From an uncultured bacterium (lineage in GTDB: Bacteria; Fidelibacterota; Marinisomatia; Marinisomatales; UBA1611), in contig CAXCBH010000001.1 of the NCBI GenBank assembly GCA_963980675.1, positions 1 through 40,123 of the forward strand: DNA of 40,123 nucleotides, written 5' to 3'. The notes beneath the pieces are model-generated. The model was not told the origin of the DNA. It did no database searches and worked only from the letters and a program-made list of their open reading frames with translations. The position numbers and the translations under genes are program-made. This document shows, in pieces, positions 1 through 40,123 of this stretch. Numbering within the stretch: the first letter of the stretch is position 1; each line of letters opens with the position of its first letter.

Positions 1-1636
1 TCGTTGTATCCGGGAAGATTAAAATTGTATTGAATTCCCGGCCATCACCCACAAGAAAGACTGATTTAACTGAATCAAAATCCTGAAAAAGATTCTCGAT
101 TTTTTGAGGCGCAATGGTTTGGCCTCGACTATTTTTATATATATCTTTTTTCCGGTCGATTATAAAATAATGTCCATCTTTTTCTTCAAAAATGTCTCCT
201 GTGTGAAACCAGCCATCCATAATTACATCCGAATCATCCTCCTTATAATAACCATCTGTAACGTAGGAACCTTTCAGACATAATTCTCCATCATAAGCAA
301 TTTTCAATGTTATTCCCGGGAGAGCTATTCCAACAGAATCGATGATATATTCGGTGGGTGGCGTCATGGTAATGCCGCCGGTAGCTTCTGTCATACCATA
401 TCCGCTCAAAACATTCACGCCATGGGATTGATAAAATTTAAAAATATCAGGATCTAAATAACCTGCCGCTGATAATCCCCATTTTAAATTTCTACCCGTG
501 ATGGATTTTAATTTTGTCTCTATGGTTTCATTATCTTCAGAATCCATGTCTAATTGTTTCTCCAACATTTCGTAGAGTTGAACCCACCGCTTTGGAATAC
601 TTATAAAAATCGAAGGGTTCACTATGGGAAAATCTTTTAACAATGAATTAAAAGCGGGTGATTCGGCGAAAGAATAGGTCGCTCCCCAAAAAATGCTGCC
701 CATCAATTCGAAATATCGTCCAAATGTATGAAAGAGTGGCAAATAACAAAGAAATATATCCTCCGAACCAAAATCAGGTAAAGCCAAGGCCCGGGCAAAT
801 CGTTTACTGATAATATTACTCTGATTAAATGTGATTCCTTTTGGGTTTGCGGTGGAGCCCGATGTATACATAATAGTCTGCGTGCGATCCATAGGCACAT
901 AGGACATACGCTGATCTACATCAAAATTTTGTGAACGATCCCGATTTTCAAAAAATATCTCCCAATCCATGACCTTTCCTTGGATCAAGCTTGAATCATT
1001 CAAGGCAATTACAAGAATGTCGTAGTTGTGATGAACTTCATTCCAAAGGCGAATGGCTGTTTTTCCACCCACAAAGATGTGAGTTACTTCTGATTGTTTT
1101 AAAATAAACGAGAGATGCTCGGAAGTTGAATTCAGTGGAATGGGTATTACACGAATCCCAAATGACAAGCAGGCTAAGTCCACCAAAACACCATTTAGTT
1201 GATTGTAGGTGAGAAGACCAATAACAGATGGTTTTTCCGTTCTATCTAACACAGAAAGTGCTTTTCCGGTCATTTGGATTTTTAACCACAAATCTGAGTA
1301 GGATAGAGTGTGGAGATCATCACCGCGAATCATATTAAAAACAGTTTTATCGCCATAACGTTTTGCGCGTTGCTCTATCATGGTTCCCGTATGGTATTGG
1401 GAAAGATGAATGAGCCGAACAATCCGCTCCAGCCATTCTTCGGTTACTTTGGCTTCAGTAATTATTTTTGCTACGGATTGAATATGAGCCAAGTCTAGGA
1501 ACTGATGTATAATTTTTTTATCTGGAGAATGGTCCAAACAATCATTCACCAAACGCATTAAAGCATCAGTGTTCAAATTTCCCTTGTAAGCTCGAGAAAT
1601 GGATTCGTTAATCCGGTTTTGAAGCCCTGTGTCCAT
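1..1636 (-). CDS. AMP-dependent acyl-CoA synthetase/ligase (long-chain fatty-acid-CoA ligase-like); the C-terminus runs off the window
   Basis: Not in the ORF track because it is open at the window edge. My reverse-strand translation from the ATG at 1636-1634 is stop-free down to position 2. It contains the AMP-binding motif YTSGSTANPKG, then GYGMTEATGG, GWFHTGD and IIDRKKDIYKNSRGQTIAPQKIE, the adenylate-forming core motifs in canonical order. Confidence 0.85.
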   Translation of the reverse strand, partial: MDTGLQNRINESISRAYKGNLNTDALMRLVNDCLDHSPDKKIIHQFLDLAHIQSVAKIITEAKVTEEWLERIVRLIHLSQYHTGTMIEQRAKRYGDKTVFNMIRGDDLHTLSYSDLWLKIQMTGKALSVLDRTEKPSVIGLLTYNQLNGVLVDLACLSFGIRVIPIPLNSTSEHLSFILKQSEVTHIFVGGKTAIRLWNEVHHNYDILVIALNDSSLIQGKVMDWEIFFENRDRSQNFDVDQRMSYVPMDRTQTIMYTSGSTANPKGITFNQSNIISKRFARALALPDFGSEDIFLCYLPLFHTFGRYFELMGSIFWGATYSFAESPAFNSLLKDFPIVNPSIFISIPKRWVQLYEMLEKQLDMDSEDNETIETKLKSITGRNLKWGLSAAGYLDPDIFKFYQSHGVNVLSGYGMTEATGGITMTPPTEYIIDSVGIALPGITLKIAYDGELCLKGSYVTDGYYKEDDSDVIMDGWFHTGDIFEEKDGHYFIIDRKKDIYKNSRGQTIAPQKIENLFQDFDSVKSVFLVGDGREFNTILIFPDTT

Positions 1637-1721
1637 AGGAGAAATTAATAGAGAGTCTTAATGAAAATTGAAGACAAATTGATTTATAAATAATATTTAA
1701 GTTTGAATCCATTACATTTAT

Positions 1722-1736
1722 ATCCTTAGTAAGGAT
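1722..1736. promoter_or_regulatory. 15-bp perfect palindrome (ATCCTTA-G-TAAGGAT) in the divergent intergenic region; candidate operator
   Basis: Read directly from the sequence. It lies between the divergently transcribed ligase (minus) and HD-GYP (plus) genes. No cognate regulator was identified. Confidence 0.2.
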
Positions 1737-1845
1737 TTAACACTTTAAACAGTGAATAATTTTTTTTATTAATTCAATAGAATTTTTCAAAAAATAATAT
1801 AGTTAACTAGCTTAAAATAAATACTCTCTTTTTACCCTCTATTTA

Positions 1846-1854
1846 TGGTATAAT
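1846..1854 (+). promoter_or_regulatory. Candidate extended -10 element (TGGTATAAT) for the HD-GYP gene
   Basis: Matches TGnTATAAT and ends 37 nt upstream of the ATG at 1891, in an AT-rich spacer. I found no convincing -35. Promoter rules for this lineage are unknown. Confidence 0.3.
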
Positions 1855-1890
1855 TTTATGTGTCTTAAATGTAGGACATAGAAGATATTT

Positions 1891-3495
1891 ATGGATGCAT
1901 TAAACAGAATCAAATTTTTAGAAGACCGGCTTCATCGCTTAAGCGAGATTGGTATGGCCCTTTCCACAGAAAAGAATACCGATCGTTTGTTTGAGATGAT
2001 TCTTGAAGAAGCCAAGGCGATTACTCGTGCGGATGGCCAAACTCTCTATTCTATGAATAAAGATGGGAACTTGAAATTTGAAATAATGCGTAATGATACC
2101 ATGAATATAAACATGGGGGGAACATCTGGGATAGAGATCCCATATTATCCAGTTAAACTTTGGATCGATAAACAAACACCCAACAAACAGAATGTTTCAG
2201 CTTATGTTGCACTCGCTCAAAAGACAGTCAATATCCATGACGCGTACGAAGAAGAAGGGTTTGATTTTGAAGGGACCAAGAATTTTGATGAAAAATCCGG
2301 TTATCGTTCCAAATCCTTTTTAACGGTTCCCCTGAAAAATCATGAAAATGAGATCATTGGTGTTATGCAGCTCATCAATGCTCGGAATGACCACGATGAA
2401 GTCATTTCATTCAACGATGAAATGCAGGAACAGTTAGAATCATTGGCATCTCAAGGTGCCGTGGCTTTAACTAATAAGCGTTTGGTGGAAGAGCTAAAGA
2501 CTCTTTTCGAAGCATTTATCAAATTGATTGCCACCGCAATTGATAAAAAATCTGAATATACTGGCGGTCATTGTAATCGTGTACCGGTGATTACCATGAT
2601 GCTTGCAGATGCGGTGGCTGAAATGACTGAAGGAAAATATAAAAATTTTTCCATGGATGAAGACGAACGATATGAGTTATATATCGCTGGCTGGCTCCAT
2701 GATTGCGGGAAAGTGGCTACACCACCCCATGTGGTGGATAAAAGTACCAAATTGGAAACGATCTTTGATAGAATCGAATTAGTTAAAACAAGAATGGAAC
2801 TGTTGAAGCGAGATGCGGAAATCGCTTTTTTAAAACGGCAATTGAATGGTCAAGCCTCGGATAATTTTGATGATGAATTCAAAGGAACGATCCGGCAGAT
2901 AGACGAAAATATGAGCTTTTTAGAGAACTGTAATGTTGGTGGTGAATTCATGAAACAGAACCTACAGGAACGTGTGAAATCTATTGGGGAACAACAAGTC
3001 CATTTATATGGAACAGACCAAAATTTTCTATCAAAAGAAGAAATAGCTAATTTGAACATTCCTAAGGGAACACTTTTGCCAGAAGAAAGGGAGATCATCA
3101 ACGACCATATTGTCATAACCATCGAAATGTTGGAGCAGTTACCCTATCCCAAACACCTAAAAAATGTTCCGGAATTTGCCGGAGGCCATCATGAAAAGAT
3201 GGATGGTACCGGTTACCCCAAGGGGTTGAAGGCCAATCAGATGTCAACCCAGGCCAAGATAATGGCCATCGCAGATATTTATGAAGCACTTACTGCAGCG
3301 GATCGACCTTACAAGGATGGAAAAAAATTATCTTCTGCCATGCGCATTATGGGCTTTATGAAAAACGATTACCATATCGATGTGGACTTATTTGAGATTT
3401 TTGTGAAATCTGGAGTCTATAAAAAATATGCGGAGGATTATGTTGCCAAAACGCAGATTGATAATGTGGATGAGGAGGTTATCCTGGAACCATGA
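1891..3495 (+). CDS. GAF-domain HD-GYP protein (putative cyclic-di-GMP phosphodiesterase/signalling protein)
   Basis: 534-aa ORF. The N-terminal part is GAF-like. The C-terminal part has the HD motif (WLHDCGK) and GGHHEKMDGTGYPKGL, the HD-GYP signature. Confidence 0.9.
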   Translation: MDALNRIKFLEDRLHRLSEIGMALSTEKNTDRLFEMILEEAKAITRADGQTLYSMNKDGNLKFEIMRNDTMNINMGGTSGIEIPYYPVKLWIDKQTPNKQNVSAYVALAQKTVNIHDAYEEEGFDFEGTKNFDEKSGYRSKSFLTVPLKNHENEIIGVMQLINARNDHDEVISFNDEMQEQLESLASQGAVALTNKRLVEELKTLFEAFIKLIATAIDKKSEYTGGHCNRVPVITMMLADAVAEMTEGKYKNFSMDEDERYELYIAGWLHDCGKVATPPHVVDKSTKLETIFDRIELVKTRMELLKRDAEIAFLKRQLNGQASDNFDDEFKGTIRQIDENMSFLENCNVGGEFMKQNLQERVKSIGEQQVHLYGTDQNFLSKEEIANLNIPKGTLLPEEREIINDHIVITIEMLEQLPYPKHLKNVPEFAGGHHEKMDGTGYPKGLKANQMSTQAKIMAIADIYEALTAADRPYKDGKKLSSAMRIMGFMKNDYHIDVDLFEIFVKSGVYKKYAEDYVAKTQIDNVDEEVILEP

Positions 3496-3821
3496 ATCAT
3501 TTAACTTCATTGAATAATAACCAATTGAAAGAACAATTAATATCCCTCATGGATACTGTGGTGTACTATTTGAAAAATGAACCTGATGTGGACAAATTCC
3601 TAGATGAAACGGATCTTTTTGATGAGTGGGAGGAAGCACTTCCGGAAGCAGAATACCCAATTTTTGTCATTGCTGTATTGAATAATACACGACGGGATGC
3701 CATTATGGATACAATTATTAATGCCATCTTAAAAAAAGATGATCACTCTAATCATCCCAAAAAAAGTTCATTCAAGCCCGAGGCAGCAAGATCCCACGTT
3801 GGAGAACATCCTTTCAATTGA
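3492..3821 (+). CDS. Hypothetical small acidic protein
   Basis: 109-aa ORF whose ATG overlaps the HD-GYP stop (ATGA at 3492-3495), suggesting translational coupling. I recognise no family. Confidence 0.5.
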   Translation: MNHLTSLNNNQLKEQLISLMDTVVYYLKNEPDVDKFLDETDLFDEWEEALPEAEYPIFVIAVLNNTRRDAIMDTIINAILKKDDHSNHPKKSSFKPEAARSHVGEHPFN

Positions 3822-3869
3822 TTAATTCCCAGATTGTTCTCATCAATCTCTTGAATTAAATTTGCTTCT

Positions 3870-5663
3870 ATGACACCTGATATTGCTATTGTAATTGGCT
3901 TACTTGCCTTGGGGTTTATCCTATTTGTGACCGAGATCTTCTCAATCGATGTTACAGCCATGATTCTCCTCTCTATTTTGTTCTTGTTTGGATATTTGAC
4001 TCCGGAGCAAGCTATCTCCGGTTTTTCAAATCCTGCAGTGCTCACCATTGCTTTCCTGTTTATTTTGAGTCATGCTCTCCAGAAAACAGGTATTCTTGAG
4101 TATCTTGTTATTCGGATCAATAAGATTGCAGACCGCTCCAGACTCCTGGGAAGAGCTGTTTATTTATTCACCATTGGTTTGGCTTCAGCGGTTGTGAACA
4201 ATACAGCTGTAGTTGCCATTTTTATGCCGGTAACAATTCGGTTGGCTCATAAATATAAACTGAGCCCATCCAAAATGTTGATACCATTGAGCTATGCTGC
4301 TATACTAGGTGGTACGCTCACTTTAGTGGGCACATCCACAAATCTACTGGTGAGTTCAATTTACGTTTCTGAACCAAATGTTGAACCCATGGGAATGTTT
4401 GAATTTGCTCGATATGGTGTAATTCTAATGTCCATAGGATTGCTCTATATTCTTTTTATTGCGCCCAAATTACTACCATCTCGAACTGTCACATCCAGTT
4501 TAACAAAGAGTTATCACCTGGGTGGATATTTGACTGAAATGAAAATCACGGAGGAGTCACCATTGGTGGGGACAAGTTGTTTTGACCGTGGCATCAATAA
4601 ACATTACGATGTGATGGTTTTAGACATTCTTCGTGATGAGAAAATGATCACATCCAATATTCGCCAGACAATACTGAAAGCAGGTGATATTCTGTTTGTC
4701 CGGGGAACGCTGAACAATTTTCTCAGCATGAAGGAAGTGGAAAAAATTACTTTATTAACTGACGAAAAATTGACGCAACAGGAGTTAGAAAAACAAGATA
4801 ATGTATTGGTGGAATGTTTGTTGACAGAAAAATCGGATTTGGTTGGCCATAGTTTGATGACGTCAAATTTTCGCCGGCGATTCGGCACATTCATTCTAGC
4901 AATCCGTCGAGAAGGTGCTATTTTTCGGAAAAAGGTTGCACATGTCGTGCTCCAAGCATTTGATACGTTTTTAGTATATGGTCCATCCAATAAGATAAAT
5001 GAATTATCCAAAGGCGGAGATTTTATCGTATTGGGAGAAGTGAAAGCAAAATTGCGAAAAAAACGATTCTGGTGGATGTCCATTGTGGTTGTTTTGGGAG
5101 GGATTGGATTGGCCGCTGCGGGCATCATGCCAATCATGAGCGGAGCCATGATCGGTGTTGTCTTATTACTGGCTATTAAGGTTATTACACCCCAGGAAGG
5201 ATACCAATCTATCCATTGGCAAGTGATTGTTCTTATTGCTGCATTGATTCCGGTAGGTATTGTTATCGAATCATCTGGTGCAGCAGAATGGTTAGGCGGT
5301 TTTATTTCTACTGCCGCACGTATGGCTCCTATTGAATGGCAAGCGCATGCACTTTTAGCATTGATCTATTTGATTACCATGATCTTGACAGAAGTTTCGT
5401 CCAATGCTGCAACAGCAATTATTATGACTCCCATAGCTATAGCTGTAACACAGCAAATGGAATTTGAACCTAGAGCATTTATTTTTGCCGTGGCATTTGC
5501 AGCATCTGCTTCATTTATTACACCGGTTGGATACCAAACCAATTTGATGGTCTATGGTCCGGGTGGATACAAATTCAGTGATTATATCCGAGTTGGATTT
5601 CCATTGGCATTGGTATTTTGGATCTCCGCTGTTTACTTTTTACCGATTCTTTGGCCCATTTAA
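3870..5663 (+). CDS. SLC13/DASS (CitMHS-like) anion permease with two central TrkA-C (RCK C-terminal) domains
   Basis: 597-aa polytopic ORF. Hydrophobic N- and C-terminal halves flank a soluble insert containing two TrkA-C-like repeats (DVMVLDILRDEKM...GDILFVRG and FILAIRREGAIFRK...FDTFLVYG). Confidence 0.85.
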   Translation: MTPDIAIVIGLLALGFILFVTEIFSIDVTAMILLSILFLFGYLTPEQAISGFSNPAVLTIAFLFILSHALQKTGILEYLVIRINKIADRSRLLGRAVYLFTIGLASAVVNNTAVVAIFMPVTIRLAHKYKLSPSKMLIPLSYAAILGGTLTLVGTSTNLLVSSIYVSEPNVEPMGMFEFARYGVILMSIGLLYILFIAPKLLPSRTVTSSLTKSYHLGGYLTEMKITEESPLVGTSCFDRGINKHYDVMVLDILRDEKMITSNIRQTILKAGDILFVRGTLNNFLSMKEVEKITLLTDEKLTQQELEKQDNVLVECLLTEKSDLVGHSLMTSNFRRRFGTFILAIRREGAIFRKKVAHVVLQAFDTFLVYGPSNKINELSKGGDFIVLGEVKAKLRKKRFWWMSIVVVLGGIGLAAAGIMPIMSGAMIGVVLLLAIKVITPQEGYQSIHWQVIVLIAALIPVGIVIESSGAAEWLGGFISTAARMAPIEWQAHALLALIYLITMILTEVSSNAATAIIMTPIAIAVTQQMEFEPRAFIFAVAFAASASFITPVGYQTNLMVYGPGGYKFSDYIRVGFPLALVFWISAVYFLPILWPI

Positions 5664-5665
5664 AA

Positions 5666-6052
5666 ATGAAATTATTTTTTATCATCGCTACAATAGTATT
5701 TGCGCTAAACTTTCTATGGAGTTGTGTAAAAAGTAATCCTGAAGCCATTCCAACCCTAAGTAGTCATCAAGGTGAAAAGTTGTTATCTAATCATAATTAT
5801 ATTTTCATTGATGTGCGAACACAACAAGAACACGATACGGGCCATATCCCCAATTCGACCCATATTCCCGTCAAGTCGCTGGAGTCAAGAATCGATGAAA
5901 TTGAAAAATTCAAAGAAAAGAAAATTGTTGTGTATTGCCGTAGCGGAAACCGATCTTCAAAAGGAACAAAAATTTTAAATAAATATGGGTTTGAAGCTAT
6001 GAATTTGGTTGGCGGTATGCTTCAATGGAAAGGACCGGTAGAAAAGAAATGA
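5666..6052 (+). CDS. Rhodanese-domain sulfurtransferase, probable lipoprotein
   Basis: I prefer the internal ATG at 5666 (MKLFFIIATIVFALNFLWSC, lipobox-like) over the track start at 5618, which would overlap the transporter gene. The active-site loop is VVYCRSGNRSSKG. Confidence 0.85.
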   Translation: MKLFFIIATIVFALNFLWSCVKSNPEAIPTLSSHQGEKLLSNHNYIFIDVRTQQEHDTGHIPNSTHIPVKSLESRIDEIEKFKEKKIVVYCRSGNRSSKGTKILNKYGFEAMNLVGGMLQWKGPVEKK

Positions 6053-6228
6053 TTATTCAATTCGCAAAAATATTAGCCGGAGGTATAATCGGGTTTTTAT
6101 ATTACCAATTCATTGGATGTAATCAAGGGTGTGCGATTACTGGTTCACCTATTAACAGTACAATTTACGGTGCAGTGATGGGAGTGATCCTTGCATGGCC
6201 GACAAACAAATATGGGCAAAAAAAATGA
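6049..6228 (+). CDS. Small two-TM membrane protein with a GCxxGC motif (DUF6132-like, rhodanese-associated)
   Basis: The ATG at 6049 overlaps the rhodanese stop (ATGA). The sequence YYQFIGCNQGCAITGSPINSTIYGAVMG resembles small Cys-motif membrane proteins found next to rhodanese genes. The family name is recalled, not searched. Confidence 0.6.
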   Translation: MIIQFAKILAGGIIGFLYYQFIGCNQGCAITGSPINSTIYGAVMGVILAWPTNKYGQKK

Positions 6229-6611
6229 AATATGGTTTTCAACGAAAATTAGAAATAGACTTTGATGAAGCGGATTCAAAAATTCGTGATTCCCTAAAAG
6301 ATCAAGGATTTGGTGTTCTTACAGAAATAAATGTTACCAATGCTTTTAAGGAGAAACTTGGTGTTGATTTTCGTAAATATAAAATTTTAGGTGCTTGTCA
6401 TCCTCCAACTGCCCACCAGGCATTATCTGAAGAATTGGAAATTGGGTTATTGCTTCCGTGTAATGTAACTCTTTGGGAAAATGAAGATAAATCCACCACA
6501 CTTTCTGCAATTAATGCCAAAGAAATGTTGTCAGTAACAGCTCGAGATGATCTAGATGAGTTGGCAAACCAAGTGAATGACTGGTTACAAAAAGCCATTG
6601 ATGCCGTATGA
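6225..6611 (+). CDS. DUF302 domain protein
   Basis: The ATG at 6225 overlaps the previous stop (ATGA). KILGACHPPTAHQAL...IGLLLPCNVTLWE matches the DUF302 pattern as I recall it. Confidence 0.8.
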   Translation: MKYGFQRKLEIDFDEADSKIRDSLKDQGFGVLTEINVTNAFKEKLGVDFRKYKILGACHPPTAHQALSEELEIGLLLPCNVTLWENEDKSTTLSAINAKEMLSVTARDDLDELANQVNDWLQKAIDAV

Positions 6612-6697
6612 ACGATTATTTATTAACAATTATAATTATTGCAGTTTGGTTTTTGGTGAACCGAGTTATACTTCCGAAAATGGGTATTCCTACATGA
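6608..6697 (+). CDS. Unannotated 29-aa single-TM micro-ORF (MNDYLLTIIIIAVWFLVNRVILPKMGIPT) ending at TGA; possible read-through to 6772
   Basis: Too short for the track. Its ATG at 6608 overlaps the DUF302 stop (ATGA), the third consecutive ATGA junction in this cluster. It has a hydrophobic helix. Translation is unproven. Confidence 0.3.
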   Translation: MNDYLLTIIIIAVWFLVNRVILPKMGIPT

Positions 6698-6777
6698 CAA
6701 GTCCCTTACCCTCAGGTTGAGGAAACAAATCGAGATATAGTGGAAACTGTCCAAATAAAAGAAGAAGAGTAAACTTT

Positions 6778-6984
6778 ATGCCAATGTATGATTATCATTG
6801 CCAAGTGTGTAGTGAAAAATTTGAAGAGTTGGTATCCTCACACCGGGTTCTGGATGCTGAAATAAAGTGTCCCAAATGTAAAAAGAAAAAATCAAAACGA
6901 ATGTTGTGTGCACCCGCATTATCAACAAATGGAAAAGACAAACCAAGTCTGTCTAATTGTGGAGCACCTTCAGGGTTTTCATGA
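6778..6984 (+). CDS. FmdB-family zinc-ribbon putative regulatory protein
   Basis: 68 aa. MPMYDYHCQVCSEKFE ... CPKCKKK provides two CxxC pairs, typical of the CxxC_CxxC_SSSS zinc-ribbon family. Confidence 0.75.
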   Translation: MPMYDYHCQVCSEKFEELVSSHRVLDAEIKCPKCKKKKSKRMLCAPALSTNGKDKPSLSNCGAPSGFS

Positions 6985-6987
6985 GCT

Positions 6988-7015
6988 AATTAACGCTGCA
7001 GTTGTAGCATTAATT
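6988..7015 (+). terminator. Weak AT-rich hairpin after the zinc-ribbon gene
   Basis: AATTAACGCT / AGCATTAATT form a 10-bp stem with one mismatch and an 8-nt loop, followed by a T-rich tract. Predicted stability is low. Confidence 0.25.
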
Positions 7016-7074
7016 TTATTAAATAAAATTTATTTGAATTTTGGCGAATACAATGATAACAAAGACTATTATAA

Positions 7075-8772
7075 ATGGATACTATTAATTTAGATAACAG
7101 TTTAACCATTCTTCATTCAAATAAAGATCACTGGGCTTTATTATCTATATCAAAAAAAATTGACTTATTAGATCAAACAATCAAACGATCAGTTGAATTT
7201 GCAGAAGATTGGGCAGCGGCGGGGTGCAAAGCCAAAGGCTTAGACCCTAATTCACCCTTATCCGGGGAAGAATGGATTGGGGGACCTTATGCATTCCTAA
7301 ACTGGATGCAGTATATGAAAAAAACGCTTCAAAAATTGAATAGTGGAAAAAGCGCAATTGATAAATTAAAAATAACCGAAAGGCCAAACGGACAAACTGT
7401 GGCGAGAGTCTATCCCAACAATTTTCTTGAAAAGCTTATTTTGAGTAATTATTATATTGATGTCTGGATGAAAGATAGTGTCACGCCAAAAAATTTAGAA
7501 GATTCAGTGGCTTTATTTTATAAGCAGCACAATCCAAATGGTAGAGTTTCACTAGTGTTGGGCGCCGGAAATGTATCATCCATCGTTCCTCTGGATATAT
7601 TCTATAAACTGTATGCCGAAGGTGAAGTTGTTATGATAAAAATGAATCCAATTAATGATTACTTGGGTCCCATCTTTGAAAAAATATTTGCACCTTTCAT
7701 CGAAAATGGTTTTATCAAATTTGCCTATGGCGGGGGAGACGTAGGTGCCTATCTAACTCACCATGATGATGTGGAGACTATTCATATCACCGGTAGCGGC
7801 CGAACCCATGATGTGATTGTATTCGGGGACGGAGAAGAAGGCCAAAGGCGAAAAAGTGAAAATAGACCTATTTTGACTAAATCCATTTCATCAGAGCTAG
7901 GCGGTATTTCACCGACAATTGTGGTTCCGGGACCCTGGTCAAAAGCAGATTTTAAATTCCAGGCAGAAAATATTGCAACTCAAAAACTTCAAAATGCCGG
8001 TCATAACTGCATTGCCACACAGGTACTTATCATGGCAAAAGAATGGATTGGCACAGAAAAATTACTCCATGAAGTGGAAAAAACAATTACCAATGCTGAA
8101 AGTCGTCCTGCTTACTACCCTGGAGCAGAAGATCGTCAAAATGCCGCAAGACAGCATCCAAAAGCAAAAGTTCTTGATAGTGGCGTGGGTCGTACCATCA
8201 TTTATGATGTGGACACCCATTTAGATGAACCTTGTTTTACGGATGAATATTTTAGTCCAGTACTTACAACTGTATCTATTCCGGGAAAGGATCCGGCAGC
8301 ATTTCTATTAGAAGCAGTCAAGTTTGCCAATGAGAAATTGGATGGTACATTAGGTGCTAATATTATTATCCATCCAAAAACCATCAAGACTCATAAAGCT
8401 ACTTTGGATTCGGCAATTGCTGATCTGAGATACGGAGGTATTGGCGTAAATACTTGGTGCGCTCTTGCATTTTTAGGTGCCGGCGCTGCTTGGGGTGCTT
8501 ATCCGGGACATACATTGGATAACATTCAATCTGGAAATGGTGTGGTTCACAATGCATTCCTTTTTGATAAACCTCAGAAGACAGTTGCCACAGGGCCATT
8601 CAGGAATTTTCCGCGATCCATCTTATCCGGTGATCTGCATATGGCACCCAGACCACCCTGGTTTGTGACTAATAAAACTGCTCATAAAACAGCGGAACGA
8701 TTAACATATCTTATTGGGACAGGGAATCTATTAAGTCTTCCGGGTATTTTTACTTCAGCACTTAGAGGGTAA
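7075..8772 (+). CDS. Aldehyde dehydrogenase family protein
   Basis: 565-aa ORF with the catalytic-Glu region SSELGGISP and the catalytic-Cys region NAGHNCIATQ in ALDH-superfamily order. Confidence 0.85.
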   Translation: MDTINLDNSLTILHSNKDHWALLSISKKIDLLDQTIKRSVEFAEDWAAAGCKAKGLDPNSPLSGEEWIGGPYAFLNWMQYMKKTLQKLNSGKSAIDKLKITERPNGQTVARVYPNNFLEKLILSNYYIDVWMKDSVTPKNLEDSVALFYKQHNPNGRVSLVLGAGNVSSIVPLDIFYKLYAEGEVVMIKMNPINDYLGPIFEKIFAPFIENGFIKFAYGGGDVGAYLTHHDDVETIHITGSGRTHDVIVFGDGEEGQRRKSENRPILTKSISSELGGISPTIVVPGPWSKADFKFQAENIATQKLQNAGHNCIATQVLIMAKEWIGTEKLLHEVEKTITNAESRPAYYPGAEDRQNAARQHPKAKVLDSGVGRTIIYDVDTHLDEPCFTDEYFSPVLTTVSIPGKDPAAFLLEAVKFANEKLDGTLGANIIIHPKTIKTHKATLDSAIADLRYGGIGVNTWCALAFLGAGAAWGAYPGHTLDNIQSGNGVVHNAFLFDKPQKTVATGPFRNFPRSILSGDLHMAPRPPWFVTNKTAHKTAERLTYLIGTGNLLSLPGIFTSALRG

Positions 8773-9000
8773 AATGAGATGTTCTACATGGGTTATTTTC
8801 AATTAATATATTTCATAATCTTGAAGAAGAATTAGACTTGGGAAAAGATGAGATTTTGATCTAATTGATGGCACGTCTAAGGCGTAAACTAAATTCAAAG
8901 ACTACGATTAATTATTCTTTTATTAGAGATTTCAGTTTCATATAAAAATATAACTCTTCGTTCTTAGACCAGCAGGTTTATCCCTGTAAATTCAAGGCTT

Positions 9001-10398
9001 GTGGAAATAAATTCTAATTCTAAATCCCGTCTCGATTCCTTTTTAGATAACCCTTCAAAAGCACTTTGGACCTTGGCAATTCCAATCATGTTTGGCATGG
9101 GGATTCATACACTCTATAACATTGTAGATATGATGTTCATCGGACGTTTGGGTGGTAATGCTATTGCAGGCGTTGCCTTCAATATGCCGATCTTTTTTCT
9201 AATGCTAGGGCTTACCATGGGATTGGGATCAGGTGTGACAGCTTCGATTGCCAGATACATAGGCGAAAACAATAAAAAAAATGCAGATAACAGTGCTGAA
9301 CATGCTTTGGCACTAGCAGCAGTTATTGCACTTATTTTTACTTCTGCAGGTTTATTTTTTGGGGATAAAATACTGGTTACCCTCGGTGCAGAAGGAGAAA
9401 TCCTGGCTCTAGGATGGGATTACCTTTATATCATTATAATTGGATTACCTTTTATGATTTTTTCAGGCTTCTTTCGTTCAATTCTGGCAGGGGAAGGCGA
9501 TATGAAATTTCCCATGATGGTAGCAGGCTTTGGAACTATTCTTAATATTATTCTGGATCCAATTTTTATTTTTAAATTAGAGGAGTATGGTGGCATTGGT
9601 TTTGGCATGGGTGTGAAAGGTGCAGCAATGGCTACCGTGATCTGCCAACTCATTGTATTTATAATTTTTATTTATATGCTTTTTGTGAAAAAACATGCAT
9701 ATATCACATTTAGGTTAAAATATTTTACTCCTTCAAAAGAAATATTATGGGATATAGTAAAAGTAGGGCTGCCTGCGTCAATGTCCATGATCATTATGGC
9801 TGTAGGGCAGGGTGTTTTTAATAAGATCCTAATCCATTATTCATCTCAGACAGTGGCAGCGTACCAAGTTGCAGGACGATTGGATATGCTCATTTTTCTT
9901 CCTATTTTTGCCATCGCCGGTGGGATGACCACACTAGTAGGCATGTTTTATGGTGCAAAGAAAATAGATGCCTTGAATCAAATTGTGAAATATGGAATAT
10001 CCCGTGCTTTTATGATAACACTGGTGTCATCTACCTTTGTTTATATATTTGCAGAAACTTTTTCAGGGTGGTTCACACGAGACCAGGAAATTATTGACGT
10101 GTCCGTTGGGTTTTTAAGGCTTCTATGTCTCATGTATCCCTTAGTTGCAATTGCCATTACCTCGGGCCGAGTTATGCAAGGATTAGGAAAAGGAATTCCT
10201 GTTTTGGTTATTACAACCGTTAGAGTGCTAGGTGTGAGTGCACCTCTGGCACTTTATTTTAGTTTCGTTTTGGATAAGCCAGTGGAATGGAATTGGTATG
10301 CCATGATGATATCAACTGGTATTGCATTCATTATTGCTGTGAGTTGGGTTAAAATAGAATTGAAAAAATTAAATCAAAACTTTGATGTATCAGTATGA
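9001..10398 (+). CDS. MATE family efflux transporter
   Basis: 465-aa ORF with about 12 TM segments and a GTG start. The next ATG would truncate TM1. The N-terminal LWTLAIPIMFGMGIHTLYNIVDMMFIGRLG is typical of MATE proteins. Confidence 0.9.
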   Translation: MEINSNSKSRLDSFLDNPSKALWTLAIPIMFGMGIHTLYNIVDMMFIGRLGGNAIAGVAFNMPIFFLMLGLTMGLGSGVTASIARYIGENNKKNADNSAEHALALAAVIALIFTSAGLFFGDKILVTLGAEGEILALGWDYLYIIIIGLPFMIFSGFFRSILAGEGDMKFPMMVAGFGTILNIILDPIFIFKLEEYGGIGFGMGVKGAAMATVICQLIVFIIFIYMLFVKKHAYITFRLKYFTPSKEILWDIVKVGLPASMSMIIMAVGQGVFNKILIHYSSQTVAAYQVAGRLDMLIFLPIFAIAGGMTTLVGMFYGAKKIDALNQIVKYGISRAFMITLVSSTFVYIFAETFSGWFTRDQEIIDVSVGFLRLLCLMYPLVAIAITSGRVMQGLGKGIPVLVITTVRVLGVSAPLALYFSFVLDKPVEWNWYAMMISTGIAFIIAVSWVKIELKKLNQNFDVSV

Positions 10399-10673
10399 GT
10401 TGTTTATCTATCTCAGACATTCAATATGCAATTTCGGATTTAAATGGCTGGGAATTCAAAAATAATGCCATCCATAAAATATTCACTTTTGAATCATACT
10501 TAAATAGCATCGCTTTCATTAATCGATTAGCTGAAATATCAGAAGAAAACAACCATCATCCAGATATGGTAGTGGGTTGGTGTAAGATAGATGTTGCATT
10601 TACATCACATGATCAAGGTGGTGTTACAACTGGATGTATAGACATGGCAAAAAAGGCAGAATCAGTTTTATAA
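10395..10673 (+). CDS. 4a-hydroxytetrahydrobiopterin (pterin-4-alpha-carbinolamine) dehydratase
   Basis: 92 aa. Its ATG overlaps the MATE stop. EENNHHPDMVVGWCKIDVAFTSHD carries the PCD/DCoH signature. Confidence 0.85.
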   Translation: MSCLSISDIQYAISDLNGWEFKNNAIHKIFTFESYLNSIAFINRLAEISEENNHHPDMVVGWCKIDVAFTSHDQGGVTTGCIDMAKKAESVL

Positions 10674-10771
10674 CTCTTCTTTAATATCTTCTTTATTACA
10701 CGAGAGATGATTAATCAATACAAATAATGTTGATCTTATGAGTGGGACTTACAAGGGGTCATAAAATTAGA

Positions 10772-11341
10772 TTAAGAAATCTTTCGAATTCCTGTAAACA
10801 ACCCTGCACAAATAGCAGATTTAACCACATCTCCAACTAAAAATGGGTAGAATCCCATGATTAGTGCTTCATTGAATCCTACACTAAATGCAGCCAAATA
10901 AAGAGTTCCCAACACTAAAATCAATGTTGTAGCTGCAAAACAGGAAAAGAAACTCGAGGTTGGTTTCACCGTCCATCCTTTTTCAGCAAGATAGCCAATC
11001 AAGAAAGCGGCAAAAACAAATCCCCAAAGATAGCCTGCCGTTGGTCCAACCAATACGTGGGCGCCTGCTTTCATTTGGGCGAAAACGGGGAGCCCGATAG
11101 CACCTTCCATAAGATAAGTCAACACAGCCATTGCTCCACGGCGAGCGCCTAGTAATCCTCCCACAAGAATAACACCAATGGTTTGGCCAGTAATGGGGAT
11201 AGGAGTAAATGGAAGAGGAATCGAAATCTGTGCTAAAACTGCGATGAGAAATGATCCTAAAATTATCGTAAAGATGTTTGCGGTATTATCATCAATAGAG
11301 AGGATACCAGTTTGATCGAATATAATTGTTTTTGTTTTCAT
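10772..11341 (-). CDS. bioY: Biotin transporter BioY (ECF S-component-like)
   Basis: 189-aa polytopic ORF. ISIPLPFTPIPITGQTIGVILVGGLLG is characteristic of BioY. Confidence 0.85.
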   Translation of the reverse strand: MKTKTIIFDQTGILSIDDNTANIFTIILGSFLIAVLAQISIPLPFTPIPITGQTIGVILVGGLLGARRGAMAVLTYLMEGAIGLPVFAQMKAGAHVLVGPTAGYLWGFVFAAFLIGYLAEKGWTVKPTSSFFSCFAATTLILVLGTLYLAAFSVGFNEALIMGFYPFLVGDVVKSAICAGLFTGIRKIS

Positions 11342-11361
11342 AGGTGTAATTTATTGAATTT

Positions 11362-12120
11362 TTAGGTGATTGGCTTCCCAAACATTTTTTTGATTAGCCA
11401 ATTATAAAATCTTTCCGGTGTGAGTTGAACGATCAAAACTAATATACGGTAAGGCCAGGGATAAATGTAGGTGGAGTATCCAAAATCGATTACCTTTAAA
11501 AATTGTTCTGCAGCATCTTCAGCAGATTTCATAGGAAAGCGCCGGGCTGAACCTTTTACGATAGGTGTATCCACAAATCCCGGGCAAATGGATACGGTTT
11601 TAATCATGTATTTCTGGAGTGTGGGTCGCCAGGAATCAAAGATCATTCGAATGGCAATTTTGGAAGAAGAATAGCCACCGTGAAAGGGTAAAGGCATAAA
11701 ACTGGCCACAGAACTAATACAAACTAATGCGCCGCTGTTTTGGGCTTTCATGGCTGGGATAAAGGGAATAAGGGTATTGGTTACTCCCAAGATATTTGTA
11801 CTTAATATGGTATTGATCTGGTTACTGTCACCGGAGAAAAGTCCGTCATCCCCACCAATACCTGCGTTTGCAATGGCAATATCGATCCTCCCTGCATCTG
11901 CCATGAATTGGTCCGCAACAGACTTACATTTTTCTGCATCCTGTACATCTAATCGATAGACAAAGGAGGTTCCACCTAGTTTTTCACATATCTGGGCAAC
12001 ATCTTGGAGAATTTCTTCTCGACGAGCGGTAAGTCCAACAGAATAGCCGCGTTTTGCATAGGCCAGGGCCAATGCTTTACCGATCCCGGAGGATGCGCCT
12101 GTGATGAATACTTTTTTCAT
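11362..12120 (-). CDS. Short-chain dehydrogenase/reductase (SDR)
   Basis: 252 aa with the cofactor motif TGASSGIGKALA, then NAGIG and the YSSSK catalytic motif. Confidence 0.9.
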   Translation of the reverse strand: MKKVFITGASSGIGKALALAYAKRGYSVGLTARREEILQDVAQICEKLGGTSFVYRLDVQDAEKCKSVADQFMADAGRIDIAIANAGIGGDDGLFSGDSNQINTILSTNILGVTNTLIPFIPAMKAQNSGALVCISSVASFMPLPFHGGYSSSKIAIRMIFDSWRPTLQKYMIKTVSICPGFVDTPIVKGSARRFPMKSAEDAAEQFLKVIDFGYSTYIYPWPYRILVLIVQLTPERFYNWLIKKMFGKPIT

Positions 12121-12137
12121 TTATTTTTAAAATTTTC

Positions 12138-13037
12138 CTACAATGGGAAAATCATTCCTTCTCTTGCCACATTAAAACGATTTGAACGAATCAAATTGGA
12201 AGCAGTGCCGATCTTTATAGCTGGATTGGAATGATTAAAATGGATGAAGTGAACTTTATTCCGATTGGTAGTATTCAGGGGATAAAGTGTCTCCATGGAT
12301 TCCACGATGAAAGGATGGGGAATTTCACTCATATCCCGATTGGGTAGTTCACCTTGTGAGTAAAACGTACCATCCAAAAGTGCAATATCTATGTGTTGGA
12401 TTACTTGAAAAATATCCTGATCCCATTTTTTCCATTTATCAATATCCGGAATAAATAAAACTGATTTATTTACGCCTATGATTTTATAGCCCACGGTTTC
12501 TGAATATTCATCCCGGTGGGGAACCAAAAATGGTTCAATGAATAACCTATCTGCCAATTTGATCTCTTTATCATTTTTCATAAGTTGAATCTTGATATTG
12601 TTTAGGGAAACCAATTGATCCCAAGGGCTATTTGACTCCAAGAATTTTTTCATTTTCGGCATGGCAAAAACAGGAATATCTTTTGCGCCCATCACTTCCC
12701 GTCCCAAATTTAGCAATCCTGTATAATGTCCCATATGGGCATGAGTTAGAAAAATCCCTGCCAATTCGGTATGATTTTCTTTGGTGATAATTCGATATTG
12801 TTCCGAGAAATCTGGTGTGGCATCAATCATCCAGCTTTTTCCGGATTTTGGGTCTACAATACCGATGCAGGAAACTTTTTCTTTTTCATTACTATTCCAA
12901 AAATCTTTGCAGCAAGGTTTTTCACATCCACTTTGGGGCGAACCACCATCCTGAGCGATACCTAGAACAACAATGTATGGGGAATCAATGGAAAAGGTAA
13001 AACCGGTAAATAATATGAAAAGTAAAAAAAATATCAT
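12138..13037 (-). CDS. Secreted MBL-fold metallo-hydrolase (PqqB-like)
   Basis: LTHAHMGHYTGL is a metallo-beta-lactamase-fold His motif. I prefer the internal ATG at 13037 (MIFFLLFILFTGFTFS, signal-like) because the track start at 13130 overlaps the upstream gene by 92 nt. Confidence 0.75.
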   Translation of the reverse strand: MIFFLLFILFTGFTFSIDSPYIVVLGIAQDGGSPQSGCEKPCCKDFWNSNEKEKVSCIGIVDPKSGKSWMIDATPDFSEQYRIITKENHTELAGIFLTHAHMGHYTGLLNLGREVMGAKDIPVFAMPKMKKFLESNSPWDQLVSLNNIKIQLMKNDKEIKLADRLFIEPFLVPHRDEYSETVGYKIIGVNKSVLFIPDIDKWKKWDQDIFQVIQHIDIALLDGTFYSQGELPNRDMSEIPHPFIVESMETLYPLNTTNRNKVHFIHFNHSNPAIKIGTASNLIRSNRFNVAREGMIFPL

Positions 13038-13038
13038 T

Positions 13039-14151
13039 CTACAATTTGATTTGAATCTTTTTACGATACATCCAATAGAGCACAAGCCAAAAGCCCAAAA
13101 CGTGGCTGAGGGCAAAAAGGAGAGATCCATTCAAGTCTCCGGCGAAAGGAACAAAAATTGTTTTGTATAAATAATTATAAGCACTGACCATTTCTCCATT
13201 AAGGTCTCTTTTAATATAAAGAATTGTTTTTGCCCACAAGCCAGATGCCACAAATAGAAAAATAGAATTAGTGCCAAACACTTCAAAAATCCAAAATGGT
13301 TTTTTCCACAATTTGATATCAATGAGCCAGGTAAGTCCAGCTAACACCAAGGCAGCAATACCACCTGTAAATAAAACATAAGAACTGGTCCATATTGCTT
13401 TATTGATGGGAAATATAAGACCCCAAACCCATCCGACAACAATGAGCCCAAAACCGAAGATGGCCATGCGTTTTGCACAATCATTATAATTTTTTGTAGT
13501 GTGTAGCATCCCACCCATTAAGTAGCCAATCAGGACTGTCCCTACCGATGGTATTGCGCTTAATAATCCTTCCGGGTCAAAAGGTATTCCAAATCCGCCG
13601 TAAAGATGTTTTTCACCAAAAAGAAATATATCCACTTTCCGAACCAAATTTTCTTCAAGCCCGTAGGGGTTGCCAGTTCCGCCCAGCCAGAGCAATGCCC
13701 AATAAAAAACAAGAATGCCTGAAATGATGGGTAAAAGTTGTTTGAAGTCATAGCGAATGATTAACAGAGCACTGATGCCATAGGCGATGGCGATCCGTTG
13801 TAGAACACCAAAGTAACGAAAAGATGACCAGTCCCAATCCTGTTTAATGAAAGGGTAGGCATGAATGAGCCAACCAGCCATAAAGATAGAAACTGTTCGC
13901 CAGAAAATGTGTTTATAAAATTTAGGTGATGGATAATAATGCCATTTCACAAATGCAAATCGCATGGATGCACCCACAAGAAAAAGAAAAAATGGGAATA
14001 CCAGATCTGTCAACGTACAACCATGCCATTTGGCATGAAGCAGTGGAGCATATACGTGTCCCCAATTTCCAGGATTATTTACGAGAATCATAAGAGCGAT
14101 GGTCATGCCCCGAAAAATATCGATGGAATATATTCGTCTTGGTTCTGACAT
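13039..14151 (-). CDS. Membrane acyltransferase, heparan-alpha-glucosaminide N-acetyltransferase-like (DUF5009/DUF1624)
   Basis: 370-aa polytopic ORF. The N-terminal RIYSIDIFRGMTIALMILVNNPG matches the HGSNAT-like family pattern as recalled. Confidence 0.75.
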   Translation of the reverse strand: MSEPRRIYSIDIFRGMTIALMILVNNPGNWGHVYAPLLHAKWHGCTLTDLVFPFFLFLVGASMRFAFVKWHYYPSPKFYKHIFWRTVSIFMAGWLIHAYPFIKQDWDWSSFRYFGVLQRIAIAYGISALLIIRYDFKQLLPIISGILVFYWALLWLGGTGNPYGLEENLVRKVDIFLFGEKHLYGGFGIPFDPEGLLSAIPSVGTVLIGYLMGGMLHTTKNYNDCAKRMAIFGFGLIVVGWVWGLIFPINKAIWTSSYVLFTGGIAALVLAGLTWLIDIKLWKKPFWIFEVFGTNSIFLFVASGLWAKTILYIKRDLNGEMVSAYNYLYKTIFVPFAGDLNGSLLFALSHVLGFWLVLYWMYRKKIQIKL

Positions 14152-14226
14152 TTTTATACTAACACAATATTATTTAATCACAAAGTTCACTAACAATTTC
14201 ACGTTTAACAACTGTGATTTGTGTGT

Positions 14227-16059
14227 TTAGCTTAGTTTTGATAAACTTCTGTTCCATACTAGGTAAGATCCAATCCCTGCACAGCCAAATAAAATTACAG
14301 ATAGACTATAATTTTGGAAAATTAAATTCCCGATCCCAAATGTGAAGCCATAAATCATAAAGATTCCGGCGATCCATTGCATAAAAAACCCATCACTCAC
14401 AGGCTGAAGTGTATGGGTGTAACCAGTAGTGATTGGCTCCCACCATCCGCCGGGTTGAACACGATTATAAAATTCTTTTAGCTTATCAACAGGTTCAGGG
14501 TCTGTTAAAAATGTAGCAGTTAACCAAGCAATAATTGCCAATGGTACAATAATCATTAGTTTATGATGAACCTGTAATGAAATGCCAAAAAGGATGGGCG
14601 ATGCAGCAAATAATTCATACGTATCTCCTGCTGAAATTGTTTGATTCCAGGCTAAAACTTCTAAAGAAATGGTGACCAAGATTGACGTAGCAAGTGCCGT
14701 TATCTCACTCCAGGCGTTTATACGCCACCAAAACCAGCGGAGTATGAGCACCAGCCCAATCCCTGCGCCCATTGAAAAAATGAATTCCCATGCCTTGGAA
14801 ATACTTTGCATTTTCAATGCGGTGAATGCAGCAAGTACCATCAGAATAATGGTAAATATTTTTCCCACAAATACATAATGTACTTCTGTTTCATTCGGTT
14901 TAAAAAACCGTTTATAAATATCATTAATCATGTAGGAAGAGCCCCAATTGAGATGGGTATCAATGGTGGACATGAATGCGGCTAGGAAGGAAACAATAAG
15001 TATACCCTTCATCCCCGGTCCAAGGAGTGTATTCATGACCAATGGATAGCCCGCCTTCACACCCAATTCAGAATAGGATTCCGGGATCATGGGAAACATT
15101 ACAATAGATACAACGGCCACGATGATCCAAGGCCAAACACGGAGTGCATAATGAGCTAAATTAAACCATAATGTTGCCAGGAGTGCGTGCCGTTCATTTT
15201 TCGCTGATGACATGCGTTGGATGATGTATCCACCGCCGTCCGTTCCATGATGGCTCCACCACATAACACTAATAAAGATCATAAATTTTGAAAATGGCGA
15301 TTCCCAAAATGCGGATGTTGTTATGTTGGCATCCGGCACGGGCGGTATAAATTTTAATGTATTTTCATGAATCGCATCAGACCCAAGAAGTCCGGACAAT
15401 TTCTCAAGGAGCGTTTCCATCCCACCCACATGATTCACCGCAATGATTGCCAAAGCGATAGAACCGAACATGGCAATACAGAATTGAACCAGATCTGTAA
15501 CAACCACACCCCAGAACCCTGATAGAATTGCATAAATAAGGGCAATAATTACACAAACCCAAACAGCAGTCCATTTATCCATATTCAGCATGACAGCCAT
15601 CACCGAAGCCATGGCATTGATAACCCAACCCATAACAATAAAATTATAAAGTATGGCAAAATATCCTGCTTTGAAGGCTCTCAAAAAAGCTGCGGGCTTT
15701 CCACTATATCTAATTTCTAATAATTCATTATCTGTTAAAACCTCGGCTCGGCGCCATAACCGTGAAAATAGAAAAACGCCTAAAAGGGACCCCATAAGCA
15801 AGTTCCACCAGAACCAATTTTGCCAGATTCCCGGCCCGCGGACAAATTCTGTAATAGCTAAGGGTGTATCTGCAGCAAAAGTTGTAGCAACCATTGATGT
15901 GCCAACAATCCACCATGGGAGGGTCCGCCCTGATAGAAAATATTCTTCTGTGCTAGATTTTGCTCGTTTCGAAAAATAGATTCCTACGCCCAATGAAAAA
16001 GCGATATAAGCCAGAATTATTGTCCAATCGAGCCAATGAAGAGAAAGTGTTTCAGTCAT
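14227..16059 (-). CDS. Sodium:solute symporter (SSS/SSF) family transporter
   Basis: 610-aa ORF with about 13-14 TM segments and an SSF-like N-terminal region (EEYFLSGRTLPWWIVGTSMVATTFAADTPL). Confidence 0.9.
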   Translation of the reverse strand: MTETLSLHWLDWTIILAYIAFSLGVGIYFSKRAKSSTEEYFLSGRTLPWWIVGTSMVATTFAADTPLAITEFVRGPGIWQNWFWWNLLMGSLLGVFLFSRLWRRAEVLTDNELLEIRYSGKPAAFLRAFKAGYFAILYNFIVMGWVINAMASVMAVMLNMDKWTAVWVCVIIALIYAILSGFWGVVVTDLVQFCIAMFGSIALAIIAVNHVGGMETLLEKLSGLLGSDAIHENTLKFIPPVPDANITTSAFWESPFSKFMIFISVMWWSHHGTDGGGYIIQRMSSAKNERHALLATLWFNLAHYALRVWPWIIVAVVSIVMFPMIPESYSELGVKAGYPLVMNTLLGPGMKGILIVSFLAAFMSTIDTHLNWGSSYMINDIYKRFFKPNETEVHYVFVGKIFTIILMVLAAFTALKMQSISKAWEFIFSMGAGIGLVLILRWFWWRINAWSEITALATSILVTISLEVLAWNQTISAGDTYELFAASPILFGISLQVHHKLMIIVPLAIIAWLTATFLTDPEPVDKLKEFYNRVQPGGWWEPITTGYTHTLQPVSDGFFMQWIAGIFMIYGFTFGIGNLIFQNYSLSVILFGCAGIGSYLVWNRSLSKLS

Positions 16060-17266
16060 AGATTATTTTTAATTCAGTTGATTGAAAATAATGAGAAAGT
16101 ATGTTTTCAAAAGAAAAGCCATTTAATGCCATTCCTAATGCACCAATTTGACATAGGCCTACGCCATGTCCCCAACCAGCTCCTCTTAATTTAATCTGAG
16201 ATGGTTGAGAATTGAGGTCGGAATTTGTTTCAATAATAAAGGCGGAACTATATAAAAAATCAGGATGCAGAACGCGACGAATCTCATATTCGCTTTTCAG
16301 GATAATATTTGCAGACTCACCTTTGGAAATGCCATCAATTCGGAGTTGGGTTATTCGTCCCGATATACCACGATTTAGGGGTTGAAGTAATATAATTGAA
16401 TCAAACGTCTGTTTAGTTTTTTCAGAAATTAGTTGGGTTAACTCTTCTTGTGAAAATGAAACATCCCATCGAAAATAGCTTCCGGATTTATCCACGTGTC
16501 CCAAATATTTTTTAAGATCATTTTCTGGTACGTATTCCGGCCCACAATAAGAATTTTGTAGTTCAGTTAACCACACTTTTAAATCTGATTCAGACTTGAT
16601 ATTTGGGAGGGCTGAATTATTCCCATCATGAATTGCGCGTAGATAGGGCTTTGACTCACCATCCCAAACATTTTCATTATTTTCTGAAATTCCGCCACAA
16701 GATTTGGCATATCGTGTATCACAAATTTTTTCATCGTGAATCAACACCATGCCCCACGTTTTTTCTGCAGCGGAAATCGCTGCATCTGTCAAATTTTCAA
16801 TTCCCTGGTATCTCTGACAACAATCATCGTTACAGGAATCTATTCCCAAGTCGGCATGTTTTTGCTCTATAGCTGCCAAAAGCCAAGAACGAGCAGCGAC
16901 AGTTTGAGATTCTAAAAGGGCCTGTGGACATTCACCACTCATTTCTGATGTGGCTACACAAATTATGTATTTTTCCAGTGGAATGTGATTGATGACAAAA
17001 AGGCATTCATCCACAATTTTAATTTCCAACTCACCTTCAACAGTAATGGAAATGTTTTTTTCCCAGTGGAATCCACGGCCAGCTCTTATAGATGAAAGTT
17101 TATAGGTTGAAGTTGGGAAATAATTGGGTTCTTCCGATAGGTTAATATTAAAAGATCGATTGTTCTCAACATCCATAATTACCAATTTTTGAACACGATC
17201 TTCTGGCAAAACGAGTCCAATAGAAACAACAGGCTCATGGGATGGAATTTGTCCTTTTACGAGCAT
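16052..17266 (-). CDS. SpoIID/LytB domain protein (peptidoglycan-active)
   Basis: 404 aa. The C-terminal GAGWGHGVGLCQIGALGMA is the hallmark SpoIID/LytB motif. The gene overlaps both neighbours by 8-10 nt. Confidence 0.8.
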   Translation of the reverse strand: MLVKGQIPSHEPVVSIGLVLPEDRVQKLVIMDVENNRSFNINLSEEPNYFPTSTYKLSSIRAGRGFHWEKNISITVEGELEIKIVDECLFVINHIPLEKYIICVATSEMSGECPQALLESQTVAARSWLLAAIEQKHADLGIDSCNDDCCQRYQGIENLTDAAISAAEKTWGMVLIHDEKICDTRYAKSCGGISENNENVWDGESKPYLRAIHDGNNSALPNIKSESDLKVWLTELQNSYCGPEYVPENDLKKYLGHVDKSGSYFRWDVSFSQEELTQLISEKTKQTFDSIILLQPLNRGISGRITQLRIDGISKGESANIILKSEYEIRRVLHPDFLYSSAFIIETNSDLNSQPSQIKLRGAGWGHGVGLCQIGALGMALNGFSFENILSHYFQSTELKIIYD

Positions 17267-18192
17267 ATTCTTTTCCAGGCGGCGCCCAAAGCAGCTGTCC
17301 GGCGATCAGTAGAATAGTCAAAGGAAATATCCGTATTAGATTCAAGCAACGATATCAATTTAGAATTAGCCATAAATATTCCTAATCGTTGACCGATGAC
17401 AATTTTTTCAATTTTAGCATGATTAGCTTTAAAAAACTGGGTTCGATTTTGAATTAAAAATGAAAATGCTTCCGTAGCTTTTTTAAAAATAGTGTTAGCA
17501 ATTTGGTTTTGAGAAAGTTGATCTAAAGTTTCAACTTTTTCTCTTTGAGATATATTCCATTGGTGGATCATCCATTTTGGAGAAAGACAGGATTCAATAG
17601 TCTCGCCCGATGGTATTTTTAATTCCCAAGATCGTTTAACATCATCTCTTGCATTGAAATCAATCATTTTACCCATCAAGATAATCCCGTCAGCAATACC
17701 CGTTCCACCGCCAATATATACTGCATTATCACAGTTTTGCAATTTACCAATGGTGGACTTCCATTCTCCCAAAACACAGCAATCTGAGTCATGTGGCATT
17801 GAATCAATTCCTTGGATTCTCTCTAGAAAATCAGGAATTCTAGGTCCATTTGCCATGATCACTACACCGCGCTCATTTTTGATTCCTGGAAAACAGAGTC
17901 CAATAGAATCTGACTCACATTTAGAAATAATATTTTGGATTGTTTCTACAATAACATTGCCTTGATCTATCTCTGGTTGTGTCAGGTAAATATTCCCTTC
18001 TGAAAATTCCTGCCGCTGAAGATCTAAATGTACTGGAATAAATTTAGAATTCCACTTGGGTGAATCTGAATAATTTACTTCAAGTTGAAATTCACCTGGG
18101 GAAACCAAGCCCGTTATAGAATTATATGTAACAGATTGGGCCATGACCTTTGTTCCACCACAATCAATTCCAAGGATATAGGAATCAGCCAT
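17257..18192 (-). CDS. BadF/BadG/BcrA/BcrD-type ATPase, N-acetylglucosamine (or MurNAc) kinase-like
   Basis: 311 aa with an N-terminal LGIDCGGTK phosphate-binding motif and a later YIGGGTGIADG motif. Confidence 0.75.
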   Translation of the reverse strand: MADSYILGIDCGGTKVMAQSVTYNSITGLVSPGEFQLEVNYSDSPKWNSKFIPVHLDLQRQEFSEGNIYLTQPEIDQGNVIVETIQNIISKCESDSIGLCFPGIKNERGVVIMANGPRIPDFLERIQGIDSMPHDSDCCVLGEWKSTIGKLQNCDNAVYIGGGTGIADGIILMGKMIDFNARDDVKRSWELKIPSGETIESCLSPKWMIHQWNISQREKVETLDQLSQNQIANTIFKKATEAFSFLIQNRTQFFKANHAKIEKIVIGQRLGIFMANSKLISLLESNTDISFDYSTDRRTAALGAAWKRICS

Positions 18193-19231
18193 GAATATTA
18201 TATTTCTTTTTTAAAGACTCGATTCGATCAATGGATTGTCGAATTCTATCTTCTGTAATTTTCCCAGATTTCACTAACTGACACATGGATGAAACGGATT
18301 TTGGGATAAAGTCCGGGTCGTAATTCAAATTATTTCCAAGGCAAAAAAGATCAATACCAGCATTAAGCATCAATTCAAAAGATTCAGTTAAATCATAATG
18401 ATCTGAAATGGCATTCATACTTGGGTCATCACATATTACCACTCCGTTAAATCCTAGATCATTACGAAGCATATCTGTAATAATTATATGTGATAAGGAT
18501 GCTGGATATTTAGGGTCCATTTTTCTGTCAAATGTGTGAGAAACCATAACCATATCCAAGTCACCATATTTAATTAACTCGTCGAAAGGAAGAAGATCTT
18601 TCACCGTCCAGGTATCAGAAATATCAGTGGAACCCTTGTGCGTATCACCAAAGGCCGATCCTTGCCCGGGAAAATGTTTACCGCAAGAAATAACATTATT
18701 CTCTTTCAAAGACTGAATAAAAATTCTGCTATGGTGGATCACAGCATTTGGAAGATGAGAATTGGCTCTTTCCGCTTTCCCAATAACTGTTTCTGCACCA
18801 TAGTGTAAGTCGAGTACAGGCGCAAAATTGACATTGATCCCGCAGTCATTTAGTGTGGATGCGATTGTTTGTGAGAATTGTAGGGTCATAAGATCATTAT
18901 CGAGTAATCCCATATGATTCCATGATGGTGTTTCTGGAAATCCGTAATTGGATTTTAATCTGTTAGTTCCGCCACCTTCCTGGTCGATAGAAATCAATAG
19001 GCCATCTTTGGAAAAAGACTGGAGTTGATCCGAAAGGTCTTTTAATTGATCGGGGGATTGAATATTACGTGAGCCAAGACCACCGATTTTAACATCTTCA
19101 TCATATAGGATTACGCCTGCAAGATTATAATCTTTTATAAAATTGGCAATAGGAGAATCAGGAGGTGCATTTGATCCGCGGAATCCTGCAATAATTAGTT
19201 GTCCAATGAGTCGTTCAAGAGTATGATTCAT
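18185..19231 (-). CDS. nagZ: Beta-N-acetylhexosaminidase, GH3 (NagZ-like)
   Basis: 348 aa. Contains SIDQEGG, KHFPGQGSAFGDTH and VICDDPSMNAI, a GH3 NagZ-type catalytic domain without a signal peptide. Confidence 0.85.
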   Translation of the reverse strand: MNHTLERLIGQLIIAGFRGSNAPPDSPIANFIKDYNLAGVILYDEDVKIGGLGSRNIQSPDQLKDLSDQLQSFSKDGLLISIDQEGGGTNRLKSNYGFPETPSWNHMGLLDNDLMTLQFSQTIASTLNDCGINVNFAPVLDLHYGAETVIGKAERANSHLPNAVIHHSRIFIQSLKENNVISCGKHFPGQGSAFGDTHKGSTDISDTWTVKDLLPFDELIKYGDLDMVMVSHTFDRKMDPKYPASLSHIIITDMLRNDLGFNGVVICDDPSMNAISDHYDLTESFELMLNAGIDLFCLGNNLNYDPDFIPKSVSSMCQLVKSGKITEDRIRQSIDRIESLKKKYNIHG

Positions 19232-19344
19232 CTCATAAAAATAAAATAAATAATTTGATTCATGAATAACTAAATCAAGTTATCCTGAAAAAATAAAAGA
19301 ACTATGGGATAGAAAGAAATCTAATTTGTAAAATTAGGGTCTCT

Positions 19345-20148
19345 ATGCAAAACCTTTTTATGATGATCATTCTGGTATTTTGCCAGTTGTGGGCTGGTAA
19401 GGCAGAAACAGTTGAAATATTTAGCGATATAATGAATAAGAATATTCCAGCGTTCATCGTTATCCCAGATTCGTATAGTGGTGGAAATGATAGCCTTCCT
19501 GTTATTCTATTATTGCATGGATATGGTGGGGATTACAAAAACTGGTCATCAAAGACAAATTTACTTCGACAAGCCGATGAGTTTAATTTTATAATTGTTT
19601 GCCCAGATGGAAATCGAAACAGTTGGTATTTGGATAGTCCAATGAAACCAGAGAGCCAATATAAAACATTTTTTATCAATGAATTAGTTCCTTGGATTAA
19701 AATGAATTTTCGTACTAACCAAATGGGCATTACAGGATTAAGTATGGGTGGCCATGGTGCATTTTATTTAGCCATTAGGCATCCAGAATTATTTGATGCT
19801 GTATCTGGAATGAGTTCCGGAGTGGATTTAACCTTCTCAACCGTTAAATGGGAACTTGCTAAAATATTGGGTCCATTTGAATTATACCCTAATCGTTGGT
19901 ATGATCATTCTGTTGTGAATATGGTAGATTTAATTCAGGAAGGGTTTATGCCTATTTTAATTGATTGTGGATATGATGATTTCTTTATTGGTATAAATAG
20001 ATCATTCCATCATCGCTTGATCGATAAAAATATATCGCATATTTACGTGGAAAAACCCGGTGGGCATAATTGGGATTATTGGACCAATACGTTGGATGAA
20101 CATTTACAATTTTTTGAAAATGCATTTAATGGATCCAATATTAATTAA
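19345..20148 (+). CDS. Secreted esterase (esterase D / CE1-like alpha/beta hydrolase)
   Basis: 267 aa with a signal-like N-terminus, LLLHGYGGD, and the nucleophile elbow GLSMGGHGA. Confidence 0.8.
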   Translation: MQNLFMMIILVFCQLWAGKAETVEIFSDIMNKNIPAFIVIPDSYSGGNDSLPVILLLHGYGGDYKNWSSKTNLLRQADEFNFIIVCPDGNRNSWYLDSPMKPESQYKTFFINELVPWIKMNFRTNQMGITGLSMGGHGAFYLAIRHPELFDAVSGMSSGVDLTFSTVKWELAKILGPFELYPNRWYDHSVVNMVDLIQEGFMPILIDCGYDDFFIGINRSFHHRLIDKNISHIYVEKPGGHNWDYWTNTLDEHLQFFENAFNGSNIN

Positions 20149-20178
20149 TCGTATTTCATCTTCATTAAAAATATATAT

Positions 20179-23100
20179 ATGTTAAATAAATATCTGTTAC
20201 CCACATCTCTTTTTATCCTTTTAACAGTGACGAGTTGTTCAACATTTCCTAGAACTCAAGATTCTACAAATTGGGCAGAAAAAACTTTGAGTCAATTATC
20301 TCTCCGGGAAAAAATAGGGCAAATGATGGTCTACCGGATGAACATGCGGTTAAAGGATGTATCTTTAGAAAAGTGGAAAGAAATAAATTCTCTTATAGCA
20401 TCAGATGGTATTGGGACGATACATCTATGGTATGGTGACGCTAGCAGTTCCATAGCATTGATGAATAAAATGCAAACACTTTCAAAAGTGCCTATTTTAT
20501 TTGATGCAGACATTGAGTATGGTCTTAATCAAAGATTCCCTTCTGGGACAGACTTACCACCACTTATGGCCATTGCAGCTACTTCGAATACTAACAATTC
20601 TTATCAGGTTGGAAAAATAATTGCTAAAGAGGCGCGGGCAGTGGGCGTTCATTGGAATCTCTCTCCTGTAGTTGATGTGAATAATAATCCCTTAAATCCT
20701 ATTATTAATACGAGATCCTTTGGAGAAAATCCAAACGGCGTTAGCGAATTTGGTTTTTCTCTCATGAAAGGACTCCAAGATCACGGAATGTTGGCGACGG
20801 CAAAACATTTTCCCGGCCATGGGGATACAGAAACCGATTCTCATTCTTCTTTGGCCACGATTCCCAGTGATTCAAGCCGCCTATGGTCTGTTGAAATTTT
20901 ACCCTTTCAAGTCATGTCAGATGCAGGCGTAGATGCTATAATGGTGGCCCATGTTCATGCACCGGATTATCAACCTGAAGCAGATAAACCATCATCAATG
21001 TCACCATTTTGGATACAATCTATTCTACGAGAAAAAATTGGTTTCAAAGGTGTTGTAATTACTGATGCAATGAGTATGGGGGGTATATCAAAAAATTATT
21101 CTGATGCATTTGCTTTGATAGAAACGATTAAAGCGGGAAGTGACGTCATTATTCAAAACTATAATTTAAAAGGCTCTATAGATACCATTGAAAAAGCTAT
21201 TAATGATGGAGAAATTTCAATTCATCGAATCAATGGATCGGTATTAAAAATACTAAAAATGAAAGAAAAGGTTGGTCTTCAAAAATCTACTAAAATATCA
21301 TTAGATAGTTTTCATAATAGTTATAATAAAAATGAGCATAAACAAATTGCCAAACAAATTGCCCAAGAAGCAATAACATGTGTGAAATACGATTCGAATA
21401 TATTTCCATTTAATACAAATAATCCGGAGACACTTTATGTAATTGATATCTATGATTCCAGAAATAATCATGAAATGTCTAGTGTAACAAAAGGGCTTAA
21501 AAAATCAAGGCTCAAAATAAAAACCCTTCAAATTGACGAATCTGATTCAAAAGTTGTTTTAGATGCCATGCTAAATGAAATCCCAGAAAATGCCTTGGTA
21601 CTGGTAAATGCTTTTGCCAATCCAAAAGCGAGTAAAGATCGGATATTTCTTCCAGAGAATGAGTCAGAATTCCTTCGCACTTTAATGAATAAAACAGATC
21701 GTATTGTCCTTGCGAGTCTCGGGACACCTTATTTGATTCAAGAATTCCCAGGCATCCCGGTTTATCTTTGTGCCTATAAGAATAATTCTGTCATGCAGTC
21801 TGCGCTAGTGAATGCATTGCTGGGGAAGAATAAAATATCCGGAAAACTTCCTGTTTCAATTCCAGGGGTAGCAAAGTTTGGAGATGGTTTAGTGGTAGAA
21901 AAACAAGAAATTCAAATACAAAAGAATGGAAACTTGCCAGGGCCCAAAATAATTCAGGTGATGCCGGGTGAAATTGGTATAAGTAACAAGAAATTAAATC
22001 AATTATTAGAAGAATCAGTTAAGAACGAGGCTTGGCCCGGTGGTGTTTTACTTGCCGCAAAGGATGGAAAAATATTTGCAAAAGAAGCGTTTGGATTTCA
22101 CACCTATGATAAAAAAAGGGAAACAAGAACAAGTGACATTTTCGATCTAGCATCAATTACAAAAGTGATTTCAACAACTTCTGCTATCATGAAATTAGTC
22201 GAAAATGAAAAATTAAATCTCGATGATCCAGTTGTGAAATATTTGCCGGATTTCAAGGGGAAGCAGATTAAGTATTTTGATCAAAAGTCAAAAATCACTA
22301 TCCGTTACTTAATGACACATACTGCTGGGTTGGCCCCGTTTAAGCAATTTTATTTAATGGAAACAAGTAAAGAAGGGCGATTAGATAGTTTATATAATAG
22401 TGAGCCGGAAACAAAGATTGGTGAGAAAGTAGTTTATTCTGATATCGGTCTTATTATGCTAGGGAAATTAGTAGAGAATGTAAGTGGTGTTTCTTTAGAT
22501 AAATACGTCGACTCACTTATTTTTCAACCTATGGGTATGATATCTACATTTTATAATCCACCAAAAGAAAAATTTCACCGAATTGTTCCAACAGAAATTT
22601 CTGACCAATATAGAATAGGGTTAATACATGGAGAAGTCCACGATGAAAATGCCCATAGCATTGGTGGTGTGGCAGGGCATGCTGGCCTTTTCTCTACAGC
22701 CCGAGATTTAGCACGATTTTCTCAAATGATGCTGAATAAGGGTATTTATGGTTGGACCAGAATTTTCAAAACAGAAACGGTAAACCTATTTACACAAAGA
22801 GCCAATATTGTGGAAGGAAGTTCCCGTTGTTTGGGTTGGGATAGTCCAGATGGTGAAGCATCTGGTGGAGTATATTTAAGCGATAAAAGTTTTGGACACA
22901 CTGGATATACAGGAACATCCTTATGGATTGATCCGGAGAACCAGATTACAGTTATTTTGCTAACAAATGCGGTTCATCCTAATCGTTCTTGGAAAAAACC
23001 AAAATATTTTGACTGGCGACAGCGTATTCATTCTGCGGTTTATGAGACACTAGGATTTAAAGAACAGAATCAAAATTTTCAGTGGCGAAAAAATTGGTAA
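20179..23100 (+). CDS. Fusion lipoprotein: GH3 N-terminal (NagZ-like) domain plus C-terminal beta-lactamase/PBP-like serine hydrolase
   Basis: 973 aa. Lipobox LLTVTSC. GH3 motif KHFPGHGDTETDSH and VITDAMSMGG in the first half. SxxK motif ASITKV and a downstream YSD in the last ~370 aa. Confidence 0.85.
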   Translation: MLNKYLLPTSLFILLTVTSCSTFPRTQDSTNWAEKTLSQLSLREKIGQMMVYRMNMRLKDVSLEKWKEINSLIASDGIGTIHLWYGDASSSIALMNKMQTLSKVPILFDADIEYGLNQRFPSGTDLPPLMAIAATSNTNNSYQVGKIIAKEARAVGVHWNLSPVVDVNNNPLNPIINTRSFGENPNGVSEFGFSLMKGLQDHGMLATAKHFPGHGDTETDSHSSLATIPSDSSRLWSVEILPFQVMSDAGVDAIMVAHVHAPDYQPEADKPSSMSPFWIQSILREKIGFKGVVITDAMSMGGISKNYSDAFALIETIKAGSDVIIQNYNLKGSIDTIEKAINDGEISIHRINGSVLKILKMKEKVGLQKSTKISLDSFHNSYNKNEHKQIAKQIAQEAITCVKYDSNIFPFNTNNPETLYVIDIYDSRNNHEMSSVTKGLKKSRLKIKTLQIDESDSKVVLDAMLNEIPENALVLVNAFANPKASKDRIFLPENESEFLRTLMNKTDRIVLASLGTPYLIQEFPGIPVYLCAYKNNSVMQSALVNALLGKNKISGKLPVSIPGVAKFGDGLVVEKQEIQIQKNGNLPGPKIIQVMPGEIGISNKKLNQLLEESVKNEAWPGGVLLAAKDGKIFAKEAFGFHTYDKKRETRTSDIFDLASITKVISTTSAIMKLVENEKLNLDDPVVKYLPDFKGKQIKYFDQKSKITIRYLMTHTAGLAPFKQFYLMETSKEGRLDSLYNSEPETKIGEKVVYSDIGLIMLGKLVENVSGVSLDKYVDSLIFQPMGMISTFYNPPKEKFHRIVPTEISDQYRIGLIHGEVHDENAHSIGGVAGHAGLFSTARDLARFSQMMLNKGIYGWTRIFKTETVNLFTQRANIVEGSSRCLGWDSPDGEASGGVYLSDKSFGHTGYTGTSLWIDPENQITVILLTNAVHPNRSWKKPKYFDWRQRIHSAVYETLGFKEQNQNFQWRKNW

Positions 23101-23168
23101 CCTTATTCCCACCATTTCTCAAATAATTTTTATTGCAACCATAATTTTTATACCACTATTTTCTAGAG

Positions 23169-26100
23169 ATGAAATTTATTAGAATCTTAACTTTATTTAT
23201 CGTTCTTCAATCTTCCCTATTCCCAAGTGTTACAGGCAAAATATCTGGTATAATTACAGATGCTTCGTCCGGTAACCCTCTTATTGGTGCCAATGTAATG
23301 CTTGATGGGACATCTCTTGGGGCTGCAACAGACATCGATGGGCACTATAACATTTTAAATATCTCTCCTGGGTTTTATTCGTTGCGTGTTGAGATGATAG
23401 GCTATGGTCAAAAAACGGTTACTGATATTCGTGTTGAAATTGATTTAACTGCATTAATCGATGTCGAACTTTCTGTTGAGGCTATTTCGGGCGAAATGGT
23501 TGTTGTAAAGGCAAATCAAAAGCTAGTTAAAATTGACGTGGCATCGAGTCAAAAATCAATATCAGCATCACAAATTGCTGAAATGCCTGTCAGTAGTGTT
23601 GCTGATGTTGTTGGGCTGTCTGCAGGGGTCTCTGGTTTGTCAGTGAGAGGTGGTAGTTACAATGAAACTCAATTTATGGTTGATGGTCTTGTGATGAATG
23701 ATGAACGAACGAGTGAACCTACAACGGGAATTCCTTTAAGTGCCATCCAAGATATTTCCTTGCAAACTGGCGGATTTGGTGCAGAATATCGGAATGCTCG
23801 ATCAGGTGTCATTAATGTTGTAACAAAAGAAGGGTCAAAAGATTCTTATTCTGGCTCGTTAAGTATTCGACAATCACCGGCAACACAAAAACATTTTGGG
23901 ACATCTCCTTACGATGCTGAATCTTTCTGGTTTAAACCATACTTGGATTCAACTGTTTGTTGGACAGGAACGAACAATGGTTCTTGGGATGAGTATACTC
24001 AAAGACAGTATCCATCTTTTGATGGGTGGAACAGTGTTTCTGAACAAACCTTAGCTGATGGTGATTCCAAAAATGATTTATCACCATCAGGCGTTAAAAA
24101 ATTATTTTCTTGGGAGCATCGAAAAAATGGAGCAATCAAAAATCCTGATGTGAATATTGATGCGGGGTTTGGAGGTCCGGTTCCCTTTGTTTCAACAAAA
24201 CTAGGTGATCTTCGTTTTTATTTTTCTACTCGGCAAGAAAAAGATATGTACCTTTATGAAGTCAGCAGAAAGGGACTTGAGAAGGAATCGTATTTATTAA
24301 AATTAACATCTGACTTAAGTGTTAATTCAAAACTTGTATATACTTTATTTAATGGTCGAGTTGAGGGAACATCCTTATCTCGAGGTGGCGGTACAGCGAT
24401 TATGAATGATGTTTGGGACCTTGCAAATCAAGTTAATAGGTCAGGATTTACAATGCCGTGGAGGTTATTTACAAATGAATACTGGTCTCCCACTGAAGTG
24501 AAAAATTCAATACATGGATTAAAGTTTACAAAGCAAATCGATGGTGATACTTTTTATGATTTATTGGTAAAGTATGATACCAAGGATTATAACACAAACC
24601 ATGGTGCACGTCGAGATACTATCTCGACTTTTCCTATTTTTGGTGATGGAGAAGATACTTGGTATGCAGATGAAGCTCCCAATGGTTTTTTTGGAGGGCC
24701 TCTTTTCAGTGTAGAGGGAAGGCTTGCATTTGGTGGAGCAGTTAGTACTGCTAGGGACTTTAGCCATGTGAAAACGATTACGCTAAAAGGTAACTACACA
24801 ACTCAGTTAAATAATGTAAATCAATTAAAATTTGGTGGAGAATTAATCTACTCTGGGCTCGAATTAAAATATGGGTCACAAAATGAATTTTTACCTAGCG
24901 GTAATTATTGGTCAACGATGGATGTGGCCCCGTATCGTTTATCATTTTACGGCCAAGATAAATTGGAATTTAAAGGACTTATTGCCATCCTTGGATTAAA
25001 CCTAGACGTAATTAATCCAAATCATGCCTGGTATGACATTGACGTCTATAATGATGATTTTTATTCATCTAATTACACTAGTGATTCAGAAGCTGATTTT
25101 GAGCAAACAAACGTTGACCCGCAAATTGAGTTAAGTCCGCGATTAGCATTGTCTCATCCTATAACTGAAACATCTAAATTATATTTTAATTATGGACACT
25201 ACCAACAAATGCCTATTGCTGAATCATTATATCGTGTTAGACGAGGATTTAGTGAAGAAGTGCTTACCATAGGTGACCCAAACCTTCCTATGGCTAAAAC
25301 GATCGCTTATGAAATTGGATTCGACCAATCTTTTAATGAAAGTTATTTAATTAGATTATCTGCTTACTATAAAGACATCGCTGACCAACAAAATTATACA
25401 CGATTTATCAGTGCAAATAGTAAAGTAAACTATTCAAGGTTAACATCAAATAGCTACGAGGACATTCGTGGATTTGAATTGGAGTTATCACGAATCCGTG
25501 GTCGTTGGGTTACTGGATTTGTGAATTATGAATATCGAGTAAATACATCTGGTTACTTTGGTTTAGGATATTATTATGAGAATCCAGCAGATCAGCGGAA
25601 TTATGAGCTGAATAATCCTAAACAATATAAACCAAGGCCTATTCCTAGAATGAAGTCTGTTATTGACGTTCATACACCAGTTGATTTCGGACCTAAATTA
25701 TTAAATCAGCGAATACTGGCAGATTGGCATTTAAACATAATTAGTAAGTGGTCTGCTGGCTCATGGTTTACTTATAATCCAAACAATGTTTCAGGAATTG
25801 AGTATAATGTTCAATATCGAAATAATTATAATATTGATTTGAAATTTTCTAAAATTTTTCAAATGGGTAAGGTGAATTTGAAAATCTATGCTGATTTATA
25901 CAATGCAATGAATGTGAAGACTTTTTCCGGATATGGTTTTGAAGATGGGTTTGACTATAATTACTACATGCAATCCTTGCACATGAATGAAGATATTTCA
26001 GGAGAATTAGGGTATAATTACTTTGATGGTAATGATATGCCTGGAGATGTACGAAAAGATGGAACAGAGTTTGTTCCTTTTGAGTGGATATCTGATGTAA

Positions 26101-26321
26101 CACAATTATCATCCCCAAGCGAAAGGCCCATTTATTTTGATTCAGCATCAGACTCATTTGTACAGTGGACTGAAGAAGAAGGATGGGCTGCAGTAAATCA
26201 ATCATTATATGATGATGTGATCGCAAATAAGCAATATATAGATATGCCTAACCTATCTCATTATATTTTTCTAAATCCTCGTGATATCTTTATTGGAATA
26301 AATATTAGTTATGATTTTTAA
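23169..26321 (+). CDS. TonB-dependent outer-membrane receptor with an N-terminal CarboxypepD_reg-like domain (module 1)
   Basis: 1050 aa. Signal peptide, then GKISGIITDASSGNPLIGANV...DGHYNILNISPGFYSL (CarboxypepD_reg), a plug region (QFMVDGLVMND...GGFGAEYRNARSGVINVVTKEG), and a C-terminal aromatic residue (ISYDF). Confidence 0.9.
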   Translation: MKFIRILTLFIVLQSSLFPSVTGKISGIITDASSGNPLIGANVMLDGTSLGAATDIDGHYNILNISPGFYSLRVEMIGYGQKTVTDIRVEIDLTALIDVELSVEAISGEMVVVKANQKLVKIDVASSQKSISASQIAEMPVSSVADVVGLSAGVSGLSVRGGSYNETQFMVDGLVMNDERTSEPTTGIPLSAIQDISLQTGGFGAEYRNARSGVINVVTKEGSKDSYSGSLSIRQSPATQKHFGTSPYDAESFWFKPYLDSTVCWTGTNNGSWDEYTQRQYPSFDGWNSVSEQTLADGDSKNDLSPSGVKKLFSWEHRKNGAIKNPDVNIDAGFGGPVPFVSTKLGDLRFYFSTRQEKDMYLYEVSRKGLEKESYLLKLTSDLSVNSKLVYTLFNGRVEGTSLSRGGGTAIMNDVWDLANQVNRSGFTMPWRLFTNEYWSPTEVKNSIHGLKFTKQIDGDTFYDLLVKYDTKDYNTNHGARRDTISTFPIFGDGEDTWYADEAPNGFFGGPLFSVEGRLAFGGAVSTARDFSHVKTITLKGNYTTQLNNVNQLKFGGELIYSGLELKYGSQNEFLPSGNYWSTMDVAPYRLSFYGQDKLEFKGLIAILGLNLDVINPNHAWYDIDVYNDDFYSSNYTSDSEADFEQTNVDPQIELSPRLALSHPITETSKLYFNYGHYQQMPIAESLYRVRRGFSEEVLTIGDPNLPMAKTIAYEIGFDQSFNESYLIRLSAYYKDIADQQNYTRFISANSKVNYSRLTSNSYEDIRGFELELSRIRGRWVTGFVNYEYRVNTSGYFGLGYYYENPADQRNYELNNPKQYKPRPIPRMKSVIDVHTPVDFGPKLLNQRILADWHLNIISKWSAGSWFTYNPNNVSGIEYNVQYRNNYNIDLKFSKIFQMGKVNLKIYADLYNAMNVKTFSGYGFEDGFDYNYYMQSLHMNEDISGELGYNYFDGNDMPGDVRKDGTEFVPFEWISDVTQLSSPSERPIYFDSASDSFVQWTEEEGWAAVNQSLYDDVIANKQYIDMPNLSHYIFLNPRDIFIGINISYDF

Positions 26322-28461
26322 ACGATTATTTTTTATTAGTTTATTTTTATACACGATTAATTTTGCTCAAGAAGTGAAGTGGATGGCAATTGGTGATCTT
26401 CATAATTGGTATTCAGCTGCAGGGTGTGAAATTGAAGTTGGTAGAACAGGACAAGTATCAGATCAGCAAGATGGCCTGCGTTATCCAGCTTTTTATCGAG
26501 TACAAGACAACCAAGCTGCAAAAGGTCTTTGGTTAGGTGCGACGAATTTTCATGATCCCATCGTATCTAAAGATTATGAATATAAAGTTGTGCATGCGGG
26601 GCCTAGGCATTTGGATATTGAGAATGAAACTATACCAAAGGAAATTTCTTTGCATGGTAGGTATGGTCACCCCAATGTTTTTGTTGATGGTGATCCGGCA
26701 ACTAATCTTCAATATCTTGATAATGTTGATGAAGTTGATCCGGATTTGCCAGCTGATAGGAAAATTTATAATGTTGTCCAAACGTCCATTGGTGTTGAAA
26801 TGCAAAGAACCATTTATGCATTTTCTCATCCTGAACACCAGAATTATCATATCCAAGAATATGTATTTACAAATAATGGCTGCTACGATGCAGATTGTAA
26901 TACGAGCTACGAGCAGACCCTTGAAGGGTTTCAAGTCTATTTACAGTATAGATACGCTATTAGCAGGGAAGGTATGGTTTATGATGGGGGCTGGTTACCC
27001 CAGAGCGCAGCATGGGGTCATAATACAATGAATGATGTTATCGGAGAAAATCCAGATGCACCCTCAGGAAATGATCAATACTACGATGATGGGGAAATCA
27101 TTCGAGGCTTGTTCTCTTGGCAAGGGTATCACTCAGATGCCAGTTTTGATAATATTGGTGGCCCAAATTCACCAGGTGAAGGTCACTTAGGTGCTGCTCA
27201 ATTTGTAGGTGTTACAACCCTCCATGCTGATACAAGCCCTGCTGATAATACCAATGATTTAAATCAGCCAAGTACAACTTGGTTCATTACTTCGGATGAT
27301 CCTTCTACATCTGGTAATGATCAATATAATGAAACAAAGTCAAGGAAAGAGTATAATCAATATATGTCTGTAGGACACCCTGAACAATCCCAAGCAGAAG
27401 TGGTTGGAACGGGCTATGCCAATCAATTTGCAGATCCAAGAGCTGGTTCAAATCCTGGTGGAACGTCTCAAGGAATTGGCTTTGGTCCCTATACCTTAGC
27501 ACCGGGCGAAAGTATTAGAATTGTTCTTGCTGAAGGTGCAGCAGGTTTAAGCCGCGAAATGTGTTATCTTGTTGGCCAAAATTGGAAGAATGATATCCAT
27601 ACAGGAGATATGCCGGCACCATCATCCTTGAATACATGGATGATGGAGCATTACAATGGTGGGTCTGGAAAAAATGAATATAAAAATGCGTGGGTTTTTA
27701 CAGGTGCAGACTCCATTGTAAAAACATTTAAAAAAGCAAAAGAAACATTCGATTTGATGGAGTCAGGGCAAACATTGCCGTTTCCACCTCGACCGCCAGC
27801 TATTTTCACAGTAACATCAGGTGGTGATCGAATTACAATTGACTGGTCAGCTGAATCTGAATCTGAGCCTGGAATGGACGGGTATAATCTATATCGGTTA
27901 AAATTTAAACCAGATACATCCTTATTTTATTATGATTTAGCTAATGGCAACATTGTGGACCTAGATGAATCTATTGCTTCAATTTGGACTTTAGATCCTG
28001 GCATTGGTTCTTATGAAGATTTAACTCCTGAACGAGGATTTGATTATTACTATTTTTTGGAAGCATTTGATAATGGTACAAACGATAATATTGTTTTAAA
28101 TAGTAGCAAATTTTATACACTGACTAATAAAGCAGCTTTCCTTAAACGTCCACCTGGAACAAGCTACAGTGATATTCGTATAGTACCAAATCCCTTCCAC
28201 ATATCCGCCAGAGACTTACAATATGGAGTGAGCGCACCTGATCGATTGATGTTTTTAAATATCCCTGCTAAATGTACTATCCGAATATTTACAGAAAGGG
28301 GTGACTTGGTTGATACAATTGAGCATACAGATGGAAGTGGGGATGAAGCTTGGAATTCAATTACTTCATCAAGGCAGATTATTGTTAGTGGACTTTATAT
28401 TGCACATTTTGATATGGGATCAGAAGGATCTGAAATTCGTAAATTCACAGTAATAAGATAG
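26311..28461 (+). CDS. Uncharacterised secreted TBDR-partner protein: novel N-terminal region, FN3-like domain and T9SS-CTD-like C-terminal beta-sandwich (module 1)
   Basis: 716 aa. Its ATG overlaps the TBDR stop by 11 nt. Has a signal peptide, an FN3-like segment (PPAIFTVTSGGDRITIDWSAE...GYNLYR), and a paralog at 34540..36684. Confidence 0.85.
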   Translation: MIFKRLFFISLFLYTINFAQEVKWMAIGDLHNWYSAAGCEIEVGRTGQVSDQQDGLRYPAFYRVQDNQAAKGLWLGATNFHDPIVSKDYEYKVVHAGPRHLDIENETIPKEISLHGRYGHPNVFVDGDPATNLQYLDNVDEVDPDLPADRKIYNVVQTSIGVEMQRTIYAFSHPEHQNYHIQEYVFTNNGCYDADCNTSYEQTLEGFQVYLQYRYAISREGMVYDGGWLPQSAAWGHNTMNDVIGENPDAPSGNDQYYDDGEIIRGLFSWQGYHSDASFDNIGGPNSPGEGHLGAAQFVGVTTLHADTSPADNTNDLNQPSTTWFITSDDPSTSGNDQYNETKSRKEYNQYMSVGHPEQSQAEVVGTGYANQFADPRAGSNPGGTSQGIGFGPYTLAPGESIRIVLAEGAAGLSREMCYLVGQNWKNDIHTGDMPAPSSLNTWMMEHYNGGSGKNEYKNAWVFTGADSIVKTFKKAKETFDLMESGQTLPFPPRPPAIFTVTSGGDRITIDWSAESESEPGMDGYNLYRLKFKPDTSLFYYDLANGNIVDLDESIASIWTLDPGIGSYEDLTPERGFDYYYFLEAFDNGTNDNIVLNSSKFYTLTNKAAFLKRPPGTSYSDIRIVPNPFHISARDLQYGVSAPDRLMFLNIPAKCTIRIFTERGDLVDTIEHTDGSGDEAWNSITSSRQIIVSGLYIAHFDMGSEGSEIRKFTVIR
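28168..28458 (+). other. T9SS C-terminal-sorting-domain-like / FlgD-Ig-like segment of the 716-aa protein
   Basis: IRIVPNPF...LMFLNIPAKCTIRIFTERGDLVDTIEH...DEAWN...VSGLYIAHF...RKFTVIR follows the (V)PNP(F/Y) ... I.I(F/Y)...G.LV ... W.. ... SG.Y pattern of Por_Secre_tail-type domains. Confidence 0.5.
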
Positions 28462-28465
28462 CGGT

Positions 28466-29275
28466 ATGAATAAAAATAATTACAAACTAAATCTCACACT
28501 TATGGCGCTGATAATAGTTGGTTGCGATGATTTAACAAAAGATTATCAGAGTAATGAAAAATATCCATTGGCAATTGATAATACAATTTGCGAAATATTA
28601 AATGAAAAGGAATCAAATACAGTCATCACTTTTACCCCAGATTCTCTCTCTATGATTGCAATTTATGATAGTTTGATTACTGACACAGTGTCTTTTGCAG
28701 TTCTCAGTAATTCAAATAATTGGAAAATTCCTATTGATTCATTAACCTATTTTATGGTCTATGCACCTCAAACTGCAGATTCTTATTATGTGGCTTTAAA
28801 CTCATCAAGTGAATTTGGTTTATTTTCCGCAAGTGGTGAAGAAGTAATGCCAGACCAGACAATTTCATCTATGGTAAATATTGCAGGTTGTTCCGATATA
28901 AGAGTTAGGTATACATATTCATCCTTGAATGGCGTTTATTTAGCCCGACTGGTGAATTCAAATGTTTCATCAGTTAAAATGGTATTTATGAATTCAAATT
29001 CTATACCTGCTGCAGGATTTTCTGTTTCACCTGTATTAGCTGCGGTTGGTGACACACTCACTTTTTCCGAATCTTCATCAAGTGGATCTTATCCAATTGT
29101 TATCTTTTCATGGGATTTTGATGATGGGACTTCAAGCGATGATTCATCTATTGTAGAACATGTTTATTCAGATTCTGGCTCTTTTTCACCTTCATTGACT
29201 GTCTCTGATGGATATTTATCCCATTCAGTCACTCAAACCAGCTTGATTACAATTAGTGGCGGGAGTGAAGAATAA
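28466..29275 (+). CDS. Lipoprotein with a C-terminal PKD domain
   Basis: 269 aa. Lipobox LIIVGC. PKD signature FSWDFDDGTSS...VEHVYSDSGSFSPSLTVSDG. Confidence 0.8.
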   Translation: MNKNNYKLNLTLMALIIVGCDDLTKDYQSNEKYPLAIDNTICEILNEKESNTVITFTPDSLSMIAIYDSLITDTVSFAVLSNSNNWKIPIDSLTYFMVYAPQTADSYYVALNSSSEFGLFSASGEEVMPDQTISSMVNIAGCSDIRVRYTYSSLNGVYLARLVNSNVSSVKMVFMNSNSIPAAGFSVSPVLAAVGDTLTFSESSSSGSYPIVIFSWDFDDGTSSDDSSIVEHVYSDSGSFSPSLTVSDGYLSHSVTQTSLITISGGSEE

Positions 29276-30261
29276 TGAAAAATATAAAATACATATTCAC
29301 CTTTGTTTTAATAGTTACTATATCATTTGGATCTGAAAATAAAAAATTGGCTCAAACTGGGTTTCAATTTTTAAGTGTTTCAGCAGATGCAAGAGGCGGA
29401 GGAATGGGAGATGCAATGACAACTATTTTTGGTAATTCATCTTCTTTATTCTTTAATCCTGCTGGAATGTCTAGACAAAAACAATTAATTGATTTTAATT
29501 TTAGCTCAAACGAATGGATTGCAGATATTTCTTATGAAGCATTCAGTATGTCAGTTAGCCCGAAAAATGGTTTATATGGTGTTTTTGGGTTCACCATGCT
29601 GAATGTGGATTATGGAGAATTACAAGGGACGATGGTCTGGGATAATGAACAGGGTTTCATTGATACAGAAATATTTAAACCAACAGCTCTCTCACTTGGG
29701 TTTGGGTATGGCCGCGCATTATCGGAAAATTTTTCTGTGGGTGCCCATGTAAAAAAAGCGTATCAAAACCTAGGGTATAATGTTGTCCCAGCAACAGATA
29801 CATCAAAAATTGTCCAAAAAAATACTGCTGATGCCATTGCTTTTGATTTTGGTACTATTTATGAAACAGATTGGCATGGCTTTTCATTTGGAATGTCTGT
29901 TCGAAATTTTAGTGATGAAACTCAATTTTCATATGATGGATTTCAACTCCCATTAACATTTCGAATTGGTGGGTCATTGGAACTGCTTGGTTTCACACCT
30001 CTAGCTGACAAATCTCAATCGTTAGTGTTGGCATTAGAGGCACTTCATCCACGATCATACCCAGAAAGAATGAATATTGGATTGGAATATTCATTTATGA
30101 GGATAGCAAACCTCCGAATGGGCTATTTATATAATTATGATGAACGAGGCCTAACCTATGGCGGTGGAGTGAAAATTGGTCCCCTTTCTATCGATTATGC
30201 TTTAACTCCCTTTGGAATTTTTGACAACGTCAGTAGAGTAAGTATTGGAATTTCAAAATGA
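29275..30261 (+). CDS. PorV/PorQ-family outer-membrane beta-barrel (T9SS-associated)
   Basis: 328 aa. After the signal peptide, LAQTGFQFLSVSADARGGGMGDAMTTIFGNSSSLFFNPAGMS matches the conserved PorV/PorQ N-terminal motif as recalled. The rest alternates beta-strand-like segments. Confidence 0.7.
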   Translation: MKNIKYIFTFVLIVTISFGSENKKLAQTGFQFLSVSADARGGGMGDAMTTIFGNSSSLFFNPAGMSRQKQLIDFNFSSNEWIADISYEAFSMSVSPKNGLYGVFGFTMLNVDYGELQGTMVWDNEQGFIDTEIFKPTALSLGFGYGRALSENFSVGAHVKKAYQNLGYNVVPATDTSKIVQKNTADAIAFDFGTIYETDWHGFSFGMSVRNFSDETQFSYDGFQLPLTFRIGGSLELLGFTPLADKSQSLVLALEALHPRSYPERMNIGLEYSFMRIANLRMGYLYNYDERGLTYGGGVKIGPLSIDYALTPFGIFDNVSRVSIGISK

Positions 30262-31478
30262 AGAATGCACTTAATATAAATCAAAATATATCCATTGGGC
30301 TTTTATTAATAATATTTTCTTGTGAAGATCCAAACTATCCAAATGATGTTTGGGATGAAGAAGATATAGGAAATGCAACACCAATAGTCACTGGGGTTGT
30401 CCCAGCAGATGGAGCATTTGCAGGAATTGATACAATCATTATTTCAGGTCAATATTTTTCACTTTCTTTTTCTGAAAATCTTGTTTATTTCAATGGCATG
30501 TTAGGGAATGTAGTTAATGCAACATCAACTGCATTATCAGTCGTTCCTCCAAATCTGGTTAGCGATAGTGTCACGGTTAAAGTAGCAGTACAAGGTGCAT
30601 TCGTATTTGGTGAACTTGATGGTTTCTACCGGTTGACTGCCGCTGTTCAGGAATATGGCCCTTTTGATCAGTTTACTGATATTTACTCCTTAGATTTGGA
30701 TTTAAGTGAAAATCTATATGTGTCAATGGATGGTTCTCCTAATGCAGAATTTTGGATGGTGAATTCAGATGGAGATTCATCAGTATGGTCTGGCGCGTTG
30801 GCCAAGGGAGCTGGAATGAAAATTGGCCCTACAGGAAGTATTTATTATGTGAACTTTCAACGATATCTTTACAAAGATGAACAAAATACTCCAAAAGAGA
30901 ATACTGAAATATTTAAACGATTAAATGGAAATGCCACAGATCTGGATTTTGATGCGAATGGAAACCTTTTTGTCGGTGGAACGGGTTCTGTAATTGATGT
31001 CGTCAATATTTATGATGAAGGAGGGATTACATCAGGTGTAACTGAAGTGAAAGACTTGGGAGATCTTAATGTGGTTAATCTAAGAGTATATGGAGATCAT
31101 GTCTATATTCTAACTTCGAACACAACTTCTGAAAAAGTTATTTATAGATTACCAATTTTAGATACAGCTGGCACCTTGGGTGATTTAGAAGTTGTTTATG
31201 ATTGGTCTGTAAATATTATTGATGCAACAGCATTATGTTTTACACTAACATCATCTGGCGATTTATTAATAGGATCTGATTCTGAAACTGACCCGCTTGT
31301 TTTGGTTAAAGATGGGGTAGCTTCCGGATTCTATTCTTCTGTTCTTGTTCCCCCGATTAGTTATATGGCTTGGGGTAATGCTGAATTTCTCTATTTAATT
31401 AATAAAACTGATGAGACAAATAGAGTACAGAAAATTGATACAAGGATGGATGGTGCAGGCTATTATGGTCGGCCGTGA
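30258..31478 (+). CDS. Lipoprotein with an N-terminal IPT/TIG domain and a beta-propeller-like body
   Basis: 406 aa. Lipobox LIIFSC. PIVTGVVPADGAFAGIDTIIISGQYFS...LVYFNG is IPT/TIG-like. Repeated DxxGNLxV-type blade motifs follow (DANGNLFVGG, SSGDLLIGS). Confidence 0.75.
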   Translation: MKNALNINQNISIGLLLIIFSCEDPNYPNDVWDEEDIGNATPIVTGVVPADGAFAGIDTIIISGQYFSLSFSENLVYFNGMLGNVVNATSTALSVVPPNLVSDSVTVKVAVQGAFVFGELDGFYRLTAAVQEYGPFDQFTDIYSLDLDLSENLYVSMDGSPNAEFWMVNSDGDSSVWSGALAKGAGMKIGPTGSIYYVNFQRYLYKDEQNTPKENTEIFKRLNGNATDLDFDANGNLFVGGTGSVIDVVNIYDEGGITSGVTEVKDLGDLNVVNLRVYGDHVYILTSNTTSEKVIYRLPILDTAGTLGDLEVVYDWSVNIIDATALCFTLTSSGDLLIGSDSETDPLVLVKDGVASGFYSSVLVPPISYMAWGNAEFLYLINKTDETNRVQKIDTRMDGAGYYGRP

Positions 31479-31494
31479 TTGATGACTCTCTTTC

Positions 31495-34400
31495 ATGTCG
31501 ATAATTATTCGATCCCTTAAACTTAACTTATTACTTTTTTTCTTTTTTTATAATTTATTATTTCCCGGCACGACGGGGAAAATATCTGGCATTGTTCGTA
31601 ATATTGAAACTGAAGACCCATTAATCGGTGTTAATGTTGCTCTCGTTAGTACTCCTTTCGGTGCTGTTACTGATGAGACTGGTAGGTTTACACTCCTGAA
31701 TATTCCACCTGGTAATTATCAAATCCAAGCCAGTATGATGGGGTACTCAAAATATTTGATCAATGATTTAAGTGTGGGAATTGATCAAACAACTCAAATC
31801 AATATTCCAATGTCTCAAGAGTCTATTAAAATGAAAGAAGTCATTGTTCAAGCGAGTAAACCCATTATTCAATTGGATATTTCTAATAGCCAGTTTAATG
31901 TTAGTTCAGATGAAATAATATCATTACCAATAGATGAAATATCTGATATTCTTGACTTACAAGCAGGTGTGAATGGTTTAAGTATTAGAGGCGGGGGCAC
32001 AAGAGAATCTTTATTTCGTGTTGATGGATTTTCTTATAACGATGAAAGATCTAATATTCCATACACATCTATTCCAATCGGAATTATTAAAGAAATTCAA
32101 GTTCAAACAGGTGGCTTTAATGCAGAATATGGGAATATTCGTTCTGGAGTCATAAATGTTGTTTTGGCTGAAGGTGATAAAAATAAGGTTCATGGTGGAA
32201 TTACTTTCAGACATAGTCCCCCTACCCAGAAACATTTTGGCAATTCATTGTATTCAAGTGATTCATATTTTTTCCGTCCATTTCTAGATAATAATGTTTC
32301 TTGGGTTGGTACTGAAAATGGGAATTGGGATGCATACACAAGACGACAATATCCTTCTTTTGAAGGGTGGAATGCTGTTGCAGATGCAACATTACAGGAC
32401 GATGACCCTTCTAATGATCTTACACCTGCGAGTGCACAACAAATTTTCAAATGGCAACACAGGCGTAATGGTATTATCCAACATCCTGATGAAAATATGG
32501 ATTTATTTGTTTCAGGTCCAGTCCCCTTTGTATCGGAACTGGCAGGGAATCTTCGCTTTCTATTTAGTTATCGCAAAGAAAATGAAGCATTTATTTTTCC
32601 ATTATCCTATAAAGATTTTAAAGATAATTCTTGGTTGCTAAAGCTCACATCTGATTTCACAAAAAAAACTAAGATCAATTTTTCTCTTCAAAAGGGGCAG
32701 ATTCAATCTGTTTCCCCATATTCTTGGAAAACAACTCCAACGGGAACTTATTTACGCACATCTTATGAAGTAGCAAATCTCCTGAATGGTTCTTCTGGTA
32801 ATAGCATGTTATTTATGCCGGGTTATTACTCTCCTACCTTAATAAATAGATCAATTATTGGGATCAATTTGACTCACATGTTTTCTGAAAAAAAGTACCT
32901 AGAATTTTCCATCCAATATCAGTCTAATGATTATAATACTTTTCAAATGGAATTAAGGGATACAACAAAAACATATAAAATTATTCCCGGTTCGAATGAA
33001 TTAAAATTAGATGAGGCTCCATTTGGATATTGGGGATATGCTGAGACAGGTATTGATGGTATGGGGATTGGTGGTTGGATGAATCTTGGAAGAGATGAAT
33101 CAGTTAATTCAACCACAATTATTGATGTTGATTACATTAGCCAAATTGGAAATAATCACCATATTAAAAGTGGTGTAGGTGCTATACTCAATTCATTTAA
33201 AATAAGGTCTTTCACAGAAAGTCCCAGCATGTCTACTTGGAATCGATCAATGATTTATGACACTTCGCCATATAGATTATTTGCATATATTCAAGATAAA
33301 ATTGAGTATAAAGGATTCATTTCAAATATTGGAATCCGCAGTGATATCTCCAGCGGGAATTCGGATATTTATGATTTAGGCGAATATGATGATTATTTCA
33401 AACAGGGGAATGGCCACGATATTGAAGAAAATGTACCGTCCGCAATATCAAAACCAATTCATGCAATTAGTCCGAGACTAGGGATTTCTCATCCTATCAC
33501 AGATAAATCAAAATTATATTTTAATTACGGACATTTTTATTCTGAACCTTCTTCATCTTATCGTTTCAGATTACAAAGGGAAAGTAATGGGTTAGTGACT
33601 CATATTGGTGACCCTGGAATGGAATTTGAAAAAACCATTGCTTATGAAACAGGGTATTCATCAGATTTATTAGGACGCTTGTTATTGAATGTGGCTTTGT
33701 ATTATAAGGATATTACCAATCAACCGGGATGGGTTTATTATCAAAATATGAATGGGACGGTTCAAGTTAATCGAATTGAGAGTAATAATTATGAAGATAT
33801 TCGAGGTCTTGAGATTACCTTAAATAAAAAATTGGGTAATTGGATAACGGGTATGGTGAATTATACCTACCAAGTTGAATCTTCAGGATATTTTGGATTA
33901 TTAAAACAATTCCAAGATCCAAATGTGCAGCGAGATTATGAGAGTTTAAATCAATATCAGTCAAAACCACGGCCCAGACCTTATTTAAAAGCTGTTGCTC
34001 ATATTAGATCACCAAATAATTTTGGTCCTAAAATTTTTGGTCAATCCGTTTTTGGCAATTGGGCATCCAGTTTCATATATAAATATAATTCCGGTGGATT
34101 TGAAACATATAATCCACAAAACCTGCCTGGCGTGTCAAATAATATTCAGTGGAAAGATAATTATACTACGGATGCACGTTTTTCAAAAAAAATACAATTA
34201 AAAGAAACAACACTTGAATTTTTATTAGATGTAAAAAATTTATTTAATAATAAGTTTATTAGCTATGCGGGGTTTGCAGATTATTATGATTATATCGATT
34301 ATTTAGAATCATTGAGATTCTCATGGGAAGAAGGAAAGGAGAGGGGAGATGATAGAATTGGCGAATACAGAGCTTGGGATATTGATTATCAGCCATATGA

Positions 34401-34539
34401 ACCTGAAGATTGGCAAAATCCAACAGCAGAAGAGCAAGAGATACTAGACTCAAAAGCTTATATTGATATGCCAAATATCCGATCGGTAAGTTTTCTCAAT
34501 CCACGTGATATTTACTTTGGAATATCAGTGTATTTTTAA
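31495..34539 (+). CDS. TonB-dependent outer-membrane receptor with a CarboxypepD_reg-like domain (module 2, paralog of 23169..26321)
   Basis: 1014 aa with the same architecture as module 1 and clear alignable blocks, for example GKISGIVRN..DPLIGVNV, GGFNAEYGNIRSGVINVV and RHSPPTQKHFG...YPSFEGWN. C-terminal ISVYF. Confidence 0.9.
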   Translation: MSIIIRSLKLNLLLFFFFYNLLFPGTTGKISGIVRNIETEDPLIGVNVALVSTPFGAVTDETGRFTLLNIPPGNYQIQASMMGYSKYLINDLSVGIDQTTQINIPMSQESIKMKEVIVQASKPIIQLDISNSQFNVSSDEIISLPIDEISDILDLQAGVNGLSIRGGGTRESLFRVDGFSYNDERSNIPYTSIPIGIIKEIQVQTGGFNAEYGNIRSGVINVVLAEGDKNKVHGGITFRHSPPTQKHFGNSLYSSDSYFFRPFLDNNVSWVGTENGNWDAYTRRQYPSFEGWNAVADATLQDDDPSNDLTPASAQQIFKWQHRRNGIIQHPDENMDLFVSGPVPFVSELAGNLRFLFSYRKENEAFIFPLSYKDFKDNSWLLKLTSDFTKKTKINFSLQKGQIQSVSPYSWKTTPTGTYLRTSYEVANLLNGSSGNSMLFMPGYYSPTLINRSIIGINLTHMFSEKKYLEFSIQYQSNDYNTFQMELRDTTKTYKIIPGSNELKLDEAPFGYWGYAETGIDGMGIGGWMNLGRDESVNSTTIIDVDYISQIGNNHHIKSGVGAILNSFKIRSFTESPSMSTWNRSMIYDTSPYRLFAYIQDKIEYKGFISNIGIRSDISSGNSDIYDLGEYDDYFKQGNGHDIEENVPSAISKPIHAISPRLGISHPITDKSKLYFNYGHFYSEPSSSYRFRLQRESNGLVTHIGDPGMEFEKTIAYETGYSSDLLGRLLLNVALYYKDITNQPGWVYYQNMNGTVQVNRIESNNYEDIRGLEITLNKKLGNWITGMVNYTYQVESSGYFGLLKQFQDPNVQRDYESLNQYQSKPRPRPYLKAVAHIRSPNNFGPKIFGQSVFGNWASSFIYKYNSGGFETYNPQNLPGVSNNIQWKDNYTTDARFSKKIQLKETTLEFLLDVKNLFNNKFISYAGFADYYDYIDYLESLRFSWEEGKERGDDRIGEYRAWDIDYQPYEPEDWQNPTAEEQEILDSKAYIDMPNIRSVSFLNPRDIYFGISVYF

Positions 34540-36684
34540 ATGTCAAATTCTATTTTATTACGAATATTTTTTATAATTTTACCAATTCTGGTTTCTAGTC
34601 GAGTTGATGAAACATTAAAACGGTATATTAAGGTTGGTTCTCTACAAAGTCACTTTTCTGCCTATGGAAGTGAGAGAGCTTGGAATAATACCTACTATGA
34701 GGGCCTTATCTGGCCTGCGGATTATTTATACCAAGATAATTCTGTTATTAAAAGGACTTGGATTGCCACTAAAAATTTTACAGATGATCAAGGGTATTTA
34801 TGGGGTCACTATGGTGTGTACCTGCTTCTCAGTGATAACCAGGTTGGGACAAGTATTTTTCCAATGGAATTATATCAGATTGCAAAATTTATGCCACCCA
34901 CTGTTTATGTTGATGGTACCGATATTAATAGTTTCTATAATGCTCAAATAGATTCAGTTAATAGTGAAATTCCTTCTGATAGAATTGTTGTAAACAGGGT
35001 GAATACATCTATGGGGTTAACTATGGAACGGCGTATTTTTGCTTTTAGTCAGCAATATCATGATAATTATTTTATTAAAGTATTTACATTTACCAATACA
35101 GGAAATACGGATTGGGATGATGAAATTGAACTCACCAGTGATTTAGATGGTGTCGTGGCTGGCTGGGGTCCTCGCTACAGTTTACCAAGAGAAACCGGTA
35201 ACCGATTGGATGGTCAACAATCTTGGGGGAAAAACTCTTGGGTTACCATTCGTGGGGAAGATTATGCGGATAATTATTTAATGCCTATTACTGAAGATGA
35301 CCCTAGCCCTCAATGGCTAAGGTCTGTATTTCAATGGTATGGTCGCTCTGCAACTGTTTCACAGGTAAATACAATTGGGGGACCTTATTATCAAGGAAAT
35401 GGCCGATTAATGTCTCCGCACCATGCTGGCATGGGAGTAATTCATGTTGATATGGATTGGGGTGATTCCACAAATGATATTCATCAACCTTTATTTATGG
35501 GGTGGCACGCAGGTGATACCTATCCATCCATTGGTAGTTTGTCCCCATCTGCAGAACCATCTATGGCAAATCTTTACGATATGTTATCCGGAATACCTTT
35601 TCTGGGCTTAGGTGGTGCAGAACGTATTGATGAAATAGCTATGGGAGACCCATCCTCAGACACGTACTTGAACCACAATATAAAACCATTTGATATGCAC
35701 AATGATGCAGGAGGAATGAATGCAATGGTGACTTATGGTCCATTTGATATTCCGCATGGAGAAAGTGTGACGATTGTTGAAGTGGAAGGCATTAATGGAA
35801 TTAACCGCACAATGTGTGAAGAAATAGGACTTGAGTGGGATAAAGGTAGTCCTCCATTTATTTTACCTGATGGGTCTGAAACTGCCAATAAGGATATATT
35901 TAAAAATTCCTGGGTTTTTACGGGTAAAGATTCAATTTTGAAGACATTTGGACGAGCCTATAGGAATTATAATTCTGGATTTCAAATTCCATCTCCACCT
36001 TTACCACCACCATTATTTGATGTACAATCTGGCGGTGATAGAATATTTTTAAAGTGGGAACCAAGTGGAACAGAATTTGAGTCATCTTTTTCGGGATATG
36101 AAATTTGGAGAGCACCGGGAAAAGCTGACACCATCTATACTCAAGTCTATTCTGGTGCAAAAGGGACGTATTCATTTGATGATCTCACAGCGAAAAGAGG
36201 AATTTCTTATTATTATTATATTCAATCTGTGTCAAATGGTTCAAATAACCAATCCGGCGAACTCAACCCAACAGGACCTTTAAAGAGCAGCCGTTTCTAT
36301 ACAAAAACATCAAAGCCAGCTTATCTTAGAAGGAAATCCGGGGATGCCCTTAGAGATATAAGGATTGTTCCTAATCCGTATCATATCGCAGCAAAGGATT
36401 ATCAATATACTGGTGAAAAAGATAAAATAATGTTTCTGAATATTCCTGGACAATGTGACATAAGAGTTTTTACCGAAAGAGGTGATCTTATCCATCATAT
36501 TTCCCATAATGACGGTAGCGGGGACGAGGCTTGGAACTTGGTAACATCGGGACGACAAGTTGTAGCTCCCGGAATATATTTAGCTCATATATTGGTATCA
36601 TCAAACATCCTATCAATAGACCAGGAAAACGTTATAATTCGCAAGGGGGATAGTAGAGTTTTAAAGTTTGCTGTTATTCGGTAA
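34540..36684 (+). CDS. Uncharacterised secreted TBDR-partner protein (module 2, paralog of 26311..28461)
   Basis: 714 aa. Its ATG directly abuts the TBDR stop (TAAATG). Shares blocks with the 716-aa protein (NSWVFTGKDSILKTF; PPLFDVQSGGDRIFLKWE; IRIVPNPYHIAAKD...IMFLNIPGQCDIRVFTERGDLIHHISHNDGSGDEAWN). The CTD-like tail is about 36349..36681. Confidence 0.85.
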   Translation: MSNSILLRIFFIILPILVSSRVDETLKRYIKVGSLQSHFSAYGSERAWNNTYYEGLIWPADYLYQDNSVIKRTWIATKNFTDDQGYLWGHYGVYLLLSDNQVGTSIFPMELYQIAKFMPPTVYVDGTDINSFYNAQIDSVNSEIPSDRIVVNRVNTSMGLTMERRIFAFSQQYHDNYFIKVFTFTNTGNTDWDDEIELTSDLDGVVAGWGPRYSLPRETGNRLDGQQSWGKNSWVTIRGEDYADNYLMPITEDDPSPQWLRSVFQWYGRSATVSQVNTIGGPYYQGNGRLMSPHHAGMGVIHVDMDWGDSTNDIHQPLFMGWHAGDTYPSIGSLSPSAEPSMANLYDMLSGIPFLGLGGAERIDEIAMGDPSSDTYLNHNIKPFDMHNDAGGMNAMVTYGPFDIPHGESVTIVEVEGINGINRTMCEEIGLEWDKGSPPFILPDGSETANKDIFKNSWVFTGKDSILKTFGRAYRNYNSGFQIPSPPLPPPLFDVQSGGDRIFLKWEPSGTEFESSFSGYEIWRAPGKADTIYTQVYSGAKGTYSFDDLTAKRGISYYYYIQSVSNGSNNQSGELNPTGPLKSSRFYTKTSKPAYLRRKSGDALRDIRIVPNPYHIAAKDYQYTGEKDKIMFLNIPGQCDIRVFTERGDLIHHISHNDGSGDEAWNLVTSGRQVVAPGIYLAHILVSSNILSIDQENVIIRKGDSRVLKFAVIR

Positions 36685-36710
36685 AATTGTCTATTACACT
36701 ATATTATCAT

Positions 36711-36732
36711 TTGAAAATACTTTTCAATTTTT
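36711..36732 (+). terminator. Weak AT-only hairpin plus T-run after the long operon
   Basis: TTGAAAA-TAC-TTTTCAA is a perfect 7-bp stem followed by TTTTT. It is thermodynamically weak because every pair is A:T apart from a single G:C. Confidence 0.25.
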
Positions 36733-36820
36733 ACTTGAAAAATATGGAAAAGTTTGGTATTCTCACCGTTCATAATTGTACTATAATATGTAGCACAATT
36801 TTCTTATCATAAACGAAACA

Positions 36821-36826
36821 AAGGAG
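36821..36826 (+). promoter_or_regulatory. Strong Shine-Dalgarno (AAGGAG) for the 855-aa gene
   Basis: AAGGAG lies 6 nt upstream of the ATG at 36833. Most other genes in the window lack an obvious SD. Confidence 0.5.
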
Positions 36827-36832
36827 AACATA

Positions 36833-39400
36833 ATGAATAAAAAGTTATTTACTACATTATGTGTATTTATCATGTCTCTTGGTTTTGTCAAAGCGGAATG
36901 GACATACAGTTCCACTCTTTTGGATTTGGGTGACACCTTAGGTGGTGTTGTTCATGGATCTGACGGTGCTTGGCAGAACTCTCCCCACGGTGTAGCAGTT
37001 GCTCCTGACGGTAACGTCTGGGTCAATATCTACGGTGGAAATGGAGAAATGGAAGTATTGGCGAATGGAGATACGGTTCACTGGAAAGGAATCTATGTAT
37101 TAGATCCTGCATCAGGCGAGCATGTTAGCTTTTCACCTATTGAAACTTTAACTTTTCCAGACGGGACAATAGACTCGTTAACCGCAGAGAGCGCAACTTC
37201 AGGCGGTGGACGTGGTATAGAAATTGATGGTGATGGCAACATCCTTAGTTCACATTACAAATCACTTTATAAGATTAATTACATGACTGGTGAAGGTATG
37301 GCAATGTATGTAAGTCCAAATGGATCTATTACAGATGCTGTAACCGATGATAATGGCAACACATATGTTGGTAATGTTGGTGCTGATAATCCAGTAGTTG
37401 TACTGGATTCAGATCTGAGCTATGTCGGTAATGCAATTGATACGGTTCGTAATATCAATCGTGCTTTAGAAGTCTCAGCTAATGGTGAAGATCTATATAT
37501 TGGTTCCACTTGGAATGGTATGGGGATTTCCCACTTTAATAGTAGTGTACCTGGTGTCATACAGCATGCACCTGTGGATACTTTTGGAGTATTCTATGAT
37601 GTGCCAGCTTGTTTTGATGAGATCAGCAGTGCAATTGCTGACAGTGCTTATATGCCATGGTGCGAAGATGAAGACGCTCCTGACACTGTTATGGCATTAA
37701 CACATATGTGGGCAAGTTCATTGGACTTTGATCCTGATGGTAATCTCTTGGTTGGTTGTGTGACAGCTGCCTGGGGAGGCCCTACTGGTGGTGCAAATTG
37801 GTTATTTGATCCAGCAGATACAGAAGAACCATTTGATATAGCCGGTAACTGGCACGACTGGGAGGGCACTGGTGAAGGAGTCACTGATGGTCCCCGTGGA
37901 GCTGCCTGGGATGCAGACGGTGATCTCTACCTTGCTGATTTTTACAGCAATGGTGTATTTCACCATTCATATGAAGAAGATGATGGCTTCGATATTGATG
38001 AACCATATACATACAGTTCCACTCTTTTGGATTTGGGTGACACCTTAGGTGGTGTTGTTCATGGATCTGACGGTGCTTGGCAGAACTCTCCCCACGGTGT
38101 AGCAGTTGCTCCTGACGGTAACGTCTGGGTCAATATCTACGGTGGAAATGGAGAAATGGAAGTATTGGCGAATGGAGATACGGTTCACTGGAAAGGAATC
38201 TATGTATTAGATCCTGCATCAGGCGAGCATGTTAGCTTTTCACCTATTGAAACTTTAACTTTTCCAGACGGGACAATAGACTCGTTAACCGCAGAGAGCG
38301 CAACTTCAGGCGGTGGACGTGGTATAGAAATTGATGGTGATGGCAACATCCTTAGTTCACATTACAAATCACTTTATAAGATTAATTACATGACTGGTGA
38401 AGGTATGGCAATGTATGTAAGTCCAAATGGATCTATTACAGATGCTGTAACCGATGATAATGGCAACACATATGTTGGTAATGTTGGTGCTGATAATCCA
38501 GTAGTTGTACTGGATTCAGATCTGAGCTATGTCGGTAATGCAATTGATACGGTTCGTAATATCAATCGTGCTTTAGAAGTCTCAGCTAATGGTGAAGATC
38601 TATATATTGGTTCCACTTGGAATGGTATGGGGATTTCCCACTTTAATAGTAGTGTACCTGGTGTCATACAGCATGCACCTGTGGATACTTTTGGAGTATT
38701 CTATGATGTGCCAGCTTGTTTTGATGAGATCAGCAGTGCAATTGCTGACAGTGCTTATATGCCATGGTGCGAAGATGAAGACGCTCCTGACACTGTTATG
38801 GCATTAACACATATGTGGGCAAGTTCATTGGACTTTGATCCTGATGGTAATCTCTTGGTTGGTTGTGTGACAGCTGCCTGGGGAGGCCCTACTGGTGGTG
38901 CAAATTGGTTATTTGATCCAGCAGATACAGAAGAACCATTTGATATAGCCGGTAACTGGCACGACTGGGAGGGCACTGGTGAAGGAGTCACTGATGGTCC
39001 CCGTGGAGCTGCCTGGGATGCAGACGGTGATCTCTACCTTGCTGATTTTTACAGCAATGGTGTGTTTCTGTATACAATGGATTACTCATCCGTCTCGGAT
39101 GACCCAAAGAGTGTAGTTCCGAGTGGGTATGTACTTAACCAGAACTATCCAAACCCGTTCAATCCAAACACAAAGATTGAGTTTACGATACCTGCTAGCG
39201 AGCACGTAAGCGTAAATATTTACAATCTTGAAGGTAGGTTGGTTAAAACACTGATCGATCAGGAAATGAGATCAGGCCAGCACGTAGTTCGCTGGGATGG
39301 TAATAACCAGATTGGAACGAAAGTTGCAACCGGTATGTACATTTACCAGTTGAAGACAAAGTCAATGGTATTGCACCGCAGAATGACATTTGTCAAATAA
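36833..39400 (+). CDS. Secreted protein with two identical beta-propeller-like (NHL/SGL-like) domains and a T9SS C-terminal sorting domain
   Basis: 855 aa with a signal peptide. Two identical ~352-aa units carry blade-like motifs (PDGNVWV, DGDGNIL, DDNGNTYVG, DPDGNLLVG, DADGDLYLAD). The tail is a T9SS CTD. Confidence 0.85.
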   Translation: MNKKLFTTLCVFIMSLGFVKAEWTYSSTLLDLGDTLGGVVHGSDGAWQNSPHGVAVAPDGNVWVNIYGGNGEMEVLANGDTVHWKGIYVLDPASGEHVSFSPIETLTFPDGTIDSLTAESATSGGGRGIEIDGDGNILSSHYKSLYKINYMTGEGMAMYVSPNGSITDAVTDDNGNTYVGNVGADNPVVVLDSDLSYVGNAIDTVRNINRALEVSANGEDLYIGSTWNGMGISHFNSSVPGVIQHAPVDTFGVFYDVPACFDEISSAIADSAYMPWCEDEDAPDTVMALTHMWASSLDFDPDGNLLVGCVTAAWGGPTGGANWLFDPADTEEPFDIAGNWHDWEGTGEGVTDGPRGAAWDADGDLYLADFYSNGVFHHSYEEDDGFDIDEPYTYSSTLLDLGDTLGGVVHGSDGAWQNSPHGVAVAPDGNVWVNIYGGNGEMEVLANGDTVHWKGIYVLDPASGEHVSFSPIETLTFPDGTIDSLTAESATSGGGRGIEIDGDGNILSSHYKSLYKINYMTGEGMAMYVSPNGSITDAVTDDNGNTYVGNVGADNPVVVLDSDLSYVGNAIDTVRNINRALEVSANGEDLYIGSTWNGMGISHFNSSVPGVIQHAPVDTFGVFYDVPACFDEISSAIADSAYMPWCEDEDAPDTVMALTHMWASSLDFDPDGNLLVGCVTAAWGGPTGGANWLFDPADTEEPFDIAGNWHDWEGTGEGVTDGPRGAAWDADGDLYLADFYSNGVFLYTMDYSSVSDDPKSVVPSGYVLNQNYPNPFNPNTKIEFTIPASEHVSVNIYNLEGRLVKTLIDQEMRSGQHVVRWDGNNQIGTKVATGMYIYQLKTKSMVLHRRMTFVK
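36902..37956. repeat. Direct repeat copy 1 (1055 bp), identical by eye to 38009..39063
   Basis: Base-by-base reading shows no mismatch at an offset of 1107 bp (369 codons). Off-frame track ORFs are also duplicated exactly (37482/38589 and 37648/38755). Confidence 0.95.
38009..39063. repeat. Direct repeat copy 2 (1055 bp)
   Basis: Same evidence as copy 1. The copies are separated by a unique 52-nt in-frame linker at 37957..38008. Confidence 0.95.
39122..39397 (+). other. T9SS type-A C-terminal sorting domain (Por_Secre_tail-like)
   Basis: LNQNYPNPFNPNTKIEFTIPASEHVSVNIYNLEGRLVKTLIDQEMRSGQHVVRWDGNNQIGTKVATGMYIYQLK is a textbook CTD pattern. Confidence 0.8.
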
Positions 39401-39431
39401 ATAGGAATACTTAGTATTCTCAAACTAAAAA

Positions 39432-39452
39432 GGGGCCATCTGGCCCCTTTTT
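39432..39452 (+). terminator. Rho-independent terminator
   Basis: GGGGCCA-TC-TGGCCCC is a GC-rich 7-bp stem followed by TTTTT, 32 nt after the stop of the 855-aa gene. It is preceded by an A-run, so it could act in both directions. Confidence 0.7.
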
Positions 39453-39463
39453 AGTTTATAGAT

Positions 39464-40123
39464 ATGAAACTTCGTTTACTTTTCTTTTTACTTATTGGTT
39501 ATGCTTATTCCCAAAGGGTGGTCGGTTATTATCCGTACTGGATGCAGGATGAATTTCAGCCACAGGATCTTGATTTAGAAACCTTTACTCACATCAATCA
39601 TGCCTTTGCTTGGCCGAATGAGCAAGGTGGTATCGAAGCCACAAGCGGTACATTTGATGCATCTATTGCTGATCACATCCATAATAATAACAGGAAATTT
39701 CTCCTTTCACTGGGTGGTTGGGGTACTGCTGATGGATTTGCGGCCGTCACATCAACCTATGAGCTCCGGTCTGTATTCATTTCAAACATACTGAATATAT
39801 TTATTTCTTATGGATATGACGGGGCCGATATTGACTGGGAGTATCCGCAAACAAATGAGCAAAGGAATAATCTTTCATTATTCATAGCTGAACTTGATTC
39901 AGTTTTAGATGAGTTCGACCCTGAACTTCTCATTACCATGGCACTGCCCACATCAAATTGGGCGGGACAATGGTATGACATGAACAGTCTAAATCAACAT
40001 GTAGATTATTTTAACGCTATGACCTATGATATTCATGGTAGTTGGAGTAACCACGCTGGTCACAACTCTCCCTTGTATCAGTCACCACCTGGTGATCCAG
40101 ATGGATCTGTGCAAACAGGTATT
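39464..40123 (+). CDS. GH18 chitinase-like glycoside hydrolase, N-terminal 220 codons (continues beyond the window)
   Basis: Not in the ORF track because it is open at the window edge. My translation is MKLRLLFFLLIGYAYSQRVVGYYPYW...LLSLGGWG...YGYDGADIDWEYP...FNAMTYDIHGSW. It contains the GH18 catalytic DGxDxDWE motif and a signal peptide. Confidence 0.85.
   Translation, partial: MKLRLLFFLLIGYAYSQRVVGYYPYWMQDEFQPQDLDLETFTHINHAFAWPNEQGGIEATSGTFDASIADHIHNNNRKFLLSLGGWGTADGFAAVTSTYELRSVFISNILNIFISYGYDGADIDWEYPQTNEQRNNLSLFIAELDSVLDEFDPELLITMALPTSNWAGQWYDMNSLNQHVDYFNAMTYDIHGSWSNHAGHNSPLYQSPPGDPDGSVQTGI

Follow-up and report, generated by a model that had tools for sequence, protein, structure and literature searches.

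A SusD-less cluster of TonB-dependent receptors and T9SS-type partner proteins conserved across several FCB-group phyla

Gene content and transcription unit

Seven ORFs on the plus strand occupy positions 23169-36684 of the window (the whole stretch of 40,123 nt that was analysed). The ORF list and direct reading of the gene junctions agreed in every particular with the packing, coordinates and overlaps given by an earlier, sequence-only reading of this DNA. The 23169/26311 junction is an 11-nt overlap at 26311/26321, TAATG, ATGA and TAAATG are located at 29273-29277, 30258-30261 and 34537-34542, respectively, and the two remaining intergenic gaps within the stretch are 4 and 16 nt. The end of the operon, placed by that reading at 36684, had to be moved: the conserved unit runs on through an eighth gene (36833-39400) to an intrinsic terminator (39432..39457, plus strand), read directly from the sequence as GGGGCC-ATCT-GGCCCC followed by TTTTTAGTTT. 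This single terminator is likely the 3' end of the transcription unit. The genes upstream of it are tightly coupled, and no terminator-like hairpin was detected in any of the intergenic gaps scanned between 23169 and 39400. Six families make up the conserved unit, i.e., a receptor, a ~715-aa partner, a small lipoprotein, a PorV-family barrel, a TIG lipoprotein, and an NHL propeller protein with a T9SS sorting domain. The cluster is genuine, co-oriented and tightly packed, and is built of two diverged receptor/partner modules.

Each module begins with a TonB-dependent receptor, of 1050 aa in the first (type 1; 23169..26321, plus strand; CarbopepD_reg_2 60.9 bits and Plug 30.5 bits in Pfam) and of 1014 aa in the second (type 2; 31495..34539, plus strand; 65.6 and 29.2 bits). 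The type-1 receptor carries a signal peptide, a CarboxypepD_reg-like N-terminal extension, the TonB-box-like sequence GEMVVVKA, a Plug domain and a large barrel with a terminal Phe. Full-length identity is 38% between the two receptors and 34% between the two partners, indicating that both pairs are paralogues, as had been claimed. Among receptor homologues, Plug was present in 20 of 20; the stretch that separates the N-terminal extension from the plug holds a conserved motif with the consensus GEEVxVVA, and the C-terminal residue is Phe. The barrel region was not recognised by the standard TonB_dep_Rec model, that of type 1 gave partial matches to TBDR barrel models of NCBIfam, and profile comparison detected no match to the SusC barrel. 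Membership in the SusC/RagA family was rejected, because TIGR04056 scored 59 (58.9, type 1) and 47 bits against a cutoff of 368, with the match confined to the N-terminus.

Three genes lie between the modules. The first (28466..29275, plus strand) encodes a 269-aa lipoprotein with the lipobox IVGC followed by DD. Its N-terminal ~180 aa represent a conserved unnamed family, homologous to a ~200-aa lipoprotein ('c0') in the same slot of 30 other loci (hhalign 99.9%, E 1.3e-35), to which a lineage-specific PKD domain (PKD_4, 46.7 bits) is added C-terminally. The second (29275..30261, plus strand) encodes a 328-aa outer-membrane barrel of the PorV/PorQ family (NF033709, 181.3 bits, cutoff 90), for which the sole PDB match was PorV of F. 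johnsoniae (6h3i_F, E 2.8e-7). Its assignment as the equivalog of PorV (NF033710, 80.5 against a cutoff of 250) or of PorQ (NF033711, 78.5 against 220) was rejected. The third (30258..31478, plus strand) encodes a 406-aa lipoprotein with the lipobox IFSC followed by EDPN and an IPT/TIG domain (TIG, 41.9 bits). This family is kept in the cluster across phyla, and 57 of the 74 homologues carry a lipobox pattern. The C-terminal ~290 aa gave no family match and no sequence relative in the PDB. The sequence-only reading placed a beta-propeller here, which is assumed; its CarbopepD_reg_2/Plug, PKD, NF033709 and TIG calls were confirmed.

The eighth gene (36833..39400, plus strand) encodes an 855-aa NHL beta-propeller protein with a type-A T9SS sorting domain (TIGR04183, 34.4 bits, cutoff 23; PF18962, 28.1, cutoff 27). 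Homologues of 450-490 aa are located downstream of the cluster in most loci. These relatives carry a single unit, and the 855-aa protein is doubled by an exact in-frame tandem duplication (36902..39063, plus strand), whose two copies (36902-37956 and 38009-39063; 1055 nt, period 1107) have identical sequences; either the duplication is recent or it arose as an artefact of assembly. Profile scans of all large ORFs in the 40-kb window detected no SusD/RagB, ECF sigma/anti-sigma or hybrid two-component regulator, in agreement with the absence of SusD and of the usual PUL regulators noted before. Within the core proteins, Pfam and NCBIfam revealed no enzyme of known class, no CAZyme, no peptidase and no regulator.

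The ~715-aa partner proteins

The partners are a 716-aa protein (type 1; 26311..28461, plus strand; 1163 homologues) and its 714-aa paralogue (type 2; 34540..36684, plus strand). Searches against Pfam and NCBIfam gave no family for either, apart from a weak fn3 match in the 714-aa protein; judged from sequence, the family appears to be previously undescribed. Both have a signal peptide without lipobox, indicating secreted proteins rather than lipoproteins. Identity between the two is 60% in the CTD-like domain and 30% in the N-domain.

Structure prediction gave confident models with pTM of 0.80 and 0.89; the AF2 pLDDT of the 716-aa partner was 79.8 over its whole length and 82.7 in the N-domain. 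The 716-aa model consists of a beta-supersandwich (~20-412), a helical segment (~413-486), an FN3 domain (~495-590), and a divergent T9SS-CTD-like beta-sandwich (~621-716) modelled with 7 strands. Foldseek related the N-domain weakly (TM ~0.3, ~10% identity) to beta-supersandwich domains of GH94, GH65 and GH116 enzymes, and neither a catalytic nor a ligand-binding site was recognised in it. Other members of the N-module family are ordinary T9SS cargo located in cargo arrays, not beside receptors.

None of the T9SS sorting-domain models of Pfam and NCBIfam, of type A or type B, matched the partners directly. The C-terminal 100 aa, however, aligned with the Por_Secre_tail domains of the neighbouring NHL family (hhalign probability 95.8%, E 7.9e-9), and a canonical Por_Secre_tail was above cutoff in 5 of 8 sampled long members of the partner family. 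Together with the PorV-family barrel and the type-A domain of the next gene, these observations bear out the T9SS link that had been proposed. Within the partner, conservation is highest in the CTD-like domain, with a pairwise identity of 0.71 against 0.57 for the body, while the NHL family used as control gave 0.44 for the CTD and 0.46 for the body. Such conservation fits a retained, functional domain.

Conservation and genomic surroundings

The same gene order was found in 84 related loci from several phyla, carried by Marinimicrobia/Fidelibacterota, Melioribacteraceae, KSB1, Calditrichota, Delongbacteria and others, and including the 5.03-Mb chromosome of Calditrichota GD2; among species-representative genomes, 408 stretches were confirmed. 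The recurring order is receptor, partner, (small lipoprotein), PorV-like barrel, TIG lipoprotein and NHL/CTD protein, with the barrel gene at most two genes after a 716-aa-type partner in 69 of 85 cases. Such recurrence across phyla puts the arrangement far outside what chance would give. Across phyla the partners are 45-55% identical. The adjacency of receptor and partner, on which the sequence-only reading depended, was conserved: the partner gene directly follows the receptor gene in 123 of 127 cases in the 84 loci (median gap 13 nt), as 77 type-1 pairs, 46 type-2 pairs and no mixed pair, and some loci hold two or three paralogous modules. Orthologues of each type occur in different phyla, so the duplication that produced the two modules is ancient, and the adjacency and strict type matching argue for a specific physical partnership.

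On the same strand, 68 nt upstream of the cluster, lies a gene (20179..23100) for a lipoprotein in which a GH3 NagZ-like domain is fused to a PBP4B/AmpH-like serine hydrolase (Glyco_hydro_3 265.6 bits and Beta-lactamase 213 bits; NF002968 226.7 and NF003740 166.6, both under cutoff). This gene may be co-transcribed with the cluster. A divergent cluster upstream encodes an SSF symporter, SpoIID, a 311-aa protein for which no family was found, a second GH3 NagZ-like protein and a NagX-like membrane protein (below cutoff), and a GH18 fragment (39464-40123) lies beyond the terminator. The fusion, the second GH3 gene, SpoIID and GH18 had been recognised correctly; the supposed sugar kinase was not confirmed, the NagX-like and 311-aa proteins being found instead.

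These neighbours suggested a system for the capture and import of muropeptides (peptidoglycan fragments) or chito-oligosaccharides, which the GH3/NagZ-like, PBP4B-like, SpoIID, NagX-like, SSF-symporter and GH18 proteins would process. The close spacing to the fusion gene and the position between the divergent cluster and the GH18 gene agree with this reading. The GH3-bla linkage is kept in 11 loci spanning partner identities of 46-82% (one of them is rearranged with the genes still nearby), AmiA-like amidase genes lie near four loci, and the fold class of the N-domain is widespread among carbohydrate-active enzymes, of which chitobiose phosphorylase is one. Fidelibacter multiformis, the only cultured member of the phylum, lives on exogenous muropeptides, a dependence traced by its authors to the ancestor of the phylum; the same paper mentions neither TonB nor outer-membrane uptake (PMC11652737). 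The linkage is, however, missing from 73 of the 84 loci. Every locus with a Melioribacteraceae, KSB1 or Calditrichota label lacks it, as do several Marinimicrobia loci whose sequence extends 10 kb upstream; the 11 linked loci are labelled Marinimicrobia (six) or only 'bacterium' or 'uncultured bacterium' (five). Elsewhere the flanks are unrelated, being housekeeping genes (RelA, GreA and shikimate genes) in Calditrichota GD2 and corrinoid methyltransferases or GHL10 in other loci. Moreover, the GH18 gene is past the terminator, and no LysM, CBM5/12, CBM50 or SPOR domain was detected in the core with Pfam/NCBIfam. The peptidoglycan or chitin substrate put forward by the sequence-only reading thus draws on lineage-specific neighbours in 11 of 84 loci, and we regard this assignment as doubtful.

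A corrinoid methyltransferase trio (URO-D-like, B12-binding and homocysteine S-methyltransferase) is located just upstream of the cluster in 10 of the 84 loci, often on the same strand. Uptake might accordingly be of a peptide or protein, as by RagAB, or of a cofactor, as by BtuB-BtuG, where a propeller lipoprotein at the surface caps the receptor, and not of a glycan. BtuG in Bacteroides is a surface propeller lipoprotein, and the cluster encodes an NHL propeller protein and a surface-type lipoprotein, with no CAZyme in the core. The carriers also include lineages described as peptide fermenters, such as Caldithrix (PMC5317091). We consider this alternative very unlikely, as the trio is confined to 10 loci, no cobalamin or other riboswitch reached the Rfam gathering thresholds in the window and five trio-bearing loci, no peptidase is found in the core, and the receptors, ~1000 aa with an N-terminal extension, are unlike BtuB.

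Proposed function and comparison with known systems

The cluster, which is conserved in FCB-group bacteria other than Bacteroidia, most likely encodes a multi-protein surface capture-and-import machine without SusD. Specifically, we propose, with a probability of about 0.55, a TonB-dependent importer with T9SS-delivered surface partners held by a cognate PorV-like barrel. Each receptor, with its CarboxypepD_reg extension, TonB box, plug and large barrel, would team with its cognate ~715-aa partner. The CTD-like domain of the partner would probably be kept rather than cleaved, and would dock on the PorV/PorQ-family barrel of the operon (or on the receptor), so holding the partner at the cell surface. 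The beta-supersandwich and FN3 body may then capture the substrate and hand it over to the receptor for TonB-energised import, and the 'c0'/PKD lipoprotein, the TIG lipoprotein and the NHL propeller protein may serve as additional subunits for binding or processing at the surface. Gene content, paralogy, conservation, type-specific pairing, domain architecture, fold class, CTD-like relationship and PorV-family membership were established above; we infer the surface location, the retention and docking of the CTD and the direction of import. As to the substrate, our leading guess is a glycan or amino-sugar-containing oligomer.

Like SusC/SusD PULs and 'utilisome' complexes (RagAB, BtuB-BtuG), the cluster encodes large CarboxypepD_reg-extended TonB barrels beside cognate surface partners, additional surface lipoproteins, and multiple paralogous receptor/partner pairs, and the implied logic is likewise surface capture followed by TonB-energised import. 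In contrast to SusC/SusD PULs, its receptor is outside the SusC/RagA family, its partner is a beta-rich, T9SS-type non-lipoprotein where SusD is an all-alpha lipoprotein, its core is devoid of CAZyme, HTCS and ECF regulator, and it is highly conserved across phyla instead of hypervariable. Melioribacter, a member of one carrier family, has a true SusCDE locus elsewhere (PMC3534657), and the cluster is therefore not simply a SusD replacement. This conservation and the housekeeping flanks in Calditrichota are unlike typical substrate-specific PULs, and a structural or envelope role would fit them equally well.

The Flavobacterium johnsoniae chitin locus encodes T9SS-secreted ChiA together with SusC/SusD-like pairs. 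It shares with the cluster a TonB uptake locus, a T9SS-delivered extracellular component, in the F. johnsoniae locus ChiA with its CTD (PMC10202324), and two receptor modules. Its cargo is, however, a soluble released enzyme and SusD-like lipoproteins are present, whereas in the cluster the T9SS-type protein, with no recognisable enzyme domain, takes the receptor-adjacent slot.

For docking, the closest parallels are PorZ, which keeps its CTD to bind PorQ, PorU, which does likewise with PorV, and type-B cargo encoded beside cognate PorP/SprF barrels proposed as anchors (PMC10202324). Common features are a PorV/PorQ-family barrel gene beside CTD or CTD-like proteins, strong conservation of the CTD-like domain, as expected if kept for docking, and, as for PorZ, a propeller protein with a CTD. 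The differences are that the barrel is under both equivalog cutoffs, the CTD-like domain is unrecognised by type-A and type-B models, no described attachment complex includes a TonB-dependent receptor, and the organisms are outside Bacteroidota.

These parallels also raise the possibility of a non-importer: a surface assembly or secretion module in which the barrels export or anchor the partners, a structural surface layer or adhesin, or an extension of the T9SS attachment complex. The last variant would be PorQ-PorZ-like, a PorV-family barrel and a propeller protein with retained CTD (PMC10202324). Oar of Myxococcus xanthus, a CarboxypepD_reg-type TonB-dependent transporter, is reported to be needed for PopC secretion (PMC6434023), a precedent for TonB-dependent export, and it resembles the receptors in layout (~1000 aa, CarboxypepD_reg N-terminal domain, non-SusC, without SusD). 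The unusual conservation of surface-protein sequences across phyla, the housekeeping flanks, the lack of enzymes and regulators in the core, and the ordinary-cargo nature of other N-module family members are also consistent with such a role. Nevertheless it appears unlikely. The receptors have the standard import-type layout with plug and TonB-box-like motif; the partners already bear a T9SS-type export signal and a second export route is therefore unnecessary; the occurrence of two or three paralogous modules in a locus, strictly matched by type, resembles the diversification of specificity seen in nutrient uptake; and the NHL protein matches PorZ and PorU in the CTD only. For Oar, no adjacent cognate ~700-aa partner, PorV-like barrel or T9SS link is known, and the direction proposed for the cluster is import.

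Taken as a whole, the sequence-only reading is partly supported. Its statement that no characterised system has such an architecture is consistent with our literature searches, in which none was found, although this is not proof. On the proposed mechanism, the system would thus be a functional analogue of the SusCD, RagAB and BtuBG complexes assembled from unrelated parts. The cluster is not a local oddity but is conserved across several FCB-group phyla, including the abundant marine SAR406 group.

Extent and organization of the gene cluster

The sequence-only reading described seven genes packed on one strand between 23169 and 36684, coding for a TonB-dependent receptor (TBDR1, 23169-26321, 1050 aa) and its partner (P716, 26311-28461), a PKD lipoprotein, a PorV-like barrel, a TIG lipoprotein, and a second receptor (TBDR2, 31495-34539, 1014 aa) and partner (P714, 34540-36684). 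All seven were found at exactly these positions on the forward strand in the ORF list, and the proposed junctions, an 11-nt overlap at 26311/26321, TAATG at 29273-29277, ATGA at 30258-30261 and TAAATG at 34537-34542, were present in the sequence, the other gaps being 4 and 16 nt. Profile-HMM annotation with Pfam and NCBIfam reproduced the domain calls for the seven proteins: CarbopepD_reg_2 and Plug in both receptors, a lipobox followed by a PKD domain in the 269-aa protein, a lipobox followed by a TIG domain in the 406-aa protein, only a weak fn3 match in the 714-aa partner and zero family matches in the 716-aa partner. The two modules are diverged copies, paralogous over the full length, with 38% identity between the receptors and 34% between the partners. 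The proposed end at 36684 did not stand. The unit runs on through an eighth gene at 36833-39400, encoding an NHL propeller protein, and directly behind this gene an intrinsic terminator (GGGGCC-ATCT-GGCCCC with a T-run) is located at about 39432-39457. This hairpin was overlooked by the terminator scan and identified by reading the sequence itself; inside the unit, the scan detected no terminator-like hairpin in any intergenic gap. A sigma-70 promoter scan gave 77 sites against 80.6 expected, and was left unused as uninformative.

Both receptors carry the plug domain PF07715 (30.5 and 29.2 bits, cutoff 23.9), which was detected in 20 of 20 members of the receptor family, as was Pfam CarbopepD_reg; the barrel model OMP_b-brl_3 matched only 5/20. 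TonB_dep_Rec (PF00593) gave no match in the receptors, and partial matches to NCBIfam receptor barrels were obtained with NF049944 (residues 630-790, E 1.7e-13) and TIGR01783. The N-terminal extension is separated from the plug by the conserved motifs GEMVVVKA and KEVIVQA (family consensus GEEVxVVA), which resemble a TonB box by motif alone, and the C-terminal residue is Phe. The order of N-terminal extension, conserved GEEVxVVA motif, plug and large barrel would thus be that of an import-type receptor. The receptors fall outside the SusC/RagA family: the TIGR04056 scores of 58.9 and 46.9 bits are far below the cutoff of 368.25 and come from residues ~24-165 only, and the family profile searched against the PDB retrieved plug or N-terminal-extension sequences only, and no SusC barrel. 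Among the large ORFs of the window, none was found to code for SusD, for an ECF sigma/anti-sigma pair or for a hybrid two-component regulator. As had been noted from the sequence, the cluster therefore does not fit the canonical polysaccharide utilization locus (PUL), since it contains no SusC-family receptor, no SusD and no core CAZyme or regulator. In the SusC/SusD type of Bacteroidota PUL, a SusD/RagB-like lipoprotein is adjacent to the receptor and CAZymes are co-located with HTCS or ECF/anti-sigma regulators, whereas the conserved core described here lacks both; its GH3 fusion and GH18 genes are lineage-specific flanks, and a LuxR-type regulator adjoins it in only 5 loci.

Conservation of the receptor-partner pairs

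We compared 84 loci, 80 of them from species-representative genomes and the rest four contigs encoding two distant homologues. The recurring order was receptor, partner, (small lipoprotein), PorV-like barrel, TIG lipoprotein and NHL protein with sorting domain, and a second or third receptor-partner module was often present. The loci are labelled as Marinimicrobia/Fidelibacterota, Melioribacteraceae/Ignavibacteriales, KSB1, Calditrichota, Delongbacteria, WOR-3 and 'Cytophagia', and the same order was found in the 5.03-Mb chromosome of Calditrichota GD2, a record without MAG label. Chance juxtaposition of the genes was rejected because their order is conserved across phyla. The first ~180 residues of the PKD lipoprotein in the window are homologous (hhalign 99.9%) to an unnamed ~200-aa lipoprotein that fills the same slot in 30 other loci, and the conserved set therefore consists of six families. 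Two contigs assigned to other lineages, L011 (PADI01000033.1, 'Methanobacteriota archaeon') and L012 (DEBM01000037.1, 'Balneolaceae bacterium'), also carry the cluster, with partner identity of 74-75% to the window; both are probably mis-binned contigs in public MAGs with ill-fitting labels, and several of the 'Cytophagia' labels may be unreliable.

The sequence-only reading had made its case depend on whether the adjacency of receptor and partner is kept in other genomes. It is: among the 127 partner genes uncut by contig ends, 123 lie directly 3' of a receptor gene, with a median gap of 13 nt. Furthermore, the subtypes always agree, with 77 pairs of type 1 (the receptor/P716 module), 46 pairs of type 2 (the receptor/P714 module) and 0 mixed. 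This strict matching indicates that the duplication into two modules is older than the spread across phyla and that each receptor co-diversified with its own partner, and it suggests that the partner acts on or with that receptor, as do SusD, RagB and BtuG. A PorV-like gene is located within two genes after the type-1 partner in 69/85 cases. The cluster could possibly serve instead a structural or secretory role, either as an Oar-like exporter or as an attachment module of the PorQ-PorZ type, for which the unusually high conservation across phyla and the housekeeping gene context speak; the import-type layout of the receptors, the multiplication of type-matched modules and the possession by the partners of a T9SS-type signal of their own argue against it.

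Partner proteins and type IX sorting domains

The 716-aa protein gave 1163 homologue matches, the named ones being only 'hypothetical protein' or 'fibronectin', and marine metagenomes and MAGs of Candidatus Marinimicrobia (SAR406/Fidelibacterota) supplied its closest relatives, with identities of up to 98%. An exhaustive profile search at E <= 1e-30 collected 568 representatives (50%-identity clusters) of the family. The AlphaFold2 model of the full-length partner (pLDDT 79.8, pTM 0.80) predicts a signal peptide, a large beta-sandwich (about 20-412), a short helical region, an FN3 domain and a 7-strand C-terminal sandwich. Since FN3 tandems dominated the Foldseek matches of this model, the N-domain was modelled separately (pLDDT 82.7, pTM 0.89). 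Foldseek grouped it, at the level of fold only (TM about 0.3, about 10% identity), with beta-supersandwich (galactose-mutarotase-like) domains, namely those of GH94 phosphorylases, GH116, GH65, dextran dextrinase, YidC-P1 and OpgG. Searches of PDB sequences with the single sequence and the family profile gave nothing for the N-terminal 490 residues and weak FN3 matches only. With Pfam at E = 10, the C-terminal, FN3 and N-terminal parts were each scanned alone, and no usable match resulted. The 714-aa partner, searched for as an identical sequence among assemblies, had no entry. The partner was rejected as a SusD-like protein on account of its beta-rich model and lack of a lipobox, and also as a lipoprotein, as the matches to a loose lipobox pattern seem to be due to an AGC motif conserved inside the protein, near residue 38, and not to a lipobox in the signal peptide.

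Pfam and NCBIfam sorting-domain HMMs did not match the last ~100 residues of the partners, even at E = 10. In profile-profile comparison, this C-terminus aligned with the T9SS C-terminal sorting domains (CTDs) of the neighbouring NHL family (probability 95.8%, E 7.9e-9), and the alignment superposed the PNPF and GxY motifs of both. Long relatives of the partner (1091-1580 aa) share its N-module, joined in them to beta-helix/PMP or BNR/sortilin domains; they are located in arrays of T9SS cargo genes, away from receptors, and a canonical Por_Secre_tail above cutoff terminates 5 of the 8 sampled. These relatives suggest that the receptor-coupled subfamily branched off, and became specialised, within a family of ordinary T9SS cargo. 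One such array, 325-19632 of CAYPHA010000030.1 (L085), contains at least 7 consecutive genes with Por_Secre_tail domains, a single protein joining Cohesin, Dockerin and a T9SS sorting domain, and a 1235-aa relative of the partner N-module fused to a beta-helix. The CTD-like domain is the most conserved region of the partner, with a mean pairwise identity of 0.71 versus 0.57 for the rest, and P716 and P714 share 60% identity within it and 30% in the N-domain. In the NHL family, used as control, sorting domain and body are equally conserved (0.44 and 0.46). The strongest constraint would not be expected to fall on a signal that is cleaved and discarded.

The NHL protein, of which the family comes after the cluster in most loci, has a type-A sorting domain (TIGR04183, 34.4 bits, cutoff 23; PF18962, 28.1 bits, cutoff 27). 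Within its ORF, 36902-37956 is repeated as 38009-39063, a 1055-nt exact repeat (100% identity, period 1107 nt) that doubles the propeller in frame and gives 855 aa in the window versus 450-490 aa in all relatives. The repeat either arose very recently by duplication or was introduced by the assembly. Sorting domains of T9SS type A with scores above curated thresholds were observed in Marinimicrobia, KSB1 and Calditrichota (36833-39400 of the window and the loci L001, L003 and L088); a review of T9SS effectors states that CTD proteins are restricted to Bacteroidota (PMC10202324). The 328-aa barrel belongs to the PorV/PorQ family (NF033709, 181.3 bits, cutoff 90, over the full model length), and its sole PDB match was F. 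johnsoniae PorV. It scored below the equivalog thresholds for both PorV (NF033710, 80.5 versus 250 bits) and PorQ (NF033711, 78.5 versus 220 bits), and thus forms a distinct paralogous subfamily.

Taken together, the anatomy, conservation and homologies of the cluster are best accounted for by a TonB-dependent uptake machine with surface subunits delivered by two routes. The two lipoproteins, both with acidic residues directly after the lipid-modified Cys, would use the first, and the T9SS would deliver the three proteins that have a CTD or CTD-like domain, with the PorV-family barrel of the operon itself as their putative cognate carrier or anchor. The partners would then be exposed at the cell surface with their CTD-like domain kept and docked. 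Precedents exist, as the CTD is retained by PorZ for binding of PorQ and by PorU for binding of PorV, and type-B cargo genes adjoin genes for PorP/SprF barrels, which have been proposed as anchors (PMC10202324). We infer that the cluster works like SusCD, RagAB and BtuBG. With the T9SS it has in common the use of a PorV-family barrel and CTD-like domains, but in an undescribed context and in phyla outside Bacteroidota. We tentatively propose, at a probability of roughly 0.3, that several FCB phyla (SAR406/Fidelibacterota, Calditrichota, KSB1 and Ignavibacteriota, described as dominating parts of the ocean and subsurface) have a third, hitherto undescribed form of surface-capped TonB-dependent transporter, of which the cap is delivered by the T9SS and its sorting domain has become a permanent dock for a dedicated PorV-family barrel. 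Unlike SusD, RagB and BtuG, such a cap would not be a lipoprotein, and type IX secretion would be physically coupled to TonB-dependent import. A general statement that the partner replaces SusD where SusD is missing was rejected, because SusCDE has been reported for Melioribacter roseus (PMC3534657).

Flanking genes, substrate and significance

Genes for GlcNAc and peptidoglycan enzymes had been noted as dominating the flanks of the cluster. The GH3/PBP4B-like, SpoIID, NagZ-like GH3 and GH18 genes were indeed present, and the sugar kinase stayed unconfirmed. Profile-HMM search identified a lipoprotein with fused GH3 and PBP4B-like serine hydrolase domains (20179-23100), encoded on the forward strand 68 nt upstream of the cluster. 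On the reverse strand, 12138-19231 contains an MBL-fold hydrolase, a NagX-like membrane protein (158 bits, below cutoff), a 610-aa sodium:solute symporter, a SpoIID/LytB-domain protein, a 311-aa protein without family and a NagZ-like GH3, a set that looks like a salvage cluster for amino sugars or cell-wall fragments; the trio of SpoIID, 311-aa protein and GH3 is syntenic in close relatives. After the operon terminator, a ChiD-like GH18 gene with signal peptide and DGADIDWEYP motif (39464-40123) is truncated by the end of the window.

From these flanks, peptidoglycan or chitin had been suggested as the substrate. As the function of the system, this suggestion was not upheld. The GH3 fusion is linked to the cluster in 11 loci, six labelled Marinimicrobia and five 'bacterium' only, with partner identity down to 46%, and the linkage is kept through one rearrangement (L016); it is missing from 73/84 loci. 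Other flanks recur elsewhere, namely a corrinoid methyltransferase trio (10 loci), GHL10 (6), LuxR regulator (5) and AmiA-like (4) genes, and the conserved core contains no peptidoglycan- or chitin-specific domain. Uptake of amino sugars or muropeptides is for these reasons retained only at the level of the lineage, where we regard it as rather improbable. The recurrence of the GH3 fusion is of note since the only isolate of the phylum, Fidelibacter, relies on imported muropeptides (PMC11652737). Outer-membrane uptake is not discussed in the IJSEM paper on Fidelibacter or in the paper on Marinimicrobia genome evolution. Glycans are weakly favoured by the fold class of the partner and by the beta-helix and BNR domains to which its N-module is joined in the long relatives.

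The corrinoid set is composed of a URO-D-like methyltransferase, a B12-binding protein and a homocysteine S-methyltransferase, and is located upstream of the receptor, often on the same strand, in about 10 loci (L019, L021, L022, L025, L055, L056, L062, L064, L067 and L074). Uptake of a cofactor, as by BtuB-BtuG, was weakened as an explanation for the cluster, because neither a cobalamin riboswitch nor any other RNA family at Rfam gathering score was found in the window or in five of the loci where corrinoid enzymes are encoded nearby. Genes of the GHL10 family (glycosyl hydrolase-like 10) are located downstream of the NHL gene in L026, L027, L040, L044, L045 and L048. Two of these six loci are labelled Melioribacteraceae, one is labelled KSB1 and one 'Deferribacteres', and the other two are unclassified. 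Calditrichota GD2 has RelA, GreA and shikimate genes beside the cluster.

A literature search found no account of this architecture, which is not proof of its absence. Little is understood of how SAR406/Marinimicrobia and related FCB bacteria, which are abundant and for the most part without cultured members, acquire substrates across the outer membrane. As an outer-membrane system of such lineages, the cluster draws its interest from deep conservation in several phyla and from the large protein family at its centre, for which Pfam and NCBIfam have no model. If the proposed mechanism is true, the principle of a receptor plus surface cap would reach beyond SusD-type lipoproteins, T9SS sorting domains and PorV-like barrels would gain a new role outside Bacteroidota, and the cluster would be a concrete marker by which to read the TonB-receptor signals that these phyla leave in ocean metaproteomes and metatranscriptomes. 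For a phylum of which the sole cultured member depends on imported muropeptides, it also offers a candidate outer-membrane uptake system that lends itself to testing.

Follow-up and report, generated by a model that had tools for sequence, protein, structure and literature searches.

Two paralogous proteins of 716 and 714 aa, here called X1 and X2, are each encoded directly behind the gene of a TonB-dependent transporter (TBDT) in a 40,123-nt stretch of DNA (the window) from an uncultured Marinisomatales UBA1611 bacterium (contig CAXCBH010000001.1, assembly GCA_963980675.1). The evidence fits X as a putative surface substrate-catching partner of the TBDT, delivered by a type IX secretion system (T9SS), dedicated one to one to the transporter encoded just upstream and placed in the SusD position, an explanation to which, as a whole, we give about an even chance. 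The features concerned are the following.

20179..23100, + strand, GH3 / beta-lactamase-fold fusion lipoprotein (Pfam Glyco_hydro_3 9e-79, Beta-lactamase 8e-63)
23169..26321, + strand, TBDT1 (Pfam CarbopepD_reg_2 1.2e-16, Plug 5.6e-07)
26311..28461, + strand, X1, 716 aa, unnamed family (ORF, paralogy, AF2 model)
26311..26367, + strand, X1 signal peptide, aa 1-19, MIFKRLFFISLFLYTINFA followed by QE, SPase-I type without lipobox (sequence reading, family lipobox scan)
26368..27546, + strand, X1 beta-supersandwich, aa 20-412 (domain-only AF2 model, Foldseek, conservation)
27547..27768, + strand, X1 four-helix linker, aa 413-486, contains NAWVFTGADSIVKTF (DSSP of the AF2 model)
27769..28146, + strand, X1 FN3-like domain, aa 487-612 (Foldseek, family profile; X2 counterpart sub-threshold in Pfam fn3)
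28147..28458, + strand, X1 C-terminal tail, aa 613-716, probable diverged T9SS type-A CTD-like Ig domain (hhalign)
28466..29275, + strand, PKD-domain lipoprotein, lipobox IIVGC then DD (Pfam PKD_4 3.5e-12)
29275..30261, + strand, PorV/PorQ-family outer-membrane barrel (NF033709 PorV_fam 181.3 bits)
30258..31478, + strand, IPT/TIG-domain lipoprotein, lipobox IFSC then ED (Pfam TIG 9.8e-11; lipobox scan)
31495..34539, + strand, TBDT2, TBDT1 paralog (Pfam/NCBIfam searches, pairwise comparison)
34540..36684, + strand, X2, 714 aa, X1 paralog with the same four-part architecture (pairwise alignment)
36833..39400, + strand, NHL-repeat beta-propeller protein with canonical T9SS CTD (Pfam NHL, FlgD_ig, Por_Secre_tail; TIGR04183 34.4 bits)

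The GH3 fusion, which possibly has a role in periplasmic processing, lies directly upstream of TBDT1 and keeps this position in related Marinimicrobia loci (L005, L007, L009-L011). According to Pfam the window also holds SpoIID and a second GH3 gene. The propeller gene is doubled through a perfect 1055-nt internal direct repeat.

The X1 ATG starts 11 nt before the end of TBDT1, with overlapping frames (ATGATTTTTAA), while the X2 ATG immediately follows the TAA of TBDT2. X1 and X2 align from end to end with 34% identity (E 5e-115) and are hence full-length paralogs. This agrees exactly with the original prediction, which had placed 716- and 714-aa paralogs behind both TBDT genes in overlap or abutment, and the two shared collinear blocks that it quoted are found in both proteins by sequence reading and alignment (IYNVVQTSIGVEMQRTIYAFS in X1 and VVNRVNTSMGLTMERRIFAFS in X2 for the first block, NAWVFTGADSIVKTF and NSWVFTGKDSILKTF respectively for the second). 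Their secreted nature was likewise upheld by SPase-I type signal peptides read in both sequences, which end in YTINFA/QE for X1 and LVSS/RV for X2, and the AF2 model of X1 displays an N-terminal helix at residues 2-18. A lipobox is absent from both, and the loose lipobox pattern was matched in 6/123 family members, mostly inside the mature protein. Identity between X1 and X2 is 57-62% in the tail as compared to 28% in the N-domain, a contrast in the alignment that would fit a common anchoring or secretion partner combined with diverging ligand-side surfaces. Neither protein matched any Pfam, NCBIfam or PDB sequence family. The X family is large, with at least 586 stretches in species-representative genomes (genome scan) and more than 1100 protein clusters (protein searches), both being lower bounds; it is unnamed and without a Pfam or NCBIfam model, NCBI records name its members merely 'fibronectin' or 'hypothetical', and no published description of it was found.

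TBDT1 is made of an N-terminal CarboxypepD_reg domain, a TonB-box-like segment (GEMVVVKA), a Plug, a large barrel and a C-terminal Phe; TBDT2, with the TonB-box-like segment KEVIVQAS, is 38% identical to it. Membership of the SusC/RagA subfamily was rejected for both, as TBDT1 and TBDT2 score 58.9 and 46.9 bits respectively against the SusC model TIGR04056, far under its cut-off of 368 bits, at model positions 2-128 only and with no full-length match. The survey of this pairing covered 84 loci, belonging to Marinimicrobia, Calditrichota, KSB1, Ignavibacteria-type and related groups, with 134 full-length X genes. For 125 of these genes a TBDT was found directly upstream on the same strand, the median gap being 14 nt and the frames often overlapping or abutting; five of the remaining nine X genes are at a contig edge, and in locus L073 X is without any nearby TBDT. 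The co-occurrence on which the original prediction had staked its partner idea thus extends to several phyla. Furthermore, the subtypes agree (TBDT1 with X1, TBDT2 with X2) in 124/125 pairs, and TBDT and X have duplicated and diverged as one unit.

After the signal peptide, the AF2 model of X1 (pLDDT 85.7, pTM 0.84; domain-only model pTM 0.89) shows a beta-supersandwich of ~ 390 aa, a four-helix linker, an FN3 domain and a tail of ~ 100 aa. Foldseek matched the N-domain (~ 20-412) to the N-domains of GH94, GH116, GH65, GH63, GH161 and GH15-type enzymes, and also to YidC P1 and OpgG, with E from 3.7e-08 to 1e-4 and a probability of 1.0 but with TMq of 0.25-0.32 and rmsd >10 A. Given these low TM-scores the assignment is partial, and the model suggests for the N-domain a galactose-mutarotase-like beta-supersandwich, a fold that would favour carbohydrate recognition. 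As in the GH94/GH116/GH65/GH63/GH161/GH15-type enzymes, whose N-domains are the best structural match, a helical segment comes after the supersandwich; unlike GH94/GH65/GH116-type enzymes, X has neither sequence similarity to them nor an (alpha/alpha)6 catalytic barrel, since in the model just four helices follow the sandwich and then FN3 and the CTD-like tail. Hence the statement that the N-terminal region matches nothing holds at the sequence level (Pfam, NCBIfam, PDB) and fails at the fold level, where Foldseek led to N-domains of GH enzymes without their catalytic barrel. The two further statements of the original prediction on this region stand: there is no TPR-like SusD pattern, with no SusD match in Pfam or NCBIfam and a model that is mostly beta, and no known catalytic motif, the matched domains being non-catalytic ones.

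Some 20 polar or aromatic residues vary hardly or not at all throughout the X1 and X2 subfamilies and the long-form relatives, the family-invariant ones being, in X1 numbering, E40, D66, W74, D149, R150, R166, N178, N188, R214, W235, W270, H305, D307, Q319, D329 and E408. The long-form relatives keep this site with other domain partners and no adjacent TBDT, and the residues, being equally kept there, therefore mark an intrinsic site. Such strict conservation is more typical of enzymes, and of their active sites, than of SusD or SGBP-type binders, so that X could be a surface or secreted enzyme, SusG-like and not SusD-like, founding a new carbohydrate-active catalytic family on the supersandwich; it would cut or modify a polymer outside the cell, and the adjacent TBDT would import the products. 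The fold class does have catalytic members, galactose mutarotase and OpgG/OpgD-type glucanases, and the long forms adjoin T9SS-secreted GHL10 and alpha-amylase enzymes. However, no GH, PL or CE sequence match was obtained for X in Pfam, NCBIfam, PDB and family-profile searches, its best structural matches are all to a non-catalytic N-domain, and, with the (alpha/alpha)6 barrel missing, X contains no known catalytic module in intact form. Moreover, the strict 1:1 coupling to the TBDT resembles that of obligate transporter partners and not that of utilization-locus enzymes, which vary in position. We consider an enzymatic X rather unlikely.

The linker of X1 contains helices at 415-427, 439-448, 454-462 and 464-484 (DSSP of the model), and the FN3 domain that follows carries a variable insertion at ~ aa 531-560. 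Pfam fn3 finds the X2 domain with E 0.0011 and 19.6 bits, below the cut-off of 25, the X family profile matches the Fn3-like PDB entry 3mpc (E 6.6e-4), and Foldseek matches the region to tandem FN3 domains with a probability of 1.0. The FN3 domain, foreseen as an FN3-like unit, is present at the fold and profile levels, below the Pfam gathering score. In the tail, the family-specific motifs are IRIVPNPF, IFTERGDL and DGSGDEAW. PF18962 and TIGR04183 gave no match to it, not even when the tail was searched by itself and E values of up to 10 were allowed, but hhalign aligned its family profile to seven canonical T9SS CTDs (probability 94.6%, E 6.7e-8), with PNPF, the I-x-I-F/Y strand, the SG-x-Y strand and the terminal K-x-x-x-x-[KR] in register. 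The profile alignment thus supports the tail as a probable, diverged homolog of T9SS type-A CTDs, as had been proposed, although the curated models miss it. Longer relatives with an X-type N-domain bear canonical Por_Secre_tail domains, and PorZ (5m11) is among the Foldseek matches for the C-terminal half of X. The high conservation of the X tail (0.68 vs 0.55 in the body) is not exceptional, as the canonical CTD of the cassette propeller protein likewise exceeds its body (0.64 vs 0.53). T9SS-related genes in the window are the PorV/PorQ-family gene and that of the canonical-CTD protein, and the core genes sprA and porK-N lie outside it. Together, the tail homology, the Por_Secre_tail domains of relatives and the adjacent PorV/PorQ-family gene strengthen the proposed link to the T9SS.

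The failure of the curated CTD models, the SPase-I signal peptide and the missing lipobox would also suit a periplasmic X, whose tail is a mere Ig-like domain and which receives or processes the substrate at the inner face of the TBDT; periplasmic processing enzymes also adjoin TBDTs, for instance the GH3 fusion at 20179..23100. We find this location improbable. The X tail aligns to canonical CTDs motif by motif, relatives carry canonical CTDs, a PorV/PorQ-family barrel adjoins X in nearly all loci, and the family was found just in FCB-group lineages, where the T9SS occurs.

The genes surrounding X form a cassette in the order TBDT, X, (PKD), PorV/PorQ-like barrel, IPT/TIG lipoprotein, propeller-CTD protein, TBDT, X. 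A PorV/PorQ-family gene is present in 65/67 loci and is the immediate successor of X in 71 cases, some loci having two such genes. The window barrel scores 181.3 bits against NF033709 (cut-off 90) but remains under the equivalog cut-offs of both PorV (80.5/250) and PorQ (78.5/220), and therefore represents a distinct subfamily. In a tree, the PorV-like proteins did not diversify cleanly along with the X subtypes. The IPT/TIG lipoprotein occurs in 59/67 loci, and in the homologs of the PKD lipoprotein the lipobox Cys is followed by acidic residues; both are putative surface lipoproteins which could share an SGBP role. The eight-gene cassette is also found in Calditrichota, Melioribacteraceae and KSB1, and its inclusion of a canonical T9SS cargo supports T9SS use. 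Among its carriers is Calditrichota bacterium GD2, in a 5.03-Mb chromosome record whose name is without a MAG label and in which the neighbours of the cassette are housekeeping genes.

This genomic setting, and the fact that each fetched locus holds 1-2 near-identically organised cassettes as opposed to the many variable loci of Bacteroidota, could be explained if X and the PorV-like and TBDT-like barrels formed a surface assembly for adhesion, envelope structure or a secretion-related task, with no part in nutrient uptake. Relatives fuse the N-domain to PMP-repeat and BNR modules, which are of adhesin type. On the other hand, the transporters have the Plug and TonB-box-like segments that are hallmarks of active importers, the supersandwich fold is carbohydrate-associated, and glycan-processing genes recur next to the cassette; such an assembly is thus quite improbable.

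Regarding known systems, X resembles SusD/RagB in that its gene is directly downstream of a CarboxypepD_reg-bearing TBDT in a 1:1 ratio, the pair duplicates and diverges jointly, and the locus holds accessory surface lipoproteins and secreted enzymes. However, homology of X to SusD/RagB was rejected, there being no Pfam or NCBIfam match, no lipobox and a predominantly beta model. SusD is alpha-helical and TPR-like whereas beta structure predominates in X (supersandwich, FN3, Ig-like tail), which has no sequence or fold kinship to SusD; SusD/RagB proteins are lipoproteins whereas X has an SPase-I signal, a T9SS-type tail and no lipid anchor; X-linked TBDTs score far below the SusC family cut-off; and while SusD/RagB belongs to Bacteroidota, X is a family of FCB-group phyla outside the classical, cultured Bacteroidota, namely Marinimicrobia, Calditrichota, KSB1, Ignavibacteria-type lineages and related phyla. 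BtuG is a non-SusD surface partner of BtuB (PMC10404256). X shares with it and with SusE/F-type lipoproteins the concept of beta-rich ligand capture at the surface and a gene beside the TBDT, but those are lipoproteins with other folds (beta-propeller; Ig/CBM-like tandem domains). We know of none among these partners with a T9SS CTD or a PorV-like anchor. The combination of a T9SS-type C-terminal domain with a dedicated PorV/PorQ/PorP-family barrel recalls instead PorZ-PorQ, PorU-PorV and SprB-SprF-type pairs, and by analogy would be a plausible way to hold the non-lipoprotein X at the surface. These pairs serve in secretion or attachment machinery, or as adhesins, and are not TBDT partners; equivalog scores place the cassette barrel outside both PorV and PorQ, and retention of the X tail by it is our inference.

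In the preferred explanation, X as a surface capture partner of its TBDT, the protein would be exported by Sec and then carried over the outer membrane by type IX secretion through its CTD-like tail. It would be held at the surface, most plausibly by the grip of the cassette's PorV/PorQ-family barrel on this tail, as PorQ holds PorZ and PorV holds PorU in Porphyromonas. With the FN3 domain and the helical linker acting as a spacer, the supersandwich may bind a glycan at the invariant Trp/Asp/Arg/His site and pass it on for TonB-driven import by the cognate TBDT. X would hence fill the functional slot of SusD or SGBP in Bacteroidota loci with a fold that is unrelated and an anchor that is not a lipid. 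The suggestion of a new solution for capture in the SusD position is accordingly retained as to the T9SS link and TBDT adjacency and modified as to the N-terminal region, for which a fold of known type is predicted.

Tentatively, the substrate may be a glycan that contains amino sugars, for example peptidoglycan strands, because of the GH3/beta-lactamase fusion, SpoIID and second GH3 gene in the window and of T9SS-secreted GHL10 (DigH-family) enzymes in other phyla, with a basis in ~ 13/84 loci only. In L001, L002 and six other loci the cassette has CTD-bearing GHL10 proteins at its flanks, and E. coli DigH, a GHL10 protein, acts on denuded peptidoglycan glycans (PMC12288456). A more far-reaching proposal, possible but doubtful, is that the X tail is a third, cassette-specific class of T9SS sorting/anchoring domain, held permanently by the cognate PorV/PorQ-like barrel, with X capping the TBDT as a non-lipoprotein lid; the eight-gene cassette would then be the glycan-import machine of FCB phyla without a SusD-type partner and might be specialised for strands of peptidoglycan. 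As Marinimicrobia, abundant in the ocean, are among these phyla, the cassette would on this proposal also be a hitherto unrecognised route of dissolved organic matter uptake.

SusCD, RagAB and BtuBG are the main model for large-nutrient uptake in Bacteroidota, and to our knowledge the known surface partners of TBDTs are all lipoproteins. The cassette points to another design, with a Sec/T9SS-type protein of carbohydrate-type fold in the SusD position and its own PorV-like barrel, kept from Marinimicrobia through Calditrichota, KSB1 and Ignavibacteria-type lineages. The hypothesis is testable, as carriers of the cassette include Calditrichota bacterium GD2 and Melioribacteraceae. If confirmed, it would establish a mechanistic link between type IX secretion and TonB-dependent import, and it would yield either a module for glycan binding or an enzyme family that is new. 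It would also offer a way into the functions of uncultured heterotrophs that are among the most abundant in the dark ocean.

X1 and X2, the two members in the window of an unnamed family of exported proteins of ~715 aa (X), are each encoded directly behind a TonB-dependent transporter (TBDT1 and TBDT2). The genes concerned are laid out as follows.

Genes of the cassette and its flanks (TBDT and X genes from the ORF map)
19345..20148, + strand, esterase gene
20179..23100, + strand, GH3/beta-lactamase-fold fusion lipoprotein, 973 aa, directly 5' of TBDT1
23169..26321, + strand, TBDT1
26311..28461, + strand, X1, 716 aa
28466..29275, + strand, PKD lipoprotein, lipobox followed by acidic residues (GCDD)
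29275..30261, + strand, PorV/PorQ-family barrel, 328 aa, from the PorV/PorQ family model
30258..31478, + strand, IPT/TIG lipoprotein, lipobox followed by acidic residues (SCED)
31495..34539, + strand, TBDT2
34540..36684, + strand, X2, 714 aa
36833..39400, ORF of the NHL beta-propeller protein with a type IX secretion system (T9SS) C-terminal domain (CTD), 855 aa

The X genes have the coordinates and lengths of the original prediction, together with the start/stop overlap or abutment it described: X1 starts within TBDT1, 11 nt ahead of its end, and for X2 the ATG comes immediately after the stop of TBDT2. X1 and X2 are indeed paralogs, with 34% identity across the whole length (E 5e-115) and both of the motifs quoted for them, and TBDT1 and TBDT2 are 38% identical; hence the divergence of the transporters runs parallel to that of their partners. 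All genes between 20179 and 36684 are on the + strand, their gaps ranging from -11 to +68 nt, and no intergenic terminator-like site was found inside the cassette, which suggests one long operon; the promoter/terminator scan as such gave no more than expected by chance in this AT-rich window (about 37% GC). The closest protein matches to the window are labelled Candidatus Marinimicrobia, Neomarinimicrobiota or Fidelibacterota.

Both transporters have a CarboxypepD_reg domain, a Plug domain and a TonB-box-like segment (GEMVVVKA, KEVIVQAS). By score they are not members of the SusC family, since their match to the SusC model is confined to its first 128 positions and stays far below the cut-off. 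The barrel reaches 181 bits on the PorV/PorQ family model (cut-off 90) and fails the PorV as well as the PorQ equivalog model, so that it forms a separate PorV/PorQ subfamily. A lipobox followed by acidic residues, seen in both the PKD and the IPT/TIG protein, is similar to the signal that directs Bacteroidota lipoproteins to the cell surface; the acidic residues recur in homologs of both proteins across the compared loci L005-L084, in phyla where this export signal is unstudied. Within the propeller gene, a perfect 1055-nt direct repeat (36902-37956 and 38009-39063, spacing 1107 nt) duplicates the NHL beta-propeller in frame and so yields the 855 aa, and at the same position in the Marinimicrobia-type loci L008 and L011 the ORFs have a length of just about 1.46-1.49 kb (some 490 codons). 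The repeat either arose very recently by tandem duplication or is an artefact of assembly.

In order to compare gene order, ORFs were called in 84 loci from other genomes and classified with the proteins of the window. A TBDT is found immediately 5' and on the same strand for 125 of the 134 full-length X genes (median gap 14 nt), so that the expected co-occurrence with TBDTs in other genomes is borne out. Among the remaining nine, five lie at the edge of their contig, two come second in a TBDT-X-X arrangement, one follows an unclassified 782-aa ORF (L065) and one is a true orphan amid unrelated genes (L073). The orphan (7914-9995) has no TBDT, PorV-like or TIG neighbour and is flanked by genes for a metallophosphoesterase, a peptidase C26, a PfkB kinase and a melibiase-like protein. 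The tandem X pairs behind one transporter (L001 1322-5728; L071 5790-10124) depart from the usual 1:1 arrangement. TBDT and X subtypes match in 124 of 125 pairs, so that the two genes have been inherited and duplicated together. This synteny speaks for a partnership of X with its transporter. A role of X unrelated to uptake is considered highly improbable.

The rest of the cassette is also widely kept. Where enough sequence was present (67 loci), a PorV/PorQ-family barrel occurs in 65, some loci having two such genes, and an IPT/TIG lipoprotein in 59, often followed by a ~450-aa beta-propeller protein that has a canonical CTD; in 71 cases the barrel gene is directly 3' of X. The tree of PorV-like proteins shows no clean pattern of co-diversification with X1 and X2. 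Independent gene calls and precomputed Pfam hits place the cassette in Calditrichota, Melioribacteraceae and KSB1 as well, and it is complete in Calditrichota bacterium GD2 (CM137747.1, 314185-336329, on a 5.03-Mb chromosome). The GD2 record is chromosome-level and carries no MAG label; it may stem from a strain in culture, which would make the hypothesis testable. No SusD-family gene was found in the annotated cassette loci of Calditrichota, Melioribacteraceae, KSB1 and GD2. While X takes the position of SusD, the Bacteroidota surface partner, in function, it has neither the lipoprotein anchor nor the helical fold, two features that define that family, and therefore is not a member: no lipobox is present, the fold is beta and Pfam gives no match.

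X1 and X2 have no match among Pfam and NCBIfam models apart from a sub-threshold fn3 in X2, and separate scans of the N-domain, the FN3 region and the tail at E up to 10 returned no family; PDB sequence searches found FN3-like domains only. AlphaFold2, given 48 family members, yields a confident model of full-length X (pLDDT 85.7, pTM 0.84) with five parts.

Parts of X in the AlphaFold2 model
Part 1, signal helix
Part 2, aa 20-412, large, mostly beta domain
Part 3, aa 415-484, four helices
Part 4, aa 487-612, FN3-like sandwich
Part 5, aa 613-716, final Ig-like sandwich

The predicted FN3-like unit is supported by the sub-threshold Pfam match in X2, by the PDB searches and by the model. Given that FN3 and tail domains dominated the Foldseek matches of full-length X, the N-domain (residues 20-490, pTM 0.89) was modelled and searched alone against PDB. 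Its best matches are N-terminal beta-supersandwich domains of carbohydrate enzymes, among them GH94 cellodextrin, cellobiose and laminaribiose phosphorylases, GH116 glucosidases, a GH63 glucosidase, GH161 and GH65 phosphorylases, dextran dextrinase, and CgsiGP1/CgsiGP2 chains of 2,600-2,800 residues, which we identify, going solely by their name and length, as cyclic beta-1,2-glucan synthase that has a GH94-type phosphorylase domain; YidC P1 and OpgG stand lower in the list. E-values are as low as 4e-8 with probability 1.0, yet TM-scores are only 0.25-0.32, therefore the matches speak for fold-class membership and not for a GH family. We read the modelled domain as belonging to the galactose-mutarotase-like supersandwich class, outside any glycoside hydrolase family. 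Hence, the view that the N-terminal region matches nothing holds for sequence families but not at the fold level. The N-domain of X would share the fold class of the N-domains of glycoside hydrolases and phosphorylases, whereas their (alpha/alpha)6 catalytic barrel is absent from the model of X. A known GH, PL or CE catalytic module is contradicted by this model as by the family and PDB searches, in agreement with the earlier reading that neither a SusD pattern nor such a motif is present.

Residues invariant in the N-domain of X are E40, D66, W74, D149, R150, R166, N178, N188, R214, W235, W270, H305, D307, Q319, D329, E408, K458 and D467. As they are 85-100% kept in most long-form relatives without TBDT linkage, they mark a site intrinsic to the domain (ligand or catalytic) and not a TBDT interface. 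Because this conservation is so strict, X may be a surface enzyme, which we hold possible although doubtful given the missing catalytic module and barrel. The interpretation of X as a surface partner of the transporter gains from synteny and tail homology, but such conservation without TBDT linkage leaves room for an enzyme.

Word-indexed searches at E <= 1e-50 gave overlapping sets of 1163 clusters (X1), 646 (X2) and 1289 (a Caldithrix X), nearly all of 670-730 aa and with no names beyond 'hypothetical protein' or 'fibronectin'. An exhaustive search by HMMER for the N-domain yielded 449 representatives (50% clustering), about a fifth of those listed being long forms of 950-1600 aa. In eight long forms scanned, the N-domain is joined to BNR/sortilin propellers or PMP repeats, and a canonical Por_Secre_tail CTD terminates six of them, which suggests that the domain is a reusable T9SS-cargo module. 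None of the three long forms with readable contigs adjoins a TBDT; one (L087 1767-8523) adjoins T9SS-secreted GHL10 and alpha-amylase proteins and another sits behind a gene ending in a CTD. One genome per GTDB species was also scanned, giving at least 586 stretches, and the 80 loci retained are labelled Marinimicrobia, Calditrichota, KSB1, Melioribacteraceae/Ignavibacteriales, Delongbacteria, WOR-3 or Balneolaceae, besides several loosely labelled MAGs. No account of this family or its cassette came up in full-text literature searches; the Caldithrix genome paper and a SAR406 paper contain no more than general remarks on TBDTs and Por-tail proteins.

The tail, predicted to be CTD-like, was aligned by hhalign, as a profile of the family, to seven canonical CTDs of T9SS cargo. 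The comparison supports homology (94.6% probability, E 6.7e-8), and the PNPF, I-x-I-Y, SG-x-Y and terminal basic motifs line up; IRIVPNPF, IFTERGDL and DGSGDEAW are specific to X and missing from the canonical CTDs. It is the best-conserved region of X (0.68 vs 0.55). However, the canonical CTD of the propeller protein, used as a control, shows a like trend (0.64 vs 0.53), therefore conservation alone is no proof that the tail is retained. The argument was kept solely in a weaker, paralog-specific form: X1 and X2 are 57-62% identical in the tail and 28% in the N-domain, which fits one shared secretion or anchoring partner and a diverged ligand side. With a tail of this kind, a periplasmic role of X appears unlikely.

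Neighbouring genes give hints on the substrate. The fusion lipoprotein, which is conserved at this position in related Marinimicrobia (L005, L007, L009-L011), combines a NagZ-like GH3 domain and a serine beta-lactamase/DD-peptidase-fold domain and could be a single periplasmic enzyme trimming both sugar and peptide of muropeptides. A divergent operon (12138..19231, - strand) encodes a second GH3, SpoIID, a sodium:solute symporter, an MBL-fold protein and 311-aa and 370-aa proteins without Pfam hits; with the esterase gene, it resembles a route for salvaging amino sugars or peptidoglycan beside the cassette. SpoIID is also 3' of the cassette in L002, and in Calditrichota and Melioribacteraceae 1034-aa GHL10 + Big_5 + CTD proteins are found there. 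E. coli DigH, which has denuded peptidoglycan glycans as its substrate (PMC12288456), is itself a GHL10 protein (6e-136). Taken as a set, these genes suggest peptidoglycan-type amino-sugar glycans, with low confidence since glycan-processing-type genes occur within the fetched flanks of only about 13 of 84 loci and the GD2 cassette is surrounded by housekeeping genes. No RNA element that would hint at the substrate, such as a riboswitch, was found in the window.

The best-supported reading, held with moderate confidence, is that X is an obligate surface binding partner of its TBDT. X would be exported by Sec, carried over the outer membrane by the T9SS via its CTD-like tail and held at the surface, most plausibly on the PorV/PorQ-like barrel of the cassette, where we infer that it contacts the TBDT and its supersandwich domain binds and captures glycan for the transporter. 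The proposed anchoring is like that of PorZ-PorQ, PorU-PorV and the SprB-SprF cargo/adaptor gene pairs, which are not transporter partners. Surface accessory proteins dedicated to a TBDT are of a known kind; the one proposed here, which the data partly support, would differ in being of T9SS type and in having an unrelated fold.

What the first reader, a model, noticed from the sequence alone, without database searches (positions are those of the whole stretch)
36902..39063. Nucleotide-perfect 1055-bp in-frame domain duplication with a unique linker inside a T9SS cargo gene
Positions 36902..37956 and 38009..39063 are identical at every base I compared. The offset is 1107 bp, or 369 codons, so the protein carries two identical propeller-like domains. 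The 52-nt linker (37957..38008, roughly encoding HHSYEEDDGFDIDEPY) matches neither the sequence preceding copy 1 nor the sequence following copy 2. A simple one-step tandem duplication of a contiguous segment would leave a junction copied from one of those flanks. The options are therefore: (a) an older two-domain gene whose domains were recently homogenised by gene conversion, (b) a very recent duplication plus junction remodelling, or (c) an assembly artefact. Zero synonymous differences over 1 kb is striking for a real gene, and such repeats are recombination-prone and could vary in copy number.
Basis: seen in the sequence. Interest (0 to 1): 0.65.

Follow-up and report, generated by a model that had tools for sequence, protein, structure and literature searches.

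The report
Twin propeller domains kept identical
A secreted surface protein of an uncultured marine bacterium (SAR406/Marinimicrobia) carries two copies of a whole beta-propeller domain that are identical base for base, because recombination inside the gene keeps overwriting one copy with the other; this is a real and very clean example of a known process, not an assembly error.

Summary
Positions 36902-37956 and 38009-39063 are identical at all 1055 bases, offset 1107 nt (369 codons), inside one 855-aa ORF: signal peptide, propeller, 16-aa acidic linker, propeller, T9SS sorting domain.

It is not an artefact. In eight metagenome runs and one metatranscriptome the 112-nt unitig joining repeat end, linker and repeat start is present at about flank depth, and the repeat unitig sits at about twice flank depth.

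All 17 two-domain orthologs (59-92% aa identity) carry their own internal perfect repeat, 555-1086 nt in the five sequenced at DNA level, two from 1.2-1.3 Mb contigs whose names suggest long-read assembly. Their linkers are homologous and diverge in step with the gene. Against the closest ortholog, all 66 repeat differences occur identically in both copies.

In nine orthologs only the first ~690-780 nt is homogenised. The last ~130 residues are older, diverged D1 and D2 types.

One-domain orthologs occupy the same slot in sister lineages, so copy number does vary.

This is recurrent intragenic gene conversion or unequal exchange: a known process, shown unusually clearly and persistently. Function is unknown; the gene sits in a peptidoglycan/amino-sugar scavenging locus.

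The parts
36833..39400 (+). Gene for an 855-aa T9SS cargo protein with two tandem beta-propeller domains
   Evidence: Single ORF. Pfam NHL, FlgD_ig and Por_Secre_tail; NCBIfam TIGR04183. Orthologs at the same syntenic position.
36833..36895 (+). Signal peptide (MNKKLFTTLCVFIMSLGFVKA), read by eye
   Evidence: Translation. Helix at residues 4-14 with low pLDDT in the full-length model. No signal-peptide predictor was available.
36902..37956 (+). Repeat copy 1 (propeller domain 1, aa 24-376)
   Evidence: 1055/1055 identical to copy 2. AF2 beta-propeller.
37654..37705 (+). Hypervariable surface-loop segment in copy 1 (aa ~274-291, ...YMPWCEDEDAPDTVMALTH...)
   Evidence: Two alleles in natural populations, the window type and a 49-nt alternative one codon shorter. 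Low pLDDT in the model. Most divergent stretch against the closest ortholog.
37957..38008 (+). Unique 52-nt linker (HHSYEEDDGFDIDEPY), acidic and predicted disordered
   Evidence: Homologous linkers in all 17 two-domain orthologs. pLDDT below 50 at residues 382-389. 112-nt unitig 37927-38038 present in all nine runs laid.
38009..39063 (+). Repeat copy 2 (propeller domain 2, aa 393-745)
38761..38812 (+). The same hypervariable loop segment in copy 2
39146..39397 (+). T9SS type A C-terminal sorting domain
   Evidence: PF18962 at aa 772-844 (28.1 bits, cut-off 27). TIGR04183 at aa 772-846 (34.4 bits, cut-off 23). Beta-sandwich in the model.

Best explanation
The gene encodes a secreted, probably cell-surface-attached protein of a Marinimicrobia (SAR406) bacterium. 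Its layout is Sec signal peptide, beta-propeller, 16-residue acidic flexible linker, a second beta-propeller, spacer, T9SS type A sorting domain.

The two-propeller layout is old: it predates lineages whose synonymous sites are now saturated. The two propeller-coding segments are repeatedly homogenised by homologous recombination between the 1.1-kb direct repeats, either intragenic gene conversion or unequal sister-chromosome exchange followed by contraction. Every substitution that arises is therefore either lost or copied into the other domain. The linker and the flanks lie outside the exchanged tract and diverge normally.

In all lineages the tract covers the first ~690-780 nt of the domain. 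In about half of them, this window included, it runs through the whole domain. In the others it stops sharply in front of a hypervariable, two-cysteine surface loop, leaving older D1-type and D2-type C-terminal parts.

Recombination between the same repeats also deletes one unit. This gives one-domain alleles (signal peptide + N-part + D2-type C-part + tail), which are found at the same locus in sister lineages.

What is shown: the repeat, its reality in nature, the concerted-evolution pattern, the mosaic structure and the copy-number difference between lineages.

What is inferred: the molecular pathway (RecA-type conversion or unequal exchange). Also inferred is the biological role, which I take to be bivalent capture or processing of peptidoglycan- or chitin-derived polymers at the cell surface. 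That guess rests on the neighbouring genes: TonB-dependent receptors, GH18, NamZ, GHL10, GH3/NagZ and SpoIID.
For: (1) The repeat is exact: 1055/1055 nt, in frame.

(2) It exists in nature. In eight metagenome runs and one metatranscriptome (seven DNA runs plus the RNA run laid across the whole region):
- the left-flank unitig ends 26-30 nt into the repeat;
- a 108-112-nt unitig joins repeat end, linker and repeat start, at 0.65-1.4x flank depth in six of seven DNA runs (up to 2.0x in X2);
- the repeat unitig sits at about 1.7-3.7x flank depth, near 2x in most runs;
- the right-flank unitig starts 30 nt before the repeat end.
This topology needs the arrangement R-linker-R.

(3) Three different repeat alleles each form one unbranched unitig at ~2x depth: window type in X1, a 5-SNP variant in X10, and a 1052-nt alternative-loop allele in X9. 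Each strain's allele therefore sits in both copies.

(4) All 17 two-domain orthologs (59-92% aa identity) have their own internal exact repeat of 164-362 aa. At DNA level the repeats are 1046, 1010, 1086, 683 and 555 nt. The last is on two 1.2-1.3 Mb '_pilon' contigs from two samples.

(5) Window vs L001: of 67 nucleotide differences in the repeat, 66 occur identically in both copies. For more distant pairs 161-369 differences are shared by both copies.

(6) The linker is homologous in all orthologs. Its identity to the window (98, 73, 71, 65, 69%) tracks that of the tail (99, 71, 66, 59, 74%).

(7) dS between orthologs is saturated (above 1.2-2), while dS between the two copies is 0.

(8) Mosaicism:
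- N-part identity D1 vs D2 is 95.5-100% in all 18 proteins, against a between-protein median of 78.5%.
- C-part identity D1 vs D2 is only 65-86% in nine proteins, and the best matches lie in other proteins.
- P0008_D2 and P0009_D2 cluster apart from their D1s, as do the D2s of P0015 and P0016.
- There is a sharp identity break at gene position ~759-772 in L003 and L004.

(9) One-domain orthologs sit in the same gene order on 80-316 kb contigs and are nested among two-domain lineages in flank-gene trees.

(10) The linker unitig is present in a metatranscriptome.
Against: - No read or single molecule spanning both copies of this exact strain could be examined. All runs offered are k=31 contigs, and no PacBio or Nanopore run was listed.
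- Logan contigs can drop rare variants, so a low-frequency difference between the copies cannot be excluded.
- That the '_pilon' contigs are long-read assemblies is inferred from their names and sizes.
- Short-read assemblers could erase a few real differences between near-identical copies in some orthologs. The '_pilon' ortholog does show 2-3 mismatches in its ~690-nt tract.
- Conversion and unequal exchange cannot be told apart from these data.
- The function of the propeller is unknown. Fold matches are generic (TM 0.5-0.6).
- The C-part tree is a complex mosaic, not a clean D1/D2 split.
Confidence: 0.86

Rival explanations
1. Independent, very recent tandem duplications of the propeller segment arose in each lineage, with no gene conversion. 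Each lineage started from a one-domain gene and duplicated it shortly before sampling.
For: One-domain orthologs exist at the same locus and are interleaved with two-domain ones in flank-gene trees. Several orthologs have copies identical over the whole domain.
Against: - The duplication boundaries are the same in all 18 proteins.
- The 14-16-residue acidic linker is homologous throughout, with the pattern H-[YFH]-x-[YFW]-acidic-(E/D/F)-P-[YF]. It diverges in step with the rest of the gene, so it is as old as the lineages.
- Nine orthologs have old, diverged C-terminal parts next to identical N-terminal parts, and the D1-type and D2-type parts are shared between lineages. A fresh duplication cannot produce that.
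Confidence: 0.05
2. Assembly artefact. Either a one-domain gene was wrongly traversed twice through a graph loop, or two slightly different copies were given one consensus, which would make the perfect identity spurious.
For: - A 1-kb exact repeat cannot be spanned by short reads.
- The exact 855-aa protein is not on record in other assemblies.
- All DNA runs laid across these positions differ from the window at 36707 and 36718, so the source sample was probably not examined.
- In four runs (X2-X5) the repeat has two branches in the loop segment.
Against: - The repeat-end/linker/repeat-start unitig exists in every run laid, at about single-copy depth, while the repeat is at about double depth. 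A one-domain gene has no such junction.
- Unbranched repeat unitigs of 1052-1055 nt occur in X1, X9 and X10.
- Logan contigs do keep minor SNP branches: in X4 at 36955, depth 4.5 of 28.5. A 50:50 difference between the copies should therefore have shown.
- The branch ratios in X2-X5 vary (59:41 to 75:25), and X9 carries the alternative allele alone. This fits a mixture of strains, not a difference between copies.
- Two-domain orthologs were assembled independently by JGI, Tara/ENA, SPAdes-type and '_pilon' pipelines.
Confidence: 0.03
3. Identity is kept by purifying selection on the protein alone. Two domains must stay identical for function, without any recombination between them.
For: The N-terminal two thirds of the domain are well conserved between orthologs (median 78.5%).
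Against: - Selection on the protein does not hold synonymous sites. The copies have zero synonymous differences, while orthologs are saturated at synonymous sites.
- Lineage-specific substitutions, synonymous ones included, are present in both copies.
Confidence: 0.01

Closest known systems
Periscope Proteins and other surface proteins with highly identical tandem domain repeats (Rib/alpha C, SasG/Aap, Esp, CdrA; PMC8201768)
   Same: - A bacterial surface protein with tandem copies of a folded domain.
- The coding DNA of the copies is (near-)identical.
- Intragenic recombination both homogenises the repeats and changes their number.
- Related lineages differ in copy number.
   Different: - There are only one or two copies, not long arrays.
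- The unit is a whole ~353-aa globular beta-propeller plus a flexible acidic linker (1107 nt), not a small Ig-like stalk domain.
- There is no separate distal head domain to project.
- The full-length model gives no fixed rod (pTM 0.48).
- The protein is T9SS cargo of a free-living marine oligotroph, not a wall-anchored adhesin of a host-associated bacterium.
Concerted evolution by gene conversion between bacterial paralogs (tufA/tufB; Helicobacter pylori babA/babB; my own knowledge, also named in earlier scan notes)
   Same: - Copies within a genome are more alike than orthologs between genomes, synonymous sites included.
- The tracts are mosaic, with sharp ends next to older divergence.
   Different: Here the two partners are domains of one polypeptide 1.1 kb apart, so every event must stay in frame. 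The same recombination also makes one-domain alleles. Homogenisation is seen in every lineage sampled across synonymous-site saturation.
T9SS type A CTD cargo proteins with NHL/YncE/SGL-like beta-propellers (TIGR04183, PF18962, PF01436)
   Same: A signal peptide, propeller body and C-terminal sorting domain that pass the curated cut-offs. The family is found in Marinimicrobia, KSB1, WOR-3 and Calditrichota.
   Different: The relatives in KSB1 and WOR-3 have two clearly diverged propellers (no internal exact run longer than 8 aa). Most other relatives have one propeller. Only the Marinimicrobia clade has twin identical ones.

Membership tests
T9SS type A CTD cargo | C-terminal sorting domain that passes the curated model cut-offs | tested here: met
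   TIGR04183 34.4 bits (cut-off 23) at aa 772-846. PF18962 28.1 bits (cut-off 27) at aa 772-844.
T9SS type A CTD cargo | N-terminal Sec signal peptide | tested here: inconclusive
   MNKKLFTTLCVFIMSLGFVKA|EW reads as a classic signal peptide. No predictor was available, so this is by inspection only.
T9SS type A CTD cargo | T9SS machinery (PorK/L/M/N, SprA, PorU/V) encoded in the genome | not testable with these tools
The window holds only a weak PorV-like match (19.3 bits, cut-off 27).
Concerted evolution / gene conversion between repeats | Copies within a genome are more alike than orthologous copies between genomes, synonymous sites included | tested here: met
   0/1055 differences within the window, against 6-36% between orthologs. 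66 of 67 differences to L001 are shared by both copies. dS between orthologs is saturated.
Concerted evolution / gene conversion between repeats | The duplication is older than the homogenised sequence (old junction, or older divergence outside the tract) | tested here: met
   The linker is homologous in 18 proteins and diverges with the gene. Nine orthologs have diverged C-parts with cross-lineage D1/D2 types and sharp tract ends.
Periscope Proteins | Tandem folded domains encoded by highly identical DNA | tested here: met
   Two 353-aa propellers with 100% DNA identity.
Periscope Proteins | Repeat number varies between related strains | tested here: inconclusive
   One-domain and two-domain orthologs occupy the same locus in sister lineages. 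Variation within one strain or population could not be measured, and no three-domain form was seen.
Periscope Proteins | The repeats form an elongated rod that projects a distinct distal functional domain | tested here: not met
   There is no head domain besides the repeats. The full-length AF2 model has pTM 0.48 and a disordered linker, so no defined inter-domain arrangement.
NHL-repeat beta-propeller | Six-bladed NHL propeller recognised by sequence and fold | tested here: inconclusive
   Pfam NHL reaches 42.1 bits for the whole protein (cut-off 20), but no single stretch passes on its own. Foldseek top hits are a mix of PAL, NHL and WD40 at TM 0.5-0.6. The fold is a beta-propeller; the family is not settled.

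The most novel reading that the evidence does not exclude
The twin-propeller layout may be a selected variation device and not just a by-product of recombination. A constant N-terminal two thirds would be kept identical so that the repeats can recombine. That recombination would (i) switch the exposed protein between one-domain and two-domain forms, and (ii) shuffle or fix alternative hypervariable two-cysteine loops in the C-terminal third. The payoff would be tuned ligand avidity or specificity, or escape from phage or grazer recognition, in an abundant ocean bacterium. The elevated dN/dS of the C-terminal part (0.91 against 0.11-0.13 in neighbouring genes) is compatible with this. So are the coexisting loop alleles in natural populations and the shared tract end just before the loop. 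None of these demonstrates it.
Probability: 0.12. Interest if true: 0.65.

Novelty: new member of a known kind. Interest (0 to 1): 0.4.

Why it matters
- It settles an assembly question. A 1-kb perfect intragenic repeat in a metagenome-derived genome is real, and it recurs throughout a clade of SAR406 bacteria.
- It gives an unusually clean natural record of concerted evolution inside a single gene. Homogenisation has persisted past synonymous saturation, with a mapped tract boundary and with the matching deletion products present in sister lineages.
- It has practical consequences. One-domain and two-domain versions of this gene in databases cannot be trusted from short-read assemblies without checking the linker junction. 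Gene-level clustering will also split the family by length.
- Biologically, it marks a fast-evolving surface protein in a conserved cell-wall or amino-sugar scavenging locus. The only cultured member of the phylum lives on exogenous muropeptides (PMC11652737).

Tried and rejected
I could not look for paralogs, T9SS machinery or the contig context in the window's own genome.
- The exact 855-aa protein is not in the gene-position index.
I therefore could not test in unitig graphs whether the one-domain orthologs (L009, L013) lack a linker junction. Their reality rests on unbroken 80-316 kb contigs, some with MEGAHIT-style k141/k119 names, and on presence in 52 collection blocks.
- No PacBio or Nanopore run holding the stretch was listed.
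- The fold search gave only generic propeller matches and no functional lead.
- The full-length AF2 model gave no inter-domain geometry.
- The exhaustive representative search showed a small family (34 clusters at E <= 1e-30) and no three-domain form, but added little else.
- A DGR-type mechanism for the hypervariable loop was considered and dropped. The allele differences are not adenine-specific and include an in-frame codon deletion. No reverse transcriptase turned up among the 17 window ORFs scanned.
- Unusually fast evolution of the repeat relative to its flanks was considered. The tail is 99.4% identical to L001 and the repeat only 93.7%. However, the whole 9-kb region averages 95% with mosaic peaks, and dS in the repeat (0.10-0.12) is not above that of the neighbouring genes (0.135-0.19).
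Full report
**Observation.** Window 36902-37956 and 38009-39063 are identical at all 1055 bases. The maximal exact match has exactly these ends, and the offset is 1107 nt, or 369 codons. After one mismatch four more bases agree, and beyond that the diagonal is at background on both sides. Both copies lie in one ORF, 36833-39400 on the plus strand, 855 aa. No other long exact repeat exists in the 40-kb window. The two TonB-receptor modules 8.3 kb apart share at best 82% over 65 nt.

**Anatomy.**
- The protein starts with a signal-peptide-like N-terminus (MNKKLFTTLCVFIMSLGFVKA).
- Domain 1 is aa 24-376, the linker HHSYEEDDGFDIDEPY is aa 377-392, and domain 2 is aa 393-745.
- A short spacer follows, then a T9SS type A sorting domain (TIGR04183 34.4 bits against a cut-off of 23; PF18962 28.1 against 27).
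- An AlphaFold2 model of one domain, built on 26 sequences, is confident (pLDDT 84.6, pTM 0.86) and all-beta.
- Foldseek returns beta-propellers of mixed families (PAL lyase 3fvz, NHL 6d69 and 8j72, WD40) at TM 0.5-0.6. The fold is a propeller but the function is not indicated.
- The full-length model keeps both propellers and the CTD. Its pTM is only 0.48, and pLDDT is below 50 in the linker (382-389) and the spacer (751-777). I read this as beads on a flexible string.

**Is it real?** All runs offered are Logan k=31 contigs, so no read spans the repeat. An exact two-copy repeat does, however, predict a specific graph, and that graph is seen in every run laid. Seven DNA runs were laid across the whole region (X1-X4, X7, X9, X10), X5 across the loop segment only, and one metatranscriptome (X15) across the whole region.
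- The left-flank contig ends at 36927-36931, 26-30 nt into the repeat.
- A contig of 108-112 nt covers 37927-38038, that is 30 nt of repeat end, the 52-nt linker and 26-30 nt of repeat start.
- The right-flank contig starts at 39034.
- Repeat contigs have roughly twice the flank depth: X1 11.7 vs 4.3-5.5; X3 27.7 vs 12.4-13.7; X4 22.3 vs 12.2-12.4; X10 20.2 vs 5.8-9.8.
- The linker contig sits near flank depth (X1 4.5, X3 15.5, X4 9.6, X10 7.6).

The repeat-end to repeat-start junction cannot come from a one-domain gene. The depth ratios fit two copies and not three.

In X1, X10 and X9 the repeat is one unbranched contig of 1055, 1055 (with 5 SNPs) and 1052 nt. A minor SNP branch is kept in X4 (36955, depth 4.5 of 28.5), so a 1:1 difference between the copies should have been visible.

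X2-X5 show two branches in one 52-nt segment, 38761-38812 (equivalent to 37654-37705). The ratios are 59:41, 54:46, 70:30 and 75:25. The alternative branch is in frame and one codon shorter...SAYIGWCDDEDADTVFTETMMW... instead of ...SAYMPWCEDEDAPDTVMALTHMW.... It is the only form in X9. I read this as a mixture of strains, each with its own allele in both copies.

The linker contig is also present in the metatranscriptome X15. That suggests the two-domain mRNA is made, although DNA carry-over cannot be excluded.

**Relatives.**
- The protein search found 17 two-domain clusters (829-871 aa, 59-92% identity).
- It also found many one-domain forms (480-499 aa), one of them named Candidatus Marinimicrobia by NCBI.
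- More distant two-propeller proteins come from KSB1 and WOR-3.
- Every one of the 17 two-domain orthologs has its own internal exact repeat of 164-362 aa. The KSB1 and WOR-3 proteins have none.
- At DNA level the exact runs are 1046 nt (L001/L002, from a JGI and a Tara assembly), 1010 nt (L008), 1086 nt (L006/L007), 683 nt (L003) and 555 nt (L004/L005).
- L004 and L005 are 1.29 and 1.22 Mb contigs named '..._pilon' from two samples. I take them to be polished long-read assemblies (an inference from name and size). Their copies differ at only 2-3 positions over ~690 nt and then diverge abruptly.
- Gene order is conserved around all of them: TIG protein, (TonB receptor, ~714-aa partner), propeller gene, GH18 with T9SS tail, NamZ, GHL10 with T9SS tail.

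**Concerted evolution.**
- Between the window and L001 there are 67 nucleotide differences in the repeat. Of these, 66 are present identically in both copies. For more distant pairs, 161-369 differences are shared by both copies.
- The linker is homologous in all 18 proteins (HYAYEEDDGFDPDFPY, HFAWQDDEGVDVDEPY, HYAYSEDDDDEIEEPF and so on).
- The linker's identity to the window (98, 73, 71, 65, 69%) tracks that of the tail (99, 71, 66, 59, 74%). The junction is therefore as old as the lineages, which excludes separate recent duplications.
- Synonymous divergence between the window and L003 or L008 is saturated (dS above 1.2-2), while it is zero between the two copies.
- The N-terminal 224 residues of D1 and D2 are 95.5-100% identical within each of the 18 proteins. 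The between-protein median is 78.5%.
- In nine proteins the last ~130 residues are only 65-86% identical between D1 and D2, and each finds its best match in another protein.
- In the tree of this part, P0008_D2 and P0009_D2 group apart from their D1s. P0015_D1 groups with P0016_D1, apart from their D2s. The tree is otherwise a mosaic.
- The tract ends sharply at gene position ~759 in L003 and ~772 in L004. This is just before a hypervariable two-cysteine loop, which is also the low-confidence segment of the model and the polymorphic segment in the metagenomes.

**Copy number.**
- One-domain orthologs P0025 (L009-L012) and P0028 (L013) sit in the same gene order on unbroken contigs of 80-316 kb. 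P0025 is listed in 52 blocks of the collection.
- The k141/k119 record names suggest MEGAHIT. From my own knowledge, MEGAHIT does not resolve such loops, so an unbroken contig argues against a collapsed two-domain gene.
- Trees of the flanking TIG and receptor genes give (L006, (L004, (L003, (L008, (L009 one-domain, (L013 one-domain, (window, L001))))))). The one-domain forms are thus nested among two-domain lineages.
- One-domain forms close to a given two-domain protein carry its D2-type C-terminal part: P0022 and P0024 with P0003_D2, P0034 with P0015_D2, P0035 with P0016_D2. That is the product expected from recombination between the identical N-parts of the two repeats.
- No three-domain form was found.

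**Selection.** Against L001, dS in the repeat (0.10-0.12) is not above that of the neighbours (0.135 and 0.19). dN/dS, however, is 0.33 in the N-part and 0.91 in the C-part, against 0.11-0.13 in the neighbouring receptor and partner genes. The propeller changes its amino acids faster than its neighbours do, especially around the loop.

**Context and likely role.**
- Upstream genes, first group: a GH3/beta-lactamase-fold fusion, two TonB-receptor plus ~715-aa partner modules, a PKD protein, a weak PorV-like barrel and a TIG protein.
- Upstream genes, second group: GH3 NagZ, SpoIID and a sodium:solute symporter.
- A GH18 gene follows downstream.
- Orthologous loci continue with NamZ and GHL10.
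- Earlier notes of this scan read the same operon as a surface capture-and-import machine.
- The only cultured member of the phylum depends on exogenous muropeptides (PMC11652737, abstract).
- My inference, not tested: the twin propeller is a surface module that binds or processes peptidoglycan- or chitin-derived polymers, and two identical modules give bivalent binding.

**Comparison with the known.** The DNA behaviour matches surface proteins with highly identical tandem domain repeats, the Periscope Proteins. In those, high DNA identity is proposed to enable intragenic recombination and gain or loss of repeats (PMC8201768). It also matches classic concerted evolution of paralogs. This protein is not a Periscope Protein in the structural sense: there is no stalk and no distal head. 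Earlier notes of this scan list several gene-conversion cases among neighbouring T9SS cargo genes. The present case differs in being intragenic, covering a whole propeller, and being maintained across a deep clade.

**Verdict.** This is a new and very clear member of a known kind of process. Interest is moderate.

Noticed in passing
window 36707 and 36718: All seven DNA runs laid across these positions read G and A where the window has T and T, in the intergenic region upstream of the propeller gene. These are either private variants of the window's strain or assembly errors. It also suggests that none of the runs examined is the window's source sample.
   Followed up: no
window 37654-37705 = 38761-38812: A 52-nt mosaic segment has two sharply different in-frame alleles in natural populations, differing by 7 substitutions and one codon. 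It encodes a loop between two cysteines. In each strain the allele appears to occupy both domain copies.
   Followed up: partly
L004 and L006 (loci of P0015 and P0017), positions 4600-6000: In the two most distant two-domain lineages the propeller gene follows the TIG gene directly. The second TonB-receptor plus ~714-aa partner module (window 31495-36684) is absent, so that module was gained in the window's clade or lost in theirs.
   Followed up: no
L001 8626-9956 and L002 8626-9682: In the closest relatives the downstream GH18 gene is called as two pieces (346+119 aa and 183+182 aa). In L003, L009 and L013 it is one 444-448-aa protein with a T9SS tail. This could be a frameshift, a pseudogene or an assembly error. 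The window ends inside this gene.
   Followed up: no
window 36760-36787 and 36783: A promoter-like site (TTCTCA-16-TATAAT) lies 46 nt upstream of the start codon. The metatranscriptome contig begins at 36783, so the gene may have its own promoter. The positions do not fit a single start site cleanly.
   Followed up: no
window 37932-37960 and 39039-39067: A terminator-like hairpin followed by a T-rich stretch lies inside the last 25 nt of each repeat copy, within coding sequence. This is probably coincidence. It does sit at the 3' edge of the homogenised tract.
   Followed up: no
P0036 (498 aa, NCBI source): This one-domain relative has a C-terminal part that groups with the D1-type parts of P0015 and P0016, not with the D2 type expected from a simple repeat-to-repeat deletion.
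   Followed up: no
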